From contig NZ_FQZO01000002.1 of assembly GCF_900142075.1 (NCBI RefSeq), positions 67,738 to 99,737 on the forward strand: 32,000 bases of DNA. Reading direction: 5' to 3'. This DNA is from Clostridium amylolyticum. Its GTDB lineage: Bacteria > Bacillota > Clostridia > Clostridiales > Clostridiaceae. The translations under genes were made by a program, and so were the position numbers. The notes under the pieces were generated by a model that was given only the letters and a program-made list of their open reading frames with translations, ran no database searches and was not told the DNA's origin. Below are positions 1 through 32,000 of this stretch, in pieces; the first letter of the stretch is position 1, and the number at the start of each line of letters is the position of its first letter.

Positions 1-387
1 GTGAAGTACCTCTGCATTAGATAAAAGCCTTTCCGCTCTGGCTCTAGCAGTAGAAGTAGCCACAGCTTTTTTAAACCCTTTTTCATCTATGTAGTCTAGT
101 AATTCTTTTAGCCCTTGTTTTTCAGGAACCTTCCCTTGTTCTAAAAGGTTGGCTAAATGTGTATGCCAATATTCATTGATTTTCTCATAAGGGAAATCCT
201 GTCCCATATGCTTTTTTAATACTACCGCACTATCCAAGTCATTAAGACCTATGGTTTCTAATATGTATTCCTTTTTAATATCAAAACCTCTTTCTTTACC
301 TATGCTTACCCATGAATCTACAGCTAGTCTTTCAGTATCAAACATAAGTCCATCCATATCAAATATTACAAGCTTTATGTTTTTCAA
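1..387 (-). CDS. HAD-superfamily hydrolase (beta-phosphoglucomutase-like), partial; C-terminus cut by the window edge
   Basis: My reverse-strand translation from TTG at 387 reads LKNIKLVIFDMDGLMFDTERLAVDSW..., containing the HAD motif I (DxDG). GGGAGGTG RBS lies just upstream (391-398). The frame stays open to position 1. Not in the supplied ORF track. Confidence 0.8.
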   Translation of the reverse strand, partial: MKNIKLVIFDMDGLMFDTERLAVDSWVSIGKERGFDIKKEYILETIGLNDLDSAVVLKKHMGQDFPYEKINEYWHTHLANLLEQGKVPEKQGLKELLDYIDEKGFKKAVATSTARARAERLLSNAEVLH

Positions 388-421
388 ATTAACACCTCCC
401 TTTTGTTAATTATAACATAAT

Positions 422-1264
422 CTATATTAATTTTATTCCTTCATAAATATGGTTGGATAAGACAGCAAATTCTTCTATAGAAAGTGTTTCTCCCCTTCTT
501 CTAGAATCTATATTGCTATTTTCAAAAGCGTTATCTAAAACTTCCTTAGGTAACTTTAAACTTTTTAGAGCATTAGATAAGGTCTTTCTCCTCATATTAA
601 AAGACTCTCTTATTACCCTGAAAAATAGTTTTTCATCCTTTACCTGTACTTTTGGCTTTGGAAGCTTATCTAATCTTATTACTATGGAATCCACCTTAGG
701 ACGTGGCATGAAAGAACTTGGAGCTACTTTTCTAATTACTTCACTATTACAATAATACTGAACTAATAATGAAAGTGCACCGTATTCTTTAGTGCTAGGA
801 TTAGCATTTATCCTTTCAGCAACTTCTTTTTGTATCATTATAGTTAAAGATTTAAAATCATAGCCTTCATTAAGCAATGTGGCAATAATAGGAGTTGTAA
901 CATAGTAAGGTAAATTTGCTACTAGCTTTACACTTTCACCTTCAGTTATAAGCTCGTTAAAATCTACTTTTAAAGCATCTTTATGTATTAAAGTAAATTT
1001 TTCATCTTGTCCAAGCTCCTCTGTAAGTATAGGTATAAGATCCGAGTCCAATTCTATAGCAGTAACTTTTTTTGCTTTCTTCAGAAGCTCTTTAGTTAAT
1101 GTTCCCACTCCTGGGCCAATTTCTATAACGTGATCCTCTTCACTTATTTCTGCTCCTTGTACTATGTCATTTAACACTGACTGGTCTACAAGAAAGTTCT
1201 GTCCTAAGCTCTTACTAAAACGAAAATTATGTTTTTTTACTAATTCTACAGTGTTTATATCCAT
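422..1264 (-). CDS. rsmA: 16S rRNA (adenine1518/1519-N6)-dimethyltransferase
   Basis: 280-aa ORF with the KSLGQNFL start region and the SAM-binding [10 protein letters not shown] motif typical of KsgA/RsmA. It sits directly after rnmV, as in the Bacillus/Clostridium yabE-rnmV-ksgA cluster. Confidence 0.95.
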
Positions 1265-1267
1265 AAG

Positions 1268-1819
1268 CTATTCACCTTTACTTTCATAGTTTAGTTTTTC
1301 AAGTGCCTTAGAAAACTCTTCTTTGGTTATTCCATAATTATTTAATCTGGAAAGAAACTGCCTAGAATTACAGCAGCCTATGCCTAACTCTCTTCCTAAA
1401 AAATCTCTTCTTTCTTTAGCATTATTATCCCCAGACAACTTTAAAAAAACTAGGTCCTGAAGGGTGAAAGTTTCTCTCTTTTCTTCTAAAGTAATCTTTG
1501 CATTTTCTAGTGCTCTTAATATAGCTTCCGGGCAAGCATTTTCCACTCCGATGTCATCTTCTTTTTTTCCTTCTTTTTGAGTTATATAAGCATGCTTTAT
1601 ACCTGGTACCCTCTTAGATATTATCCTTCTTATCTTTTCCCCTGCAAAATCAGGGTCTGTAAGCACTATAACACCCTTTCTATTTTGAGCCTCTTTAATG
1701 CGTTCTATGACCTTGGCATTAATACCAAAACCGCCCACAGCTATACACTCAGCATCTATCGCTCTCTTTACCGCTGTGACATCATCTCTTCCTTCCACTA
1801 CAATAACTTCTTTTATCAA
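1268..1819 (-). CDS. rnmV: Ribonuclease M5 (Toprim domain, 5S rRNA maturase)
   Basis: IKEVIVVEGRDD...VLTDPDFAGEKIR Toprim signature. The ORF is open up to 1876, but family N-termini begin at M/L-IKE. A TTG at 1819 is preceded by AAGGAAG. The start is uncertain (alternatives 1867 and 1876). Confidence 0.85.
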   Translation of the reverse strand: MIKEVIVVEGRDDVTAVKRAIDAECIAVGGFGINAKVIERIKEAQNRKGVIVLTDPDFAGEKIRRIISKRVPGIKHAYITQKEGKKEDDIGVENACPEAILRALENAKITLEEKRETFTLQDLVFLKLSGDNNAKERRDFLGRELGIGCCNSRQFLSRLNNYGITKEEFSKALEKLNYESKGE

Positions 1820-1935
1820 AGTAGCACTACTTCCTTTCAACACTAAATGAATATTATATCTGTTCATGCTTTCCAATCTTTATATACTTTAAACTTATTT
1901 TTAAGTATTTGTCAATATTTAAGCTTAAGGTACCG

Positions 1936-1977
1936 TAAAAATATAATAGAGGCAGCAATATCTGCTGCCTCTATTAT
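1936..1977 (-). terminator. Rho-independent terminator after the yabE-like gene
   Basis: Perfect 15-bp stem ATAATAGAGGCAGCA / TGCTGCCTCTATTAT (1943-1957 / 1963-1977). On the minus strand it is followed by ATATTTTTA. Confidence 0.6.
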
Positions 1978-1981
1978 CAAG

Positions 1982-3022
1982 TTATTTTGCAAGAATATGC
2001 ACCTTTACGGTTCTTACTCCCCATGAGTAACATTCACTGTGACTATTTAAGAAAACATCAATTCTATTTCCTTTAATAGCTCCTCCTGTATCCTGAGCAA
2101 TGGCATAACCATAACCCTCAACAAAAACTCTTGTACCAAGTGGAATAATCCTTGGATCTACAGCTATGGTACTCCATCCTTCAGGTATTCTTACAGGCTT
2201 TACCCCTGTAGCGGTTCTTGCACCGCCGTCATCTCCTGCCCAATATGCAGTAGCTTTAACTGTCAATACATTGCTTCCTAGTGGAGCTCCATTAGGTTTA
2301 ACCTTAACGGGAACCCCTCCTCTTGACATAGCTACCACTGTCATTGCACCTTCTGATACCACCTTTGTGACAGGTTCTTTAACAACTTTTTCTTCAACTA
2401 TATCTCTGCTTATCTCCCTGCCATTTTCATAAACCACCTTTGTGGTTATTTCCTTTTCACCAGGAACACCTTCCTGTAGAACTTTACTGTTACCTTTTTC
2501 CAGTTCATCATCTTTCTTTACTTCGGTGGCGAAGTCAATGGGTGCATTTGCTTTTACAAATTGGGTATTAACTCTTGTAATAACTACCTTCATTCCCTCT
2601 TTAAGAGGTGTGTCTACTGCAGGTTCTATCTTATCTTCTTCTTGTAAAGATATACCTTCAGCTTGCAATAAATCTTTAAGACTGTCCTCGTTAGCTAAAA
2701 TATCTAGTTCTTTACCATCTACAGCCAAGGAAACATTCACAGCTCTTTTAATAAAGACTTTTTCTTTATCTTTCAGCTCCGCTTCAATTCCCGGTTGTAT
2801 TTTATCCTTAGGGCCTAAAACTATTCCGTTATCTTGTAACGCCCCTGCAACAGTCCTTTTATATGTTACTATGGTTTTTTCTTCTCCGTCTATGTTTACT
2901 GCTATAGTTTTTCTCATGTTATAAATAAGAAGTACTAATGTTACTGCGACTAATGCTAAAATAAATGTTGCCTTAGGACCGTTGAAAAGATACTTTTTGA
3001 AGTATATTTTCAATTTTTCCAC
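1982..3022 (-). CDS. YabE-like secreted cell-wall protein (N-terminal TM, DUF348 repeats, G5 domain, C-terminal 3D/RlpA-like domain)
   Basis: Translation has a TM anchor, repeated DUF348-like blocks (VTI..DG....V.T....V...L...GI), a G5-like middle and a C-terminal 3D-type end (ATAYWAGDDGG...VAVDPRIIPLGTRVFVEGYGYAIAQDTGGAIKGNRIDVF). I place the start at GTG 3022 because GGGAGG lies 7 nt upstream. The ORF is open to 3043. Confidence 0.85.
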   Translation of the reverse strand: MEKLKIYFKKYLFNGPKATFILALVAVTLVLLIYNMRKTIAVNIDGEEKTIVTYKRTVAGALQDNGIVLGPKDKIQPGIEAELKDKEKVFIKRAVNVSLAVDGKELDILANEDSLKDLLQAEGISLQEEDKIEPAVDTPLKEGMKVVITRVNTQFVKANAPIDFATEVKKDDELEKGNSKVLQEGVPGEKEITTKVVYENGREISRDIVEEKVVKEPVTKVVSEGAMTVVAMSRGGVPVKVKPNGAPLGSNVLTVKATAYWAGDDGGARTATGVKPVRIPEGWSTIAVDPRIIPLGTRVFVEGYGYAIAQDTGGAIKGNRIDVFLNSHSECYSWGVRTVKVHILAK

Positions 3023-3056
3023 TAAACTACCTCCCTTTGGCAAGAGTGACCATTGA

Positions 3057-3086
3057 ATTATATATCACACTGGACAAGTTTGTCAA
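3057..3086 (-). promoter_or_regulatory. Sigma-A-type promoter for the yabE-like gene
   Basis: On the minus strand, TTGACA (3086-3081), an 18-nt spacer, then TATAAT (3062-3057). Confidence 0.45.
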
Positions 3087-3353
3087 ATTTTCACTCTCGC
3101 ATTTGAATTAGACTGTATAAAATGCAGCAACGTGCATAAAAAAATGTCTAAAAATATAATATGATAACGAAGCACAGTCTTTACTATACAAAGGGGGTTA
3201 CTCACAATAGTCCTAGCTTATAATAATATATAATATATTCCCTTAATTTATTCCTGTACCTAATCTAAAGTAGAGAAATACATCTATTAATCATGCCCTA
3301 TTTTTTAAATATTATTCATATTTTGGAAATATATGTAACGTTTTATAGTAAAA

Positions 3354-4133
3354 TTATAAGTTAAGCAACCTTTTACTATTTTCTATGGTAATAACGCTGA
3401 TTTCCTTAGGAGACATACCTTTTATTTCAGAAATTTTTTCTATAATCTGAAGTATAAAATCTGATTGATTTCTTTTTCCTCGGTTAGGAACAGGTGCCAT
3501 ATAAGGTGCATCTGTCTCTACAAGTATTCTATCTAAAGGTACTATTTTAGCTGTTTCCACTATTTTTTTAGCATTCTTAAAAGTAACTACTCCAGTAAAA
3601 CCTATATAATAACCAAGCTTTATACATTCCATTGCAAATTCAGGGCTGCCAGAAAAGCAGTGAAGAACACCCTTTACCTTAGGAAACTCCTTTATAATTT
3701 CTAAAGTATCTCCATGGGCATCCCTATCATGAATTACTACAGGAAGGCCTAATTCTTCAGCTAATTGCATTTGGGTTCTGAATACCTTTTTTTGAACTTC
3801 CTTGGGTGGATTTTCTTCCCAATAGTAGTCAAGTCCTATTTCTCCTATAGCTTTAACCTTATGATTTTTAGCCATATTCTTTATTTCATTAAGGGATTCT
3901 TCATTGAGTTCATAGGCCTCTTCAGGATGAATACCTACAGCAGCATATACAAAATCATACTTTTTTGCTAAGTTATAAGAGGTTCTAGCTCCTTGAAGGG
4001 TTGAACCACAATTTAATATTCCCACTATACCTTTTTCTTTTAAGTTAGGTAACAATGAATCCCTATCCTCATGAAAAGCTTCATCATCATAATGGGCATG
4101 AGAATCAAATATTAATATACTATCTTCTTTCAT
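3354..4133 (-). CDS. tatD: TatD-family metal-dependent DNase/hydrolase (YabD)
   Basis: FDSHAHYDD...GEIGLDYY...VIHDRDAH...ETDAPYM motifs. ATG at 4133 has GAGGTGA 8 nt upstream. The GTG at 4145 lacks an RBS. Confidence 0.9.
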   Translation of the reverse strand: MKEDSILIFDSHAHYDDEAFHEDRDSLLPNLKEKGIVGILNCGSTLQGARTSYNLAKKYDFVYAAVGIHPEEAYELNEESLNEIKNMAKNHKVKAIGEIGLDYYWEENPPKEVQKKVFRTQMQLAEELGLPVVIHDRDAHGDTLEIIKEFPKVKGVLHCFSGSPEFAMECIKLGYYIGFTGVVTFKNAKKIVETAKIVPLDRILVETDAPYMAPVPNRGKRNQSDFILQIIEKISEIKGMSPKEISVITIENSKRLLNL

Positions 4134-4332
4134 TGGATAAATCACCTCATAAAGTTACATTTCCCTGAAATTTAATATTCATATTATATCATATACATTT
4201 TCTTTGGAAAGTTAAAGTTGTGAACACTTTTTAAAATTATTGTTTATTTTTCTTAAAGGGGTGAATATTTAGTGGAATTTGAGGTAGAATATAGATGGAA
4301 AGTAATTTTTACAGTTATATGGAGGTATTTAA

Positions 4333-4533
4333 ATGTTAGGAAAAGTAAAATGGTTCAATGCCCAAAAGGGATATGGATTCATTACCACAGAAGAGGGCAA
4401 GGACATATTCGTTCATTACTCAGGTATTGAGGGAGACGGTTTCAAATCCCTTAACGAAGGAGATCCTGTTAAATTCGAAGTTACTGAAGGCTCCAAAGGC
4501 GAGCAAGCTATAAATGTAACTAAAGCTGAATAA
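4333..4533 (+). CDS. Cold-shock protein (CSD, CspA family)
   Basis: 66 aa with [12 protein letters not shown] (RNP1) and IFVHYS (RNP2). GGAGG RBS upstream. Confidence 0.95.
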
Positions 4534-4570
4534 GCTTTACTATAAAGTAATTTTTGCAGGAAAAGTTTTA

Positions 4571-4610
4571 GAGGCTGTAGGGCATTGCCCTACAGCCTCT
4601 TAGTTTTTTT
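4571..4610. terminator. Bidirectional terminator between csp (+) and the DUF445 gene (-)
   Basis: GAGGCTGTAGGGCA / TGCCCTACAGCCTC inverted repeat (4571-4599), followed by TTAGTTTTTTT and preceded by an A-rich run. Confidence 0.75.
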
Positions 4611-6129
4611 AATATATACTTGATAAAATAGGAGAAAGCACTCCTAAAATACCTCCTAATAAAGCTCCCAGCCAAGTAATGGCACTAAGCTCCTTATGGG
4701 CTATATCTAGGATTATCTTTTCTGCATAATCTACTTCAAAAGAATTAACTTGCTCTTCTACTATTTTAGGTATATTAATAACCTTAATAATCTCTGGTGC
4801 CTCTTTTTCTATAAACTTATTTACGCCAGAATATATAATGTCAAAACTTACATTTTCTAGCTTTTCTTTATCCTTTTCAAAGAATGTTTTTATCTGCATC
4901 CCTTCAAGGTTATTTATACTTTTATCTACAAAAACATTTATATTTCCCTCTAATTCTTCAGAGTTTACAAGAGATTCTAAGGTAGTATATACATAGGACT
5001 CCAAGCGATTTCTCCAATTATCTGAAAATTTATTTAGAGTATCTTCTAAGGTCCCCATATCTCCTATATTCTTGCCTATTAGAGATAAACACTCTTTTAC
5101 AAATTCTTCACTTACTATTTTCTCTTTAATAAAATCACTTAGGTATGAGTAAACTTCCTCTATGCTGTTTTCTGGTACTCCTTTAATGATTTCTTCAACC
5201 TTCTTACTGGATATCCTATCTAAAACACTTATAATGAGTATTGAAATATTTTGTACCCCTTCATCTTTTTGTAGATAATCACCTACATATCCAGTAAGTT
5301 TTCCAAGAAGCATGTCTACACTGATAAATTTAGCTATAAGGGGATTAAAATTACTGCTTAAGGCATCTTCTAAAAACATCCTTATTTGCTCCTGAATCTT
5401 AGGCTGTTTTAGCATATTTTCTAAATCTGAAGCTATATCATACCTTGAATTGTATATGTATACCTTTAAAGCATTGTACAAGCCTCCGGGAATCACTTCG
5501 AATAAGGTTTTGTCGCTTTTAAAGATATTCTCTGCATTTTGTTTAATTAGATTTAAGGTTAATGCTTCAAATTCTTTTTCTTCTTTAAAATTTAATATAG
5601 ATTCTTCAATCTTGGAATTTATTTGAGAAGATTGTATATATTCTATGATTTCTCCATTATTTTTATTTAATAAAAAATTTACATTTTCCATTAAAAGTTT
5701 AGAAGCAGATTTTATTACTTCCTCGCTTCTTATCTTTGATATAATCATGGAATTTATATATTTTACAAGTTTGTTTCTAAAGCTCTCATAGGAATCTTTT
5801 AGCGCTTCACTCATAATTTCTCTAATACTGTTAGTTTTATTTGAAAGAGCATTTAACTTTTCACTTATCCATTTTCTAATATGATTTTTCATCAAATCAT
5901 TTGATAAAGCATTAGTTATAGTTTCAGTGGTTAAAAGATGTTCTCCTATAGCTTCTCCTACACTTTTAGCTATTCTTTTCTGCTCCTTTGGTATTAACCC
6001 TGGAGTAAAGGGTATCTTTAAACCTAAAAACCTTTTCTCACTGTAGGGTTTAAATAGCATTTTTATAGCTAACCAATTAGTTATATACCCTATAATGGCT
6101 CCCACTACCGCTCCTATTATATATTTCAA
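4609..6129 (-). CDS. DUF445-family membrane protein (YheB-like)
   Basis: N-terminal GYITNWLAIKMLFKPY and C-terminal ITWLGALLGGILG hallmarks of DUF445. TTG start with AGGATG-type RBS. Confidence 0.8.
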   Translation of the reverse strand: MKYIIGAVVGAIIGYITNWLAIKMLFKPYSEKRFLGLKIPFTPGLIPKEQKRIAKSVGEAIGEHLLTTETITNALSNDLMKNHIRKWISEKLNALSNKTNSIREIMSEALKDSYESFRNKLVKYINSMIISKIRSEEVIKSASKLLMENVNFLLNKNNGEIIEYIQSSQINSKIEESILNFKEEKEFEALTLNLIKQNAENIFKSDKTLFEVIPGGLYNALKVYIYNSRYDIASDLENMLKQPKIQEQIRMFLEDALSSNFNPLIAKFISVDMLLGKLTGYVGDYLQKDEGVQNISILIISVLDRISSKKVEEIIKGVPENSIEEVYSYLSDFIKEKIVSEEFVKECLSLIGKNIGDMGTLEDTLNKFSDNWRNRLESYVYTTLESLVNSEELEGNINVFVDKSINNLEGMQIKTFFEKDKEKLENVSFDIIYSGVNKFIEKEAPEIIKVINIPKIVEEQVNSFEVDYAEKIILDIAHKELSAITWLGALLGGILGVLSPILSSIY

Positions 6130-6277
6130 TTTTCTTCATCCTTTCTGTTTTAAAAGCTATACCGCATTTAAATATTATAGTTTTTTGTTCTTATTAGTTC
6201 AATACCTTATTATCTATTGATTTAATATTGCCATACTTTATAATAATAATTACTTAATCTCAAAAAGAGGTGATAAT

Positions 6278-6973
6278 TTGAAAACTTATAATTTTCAAGA
6301 ATATATTAAGGTATTAAAGGATTCTAAATTATTTAAGACCTTTAGCGATGAATCTTTAAATATGTTATTACAAAGTATCTCTTGTAAAATAATCTCCTAT
6401 TATTCTGAGGATGTTATCTTCAGCGAAGGAGAAAAATGTACTAATTTAAGTATAATACTTTCAGGAGAAATTGAAATACAAAAACTAGAACCCTCTGGAA
6501 AAGTACTTACGGTTTCAAATCTTCATGAAGGTGAAGTCTTTGGAGAGAACCTTCTTTTTGGAGATAGAAATTTTTATCCCATGGATGTTATAAGCAAAAA
6601 ACAAAGTACAGTGCTTCATATTTCTAAAGATTATGTAGAAAAACTTTGTACCACAAATACAGATTTTTTAAATACCCTTTTAAGGACTCTTTCCAATAAA
6701 GCTGTTGCCCTAAGCTCTAAGCTAAAACAAATAGGACTTAAGAGCCTTCGTCAAAAAATATGTGATTTTATATATATAAGCTATAAAAAAACCGGTTCTA
6801 ATAAAATAAAGTTAAATATGTCAAAAAAAGATTGGGCTGACAAGCTAGGTGTACAAAGGCCATCTTTATCAAGAGAATTAATGAAGATGAAAGAAGAGCA
6901 AATCATAGATTATGATAAAGATCATATTTATGTGCTGAACTTAGATGCTTTGGAAGATACTTTAAATTCATAA
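6278..6973 (+). CDS. Crp/Fnr-family transcriptional regulator (cNMP-binding domain plus C-terminal HTH)
   Basis: The beta-roll region (GE.FGE..LF) and the C-terminal HTH (DWADKLGVQRPSLSRELMKM) are typical. No Fnr-type N-terminal Cys cluster. TTG start with AGAGGTGA RBS. Confidence 0.85.
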   Translation: MKTYNFQEYIKVLKDSKLFKTFSDESLNMLLQSISCKIISYYSEDVIFSEGEKCTNLSIILSGEIEIQKLEPSGKVLTVSNLHEGEVFGENLLFGDRNFYPMDVISKKQSTVLHISKDYVEKLCTTNTDFLNTLLRTLSNKAVALSSKLKQIGLKSLRQKICDFIYISYKKTGSNKIKLNMSKKDWADKLGVQRPSLSRELMKMKEEQIIDYDKDHIYVLNLDALEDTLNS

Positions 6974-6981
6974 AATTTAAG

Positions 6982-7028
6982 AAGACTACTGAAAAACTTT
7001 ATATTTTTCAGTAGTCTTTTGATTTTGT
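6982..7028 (+). terminator. Rho-independent terminator of the Crp/Fnr gene
   Basis: Perfect 15-bp stem AAGACTACTGAAAAA / TTTTTCAGTAGTCTT (6982-6996 / 7004-7018), then TTTTGATTTT. Confidence 0.75.
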
Positions 7029-7045
7029 TATATATTAATAATTTA

Positions 7046-7522
7046 CTAACTTTGGATTTTTCTTACCCCCAAATAAATGAATAAAGATGGAAAAACAGAG
7101 TATACAATGCTGCTTTTAAAAATAAAGTTCTCGGCTGTGATAATAATGAGGCTCATCCATTGTGCGTTGAATAAACAAAATATATTGTAATTAAATCTAG
7201 ATAATTCCGGATTTGAATTTTGAAAAATATAGGTTAAAGAAAGCAATAAAATATTCCATAAAGTAAAGAAAACCACAGGAATAATATTTTTCATGTCTTC
7301 TTTATAAATCTTTAAGCTTTTTCCTAAAAAGTAATAGCCCAAGGCACATAATGCAAGAATTACTACTATAATAATTAAATAAATGCCTCTAGCACTGATA
7401 ATTGAACTCCCTGCATAACTTTTTAAAAATATAACTGGAGGTACTGCTAAAGAACTTATAATCAGAGCTGCAATACTTATAGACAAACTTCCCAGCATGC
7501 ACCTTAAAATATTTCTACCCAT
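7046..7522 (-). CDS. Hypothetical polytopic membrane protein
   Basis: Four to five hydrophobic segments and no recognisable family. ATG at 7522 has GAAGGTG upstream. The ORF is open to 7543. Confidence 0.6.
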   Translation of the reverse strand: MGRNILRCMLGSLSISIAALIISSLAVPPVIFLKSYAGSSIISARGIYLIIIVVILALCALGYYFLGKSLKIYKEDMKNIIPVVFFTLWNILLLSLTYIFQNSNPELSRFNYNIFCLFNAQWMSLIIITAENFIFKSSIVYSVFPSLFIYLGVRKIQS

Positions 7523-7702
7523 ATTTTCACCTTCTTTCACCAAACTATATATAGATTATATACTCTTCCTTAGTACAAACTCCTTATTTTAAAAGAGATT
7601 TTACATAGTTAACGGTAATTTATTATTTGCAAAATAAATTTAATATATTCAAAAAATCCAGGCTATGTTAATTTTAATACAGGCATTTATTCCTTCGATA
7701 TA

Positions 7703-7747
7703 TTAAAAAAACTGCTGGGTAGAATTAAATCTCCTCAGCAGTTTTTG
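7703..7747 (-). terminator. Terminator after metG
   Basis: AAAAACTGCTG...CAGCAGTTTTT hairpin (7706-7746), with a T-run on the minus strand. Confidence 0.7.
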
Positions 7748-7767
7748 TAAATTTTTTATTAAATTTA

Positions 7768-9696
7768 CTATCTCACTTGGCTTCCAGAAGGTAAATCACC
7801 AGGATTTACAGCATATAACACTGAATCATCATCAGTAGCAGCTGCCAGTATCATCCCTTGAGATAATTCTCCTCTTAATTTTACAGGTTTTAAGTTAGCC
7901 ACTAACACTACATTTTTCCCCACTAACTCTTCAGGCTTATAGTACTGAGCTATACCTGAAACTACCTGTCTCTCTTCTCCACCTAAATCCACTTTAAGCT
8001 TTAATAGTTTTTTTGCTCCTTTAACTGGTTCACAGCTTATTACCTTCACCACTCTTAGATCTATTTTGTCAAAATCATCTATGGTTATTTCTTCTTTTAT
8101 TGGCTGCATAGGAGCTTTTTCTTCTTTAGTCCTCTGGCTTAAAGCTTCAAATTCCTTTATCTTTGCTTCTAAATCTATCCTTGGGAAAAGAGTTTCTCCC
8201 CTCTTAACCTTCTTACCTGCAGAAGTGCCATCAAAGGCAGATAATGTATCCCAAGAAGTTAACTCACTATTAATTTGTTCATTTATCTTCTCGCTGGTTA
8301 CTGGCAGGAATGCTGAAACCAGTACAGATGTAAATCTTAAAGATTCAATAAGATTATAAAGCACTGTTCCTAATCTTTCCTTCTTGCTGTCATCCTTAGC
8401 AAGGATCCATGGTGTAGTTTCATCTATATATTTATTTGCTCTTCCTACTAAGTCCCAAATTGCATCTAAAGCTTCAGGGATTTTCAGTTTATCCATAGCA
8501 GCTTCTACTTTAAGAGGTGTTTCTAAAGCAAGCTTTATAAGCTCGTCATCAATAGCTTCCTTGGCTGTAGGAGCTGGAATCACTCCATCAAAGTATTTTT
8601 CTACCATGGTTACACTTCTGGATAAAAGGTTTCCTAAATCATTGGCTAGGTCTGAATTTATCTTTTTAATAAATAATTCATTGGTAAATAATCCATCAGA
8701 ACCAAAAGGTATTTCTCTTAAAAGATAATATCTTACTGCATCCACACCAAAGTGATTAACTAGGATTACAGGGTCTACTACATTACCTTTGGACTTTGAC
8801 ATCTTGCCCCCATCCACTAGCAGCCAACCATGACCAAATACCTGTTTTGGTAATGGAAGGTCTAAAGCCATTAGCATAATTGGCCAATAAATGGTATGAA
8901 ATCTTAATATATCTTTTCCTATTAAATGAACATCTGCTGGCCAATATTTTTTATAAAGTTCAGTATCATCACTGCCATAACCAAGGGCTGTAATGTAGTT
9001 AGATAATGCATCTATCCATACATATATAACGTGACTTTCATCAAAAGTAACGGGTATACCCCAGTTAAAGCTGGTTCTAGAAACGCATAAATCTTGAAGT
9101 CCTGGCTTTAGGAAATTGTTTAGCATTTCATTTCTTCTAGATTCAGGCTGAATAAACTCTGGGTGATTTTCTATATGCTCTATAAGCCTAGGAGCATATT
9201 TGCTCATCTTAAAGAAATAAGCTTCTTCCTTAGCTTTTTCCACTGGTCTTCCACAATCTGGGCACTTGCTATCCACTAGTTGTGTTTCAGTCCAAAAGGA
9301 TTCACAAGGTGTGCAGTACCAACCTTCATAGGAACTTTTATATATGTCTCCCTGTGCATACAGCTTCTTAAATATATCCTGTACTGTTTTAATGTGATAG
9401 TCATCAGTAGTTCTTATGAATTTATCATAGCTGATATTCATAAGCTTCCAAAGATCTTTAATACCAGCCACTATTTCATCCACATAAGCTTTTGGTGTTA
9501 CGCCTTTTTCTTCAGCTATCCTCTGTATTTTTTGTCCATGCTCGTCGGTACCAGTAAGGAACATTACATCGTAACCTTTTAACCTTTTAAATCTAGCCAT
9601 AGCATCTGCTGCTACAGTGGTATAGGTATTACCTATATGAAGATTTGCTGATGGGTAATAAATGGGTGTGGTAATATAATAAGTTTTTTTACACAT
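7768..9696 (-). CDS. metG: Methionine--tRNA ligase with C-terminal tRNA-binding (Trbp111/EMAP-like) domain
   Basis: YYPSANLHIGN (HIGH) and KMSKSKGN (KMSKS) motifs, plus a CPDC zinc knuckle. I place the start at ATG 9696 (MCKKTYYITTP) with AGGAGGAG RBS. The 36 extra N-terminal residues in the ORF track read through the T-box terminator. Confidence 0.95.
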   Translation of the reverse strand: MCKKTYYITTPIYYPSANLHIGNTYTTVAADAMARFKRLKGYDVMFLTGTDEHGQKIQRIAEEKGVTPKAYVDEIVAGIKDLWKLMNISYDKFIRTTDDYHIKTVQDIFKKLYAQGDIYKSSYEGWYCTPCESFWTETQLVDSKCPDCGRPVEKAKEEAYFFKMSKYAPRLIEHIENHPEFIQPESRRNEMLNNFLKPGLQDLCVSRTSFNWGIPVTFDESHVIYVWIDALSNYITALGYGSDDTELYKKYWPADVHLIGKDILRFHTIYWPIMLMALDLPLPKQVFGHGWLLVDGGKMSKSKGNVVDPVILVNHFGVDAVRYYLLREIPFGSDGLFTNELFIKKINSDLANDLGNLLSRSVTMVEKYFDGVIPAPTAKEAIDDELIKLALETPLKVEAAMDKLKIPEALDAIWDLVGRANKYIDETTPWILAKDDSKKERLGTVLYNLIESLRFTSVLVSAFLPVTSEKINEQINSELTSWDTLSAFDGTSAGKKVKRGETLFPRIDLEAKIKEFEALSQRTKEEKAPMQPIKEEITIDDFDKIDLRVVKVISCEPVKGAKKLLKLKVDLGGEERQVVSGIAQYYKPEELVGKNVVLVANLKPVKLRGELSQGMILAAATDDDSVLYAVNPGDLPSGSQVR

Positions 9697-9722
9697 TTTA
9701 TCTCCTCCTAATTTATGCTGAA

Positions 9723-10005
9723 AATTAAAAAAGCCTCTATACGGAAATATTCCCGTATAGAGGCGTATTATTCGCGTTACCACTCTATTTTTCATCTTTT
9801 TCACAAAAGACGACTCATTAAGTGACTCCGCCAGAAATATCTAGCTTTTATCACCTTGCAATATAACGGTTGCTCCCGTATTTTCCTAACCATATTAAGG
9901 CTCAGAAAATCTGCTCCAAGACCATGTTCATAAAGCTTCTTGACTCCGGCTTTCACCTTCCCCGGATCTCTTTTAGACACTCCACTTTACTACTCTTCTT
10001 TTCAA
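9723..10005 (-). promoter_or_regulatory. T-box leader (Met specifier) controlling metG
   Basis: Minus-strand RNA has AGAGAGUAG-like stem I start (AAGAAGAGUAGUAAAG), a GGUGAAAGCCGG distal element and AUG codons in the specifier region (UUUAUGAACAUGG). The T-box sequence is AGAGUGGUAACGCG (9773-9786). It is followed by terminator GCCUCUAUACGG-loop-CCGUAUAGAGGC plus UUUUUU (9723-9764). The T-box 3' half can pair with the terminator 5' arm (CGCCUCU) as an antiterminator. Confidence 0.85.
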
Positions 10006-10025
10006 AACATTTTAATTATAATATC

Positions 10026-10054
10026 ATAATATGATATATACTAACCATTGTCAA
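10026..10054 (-). promoter_or_regulatory. Promoter of the metG T-box leader
   Basis: On the minus strand, TTGACA (10054-10049), a 17-nt spacer, then TATTAT (10031-10026). Confidence 0.55.
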
Positions 10055-10056
10055 CT

Positions 10057-10854
10057 TTATATAAAGAAAAATATCATTATGGAACTTATTATGTTACTGG
10101 ATAAATTTATCATATCATTATTAAAAAAAGAAAATCCTTTTATAAGCTTATTGGGTTTTCCATTGTGAAGACTTTGTTCGGTGATTATGTTTTCTTCTTC
10201 ACAATAGTATTGAGCTTGTATAGAAGCTCCTAAAACACTATCTATTATAGCTCCAAAAAACCCTAAAACCATGGCAGCTATAAAGCCAAAAATAACAAAT
10301 TTATCATAGCCATACTCTATTATATGGCTAATAGCAAAGACCACTGCCATAAAAGTAGAGCCTGCAAGAGCAGCAAAAGTTCCTAGGATGCTAACGCCTC
10401 CAGACATACCTTTCATTAAAGCCTTTCCTGTAAGTATAGAAACTGGAAGCTTCTTGCTAAGCACTCCTACTTCTGAAGCCCAGGTATCCGCATTAGCTTC
10501 TCCAAAAGAAATGGCGCATCCCACTAAAAACAGCTGATTTTTTGTAAAATAAAATAAAGCTGCAAATAATAGTCCTACTCCTCCATTGGCGAAAACCTGA
10601 AATACATCTCTTCTGCCACCTTTTTCATTAAGCTTTGCCACATCTTTTTTCTTATTCTTGTTTAGCACTGTAAGTAAACTAGCGGACACAAAAAATCCTA
10701 TAAGTAAAGCTGTGGCAACAAAGCCCCCAAAAAAATACATAAGTCCACCCATTATAGCAGCTGCTATGGCACCACTTTCTGAAAGTGAATTCTTTTTATA
10801 GGCAGCTAAAGAAATAATGGTGGAGAAAACAAATCCAATAATTAAATTCTTCAT
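10057..10854 (-). CDS. DUF92 / TMEM19-family integral membrane protein (same family as plant VTE6 phytyl-phosphate kinase)
   Basis: 265-aa polytopic protein with the N-terminal AAYKKNSLSESGAIAA.IMG pattern typical of DUF92 (TIGR00297-like). Its RBS (AGGAGG) overlaps the stop of the upstream gene, suggesting an operon. Confidence 0.8.
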   Translation of the reverse strand: MKNLIIGFVFSTIISLAAYKKNSLSESGAIAAAIMGGLMYFFGGFVATALLIGFFVSASLLTVLNKNKKKDVAKLNEKGGRRDVFQVFANGGVGLLFAALFYFTKNQLFLVGCAISFGEANADTWASEVGVLSKKLPVSILTGKALMKGMSGGVSILGTFAALAGSTFMAVVFAISHIIEYGYDKFVIFGFIAAMVLGFFGAIIDSVLGASIQAQYYCEEENIITEQSLHNGKPNKLIKGFSFFNNDMINLSSNIISSIMIFFFI

Positions 10855-10862
10855 TTTTCCTC

Positions 10863-11531
10863 CTAAATAATCGCAACAATAACCATGTACAAAAATGAAG
10901 TTCCTAAGGGTACTGTAATGTTATCAAAGCCTTCTGGAGTGACAAGCTCAAGTATTGCTGCAACTACAGCTAAAATTAAGCTAACGGCTAACTTATAATA
11001 ATCATTAAATATAGAAAGTAATATAAAAACTGTAATAAAGGAAGTTATAAACATAGTAACACTACCTTCAAGGCTCTTAGTACTATTGTGAACCGTTATC
11101 TTATGCTTACCATATTTACTGCCTATAACAGCAGCTAGTCCATCTCCATATCCCATAACCAGTATCCCTAAAGCTCCTATGTAAGGGTTAAAACCTTGGC
11201 TAAAGGTAACAACTGATAAAACAAATAATGAAACAGCATAATATACAGTGCCTAAATCTTTTTTTGACCCATCTCTTTCCATGGCTTTAAAAACTTGCTT
11301 CTTATAAGATATATAGTTTATCACAATAAATAGAGCTGGTACAATGGCTGCATAAATGGGACTATTAAAATATATCATAGCTATAATCCACCAATTGCTA
11401 ACTCCTATGTGTATAAACTTTCTGCTGCCTTCACCACTAATAATGTTTTTTGATGTAAGTTCTGTAGACATTGCAATAATAATAAAAATGAAAATTATAG
11501 AAACTAATATTCCAAGTATATTGCTATTCAT
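10863..11531 (-). CDS. CTP-dependent polyprenol/phytol/dolichol-kinase-like membrane protein (SEC59/DGK1/VTE5, CTP_transf_1 superfamily)
   Basis: SRKFIHIG, GYGDGLAAVIGSKYG, KSLEGS and the E...DN..VP pattern match the cytidylyltransferase-fold lipid kinase family. Multiple TM segments. Confidence 0.7.
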   Translation of the reverse strand: MNSNILGILVSIIFIFIIIAMSTELTSKNIISGEGSRKFIHIGVSNWWIIAMIYFNSPIYAAIVPALFIVINYISYKKQVFKAMERDGSKKDLGTVYYAVSLFVLSVVTFSQGFNPYIGALGILVMGYGDGLAAVIGSKYGKHKITVHNSTKSLEGSVTMFITSFITVFILLSIFNDYYKLAVSLILAVVAAILELVTPEGFDNITVPLGTSFLYMVIVAII

Positions 11532-11635
11532 TTTTCCTCCTGTAAATACATATATTTTTCATTATACTTAAATAGTTTATACATGTCCATTTACCCAATA
11601 TTTTAAAATTCTAATTCTATATTAAATAACTACTA

Positions 11636-11673
11636 ACTAAAAAGCTCAATTATTATCAATAATTGAGCTTTTG
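11636..11673 (-). terminator. Terminator after mscL
   Basis: AAAAGCTCAATTATT / AATAATTGAGCTTTT inverted repeat (11640-11672), with a T-run on the minus strand. Confidence 0.7.
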
Positions 11674-11695
11674 CGGTTAAATTTTTAGTTTTAAA

Positions 11696-12085
11696 TTAAT
11701 TATTACCTTTTTCTGCTAAAAGATCTCTTATTTCTGTAAGAAGAGCTTCTTCCTTAGATAATTTTTTTTCAACTATTTCTTTTACTTCTTCCTGTCTAGG
11801 CCTTCTTAACCTGTTAATAGCTTTAACCATCAAGAATATGGTAAATGCCATTATAAGAAAATCAATTACACTTTGTAAGAACAAACCTAATTTTATATTT
11901 ACACCAAAAGGAGAAAGTACTATATCAGATATATTTATTTTTCCCATAACAAGTTCTAATATAGGTGTTAATATGTTCTCAACTAAAGATGTAACTATTT
12001 TGTTGAAAGCACCTCCTATAATAACACCCACTGCTAAATCTATGACATTTCCTTTCATAGCAAATTCTTTAAACTCTTTCCACAT
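11696..12085 (-). CDS. mscL: Large-conductance mechanosensitive channel
   Basis: [27 protein letters not shown] is the canonical MscL N-terminus. ATG at 12085 has GGAG 5 nt upstream. The ORF-track start at 12103 is a TTG inside the leader. Confidence 0.93.
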
Positions 12086-12102
12086 GCTCTCCCATCCTTT
12101 CA

Positions 12103-12251
12103 ATCAAGTGATTCTTAGCTTCAGATGCAATTCGCTTAAAAGAAATACTTACTCCATCTGAAGTTTAAAGGAACTTATCCAGGAGCTTAGCACCCCTTAT
12201 TTCACTACTTAAAGAAGTAGGAGCATTAAGGGCGGTTAGCTATAGGATAAA
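12103..12251 (-). ncRNA. Copy 1 of a ~150-nt two-hairpin repeat element, forming the 5' leader of mscL
   Basis: The minus-strand sense reads TTTATCC-T-ATAGCTAACCGCCC...GGGGTGCTAAGCTCCTGGATAAGTTC...CTTCAGATG...CATCTGAAGCTAAGAATCACTTGAT. It is homologous over its full length to 24043-24190 (+). It ends 17 nt before the mscL ATG and begins about 25 nt after a predicted transcription start. Confidence 0.6.
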
Positions 12252-12285
12252 TTTTATCCATCGTATCTAAATAAGTTTCACTAAA

Positions 12286-12314
12286 ATTATAGTGCCACTA
12301 GTATTGTAATACAA
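12286..12314 (-). promoter_or_regulatory. Candidate promoter for the leader element and mscL
   Basis: On the minus strand, TTGTAT (12314-12309), a 17-nt spacer, then TATAAT (12291-12286). A second candidate is TTGCAA (12332-12327), 18 nt, then TACAAT (12308-12303). Confidence 0.5.
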
Positions 12315-12336
12315 CCTAATCATTACTTGCAACCTT

Positions 12337-12413
12337 TTATTACTTACTACTTATTACTTATTACTTATTACCTATTATTTCTTACCTCTTACCTCTTACT
12401 TATTATTTATCAT
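12337..12413. repeat. Imperfect heptanucleotide tandem repeat, about 11 units of TTATTAC (GTAATAA on the minus strand)
   Basis: Reading in 7-nt phase from 12337 gives TTATTAC TTACTAC TTATTAC TTATTAC TTATTAC CTATTAT TTCTTAC CTCTTAC CTCTTAC TTATTAT TTATCAT. The tract covers the last codons and stop of the 232-aa ORF and runs up to the mscL promoter region. Confidence 0.8.
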
Positions 12414-13094
12414 TACATCTTTATGTTCCATATTTTTGTAAACACTTAAATCTTTAGGTGTATATAATGACCTTTGAATTACTTTACCTCTCTTAAATTC
12501 ATATCTATATTCTATTTCCTTTTCATCATTAAAAATTACTATAGTATACTCTGGATATTCTATTATACTATGAATATTATCGCTACAGCCCTTATCCTTC
12601 AAATAAGAAATCACTTGGTTCTTCAGTACTTGCCCTTGGGAGAAGCATAAACCTACATTACAAAAATATATGCAAAAAATGAAAGATAAAAAAGCTATAC
12701 TATAAGCTAATTGAAGCTTTTTAATTGCTCCCCTTTTAAAATCTATAATGATTCTATTCATAATAACTATAAGAAAGATGCCAATCAATGGGAAGGGGCT
12801 TATTTTCACTTCTGAATAATTATTAAACACATGGCTCCATATAAAAATCAGTAGAGATATGGAGGTAGCTATGTATAGTGAACTCTTTATATATTTTTTA
12901 TGATATAAATATATAACTACTACACCTGCAAAAAGCATTGCCAAGGTGGCACTATAAGCGATGATAAGATCAATCTTATAGTATATGCATTGCTTCAGTC
13001 CAAAGTATAAGAACAAAGCTGTAACAACATTAGCTGATATATATATTATTTTGTTTACTAGCTCATTTTTATTTTTATCCATATAAAGCACCAC
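12396..13094 (-). CDS. Hypothetical membrane protein (about 5 TM segments plus a small C-terminal soluble domain, possibly DUF3139-like)
   Basis: Hydrophobic N-terminal two thirds. The C-terminal segment YLKDKGCSDNIHSIIEYPEYTIVIFNDEKEIEYRYEF resembles the small domain of DUF3139-type proteins. The start is ambiguous (GTG 13094 or ATG 13082). Confidence 0.6.
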   Translation of the reverse strand: MVLYMDKNKNELVNKIIYISANVVTALFLYFGLKQCIYYKIDLIIAYSATLAMLFAGVVVIYLYHKKYIKSSLYIATSISLLIFIWSHVFNNYSEVKISPFPLIGIFLIVIMNRIIIDFKRGAIKKLQLAYSIAFLSFIFCIYFCNVGLCFSQGQVLKNQVISYLKDKGCSDNIHSIIEYPEYTIVIFNDEKEIEYRYEFKRGKVIQRSLYTPKDLSVYKNMEHKDVMINNK

Positions 13095-13296
13095 TCTTAT
13101 TTTTTAATTATATTTTAACTTTCTTTACATATTATGTAAATATTTTCAATAGTTATACATTAAATTATACGAAAATGTTTTCATTAAAAGCCAACATTTC
13201 ATAAATAAAATATATAAATTTATATTTTATTAAAACATAATTCATATCTTATATGCTTTAAATAAACTATAATTTATTATAAAGGGAGGTTATATT

Positions 13297-14286
13297 TTGA
13301 TTAGAGTAATGTATCATTCAAAATACTTAAATAAAGTTGAAATAAAAAATTATGAAAGCACTGATAATTTTCTTAAAGAATGCCATAACATCCAATGTAA
13401 TATTATGTGGATAGATATAGACTATTGTTCAAATTCAAAGGAGGATGACTTTAAAGATATAATAAATAAGTTTTTCGATTATTCTAACTCATCTATTGCT
13501 AGAGAGCTTCCAGCACGTCATTCTTCAGTAGAAAAATATTCTGACTTCTATAGCATAGACATGCTTATTCTTAAAGATAGTAACCTAAAAAAACATATGC
13601 ATTGGCTAAAAAAACATTTTATCATTAATAAAAACATAATAATTTCCCTAGGCAGTGAGCATTCTAAAATATTTGAAGAAATATGGAAAAATCTTTCTAC
13701 TCACCCTACAGCCCTTAAAGGTAACACTGATGGAATCTTGTACTTAATCCTAGATTACATATGTGATGAATATTTTGCCGCTCTAGAAGATTTGGAAAGC
13801 ATGGTAGAAGAAATTGAGGTAGCCTTAATAGATGGAAACACTAATGAACTTCAAGATAAAATACTGAAACTTAGAAAAGAAATATTAAAATTCAAGCGGG
13901 TGGTTAGTTCCCTACGTACCGTTACTTATTCTCTTATAAGTTATGATTACGATGTTATAGACGAAGAAAATACAAACTATATTAAAACTGTTCATGACAA
14001 TACCTTCAAAATTTATGAGGCTCTAGAATCTGAACTAGACACCTTAGCTACAGATTTAAATTTATACAATTCTAAAATGTCCAATAAAATGAATGAAACC
14101 ATGGAGTTTTTAACTGTTATTACTACTATTATGGCTCCTCTTACCCTAATTGCAGGTATATATGGAATGAATTTTAAATTTATGCCTGAAATAGAGTCTA
14201 AATTTGCTTATCCTATAACTCTTGTAGTTATGTTAATATTGGTAATACTTCAAGTTAGATATTTTAAAAAGAAAAATTGGCTCTAA
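13297..14286 (+). CDS. corA: CorA-family divalent-cation (Mg/Co) channel
   Basis: C-terminal two TM segments with the canonical YGMNFKFMPE (GMN plus MPEL-like) motif. The WIDID motif is in the N-terminal domain. TTG start with AGGGAGG RBS. Confidence 0.85.
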   Translation: MIRVMYHSKYLNKVEIKNYESTDNFLKECHNIQCNIMWIDIDYCSNSKEDDFKDIINKFFDYSNSSIARELPARHSSVEKYSDFYSIDMLILKDSNLKKHMHWLKKHFIINKNIIISLGSEHSKIFEEIWKNLSTHPTALKGNTDGILYLILDYICDEYFAALEDLESMVEEIEVALIDGNTNELQDKILKLRKEILKFKRVVSSLRTVTYSLISYDYDVIDEENTNYIKTVHDNTFKIYEALESELDTLATDLNLYNSKMSNKMNETMEFLTVITTIMAPLTLIAGIYGMNFKFMPEIESKFAYPITLVVMLILVILQVRYFKKKNWL

Positions 14287-14287
14287 T

Positions 14288-14333
14288 AAAAATATAGGAG
14301 AAAATGCTATGTATGCTTTTCCCCTATATTTTA
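14288..14333 (+). terminator. Possible terminator hairpin after corA
   Basis: ATAGGAGAAAATGC...GCTTTTCCCCTAT imperfect hairpin, followed by ATTTTAT. The T-run is weak and merges with the 5' end of repeat copy 3. Confidence 0.4.
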
Positions 14334-14448
14334 TCCCATAGCTAACCGCTCCTAATACCCTCACTTTTTCAAGTAGCATGATAATGAGCGCTAAGCTCCT
14401 GGATAAGTTCTTCTAAATATATGCTTCAATCTATATTTCTAAGAGTTC
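14330..14448 (+). ncRNA. Copy 3 of the two-hairpin repeat element (distal part of hairpin 2 replaced or deleted)
   Basis: TTTATCC-C-ATAGCTAACCGCTCCTAATACCCTCACT...GAGCGCTAAGCTCCTGGATAAGTTCTTCTAA is near-identical to copy 2. A shorter hairpin follows (AAATATA...TATATTT), then CTAAGAGTTC. The last 18 nt overlap the stop and final codons of the convergent SNF2 gene. Confidence 0.55.
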
Positions 14449-17400
14449 TAAAAGTTCACCTTCTGTAAAGCTACTTATAAATCCCCCATGCTTCTCTTCT
14501 GAAAGCACTTTATTTATTATTTCTCTCTTTTTGTGCTGAAGGGTATATATCTTTTCTTCTATAGTTCCCTTGGTAATTAACCTTATTACCTCTACAGAAT
14601 TTTTTTGTCCTAATCTATGAGCTCTATCTGTTGCTTGATCTTCCACAGCAGGATTCCACCATGGGTCAAAGTGTATTACTATATCCGCTGAGGTGAGGTT
14701 AAGTCCGGTACCACCAGCTTTTAATGATATAAGAAATACCATGGGGCTATTACTTATATTAAAGTTATTTACTACTTTTACTCTCTCTTCTGAGGTCATG
14801 CTACCATCTAAATAACAATAATCTATGTTGTTGCTATCCAATTTAAAGGCTATATTTTTTAGTACTGAGGTGAATTGAGAAAACACTAAAACCTTATGAT
14901 TTTCTTCCAATGCCTGTTGTAATATCTCTAAAAGAGCTGAAATCTTTGCGCTTTCACCGTTATAATTTTGTATAAAAGAAGAAGGATCGCAACATATCTG
15001 TCTCAGTCTAGTTAATACTCCCAATATTTTTATCCTATTTTTTTCAAAACCCTGAACATCTATTTCTTTTCTTATTTTTTTGCTAGCTGCAGCAAGATAA
15101 GCCGTATAGATTTCCTTTTGCTCCTTTGTAAGGTCTAAGGATATTTTATGTTGTATTTTATTAGGGAGTTCTGATGCCACATGTATTTTTAACCTTCTTA
15201 AAATAAAAGGTTTTATTAAAGAATTAAGCTTACTTAAAGCATCTGCATTTACATTTTTTGATATGGGTCCCTGAAACCTTGAAATGAATGTATTATAATT
15301 CATTAAATATCCTGGCATAATAAAATCAAAAATAGACCAAAGCTCTGACAATGAATTTTCTATAGGAGTTCCTGTAAGAGCAAACCGTATTCGGCTTTTA
15401 ATGGCCTTTGTGCAGGAAGCATTTTGAGAATATGGGTTTTTAATATTCTGAGCTTCATCCAGTATAAAACAATAAAATCCATAATCTTTGTATCTATCAG
15501 CATCTTTTCTCAGCAATGCGTAAGATGTTATTACTACATCATACTCTTTAATGCTATTTATTAATTCTTCTCTATCCTCTGGATTACCTTGAATAATAAG
15601 CACCTTAAGCTCTGGAGCAAATCTTTCCAACTCCTCTTTCCAATTGTAAAGTAAAGAGGTTGGAGCAACTATAAGGGAAGTCCCTTTCTCCTTTTCTGAT
15701 AGTAAAAAAGCTATAGATTGAAGGGTTTTACCCAGTCCCATCTCATCTGCTAATACTCCTCCAAAGCCCATATGAGACAAGTATTTAAGCCACTTATAAC
15801 CAGATACTTGGTAGTCTCTAAGTATGCCTTTCAGATTATCTGGAACAGAAGCATCCAAGGTTTTAAAGCTTCTAATTTCTTTTAAGGAATTTATTAAGTC
15901 TTCATTTATATTTACATTTTCAATGTTATCAATTTGCTTTATTTGCTCTGCAGCAAAAGCTTTATAGAGTGGAAGCTCTATACTTTCTTCCATTAATTGT
16001 TCTTTTTTGATACCAATATTATCAATGAACTCTACTAGCTTTTGAAGTTCTTTATTCTCGAGGTCAATAAAATTACCATTTCTTAATTTAAAGTATTTTT
16101 TATTGTGTTTTATGGCTTTAAATAAAGTAGCTATGTCTTTTTTATTTATGTCCTTTATATAAAAATCTACTTTAAAAAGGTTGTTATTATTTATACTAAG
16201 GTTAGTTTGTATGCTGGTATAATCATATAGCTTAAGGGTTTTAAAACCTTCAGAGTAATAAACCTCACAGATTTCTTGAAGCTCCAGCACTCCCTTTTTA
16301 AGAAAATATACTAAAGATTCATCTCCTTGTAGATAAAAATTATCCTTACCCTTTTTAAAATTAAGTTCCATGAGAACATTTTCTATATTTTTTTCTTTTA
16401 GTTTATCTCTAAGTATTAACTCATTTTTATTGTTTGATGTATTATCAGGTATTTGTATGTCTACATCACCATAGGTATATACAAGGTTACATTTTATCTT
16501 GCTGCCTTCTTTATCTATATAAGCCTTGGCTTTGAAATCTTCTATAATATATGAGTCTTTAAGTTCATTACATATATCTATATTTTTACTTATAGATTTT
16601 AATAGAGGCAGCATATAAGAGGCATATCTTTCCCCTTCACTTTGCCTAATTTTAAACATAGGCTCCTGTTCATAGCCCAAGGCTTCTTCTAAAAGCAGAT
16701 AAAGCTTAATCTGCTCTTTAGAAGGTTTATATAAAGCTTCTTTATAATAAAAAATACTTTTTTCATCATTTAAGCTTATAGGTAGGTCACCCTTAGGCAA
16801 TACTACCAAATCCTCTTTATCCCTATGTATGCAAAAATCCAAAGGCATATCCTTCTCGTAATAGTTTACCTCTCCTATTTCTTTGGTGTTTATTGTAATA
16901 TTAATATCACTATTAGAAGCTGCCTTGAAAAGCCTCTCCACTTGACGAGATGGTATATAAAGCTTTCTTCCATCTAAGAGCTTAATTATCCCTCTATCAT
17001 AGTTTAAGCTTAAACGACTAATTTTATTGAATTCATATATATCTTTAAATAAAGCTATTAAATCTTTATGCTCTTCTTTAAATTCATGCTGTTTAGAGTT
17101 ATACTGAAAGGCTTTAGATAATTTAAATGGAATATTATCTTCCATAGCTTCTAAAAACCTTTCTATATCTTTTATAATATAAAGCCTATTTACCCCTACC
17201 TTTACTTCAACATGACTTTTTATTCTTCCGGTATTATTATAGTGATAATTTATTTTAACATTAAGCTTTTGCTTCTTTTCATGGATGTTGTTTAACATAT
17301 TATCTATGTTATCTAGGAACTTTGAACCATTAAAAGCGCTCCTCTCTTCCATTACAAGATTACTCTTTTCCTTATAATATTTAAACAGCGTTGAAGCTAT

Positions 17401-17691
17401 ATGCTTACATATACCTTTTCTTCTATAACTTTCATTGAAATATAAACAATCACAATGAAACCTTGTAAATCCACTATTATCATTAAATCCTATCTGAACA
17501 TTATACACAGCTTCAGTAAATGCAGAATGAACCCAGGTATCAATACCATACCTATTTACCATAGAATTTTCCGTAGAGTAAATCTGCACCACAAAATCTT
17601 CTACTAAATTCTTATTATAATATTCTAAACCTTTTTCGTAGATTTCATTATCTGTGTAATTGTGGATTATATTCTCATCGTAAATCATCAT
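14431..17691 (-). CDS. SNF2-family DEAD/H helicase with N-terminal SWIM zinc finger (YwqA-like)
   Basis: SWIM CxC...CxH motif (CDCLYFNESYRRKGICKH). Helicase motifs are LADEMGLGKT (I), ILDEAQNIKN (II), LTGTPIENS (III) and QATDRAHRLGQ (VI). Confidence 0.9.
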   Translation of the reverse strand: MMIYDENIIHNYTDNEIYEKGLEYYNKNLVEDFVVQIYSTENSMVNRYGIDTWVHSAFTEAVYNVQIGFNDNSGFTRFHCDCLYFNESYRRKGICKHIASTLFKYYKEKSNLVMEERSAFNGSKFLDNIDNMLNNIHEKKQKLNVKINYHYNNTGRIKSHVEVKVGVNRLYIIKDIERFLEAMEDNIPFKLSKAFQYNSKQHEFKEEHKDLIALFKDIYEFNKISRLSLNYDRGIIKLLDGRKLYIPSRQVERLFKAASNSDINITINTKEIGEVNYYEKDMPLDFCIHRDKEDLVVLPKGDLPISLNDEKSIFYYKEALYKPSKEQIKLYLLLEEALGYEQEPMFKIRQSEGERYASYMLPLLKSISKNIDICNELKDSYIIEDFKAKAYIDKEGSKIKCNLVYTYGDVDIQIPDNTSNNKNELILRDKLKEKNIENVLMELNFKKGKDNFYLQGDESLVYFLKKGVLELQEICEVYYSEGFKTLKLYDYTSIQTNLSINNNNLFKVDFYIKDINKKDIATLFKAIKHNKKYFKLRNGNFIDLENKELQKLVEFIDNIGIKKEQLMEESIELPLYKAFAAEQIKQIDNIENVNINEDLINSLKEIRSFKTLDASVPDNLKGILRDYQVSGYKWLKYLSHMGFGGVLADEMGLGKTLQSIAFLLSEKEKGTSLIVAPTSLLYNWKEELERFAPELKVLIIQGNPEDREELINSIKEYDVVITSYALLRKDADRYKDYGFYCFILDEAQNIKNPYSQNASCTKAIKSRIRFALTGTPIENSLSELWSIFDFIMPGYLMNYNTFISRFQGPISKNVNADALSKLNSLIKPFILRRLKIHVASELPNKIQHKISLDLTKEQKEIYTAYLAAASKKIRKEIDVQGFEKNRIKILGVLTRLRQICCDPSSFIQNYNGESAKISALLEILQQALEENHKVLVFSQFTSVLKNIAFKLDSNNIDYCYLDGSMTSEERVKVVNNFNISNSPMVFLISLKAGGTGLNLTSADIVIHFDPWWNPAVEDQATDRAHRLGQKNSVEVIRLITKGTIEEKIYTLQHKKREIINKVLSEEKHGGFISSFTEGELLELLEI

Positions 17692-17826
17692 TATTCCCTC
17701 TATTTACATTAATTGATAAATTATTAACAATATAATTATAACCCATAATACATAAAAACAAAAGAGCATAAACTTTAAAAAGAAAAGCCTATACTCTTAT
17801 AGTTCTAATAATATGCACTTTTAAAA

Positions 17827-18243
17827 TTAACTCTTCATCTTAAATTCATATCCGCACTTTTTACAGGTTACTGTAATTTTACCTTTGCCTCTTGGGACTC
17901 TAAGCTTTTGCCCGCAACGCTGACATTTAAATATTTTAAAGTTCTTTTTCTCATTAAAATAATCCTTAACTTTGTTAGCTGAACCTTTAATACCACTGTG
18001 AAAGGAAGGTTTGCTTTTATTATAAGCATTTCCTGCTTTAAAGGTTCTATTAAGCCAATTTTGAAGTTTTAATGCTTCGTTACCCCTAGATACAAAGTCT
18101 TTAGATAAAGCTCTCCAAAGGGCAAACCCTATTAAAATTACGCCTATGGAAATGGTATATCTCCATAAAAGAAGAAGCATTCCTATCAATAACATCAGTG
18201 CAGAAAGCTTGTCAAAGCCATATCTCCCCTTAAACAAATTCAT
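17827..18243 (-). CDS. Membrane-anchored zinc-ribbon protein
   Basis: N-terminal hydrophobic hairpin and C-terminal CQRCG...CKKCG zinc ribbon. Strong RBS (GGGGGGAG). Confidence 0.7.
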   Translation of the reverse strand: MNLFKGRYGFDKLSALMLLIGMLLLLWRYTISIGVILIGFALWRALSKDFVSRGNEALKLQNWLNRTFKAGNAYNKSKPSFHSGIKGSANKVKDYFNEKKNFKIFKCQRCGQKLRVPRGKGKITVTCKKCGYEFKMKS

Positions 18244-18332
18244 ATTGCTCCCCCCTTAATTTTGAAGATAATATTCATGGCAGTATCCCTTTATAATCTT
18301 AAAATATACTATAAAGCATTCCTGCACTACAT

Positions 18333-19574
18333 TTACTTTTTCATAAAAGCTTCTATATCTTCTACGGTTTTTATCATATCCTTAGTTAAATTAATACATC
18401 CATCTGCTGTTACTAAAACATCATCTTCTATTCTAACACCAATTTTCTCTTCTTCTATATATATACCTGGCTCTACAGTCCAAACCATTCCTGGTTGAAA
18501 CTTAATGTCTCTATCACCCACATCGTGAGTATCTAATCCTAAGCTGTGACCTACGCTATGCCAGTAATATTTTATAACATCTTTCTTGTCTTCTATAAGT
18601 CCAAGATTGACGCATTCCTCTGCTACCCATTCTGTAGACTGATGATTTAGCTCTAAATAGCTTACTCCAGGCTTAATCGCTTCAATTACCTTTTCATTTA
18701 CTCTCAAAACAGCATTATAAACTTCTTTCTGTCTTTCAGTAAATTTGCCATTGGCTGGGAAGGTCCTTGAAATATCTGCATTGTAATAGTTTAATTGAGC
18801 TCCCAAATCAAAGAGTATCAGATCATTATCTTGAATTTCACAGTTATTGTCTACATAGTGTAATATAGTGGCATTTACTCCAGAAGCAGCAATGGTCTTA
18901 AAGGCGTAGTCATTAACTCCTTTAGATTTACATACAAAGTCGAAGTAAGCTTCCAGCTCACATTCTTTCATGCCAGGTTTGGCATTTTTCATTAAATTTT
19001 CAACGCCTTCAATGGTAATTTCTATAGCCTTTTTAATTTCTTCCACTTCTTCTTCAGATTTAACCATTCTCAAAGCTGCAATCATGTTATAAGCATTTTT
19101 AACCTTTAATTGAGGATACTTATTCTTTAACTCTCTTGCATATTTTTCTGTATAGGTTTCTATACTGTTATAGCTGTCTTTTTCAAGATCCATGTACATC
19201 ACATTAATATCCTTATTGAAGATATAGCTATGAATGGTAGAATTCAAAGAGTCTGAATAAGCTACATCCTTAATTCCGGAAAGTTCTTGCGCTTCTTCTT
19301 TTGTTATTGTTCTTCCTACCCATTTTTCAAGTTCAGGGTTAGGTGCTTTTATGAACAATTTCTCTTCATATTCGCCCTTCATTTTTGTCATAAAAAGAAC
19401 CACATTCTCTTCATCTATACCTGTAAGATAATAAAAATTTCTATTAGGAGTAAACTTATATTGCTCGTCAGCAGATTTTTTCACTGCTCTGCCAGAAAAT
19501 ATCATTACTATAGAATTTTCTCCAATACGATTTAATAACTTTTTTCTGTTTTTATCAAAAACCTCTTTGTTCAT
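18333..19574 (-). CDS. Xaa-Pro aminopeptidase (M24B family)
   Basis: N-terminal AMP_N-like region. The pita-bread metal ligand context is present (DLGAQLNYYNADISRTF, HSVGHSLGLDTHD, VEPGIY, RIEDDV). Confidence 0.88.
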   Translation of the reverse strand: MNKEVFDKNRKKLLNRIGENSIVMIFSGRAVKKSADEQYKFTPNRNFYYLTGIDEENVVLFMTKMKGEYEEKLFIKAPNPELEKWVGRTITKEEAQELSGIKDVAYSDSLNSTIHSYIFNKDINVMYMDLEKDSYNSIETYTEKYARELKNKYPQLKVKNAYNMIAALRMVKSEEEVEEIKKAIEITIEGVENLMKNAKPGMKECELEAYFDFVCKSKGVNDYAFKTIAASGVNATILHYVDNNCEIQDNDLILFDLGAQLNYYNADISRTFPANGKFTERQKEVYNAVLRVNEKVIEAIKPGVSYLELNHQSTEWVAEECVNLGLIEDKKDVIKYYWHSVGHSLGLDTHDVGDRDIKFQPGMVWTVEPGIYIEEEKIGVRIEDDVLVTADGCINLTKDMIKTVEDIEAFMKK

Positions 19575-19661
19575 ACTTTCACCTCTATTTATTAACTAAT
19601 TCTCTTTAAAATATTATATCACTGAAAGCTTTAATTATCCATAATCCAATGGTATCAGCAA

Positions 19662-20099
19662 TTACTCCAAAGCAATAAGCTTGATTTTTAATACCAGACC
19701 TTCTTTGGATAAAATCTCCATAAGCTCTTTAATATCAATTCTTAAATTTGATATATCAAAGGTAATGGTAACATTAGCAGCATTATTTATAGGTACATCT
19801 TGGCTTATAGTAAGTATATTACCATCATTTGCTGCTATGGTATCTAAAACCCTGGAAAGGGCTCCAGCTTCATGGGAAATTAGCAATGCCAAAGTAGCTT
19901 TCTGGCTCTGCACACCTTCAGAAAGCGGAAAAACTTTATCCTTATACTTGTAATATGCACTTCTGCTTATACCAACAGTTTTTACACCTTCAGTAATATC
20001 CTTTACCTTTCCAGCATGAAGCATTTTTTTAACTTCCAATACTTTTTTTATTACATCTTGTAAAATGTCTCCATCAACTATATAAAATTTATCTTCCAT
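19662..20099 (-). CDS. ACT-domain protein, UPF0735/PheB-like
   Basis: 145 aa with an N-terminal HTH-like segment (GISRSAYYKYKD) and a C-terminal ACT fold (LALLISHEAGALSRVLDTIA). Confidence 0.8.
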   Translation of the reverse strand: MEDKFYIVDGDILQDVIKKVLEVKKMLHAGKVKDITEGVKTVGISRSAYYKYKDKVFPLSEGVQSQKATLALLISHEAGALSRVLDTIAANDGNILTISQDVPINNAANVTITFDISNLRIDIKELMEILSKEGLVLKIKLIALE

Positions 20100-20208
20100 A
20101 GCACTCTCATCCTTTAAGCATAATATGTCAATTTTTTAGGGTAAAAGTAAATGGTACCCTGAATTAATTATATACTCCAGGATACCATAATGGAAATAAT
20201 GATATGAA

Positions 20209-21165
20209 TTATTTTATCTGTAATTTTATTTTTAGTTTATCCAGCATATCTTTTGACATGGATGGAAGATCATATTTAGCATTAAAGCCCCATTCTTCTC
20301 TAGCTGCAGTGCAATCTATGGAATTTGGCCAAGAGTCTGCAATAGCTTGTCTTATTGGGTCTACATCATAGCTCATCTTAAACTCTGGAATATGCTTCTT
20401 TATTTCCTCTGCTATTTGAGATGGTTCAAAACTCATAGCAGTTATATTAAATGCGTTTCTATGCTTTAGTTTTGATGGGTCTGCTTCTAAAAGTGTCACT
20501 ATAGCATTTAGTGCATCAGGCATATACATCATATCCATGTATGTACCTTCACCAATAAAAGAAGTATATTTTCCTTCTTGAAGGGCTTTATAGTAAATAT
20601 CCACCGCGTAATCTGTAGTTCCGCCTCCTGGAGGGGCTACATAGGAAATAAGTCCTGGGAACCTAACTCCTCTTGTATCTACGCCAAATTTTTTGAAGTA
20701 GTAATCGCAAAGAAGCTCTCCAGATACCTTGGTTACTCCATACATAGTGCCTGGTCTCTGTATGGTATCTTGAGGTGTATTATCTTTAGGGGTATCACAT
20801 CCAAAAGCGCCTATAGAGCTTGGTGTAAAGAACTTACAGTTAAGCTCTCTTGCTACTTCTAAGGCATTAAAAAGTCCTCCCATATTTATCTGCCAAGCTA
20901 ACACAGGTTTTGCCTCTGCTACAGCAGAAAGTAAAGCTGCCAAGTGTATTATGGTATCTACATTATGTTTTTTAGCTACTTCTGCCATTTTATTTGCATC
21001 TAATACATCTAGAGCTTCAAAAGGTCCTCCATTTACTACTTCATTATTTTCTGGAACCTTAATATCTGTGGCAATAACATTGCTGTCGCCATAGATTTTT
21101 CTCATATGAGTTACTAATTCAGAACCTATTTGACCAAGTGAACCTGTAACAAGTATTTTTTTCAT
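20209..21165 (-). CDS. tdh: L-threonine 3-dehydrogenase of the SDR / UDP-glucose-4-epimerase-like type
   Basis: [17 protein letters not shown] Rossmann start and YGVTK catalytic YxxxK. Its position immediately downstream of kbl supports the TDH assignment. ATG at 21165 has GGGGGA RBS. The ORF-track start 21195 adds 10 unsupported residues. Confidence 0.78.
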
Positions 21166-21253
21166 TTTAATCCCCCATTTATTAGGCATCCACAAAAAAA
21201 TAACTAGTGAGTCTACTGGTATATTTGACTATTTATTTTTTTACAATGCCTTA

Positions 21254-22447
21254 TTATTTTATAACATTAAGTTCTTTTCCCACTTTTTCATATATAGCTA
21301 ATGCATTATCTAACATTTCCTTAGTATGAGCAGCTGTTGGCATATTTCTAACCCTTCCTGTGCCTAGAGGTACTGTAGGGAATACTATGGACTTAGCATA
21401 AACCCCTTCTTCTATAAGTCTCTTACTAAACTCTTGAGTAAGCTTTTCATCTCCAATAATACAAGGAGTTATAGGGGTCTCACTTTTACCTATATTGAAG
21501 CCAAGCTTTTTAAGTCCAGCTTTAAGATAATTTCCATTATCCCAAAGTCTGTCGTGAAGCTCTGTGCTTTCTGTCATTATTCTTAACGCTTCTATGCAGG
21601 CTCCTGCAGCGGATGGTGTTAAAGAAGTAGAGAATAAGAATGGTCTTGCTCTAACTTTTAACCAATCTATTAAATCCTGAGATCCTGCTACATATCCACC
21701 TACTACTCCAATGGCTTTTGATAGTGTACCTATTTGGAAGTCAATCTTATGGGATAGTCCAAAGTGCTTAACAGTTCCTGCTCCTTTTCCCATTACTCCT
21801 GAACCATGAGCATCATCTATATAGGTTATAAGATCAAGCTCTTCAGCTACTTTAACCATGCCCGGAAGGTCTACTACATCCCCATCCATGGAAAAAACTC
21901 CATCTGAAATAACCATTAATTTATTATATAAACCGCTTTCTCTAGCTGCTTTAGCTTTTTCTCTAAGATCATTCATATCATTGTGATTGTATCTAATTAC
22001 CTTTGCTCCAGATAATCTACATCCATCTATAATGGAGGCATGATTAAGTTCATCAGATAATATGGCATCCTTTTTATTCATTACAGCTTGAATAGCTCCA
22101 GCATTACAATTAAAGCCTGATTGGAAAGCTATAGCTGCTTCAGTATGCTTAAATTCTGCTAATTTTCTTTCTAATTCATTATGGATTTCTAAAGTACCAT
22201 TTATTGTTCTAACTGCTCCTGCGCCTACACCATACACTTCAGTGGCTTCGATGGAGGCTCTTTTCATTCTTTCATCACTAGCAAGTCCTAAATAGTTATT
22301 TGAAGAAAGGTTTATTAGGTCTTTTCCTTTAATTTTTATTATTGGTCCATTAGCACCTTGAAGCACATTTATCTCATTGTATAGCCCCTTGCTCTTAAGA
22401 TCGTCTAAGTTTTCTTTTAAAAATTTTTCTAAAGCTTTACTTCCCAT
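21254..22447 (-). CDS. kbl: 2-amino-3-ketobutyrate CoA ligase (glycine C-acetyltransferase)
   Basis: Alpha-oxoamine synthase family, with [21 protein letters not shown] and the PLP lysine context GTLSKA. ATG at 22447 has AAGGAG upstream. Confidence 0.9.
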
Positions 22448-22674
22448 TACCTTCACTCCTTAAGTAGTTATATATGTAAAAACAAATTTGTATTTCTGTT
22501 TCTTATTATATTATACCAAACACTATAAAAGCTATCTACAGTTCAATATAATTAAAAAAAATCAAATTTTACTGTTTTTTGCCTTGTAGCTTAAAACGAT
22601 TACATAATGGTGCTATTATCTCTCTTTTTCATAATTTTAAATATTCAGAATATAATTGCATAGATTTACGTTTC

Positions 22675-22701
22675 TATGATACTATCATACTGTGATATAA
22701 T
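22675..22701 (+). promoter_or_regulatory. Extended -10 promoter of the SstT-like gene with an overlapping palindrome
   Basis: TGATATAAT (22693-22701) fits TGnTATAAT. The 7-1-7 palindrome TATGATA-C-TATCATA (22675-22689) sits where a -35 box would be. Confidence 0.4.
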
Positions 22702-22728
22702 ATAAAACTTTTAGGGGGTTGTGTTTTT

Positions 22729-23925
22729 ATGAAAAAAATCGGTCTTATACCTAAGTTAATCGCTGCTATTATCATAGGTATATTGCTAGGTGCTTTTGCT
22801 CCTACATTTGTTGTACAAGTTTTAGCCACCTTTAACCACATCTTTGGAAACTTCTTAGGCTTTGCAATTCCACTGATCATCTTAGGTTTTGTGGTATCAG
22901 GAATTGCAGATTTAGGTGCCGGTGCAGGAAAAATGCTGGGGATAACCACAGTAATAGCTTATGCTTCCACTTTAATAGCTGGGCTATTTGCATATATTGT
23001 ATCTTATAACTTCTTCCCTGCCTTTATTACTAAAACCAGCGAATTAACTAATGCAGTAAACCCTGAAGAAAAGCTACTAGCTTCATTATTTAAACTAGAA
23101 ATGCCTCCACTTATGCCTGTAATGACAGCACTTATTCTTGCATTTTTATTAGGTCTTGGCATAGCATCCCTTAAAGGGAAAAGTGAAGTTCTTTATACCG
23201 CTTCAGTAGAATTTCAAAAGATAATGGAAAAAACTATTTCTAATGTTATTGTTCCACTATTACCTTTTCATATAATGGGTATATTTGCCAACATGACTCA
23301 TGCTGGGGAAGTTGGTAGAGTTCTTTCTGTATTCTGGAAGGTTTTCTTAATAGTAATAGCCATGCATTTAATAATAATATTCTTCCAATTCCTAGTGGCA
23401 TGCACCATAGGTAAAAAGAATCTATTTCAATGCTTAAAAAACCAAATCCCTGGATATCTTACTGCTATAGGGACTCAATCCTCAGCAGCTACCATACCTG
23501 TAAATCTTCAGTGTGCAGAGAAGAATGGTGTGAGCAAAGGCATAAGAGAATTCGTAGTGCCACTATGTGCTACTATACACCTTTCAGGAAGTACCATAAC
23601 CTTAACTGCTTGTGCTATAGCAGTTATGATGCTTAACAATATTCCTTTTACCTTACCTCAAATGATGGGCTTCATAGCTATGCTTGGTGTAACCATGGTA
23701 GCAGCCCCTGGTGTACCTGGTGGTGCAGTTATGGCAGCTCTAGGAATACTTCAAACCATGCTTGGATTTACTGAAGCTCAGCTTGCACTAATGATCGCTT
23801 TATACATCACCCAAGATAGCTTTGGAACAGCATGTAACGTATCCGGCGATAATGCCATAGCCATTATAGTAGACGCTATACAAGGTAAAAACAAGGCTGA
23901 AACTAAAGAAGCAGCAGTAGAGTAA
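22729..23925 (+). CDS. sstT: Serine/threonine:sodium symporter-like transporter (DAACS family, SstT-like)
   Basis: 398-aa polytopic protein with GTQSSAATIPV and the TACNVSGD pattern of dicarboxylate/amino-acid:cation symporters. It is divergent from kbl-tdh. Confidence 0.78.
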   Translation: MKKIGLIPKLIAAIIIGILLGAFAPTFVVQVLATFNHIFGNFLGFAIPLIILGFVVSGIADLGAGAGKMLGITTVIAYASTLIAGLFAYIVSYNFFPAFITKTSELTNAVNPEEKLLASLFKLEMPPLMPVMTALILAFLLGLGIASLKGKSEVLYTASVEFQKIMEKTISNVIVPLLPFHIMGIFANMTHAGEVGRVLSVFWKVFLIVIAMHLIIIFFQFLVACTIGKKNLFQCLKNQIPGYLTAIGTQSSAATIPVNLQCAEKNGVSKGIREFVVPLCATIHLSGSTITLTACAIAVMMLNNIPFTLPQMMGFIAMLGVTMVAAPGVPGGAVMAALGILQTMLGFTEAQLALMIALYITQDSFGTACNVSGDNAIAIIVDAIQGKNKAETKEAAVE

Positions 23926-24001
23926 ATGAATAGTTAATTAGACATAGTATAACTTTACTTAATTAAAAATAATGTAAATAAATTATATACTTAATAACAA
24001 T

Positions 24002-24045
24002 AAAAAAGCATGGATTGAAGTATTAACCACAATCCATGCTTTTTT
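24002..24045. terminator. Bidirectional terminator after the SstT-like gene
   Basis: AAAAAA-GCATGGATTG-loop-CAATCCATGC-TTTTTT (stems 24008-24017 / 24030-24039). Confidence 0.8.
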
Positions 24046-24190
24046 ATCCGATAGCTAACCGCCCCTAATACCCCCACTTCTTTAAGTGCTGGGAAAAGGG
24101 CGCTAAGCTCCTGGATAAGTTCTTCTAAGCTTCAGCTGGAGTAGGTATTCCTTTTTAGCAAACTCCATCTGAAACTAAGAATCACTTGAT
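24043..24190 (+). ncRNA. Copy 2 (full length) of the two-hairpin repeat element
   Basis: TTTATCC-G-ATAGCTAACCGCCCCTAATACCCCCACTTCTTTAAGTGCTGGGAAAAGGGCGCTAAGCTCCTGGATAAGTTCTTCTAAGCTTCAGCTGGAGT...ACTCCATCTGAAACTAAGAATCACTTGAT. It starts in the terminator T-run and ends exactly at the stop codon of the convergent 67-aa gene. Confidence 0.6.
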
Positions 24191-24393
24191 CATATTATCT
24201 CTGACTTTTTCTTCATGTAACCAATCATCCTTTTCCCTTCAGCAACAAGGATGCCCATAACCGCTCCCATGGTCATTCCCAAAGCAGGATGGGAAAATAA
24301 TGCTCCTATTGCTATTCCTGTGGCAGAACCAAAACATATACCCTTTGCTATTAATGTAAATTCTTCATCTTGTACCTTCTTTTTGCTGTCCAT
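24190..24393 (-). CDS. Small (67 aa) glycine-zipper membrane protein
   Basis: Charged N-terminus. Two Gly/Ala-rich hydrophobic stretches (GICFGSATGIAIGALF, ALGMTMGAVMGILVA). Basic C-terminus. Strong RBS AGGGGAG 9 nt before the ATG. Confidence 0.6.
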   Translation of the reverse strand: MDSKKKVQDEEFTLIAKGICFGSATGIAIGALFSHPALGMTMGAVMGILVAEGKRMIGYMKKKSEII

Positions 24394-24620
24394 AATTAAC
24401 CCACTCCCCTTTCCAAGAATCTCTTTTTTACTTTAAATTACATTATATTATTTTCTTTAATTATCCTTTAACTATTAGACGAAACAAAACACAGATTAGT
24501 TTCAATTTTTAAAAATAATTATTTAAATTTAAATTTTAATTCTTACTAATATTATTATCCTATATAAATCTAAAGATATTATTAAGAATTCCTTATATAA
24601 ACATTAAATTTTTACTAAGA

Positions 24621-24662
24621 AAGTATAAGAGAAGGGTTTAGGAGAGGTTAGCTATCGGATGA
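24621..24662 (-). repeat. Copy 4 (decayed or partial 5' part) of the repeat element
   Basis: The minus strand reads TCATCCGATAGCTAACCTCTCCTAAACCCTTCTCTTATAC. Its first 15 nt (ATCCGATAGCTAACC) are identical to 24046-24060 in inverted orientation. The next ~20 nt are similar, and beyond that I cannot align it by eye. It overlaps the last codons and stop of spmB. Confidence 0.4.
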
Positions 24663-25179
24663 AAAACAACCTAACTATGGTAATGGAAGCCAGTATGGCT
24701 GTAAAATCTGCCAACAAGGCAGCCCAAAGGGTATGTCTTATCTTTTTTATGCCTACTGAACCATAATATACAGTTAGTGTATAAAATATGGTTTCTGTAG
24801 TGCCCATTATTATAGAAGCTATAAGTCCTATGATGCTATCAGGTCCATATTCCTTTAATATTTCAGTAAATACTCCTAGCGCTCCACTGCCAGAAAGTGG
24901 CTTTATAATTACCAAGGGCAAAAGTTCTGAAGGAAGCCCTATAAGTTTTGTTATAGGAGAAACACCTTTAGTGAATATATTTAAAGCTCCTGACTCTCTA
25001 AATACTTTTACAGCTATAAGCATAGCAAGAAGATATGGAAATATCCTAAAGCAAACTCCTAATCCCTCTTTGGCTCCTTCCACAAACCATTCATATACCT
25101 TTTTTCCCTTTATCATGCCGTACACAACAATAATTAATATTATTATGGGTATAATGGATTTTAATATATATGAAAACAT
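24652..25179 (-). CDS. spmB: Spore maturation protein B (nucleoside-recognition/Gate-domain membrane protein)
   Basis: 175-aa polytopic protein directly downstream of the spmA-like gene. Typical SpmB size and the LSGSGALGVF motif. Confidence 0.85.
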   Translation of the reverse strand: MFSYILKSIIPIIILIIVVYGMIKGKKVYEWFVEGAKEGLGVCFRIFPYLLAMLIAVKVFRESGALNIFTKGVSPITKLIGLPSELLPLVIIKPLSGSGALGVFTEILKEYGPDSIIGLIASIIMGTTETIFYTLTVYYGSVGIKKIRHTLWAALLADFTAILASITIVRLFFIR

Positions 25180-25193
25180 TTTTTATATCTCCC

Positions 25194-25769
25194 TTAAAAG
25201 TATTTTTCTAATATTTTGGTAAATAAAATACCTACAAAAGCCGCGCATCCAGTGGCTATAATAGCCGGCACTAGTATTATTCCAGGATTTTCAGAACCAC
25301 AGGCTGCTCTTATAGAAATCACTGTACTAGGAACCAACTGAAGGCAAGCAGCATTCATCACCAAAAAAAGCACCATATCATTAGAAGCCCTCTCTTTATG
25401 AGGGTTTTGCTTTTGCAATTCCTCCATTGCCTTTATACCAAAAGGCGTAGCTGCATTAGAAAGTCCAAACATATTTGCTGTTAGATTCATAATTACGGCT
25501 CCTAAAGCATGTTCGCTTTTAGAAGCATCCTTATAAAGCAATTTTAAAAAAGGTTTTAAAAGCCAGGCAATTTTTTCCGTAAGCCCGCTTTTTTCTGCTA
25601 TCTTCATAACTCCGCACCATAAGCACATGAGACCAGCAAGTCCTATGATCAATTCCACAGTGGAACCTGCAGAATCTATAATAGATTTTGATATAGCTTC
25701 TCCATTACCGGAAAGCAGCCCCACAATTCCTCCAATAGCTAGCATTATAAACCATATATAATTTATCAT
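25194..25769 (-). CDS. spmA: Spore maturation protein A
   Basis: MINYIWF start, the AGLM.LW.G.MKIAE.SGL pattern, and pairing with spmB. Confidence 0.85.
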   Translation of the reverse strand: MINYIWFIMLAIGGIVGLLSGNGEAISKSIIDSAGSTVELIIGLAGLMCLWCGVMKIAEKSGLTEKIAWLLKPFLKLLYKDASKSEHALGAVIMNLTANMFGLSNAATPFGIKAMEELQKQNPHKERASNDMVLFLVMNAACLQLVPSTVISIRAACGSENPGIILVPAIIATGCAAFVGILFTKILEKYF

Positions 25770-25945
25770 TTTCTTTTCCTCCGTGGCAGTTTTTCCTTAT
25801 AATATATGAAAGAGAAGGTCATATAATTCTACATGGTTCTTATTAGGTGGTAAAATAATAAGTATGGCTTATGTCTATTGCATTACATTTTTCACCGTGT
25901 TAACATATAAGAGTAATTTAAACAGCGATAAAAAGGAGAGCTCTT

Positions 25946-26131
25946 ATGAAAGAAGATATGATGAAACTAGCTCAGCAAGAGATTGAAGAAGCTTTAGAGG
26001 CCGTAGAAACTTTGGAAAATAATATTGATAAAGAAGACTTTTCAAAAGATGAACTAAAAAAGAAATTTATAAAGCTTAACGAAAAGGTTAATGAAATCGA
26101 ATCACTTTTAAAGTCTGAAGGCATAATATAA
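25946..26131 (+). CDS. Small acidic coiled-coil protein, hypothetical
   Basis: 61 aa, heptad-like and charged. AAGGAG RBS 7 nt upstream. A terminator follows immediately. Confidence 0.5.
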   Translation: MKEDMMKLAQQEIEEALEAVETLENNIDKEDFSKDELKKKFIKLNEKVNEIESLLKSEGII

Positions 26132-26178
26132 GACCACCTGGAGATATGTACACATCTATATCTCCAGATGGTCTTTTA
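26131..26178 (+). terminator. Terminator after the 61-aa ORF
   Basis: AGACCACCTGGAGATAT / ATATCTCCAGATGGTCT hairpin (one mismatch), then TTTT. Confidence 0.6.
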
Positions 26179-26190
26179 ATTTGGTAACAT

Positions 26191-28515
26191 TTACTTCTTT
26201 ATGGTTATAGAAGCAGCAGTATTGTCTCTTGATTGCTGGGTTATTTGAATTTTAAGACCTAACTTTGGAATGTTACGTCCAAGGCTTGGGATCTCAGCAT
26301 TTCCATAATCTCTGCTATCATCGAAATTAGGTTCATTAAATCTATTGGTATCTGATGCTGTTCTTCCATATTCAGCGCTTAGGTCAATAAGCATTTCAGA
26401 TTCCTTCATCTTACTAAAGGCTGCATCTCTCATTTGATATTTTCCGCTAGCTGCCATAGGTGCCTTAGTAGGGTCGTTCCATTTCCATAATATATTATTT
26501 TGGTCTGCATCTACTATTCCTAGGTAACCATCTCCTGGATGTAACCCTGTCCAGTTATCATTATAGTAATCATCTACATACCAGATTACCATTCCTGGCT
26601 CATAGGATATTAATTGTCCTAAAGTAGAAACATTAGCAAGACCCTTGTCCACACCGTGATGATTTCTCCATTCTACTAAATAATAATGTGGGGCATATAC
26701 TACTCCTGTATCGGCTTTAAAGCCATTAAAAGCAAATTTAGGAGTGTTTTCAGCATTATCGAAGAACACTTCTTTATCTCCAGATGAGACTTTAATATCA
26801 TCTACATATAGTCCAGAGCCAAAGCTGTAGCTATCTGTGGCATATTCAAATTTTAATTCTATCTTCTTACCTGTGAAAGCACTTAAATCGAAACTTGCAT
26901 CCACCCATCCCTGTGAAGTTCCAGTAATACCATGAGGAACTTGAACTATAGCCTCTGGGTCTCTTTCACTGGTAGTAATGTTTCCTTTTAAATAAGTCCA
27001 TTCATTATTTCCTTCAGATCTTACCTGTATGGAGGCAAAGTCCCAACCTTCTTCTATATCATACCAAGTCTTGAAACTTAGAGTGGCTGAATTGTAATTA
27101 GCAAGATCAATATTGGTAGTCATAGATGTTAAAATTGGTGTACCATCTTTTCCCTTTCCACCCCAATAAGCGTATTTACCGCTAAAAGGTTTTGTTATAG
27201 AATTTCCTTTATCAGGAAGACTTATTCTAACAACTTGTCCCTCTTCACTAGCTTGTCTTAAATCTATCCTAGCACCAGCTTTTGTAAGACTGTTATAATC
27301 CACTATTACTGATTTTTGCCAGTTACCACCATATACACCTTGGAAAAATTGTCTTGCAAAAGGACTAAAGCCTGTAGGCTCAGTTCCAGGTATTTTTCCT
27401 GCCCAGCTTCCAGAAGACATTATGGACCAATTAGAGATAGGCTCACCTGAAGCGCTGGTATAATCTGTATCATATTCATCAGGAAGTCCAAGATCATGTC
27501 CAAATTCGTGAGCAAACACCCCTGCCGCTCCATCTTCAGGTTCTATAGTATAATCATAAGCCATAAAATCAGTTCCAGGTATCTTGTAAAGGCCACCTAA
27601 ATTCCATCTATGAGACCATATAGCATCAGAACCTAAACTTCCACCGCCAGCTTCTTGTCCTACACCTGCATGTATGATCATTAAGTGATCTATTATTCCA
27701 TCTGGCTCATCATAGTTGCCATCACCATCTAAATCATATCTATCTTCTTTATCAAAGTCTGCTAAATTAATGTTTGGATCTTTAGCTGCTAATTGAAGGG
27801 TATGATCCACTAAATTTCTTGGTCTTGTATCATGGGATGACCCTACTTCTTCACCGTAATATTTTGCTGTGTTAGGAGCTGTATACCACCCTGCAATCTT
27901 TCCTTGTATAATTAGACTTCCACCAGATTGTTGCTCATAGTATTGCTTCATGGATATAAGATTTTCTCCCCCAGGTCCTTTGTAACCCTTTTCTCCAAAT
28001 ATCATATTTTCATAATGCTCTTTTGTATAATCTTTATAATACATGTCACTTTCCCCTGGTTGTATGCTATTATGCTTATAGTCTTTATAATCTACTAAAA
28101 GCACTAACACATTAACTTTCTTAGGATTAGTGTCTGGAGTACTTTTATCAAAAAGGTATTTTTGAACCTTTTGATTTTGTTTTCCCTTTAAATTCTTTTC
28201 CATTTTTGATAATGGTATTTTCTTATTTGATTGAGATGCTGTTTTCATGTAATTCATATAAATTTCTCTAGCTTTCTCATAGGAAGCGTCCTTAGGTATT
28301 TTGCCTTCTTTTTTAAGCATTTCTATAACCTTTTCCTCATTAGCTATACTTATGTCTACTGGTGAACTTATTATGCTTTCATCCATATAGGTGTATTCAA
28401 CTTGTCCATCATCTGCAATGCTATTATATCCTCTAGCAAGAACCTTCTGTCCATATCCCACTCCGGCACACATAGTTAATGCCACTACCAGAGCTGTTAG
28501 TTTCTTTGATCTCAT
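26191..28515 (-). CDS. Secreted immune-inhibitor-A-like zinc metalloprotease (peptidase M6, InhA family)
   Basis: Signal peptide (MRSKKLTALVVALTMCAGVG). HEFGHDLGLPDEYD zinc-binding motif. Size and C-terminal beta-rich domains are typical of InhA. Confidence 0.9.
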   Translation of the reverse strand: MRSKKLTALVVALTMCAGVGYGQKVLARGYNSIADDGQVEYTYMDESIISSPVDISIANEEKVIEMLKKEGKIPKDASYEKAREIYMNYMKTASQSNKKIPLSKMEKNLKGKQNQKVQKYLFDKSTPDTNPKKVNVLVLLVDYKDYKHNSIQPGESDMYYKDYTKEHYENMIFGEKGYKGPGGENLISMKQYYEQQSGGSLIIQGKIAGWYTAPNTAKYYGEEVGSSHDTRPRNLVDHTLQLAAKDPNINLADFDKEDRYDLDGDGNYDEPDGIIDHLMIIHAGVGQEAGGGSLGSDAIWSHRWNLGGLYKIPGTDFMAYDYTIEPEDGAAGVFAHEFGHDLGLPDEYDTDYTSASGEPISNWSIMSSGSWAGKIPGTEPTGFSPFARQFFQGVYGGNWQKSVIVDYNSLTKAGARIDLRQASEEGQVVRISLPDKGNSITKPFSGKYAYWGGKGKDGTPILTSMTTNIDLANYNSATLSFKTWYDIEEGWDFASIQVRSEGNNEWTYLKGNITTSERDPEAIVQVPHGITGTSQGWVDASFDLSAFTGKKIELKFEYATDSYSFGSGLYVDDIKVSSGDKEVFFDNAENTPKFAFNGFKADTGVVYAPHYYLVEWRNHHGVDKGLANVSTLGQLISYEPGMVIWYVDDYYNDNWTGLHPGDGYLGIVDADQNNILWKWNDPTKAPMAASGKYQMRDAAFSKMKESEMLIDLSAEYGRTASDTNRFNEPNFDDSRDYGNAEIPSLGRNIPKLGLKIQITQQSRDNTAASITIKK

Positions 28516-28644
28516 TACTACATCACCTCTCTTATATTTATAACCATTATATGGATTATTATAAACTTATATAAATTTATCCACAAGAAAATTCTTCCTC
28601 TATAAAACAACAATAATGTATAAAATTTACTTCTCTTTTCTTTA

Positions 28645-28679
28645 TAAAAATCAAGACTCTAATTCTAGAGTCTTGATCT
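28645..28679 (-). terminator. Terminator after the NSS transporter gene
   Basis: ATCAAGACTCTA / TAGAGTCTTGAT hairpin, with TTTTTAT following on the minus strand. Confidence 0.7.
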
Positions 28680-28691
28680 TTAGGGAGGATT

Positions 28692-30035
28692 CTATTTAAT
28701 TATACCTGTTGAAAACAACAGTATAAGAAAAATAGCAATAGGCGCTAGAATTTTTATAACAAATGTAAATAACTTCTTTAAGTTAAACTTAATAGCTCCT
28801 TCATTGGTTATTTCCACCATGGCATTATTTATTCCCCAAACATATCCTACAAATAATGTTACAAATATTCCTCCTAAGGGTAAGAATATATTAGAAGCTA
28901 GGAAATCTAAGGCATCAAATATATTTTTTCCAAATATAGTAACCTCCGCCCAAGGTCCAAAGGATAAGCTGCTGGGAATAGATAAAAGGAAAGTTCCAAA
29001 AGCTATAATTATAGTTGCAACCTTTCTATTTATCTTAAATTTCTCCGTAATAAAAGCTACGGATACCTCCAATAGCGAAATAGTGGAAGTTATTGCTGCT
29101 ATAGCCACCAAAGTAAAGAATAAGGTAGCAAAGAAGCTTCCAAAGGGCATGGAGTGAAAAACTGTAGGAAGTGTAATAAATATAAGTGCTGGACCTGAAT
29201 TAGGTTCTAAGCCATAGGCAAATACTGCAGGAAATATTACAATTCCTGATAAAATAGCTACTAATGTATCAGTAATTGCCACCTGTGCAGAAAGAGAAAT
29301 AAGATTTTCATCTTTTTTAATATAACTTCCGTAAGTAATTATAATTCCCATACCTAAACTTAGTGAATAGAAAGCTTGTCCTAAAGCTTCTAACACTGAT
29401 GTACCTGTAAGCTTTGAAAAATCTGGTTTAAATAAAAATTCTAACCCTTGTGAGCTTCCTTTTAATGTTACAGAACGAATCATAAGTACTACTAATATTA
29501 CAAATAGAGCTGGCATTAATATTTTACTGTACTTTTCAAGCCCGGATTGAACTCCTGCAATAACGATAGCAGCGGTAATAACTATCACCAAAAAAGTCCA
29601 AAACATAGGTGTATATACCCCTGAGGTTACTTGAGTAAAATAATTACCCAGCTCTCCAGTGCTTATATTAACCACCTTACCTGTGGCAGAACCTACAACA
29701 TAAGATAATACCCATCCTGCTATTATGGAATAAAAAGAAAGTATTATAAATGGTGTTATAACTGCTAATATACCTGCAAGATACCAAGGCCCCTTCCCCT
29801 GAAGTTTCTTGTAAGCATCTACAGCATTGGCCTGAGTCTTTCGCCCCAAAGAAAACTCAGCTATCATTACTGGAATTCCCATAAGTGCAACACATGCTAT
29901 GTAAAGTAGCAAAAATGCTCCGCCACCATTTTTACCTGTCACATAGGGAAACTTCCAAATATTTCCCAGTCCTACAGCAGATCCCGCCGCTGCAGCTAAT
30001 ACCCCAAACTTAGAACCGAAATTATCTCTTTTCAT
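28692..30035 (-). CDS. Sodium-dependent transporter, neurotransmitter:sodium symporter (SNF/NSS) family
   Basis: N-terminal AAAGSAVGLGNIWKFPY signature and about 11-12 TM segments. Confidence 0.9.
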   Translation of the reverse strand: MKRDNFGSKFGVLAAAAGSAVGLGNIWKFPYVTGKNGGGAFLLLYIACVALMGIPVMIAEFSLGRKTQANAVDAYKKLQGKGPWYLAGILAVITPFIILSFYSIIAGWVLSYVVGSATGKVVNISTGELGNYFTQVTSGVYTPMFWTFLVIVITAAIVIAGVQSGLEKYSKILMPALFVILVVLMIRSVTLKGSSQGLEFLFKPDFSKLTGTSVLEALGQAFYSLSLGMGIIITYGSYIKKDENLISLSAQVAITDTLVAILSGIVIFPAVFAYGLEPNSGPALIFITLPTVFHSMPFGSFFATLFFTLVAIAAITSTISLLEVSVAFITEKFKINRKVATIIIAFGTFLLSIPSSLSFGPWAEVTIFGKNIFDALDFLASNIFLPLGGIFVTLFVGYVWGINNAMVEITNEGAIKFNLKKLFTFVIKILAPIAIFLILLFSTGIIK

Positions 30036-30131
30036 ATTTTAAGCCCCCTTTTAGTAAATATTAAAATGTCTCTTCACCAACAAAAATAAGAAATAGCCCC
30101 TTTTTTAAATACAAAACCCCATTTTTTCTAA

Positions 30132-30172
30132 TAAAAACACCCCTAGGAATATATAACTTTCTTAGGGGTGTC
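30132..30172 (-). terminator. Intrinsic terminator-like hairpin inside the leader of the NSS transporter gene
   Basis: The minus strand reads ACACCCCTA-AGAAAGTTATATATTCC-TAGGGGTGT followed by TTTTTATT. It lies about 35 nt downstream of a predicted start site and about 95 nt upstream of the ATG. Confidence 0.55.
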
Positions 30173-30214
30173 TTTTCTTCACTCCATGATAGCTTATTTA
30201 TAATATTGTTTATA

Positions 30215-30243
30215 ATTTTATAAGCTTCATGGATTTTTGTCAA
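30215..30243 (-). promoter_or_regulatory. Promoter for the NSS transporter leader
   Basis: On the minus strand, TTGACA (30243-30238), a 17-nt spacer, then TAAAAT (30220-30215). Confidence 0.55.
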
Positions 30244-30361
30244 TGAATTATCAATATTTTTGACTATTTAATAATGAAAACGATAATCTATTATTATTCA
30301 ATTAAAATATGTTCCACTTCTAAGTTCTAAATTATTAAATCGCGAATCAAAGATTTACCAT

Positions 30362-31702
30362 TTATTTATTTATTTTCTTTATATCATTAAAAAACAGTAT
30401 TGCTGTTATTAATGCAGAAGTAAAATCGGATATTGGTCCTGCTAGCCAAATACCATTTAGTCCATATATCTTAGGTAATATTAGAAGTAAAGGAATTAAT
30501 AGTATTACCTGTCTTAACATGCTTAAAAACATGGATACTTTTGCTTTTCCAATAGATTGAAAGTAATTAGAGCTTATAATTTGAAATCCTATTACAGGAA
30601 GCATGGACAAATATATTCTTATACCATTTACTCCTACTTCTAATATTTCAGCATCTCTATTAAATAGCCCTATGGCTTGAGCCGGGAATATTTCTATAAC
30701 CAAGAAGCCTATTATCACAAACACTGTGGCTGCCACAATAGCATATTTTACAGTTTCCTTTACCCTATGATACTTTTTAGCTCCATAGTTAAAACCTATA
30801 ATCGGCTGACTGCCTTGGTTTATTCCAAATATAGGCATAAGGAATATCATGCTTATACTCATTATTATAGTCATAGCCCCAACAGCATAATCATTACCAT
30901 AGCTGGTGAGGGATTTGTTCATTATTATCTGAACCACGCTGGCTGCAATCTGCATACTAAAGGGAGATACTCCTATAGTAAAAATACTTAGAATAAGCTT
31001 TTTGTTAAGTTTAAAGTTTTCTTTCTTAAGCTTAAGCATACTATCTGGTCCTGTGAAGTATCTTAATATCCATATGGTAGTTGCTACCTGAGATATTACA
31101 GTGGCAATGGCTGCTCCTTTAACCCCCATATTAAAAACAAATATAAATATAGGATCCAGTATGGTGTTTAGTATAGCTCCAATAAGCATAGTCATCATGG
31201 CCATTTTAGGGTTACCATCTGCCCTTATAGAATGGTTTAGACCAAAGCTCACCATACTAAATATTGTTCCATAAAATATTACTGTCATATACTCTTTAGC
31301 ATAAACTAAAGTATTAGGGCTTGCACCAAAAGAACTTAATATCTTATCTTGAAAGATAATTCCTAATATTGAAAGAGTAATACTTATAATTACAAGAAGT
31401 ACAAAAGCATTACCTAAAATCTTTTCAGCTTCCTCCTTCTTATGTTGTCCAAGCCTTATGGATATGGTTGCTGAGGTTCCTATACCCACCAACATTCCAA
31501 AGGCCATAATTATAGTAGTAATAGGAAGTGTCATCCCTACACCTGTAATGGCAAGTTTACCTATATCCTTTATATTTCCTATATAAATTCTATCTACTAT
31601 GTTATAAAGTGCGTTAACCAACATTCCTACAATGGCTGGCATGGAAAACTGAAATAATAAACTACTTATCTTTTCTTCTCCCAATCTGTTATGTCTATCC
31701 AT
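30362..31702 (-). CDS. MATE-family multidrug/toxic-compound efflux transporter
   Basis: 446 aa with 12 TM segments. The N-terminal PAIVGMLVNALYNIVDRIYIG pattern is typical of MATE (NorM/DinF-like). Confidence 0.9.
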   Translation of the reverse strand: MDRHNRLGEEKISSLLFQFSMPAIVGMLVNALYNIVDRIYIGNIKDIGKLAITGVGMTLPITTIIMAFGMLVGIGTSATISIRLGQHKKEEAEKILGNAFVLLVIISITLSILGIIFQDKILSSFGASPNTLVYAKEYMTVIFYGTIFSMVSFGLNHSIRADGNPKMAMMTMLIGAILNTILDPIFIFVFNMGVKGAAIATVISQVATTIWILRYFTGPDSMLKLKKENFKLNKKLILSIFTIGVSPFSMQIAASVVQIIMNKSLTSYGNDYAVGAMTIIMSISMIFLMPIFGINQGSQPIIGFNYGAKKYHRVKETVKYAIVAATVFVIIGFLVIEIFPAQAIGLFNRDAEILEVGVNGIRIYLSMLPVIGFQIISSNYFQSIGKAKVSMFLSMLRQVILLIPLLLILPKIYGLNGIWLAGPISDFTSALITAILFFNDIKKINK

Positions 31703-32000
31703 GAAAATCCTCCTGTATATTTAATAAAATTAGCTTTTTTAATAATGTTTTTAATGTTTGTATTTCTTCTGGTTTTAATTCATTGATTAAATTATCATTC
31801 CAGCCCCGTAGTATAGAAAAAAACTCTTCTTTAATAGACATGCCCTTAGGAGTTATAAAAACCCTATAGGCTCTTCTATCTTTTTCATCTTGTACACGGC
31901 TAATATAGCCTTCATCCTCAAGTTTTTTTAATGCCTTGGCAGTGGTGCCTTTATCTATACTGAGATAATTACTTAACTCCTCTTGATTTATCCCCTCATG
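31695..32000 (-). CDS. MarR-family transcriptional regulator, partial (N-terminus beyond the window)
   Basis: My reverse translation reads HEGINQEELSNYLSIDKGTTAKALKKLEDEGYISRVQDEKDRRAYRVFITPKGM..., a winged-HTH MarR core. Its stop TAG (31697-31695) overlaps the MATE start within ATGGATAG. Not in the supplied ORF track. Confidence 0.85.
   Translation of the reverse strand, partial: HEGINQEELSNYLSIDKGTTAKALKKLEDEGYISRVQDEKDRRAYRVFITPKGMSIKEEFFSILRGWNDNLINELKPEEIQTLKTLLKKLILLNIQEDFHG

Follow-up and report, generated by a model that had tools for sequence, protein, structure and literature searches.

Bacillus cereus group repeat 1 (bcr1) is said to fall in group A of the repeats bcr1-bcr18, which were reportedly described by Okstad in 2004, Klevan in 2007 and Kristoffersen in 2011. 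The TTTAT that flanks bcr1 is perhaps duplicated on insertion (PMC6199540; PMC3184786), and in B. cereus bcr1-type repeats are transcribed within UTRs (PMC3446304). In Geobacillus, the IS200/IS605 element ISGst2 has TTTAT as its transposon-adjacent motif, and the same genome carries gene-less PATE derivatives (bioRxiv 10.1101/2023.03.14.532601). PATEs, which include relatives of ISGst1 and ISGst5 in Geobacillus stearothermophilus, are gene-less derivatives of IS200/IS605 elements that are mobilised in trans and have the same ends as an autonomous element of their genome encoding a Y1 TnpA, with or without TnpB/IscB. REPs, which carry a GTAG tag (PMC3733652), are 20-40 nt long, REPINs are two REPs in inverted orientation, and RAYT genes are flanked by REPs. 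Both REPs and REPINs are abundant, clustered, intergenic imperfect palindromes and are presumed substrates of a Y1 HUH enzyme whose gene lies elsewhere.

Here we describe two-hairpin elements in a 32,000-nucleotide stretch of Clostridium amylolyticum DNA (the window) and compare them with these systems. The copies are a mobile repeat and not a gene-specific or new regulatory RNA, and they most probably represent a non-coding, non-autonomous mobile family that is related to bcr1 and moved in trans by single-strand mobilisation of the IS200/IS605 type. An earlier note on this DNA had proposed an undescribed structured RNA or MITE-like repeat. That interpretation is partly supported: empty sites, many copies, arrays and assembly breaks bear out the repeat, and a dedicated RNA function is not supported.

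Copies of the element in the window

The window holds three full copies, at 24043-24190 (+), 12103-12251 (-) and 14330-14453 (+), and one 5' fragment at 24627-24666 (-), without a common orientation (two per strand). The 18-mer GCTAAGCTCCTGGATAAG occurs three times, where 0.03 occurrences are expected by chance, and a covariance model (R1) trained on copies from other genomes scored 120.8 bits at 24043-24189 (+), 109.3 bits at 12104-12251 (-) and 73.7 bits at 14330-14453 (+), which confirms the repeated two-hairpin copies described in the earlier note. With its filters off, the model found no further copies in the window, and the 24627-24666 fragment also lay below its reach. The three full copies were thus correctly placed in the earlier note, except that it cut the 14.3-kb copy at 14448 when it reaches 14453; the decayed copy runs from 24666 to 24627 (-) and not over 24621-24662.

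Read on the strand chosen in that note, the element consists of a flanking TTTAT, CC-GAU, hairpin 1, a GGATAAG box, hairpin 2, and CAC followed by an element-borne TTTAT or TTGAT. In the 24-kb copy, TTTAT at 24043-24047 is the probable flanking target and the inserted segment is the 143 nt from 24048 to 24190 (CCGATAGC...CACTTGAT). Hairpin 1 (24045-24117, +), taken from the minimum free energy (MFE) fold and from pair counts on 50 copies, has closing pairs UAUCCG/UGGAUA, then AGCU/AGCU, a CGCCC/GGGCG stem and an apical hairpin, and contains conserved A.A and C.C mismatches (CUAAC/GCUAAG). The block GCGCTAAGCTCCTGGATAAGTTC (24100-24122, +) is the same in the three window copies save for one base in the 12-kb copy (GTGCTAAG...), and its core, the 18-mer given above, is identical in Negativicutes, Peptococcaceae, Clostridia and one Bacillaceae MAG. 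Hairpin 2 (24118-24186, +; UUCUUCUAAGCUUCAG...CUGAAACUAAGAAUCA), which has an enlarged apical part, comes from the MFE fold and from helices 5-7 of the pair counts. The right-end pentamer TTGAT (24186-24190, +) is borne by the element and is the same at both window insertions despite their different targets; the 12-kb and 24-kb copies also have the 3' block CTGAARCTAAGAATCACTTGAT in common. By direct reading, the SDF symporter gene has a terminator-like hairpin (GCATGGATTG...CAATCCATGC, then TTTTTTAT; 24008-24047, +), and the 24-kb copy begins directly after its T tract.

The 12-kb copy runs from its left TTTAT at 12251-12247 to its right TTGAT at 12107-12103 and stops 18 nt short of the mscL ATG (12085). 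It is situated behind a promoter-like site, TTGCAA-18-TACAAT (12303-12332, -), that is identical in a related contig (L042), and so the copy lies in the mscL 5' leader; if the promoter-like site is used, the copy is transcribed within the mscL 5' UTR. The 14.3-kb copy, also full length, is older and its hairpin 2 is degenerate; it lies between corA (13297-14286, +) and a SNF2 helicase gene (14431-17691, -), whose last codons it overlaps. The final 3 codons of a Gate-domain (spmB-like) ORF at 24652-25179 (-), and its TAG stop, come from the 40-nt fragment (TTTTTCATCCGATAGCTAACCTCTCC...), which is delimited by inverted-repeat pairs, alignment and ORF translation. Such effects on neighbouring genes, for instance added structure in the leader of mscL or a new C-terminus or stop codon for the SNF2 and spmB-like genes, would be by-products of insertion.

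Mobility, insertion site and distribution

The element is precisely gained or lost between sister strains. In sister strains L047-L053 the 24-kb site reads CATGCTTTTTAT followed directly by CATATTATC, with the segment absent and the flanking proteins identical; CATGCTTTTTAT joined to CATATT in the empty site thus compares with TTTAT, 143 nt ending in TTGAT, and CATATT in the window, and the SDF terminator hairpin and TTTTTAT are intact in the empty sites. The mscL copy is absent from L042, where its flanks are kept, and the 14.3-kb copy is present in L042 at 98% identity and absent from the syntenic locus L046. No copy was found in the 21-kb syntenic loci of C. polynesiense and another relative. 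Short-read (Logan) contigs of the source sample break inside copies, and the Bacillaceae MAG carries tandem arrays with a 102-nt period as well as matches at contig ends. The fetched loci that carry the family hold approximately 67 copies of 93-148 nt, or up to 263 nt with loop insertions, and truncated copies also occur in other genomes.

The element inserts directly 3' of a pentamer that resembles TTTAT, and this pentamer is in very many cases a terminator tail (of an intrinsic terminator). Most copies have TTTAT on the left, and most also have it on the right, with TTGAT in Clostridium copies. The left and right pentamers of one copy can differ: two window copies have TTTAT/TTGAT, the Bacillaceae MAG has TTTGC/TTTAT, and one metagenome subfamily has a variable left TT[A/G/T]AC and a constant right TTTAC. 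Because the right pentamer is constant within a subfamily, it is copied along with the element. Both window insertions end in TTGAT, and their empty sites read TTTAT and TTTTT. Direct reading of the ends (TTTATCCGATAGC... and ...GTCTACTTTAT) reveals no terminal inverted repeats, and neither the left and right pentamers nor the empty sites show a target duplication at the copies compared.

Family hosts include Sporomusa, Peptococcaceae, Thermoanaerobacterales, Clostridium, Negativicutes and one Bacillaceae MAG, and the flanking genes are diverse, unrelated housekeeping genes with copies in either orientation. The earlier note held that every good copy lies downstream of, and co-oriented with, a gene. 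This rule breaks down: in the loci of 8-20 kb, 13 copies between co-directional genes are sense and 5 antisense, some copies lie between divergent genes, convergent contexts also exist, and the 12-kb copy sits in a 5' leader. Orientation is biased, with these 13 sense against 5 antisense copies and an upstream gene of like orientation in 18 of 25 cases. A co-oriented start codon follows many copies at a distance of 20-50 nt. The TTTAT target, as the sense-strand tail of a terminator, accounts for the bias.

A phage collection, searched with a window copy, and a plasmid collection yielded no similarity save diverged copies on one C. beijerinckii plasmid. In Rfam, whose models cover riboswitches, ribozymes, IS605-orfB motifs and omega RNAs among others, no family reached its gathering threshold for the copies, whose best matches at E up to 10 were chance miRNA and sRNA models far below threshold, and in the window only a T-box (9756-10014) passes; the failure to recognise a riboswitch consensus in the copies was well founded. 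With validated queries, transposases were sought in the neighbourhoods of copies, approximately 0.99 Mb of copy-bearing loci. No Y1 transposase (Y1_Tnp) ORF was found there or in the window, where the earlier note had likewise seen no transposase, and the loci fetched contained no autonomous parent element with these ends.

Fold, covariation and competing explanations

When 50 copies, drawn from many genomes, are aligned to the two-hairpin fold, 85.9% of the cells form pairs. Double changes occur in 33 of 45 pairs, compared with 16.0 +/- 2.1 in shuffles (0 of 500 reach 33) and with at most 15 pairs in slid controls. The compensatory changes picked out among the window copies, C-G to U-A (CCGCCC/GGGCG versus CCGCTC/GAGCG) and, in the apical hairpin, U-A to C-G, are correct by direct reading, and the covariation that was to be sought in a larger alignment is present. 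G-U wobbles had been taken to indicate the transcribed sense. There is no excess of G-U cells (64) over A-C cells (74), and the argument fails because the opposite strand is predicted to be more stable in 29 of 33 copies. Given the greater predicted stability of the opposite strand, either strand may be the active one in the single-strand model outlined below. Almost all copies retain the mismatched module CUAAC/GCUAAG in hairpin 1, in one polarity, and the long (Sporomusa/Clostridium-type) subfamilies have it in hairpin 2 as well, running the same way. The GGATAAG box is identical in nearly every copy; since a changed left or right pentamer is not matched by a change in the box across the copies compared, a guide-like pairing role is unsupported.

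The lack of terminal inverted repeats and of a target duplication, together with the conserved hairpin mismatches, suggests that an enzyme of the IS200/IS605 type transposes the element in trans, as a single strand. The two directly oriented hairpins with the same mismatches would be the left-end and right-end recognition structures of an HUH, Y1 transposase encoded elsewhere in the genome. Cleavage would fall behind the left TTTAT and behind the right TTKAT, and the single strand so released would be inserted next to a new TTTAT. The covariation would then reflect selection for foldable hairpins in mobilisation and not an RNA function. Several observations weigh against the model: no Y1 transposase ORF or autonomous parent in the copy-bearing loci, long hairpins, window copies of no common orientation, and a more stable predicted fold on the opposite strand.

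Strong covariation is also what a structured RNA with a cellular function would display, whether a cis-regulatory leader, a 3'-UTR element or a small RNA whose copies are paralogous functional genes, and the copies shortly before co-oriented start codons (mscL included), the orientation bias and the transcription of bcr1-type repeats within B. cereus UTRs fit the same reading. We consider it very unlikely, given that the neighbouring genes are unrelated, that antisense, convergent, divergent, tandem and truncated copies are all found, that sister strains with identical flanking proteins differ in the presence of copies, that the wobble counts and strand stabilities do not favour the RNA sense, and that there is no Rfam match; the terminator-tail target accounts for the orientation bias. 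Mobility of another kind was the original proposal for bcr1, which was seen as a classical MITE: a DDE transposase would move it and duplicate a 5-bp TTTAT target site. TTTAT-like pentamers at both ends of most copies, and the possible duplication of TTTAT by bcr1, agree with it. It is nonetheless quite improbable here, as the left and right pentamers differ systematically in subfamilies (TTTAT/TTGAT, TTGAC/TTTAC, TTTGC/TTTAT), both window insertions have TTGAT on the right when their empty sites do not, terminal inverted repeats are missing, and conserved hairpin mismatches would be purposeless for an enzyme that binds double-stranded ends.

It is unlikely that the copies are a REP/REPIN-like repeat that is kept by a single-copy domesticated Y1 transposase (RAYT), or by some other enzyme of the host, and that serves structurally, for instance in mRNA stabilisation or protein binding. 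Its appeal is that GATAGC 5' of hairpin 1 (TGTAGC in Sporomusa) recalls the REP GTAG tag (PMC3733652), that the many copies lie between genes, form hairpins and often occur in clusters or in tandem, and that no linked transposase was seen in the loci scanned; the direct hairpins, a unit 4-5 times the length of a REP, insertion bound to a TTTAT target and the lack of a RAYT-like gene beside any copy in the loci scanned all weigh against it. Imperfect palindromes with conserved mismatches marking one strand might also be substrates of a site-specific tyrosine recombinase acting on folded single-stranded DNA, as are integron attC sites or Xer-dependent integrating elements, and on the opposite strand the arms of hairpin 1 (GCTTAGC...GTTAGCT) loosely resemble the attC core, for which the consensus is RYYYAAC/GTTRRRY. 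This account is very unlikely, since copies in the window and in the scanned loci have no integrase beside them, no gene cassettes lie between copies, each unit has two hairpins, and copies are dispersed singly over housekeeping operons.

Relation to REP/REPIN, PATE and bcr1 elements

The mobile family preferred here resembles REP/REPIN elements in its abundant, clustered, intergenic imperfect palindromes, and differs from them in unit length, in the direct orientation of its hairpins and in its TTTAT target, to which REP/REPIN elements are not bound; nothing comparable to RAYT genes flanked by REPs surrounds its copies. As for PATEs, neither they nor the family have terminal inverted repeats or a target duplication, both insert 3' of a fixed pentamer (TTTAT, as in ISGst2, and TTCAT, as in ISGst5, are both found to the left of copies here), both have subterminal imperfect hairpins at both ends in direct orientation on the same strand, and in both the right-end motif is carried by the element; mobilisation in trans would be a further shared property. 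Unlike PATEs, the family has no tnpA/tnpB element with shared ends in its copy-bearing loci (approximately 0.99 Mb), and guide/cleavage-site covariation is not seen. Its hairpins are much longer than those of PATEs and, with approximately 25-35 pairs, than the end hairpins of IS608 or ISDra2.

The closest relative is probably bcr1. Both are non-coding, about 150 nt long (bcr1 approximately 155 bp) with TTTAT at both ends, have two independent stem-loops kept by compensatory changes, occupy strain-variable positions with conserved flanks, and include partial and tandem copies. Copies of bcr1, like those of the family, directly follow terminator T tracts, and tandem junctions occur in bcr1 too. 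The parts come in the same order, TTTAT-CC, hairpin 1, an ATAA(A)G box, hairpin 2 and CAC-TTTAT. The last 25 nt of bcr1 and of the Bacillaceae-MAG subfamily are identical at 21 of 25 positions and the 5' arm of hairpin 2 at 15 of 17, and R1 matches a bcr1-type element at 48.9 bits (E = 6e-8). Outside the termini the similarity is weak (nhmmer E = 0.5; blastn-short gives just one 14-mer), hairpin 1 is unrelated in sequence (AGCUAACCGCCGC...GCGGCGCUAAGCU versus GGGCAGUAAGACCCCCACC...GGUGGGGG..CUGCCC in bcr1), and the window copies end in TTGAT, unlike bcr1. The 18-mer GCTAAGCTCCTGGATAAG had no match in scanned genomes with a B. cereus-group organism named in the title. The novelty claimed for the element was partly mistaken, in that its architecture and termini are those of the published bcr1 repeat; no Rfam family matches it. 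As bcr1 is reported to be specific to the B. cereus group, and the family occurs outside that group in Clostridia, Negativicutes, Peptococcaceae and Thermoanaerobacterales, we file the element not as bcr1 itself but as a sister family, a so far uncatalogued relative, in a bcr1-like superfamily.

Repeat copies in the window and their fold

Repeats of about 150 nt, each with two hairpins, lie at 24043-24190 (plus strand), 12103-12251 (minus strand) and 14330-14453 (plus strand), and are visible on direct reading of the three regions. The 18-mer GCTAAGCTCCTGGATAAG occurs three times in the window against 0.03 expected, and ATAGCTAACCGC has three exact occurrences and a fourth, at 24644-24655, with a single mismatch. 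A repeat finder paired 12103-12256 with 14325-14440 and with 24043-24190, and paired a 40-nt fragment (24627-24666, minus strand) with the 5' ends of both plus-strand copies. The repeats are therefore present as the earlier note had claimed, with three corrections. The 14.3-kb copy, which had been ended too early, runs to 14453 and has a degenerate second hairpin. The fragment, described there as a decayed copy, proves on ORF translation to encode the final codons and stop of the spmB-like ORF 24652-25179 (minus strand). The 12-kb copy, said to lie downstream of a gene, is directly upstream of mscL; because a promoter-like site (12332-12303, minus strand) precedes it and the mscL ATG (12085) follows it, this copy sits in the mscL leader. 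About nine tandem heptamers (GTAAGAG/GTAATAA; 12336-12410, minus strand) lie between the stop of a 232-aa ORF and the mscL promoter-like site, and the heptamer units near mscL are different in the contig of a related strain (L042). Elsewhere, a 26-nt inverted repeat (26122-26183; 85% complementary, 10-nt spacer) between the spmA-like and InhA-like peptidase genes looks like a terminator.

Rfam 15 at gathering thresholds returned, over the whole window, only a T-box leader (9756-10014, minus strand; RF00230, 107.6 bits), upstream of a methionyl-tRNA-synthetase-like ORF (7768-9804), and a scan of the best copy with E up to 10 gave only chance matches far below threshold. The Rfam comparison proposed earlier thus yields no family matching the copies. 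No tRNA or tmRNA genes were detected in the window.

A covariance model, R1, was built from 17 copies with a two-hairpin structure drawn by hand, and in 385 kb it recovered 50 forward-strand copies with scores above about 50 bits. Their alignment has 85.9% paired cells, both sides have changed in 33 of 45 pairs (16.0 +/- 2.1 in shuffles, 0 of 500 of which reach 33, and at most 15 in slid controls), and the covariation score, 0.189, compares with 0.085 for shuffled alignments. On these measures the two-hairpin fold is real, which bears out the base pairing proposed in the earlier note, and both compensatory substitutions quoted there are correct. The closing helix UUAUCC/GGAUAA, also proposed there, has one-sided changes only and no compensatory change, and the target DNA next to the element probably supplies its 5' half. 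The argument that G-U wobbles mark the transcribed sense is likewise unsupported, since G-U cells (64) do not exceed A-C cells (74) and folding is energetically more favourable for the opposite strand in 29 of 33 copies (paired minimum free energies, mean difference 5 kcal/mol, Wilcoxon p = 2e-5); for the 24-kb copy the values are -47.1 (sense) and -60.5 kcal/mol (opposite). The block GCUAAGCUCCUGGAUAAG is identical among copies of very distant taxa, and hairpin 1 of almost all copies contains a module, 5'-CUAAC / 5'-GCUAAG, with A.A and C.C mismatches. The same module recurs with the same polarity in hairpin 2 of the long (Sporomusa/Clostridium-type) subfamilies, while the 3' arm of hairpin 2 in Bacillaceae-MAG and bcr1-type copies has GAAG or AAAG in place of GCUAAG.

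Empty sites, ends and orientation

Contig L042, from a related strain, has mscL, a 228-aa ORF and corA, and the mscL copy is absent. There ATATAATTTTTT is followed directly by TGAAAGGATG, whereas the window reads ATAAAATTTAT, an element running from CC to CACTTGAT, and then TGAAAGGATG; the 14.3-kb copy is retained in L042 at 98% identity. For the SDF site, the comparison used several strains with an identical spmB-like protein. The four that were aligned have CATGCTTTTTAT joined to CATATTATC where the window has CATGCTTTTTTAT, the element (CCGATAGC...143 nt...CACTTGAT) and CATATTATC; in several more, equally short gene spacing shows that the copy is missing too. The element has been gained or lost precisely 3' of TTTAT, and, because sister strains differ by precise insertions, the family appears to have been recently active in this Clostridium lineage. 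We hold with high confidence that it is a mobile non-coding repeat. Beyond the sister strains, C. polynesiense and another relative have syntenic 21-kb loci with no copy at all. The window comes from a Clostridium near C. polynesiense (92% identity for the SDF symporter), but the C. polynesiense locus was set aside as a base-exact empty site because its intergenic regions are too diverged. An 8-nt duplication, TTAGACAT, lies 3' of the SDF gene in the sister strains L047-L053, and the window (23940-23950) is without it.

The usual copy has TTTAT on its left and TTTAT at its right end. Some subfamilies have TTTGC, TTCAT or TTRAC as the left pentamer; on the right, Clostridium copies end in TTGAT and those of one subfamily in TTTAC. 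The two pentamers are often unlike within one copy; since the right one is constant within a subfamily while the left varies, the right pentamer is carried along by the element, and the simplest reading of the left one is flanking target. Comparison of the copy ends revealed neither target duplication nor terminal inverted repeat. Very often a terminator hairpin precedes the copy and its T tract forms the left flank, as at 24008-24047 in the window and at several loci elsewhere, which explains the orientation bias: the upstream gene is co-oriented in 18 of 25 cases, and the copies that lie between co-directional genes comprise 13 sense and 5 antisense ones. The earlier rule that every good copy lies downstream of, and co-oriented with, a gene is not supported: besides the five antisense copies, some lie between divergent genes.

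Distribution and variants

A scan for the 18-mer over one genome per species matched 39 loci, of which 7 are chance occurrences within coding DNA of unrelated taxa and 32 are true copies. Their hosts are Sporomusa aerivorans, S. rhizae, S. acidovorans and MAGs of Sporomusaceae, Peptococcaceae, Peptococcales, Thermoanaerobacterales, Clostridiales and 'Bacillaceae', together with Firmicutes UBA5324; a metagenome scan added 17 further copies. Exact-pattern matches in viral contigs were mostly chance, in coding DNA. A window copy found no match by blastn in plasmid and phage collections, and eight variants searched against plasmids matched solely C. beijerinckii DSM 791 plasmid NZ_CP073654 (73 kb), which has two diverged copies (22078-22196, minus strand; 19604-19722, plus strand). 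One of these lies 300 nt 3' of a tyrosine recombinase gene, probably by coincidence.

In the Bacillaceae MAG, elements form tandem arrays with a 102-nt period and occupy many contig ends. Head-to-tail arrays of 2-5 units of 102-110 nt were found at L011 2420-2973, L003 7304-7983, L005 22-243 and L009 3973-4189, and their junction pentamer (TTTGC, TATGC or TGTGC) is specific to each array, which suggests local duplication and not repeated insertion. Short variants of 93-95 nt are without the apical part of hairpin 1, and others have extra hairpins inserted in loops. In one metagenome subfamily (L074 4831-5093, L084 1762-1966, L078 7950-8119) 40-130 nt of additional hairpin-forming sequence sits in the apical loop of either hairpin or of both; the basal parts of these copies are still conserved, so the loops tolerate cargo. 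N runs in L011, L012 and L016 start inside copies, consistent with assembly gaps or repeat masking.

Short-read contigs from the source sample also end inside copies. The elements interrupt assemblies from short reads, alter the 3' ends of genes and introduce additional structure into leaders, the mscL leader being one case. For annotation, such blocks of about 150 nt should be masked as mobile repeats, and a riboswitch or sRNA label avoided despite the excellent covariation.

Comparison with bcr1 and with IS200/IS605-type elements

Readings as an attC-like site, a REPIN, a terminator or a small ORF were considered and dropped. The earlier note, whose observation was real and well made, had offered an undescribed structured RNA or a MITE-like repeat; the family is a repeat of known kind and not a new class of RNA. 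Its novelty is modest: it was found neither in Rfam nor in the literature searched.

The closest known element is bcr1, a repeat of about 155 bp in the B. cereus group with TTTAT at each end (reviews; PMC6199540, PMC3184786) and two independent stem-loops maintained by compensatory changes (reviews). Its positions differ between strains, its mobility mechanism is given as unknown (reviews), it is transcribed within UTRs (PMC3446304), and earlier publications confine this type of repeat to the B. cereus group. The B. anthracis copies compared here come from the PMC2267715 supplement. In reverse complement bcr1 reads TTTAT, CC, CGC, hairpin 1, ATAAAAG, TCCGATTG, GTTCAACTAATAATCAG...CUGATTAAAGTTTCAC and TTTAT, so that the TTTATCC 5' end is common to both families; bcr1 copies also stand directly after terminators and have a tandem junction of the same kind. 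The Bacillaceae-MAG subfamily links the two, since its hairpin 1 is that of the present family, down to the exact 18-mer, and it is identical to bcr1 at 21 of the final 25 nt and at 15 of 17 positions in the 5' arm of hairpin 2. A bcr1-type element present in full on a viral contig, with about 80% identity to the bcr1 of B. anthracis, is also matched by R1 (48.9 bits, E = 6e-8). The present family is thus probably related to bcr1. However, its hairpin 1 is unlike that of bcr1, and nhmmer and blastn-short gave marginal statistics only, so we place it as a sister family in a bcr1-like superfamily and not as bcr1 itself. The other part of the novelty is that elements of the bcr1 type now reach well outside the B. 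cereus group, since Clostridia, Negativicutes and Peptococcaceae harbour a sister family with the same ends and layout. A contig classed as viral (L113 2312-2607, minus strand; IMGVR_UViG_2926488731_000002) has a tandem of two different bcr1-type elements with one TTTAT in common, so that phages could spread such elements from host to host.

Clean empty sites, no target duplication and a TTTAT target give a testable hypothesis for bcr1-like movement. The element would move by single-strand peel-and-paste transposition, with an IS200/IS605-type Y1 HUH enzyme acting in trans. The family also shows conserved mismatched hairpins in direct orientation. Our assignment of the enzyme class is tentative, falling somewhat short of an even chance. 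In Geobacillus the transposon-adjacent motifs TTTAT and TTCAT belong to ISGst2 and ISGst5, and gene-less PATEs also occur there (bioRxiv 10.1101/2023.03.14.532601). Against this, the stems of the present family are unusually long, and guide/target covariation was not seen; GGATAAG was rejected as a guide because no covariation with the end pentamers was found. The opposite strand also folds lower in most copies, so that either strand may be the active one. Neither parent element nor transposase for the family was found in the fetched loci, and phmmer with IS608 and IS200 TnpA (queries checked against PF01797) detected no Y1 transposase among their ORFs of at least 70 aa (0.75 + 0.23 Mb). The 104 ORFs flanking copies represent 149 different Pfam families of housekeeping type (e.g. 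ATP synthase, GAPDH, PGK, enolase, radical SAM), with no transposase among the most frequent families listed. The window itself encodes housekeeping genes only, in agreement with the earlier remark that no transposase is nearby.

A wider reading, which we consider doubtful, would make bcr1 and the present family one Bacillota-wide, gene-less IS200/IS605-type (PATE-like) superfamily, in which the conserved GCTAAGCTCCTGGATAAG core and the mismatched CUAAC/GCUAAG modules would be the code read by a Y1 HUH enzyme, possibly a domesticated one, to recognise the elements. In a bolder version, read-through transcripts of hairpin 2 and its flank would be omega-RNA-like guides for TnpB in trans at TTTAT-flanked sites. 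If the superfamily and its recognition code are true, the mobility mechanism of bcr1 would be settled after 20 years.
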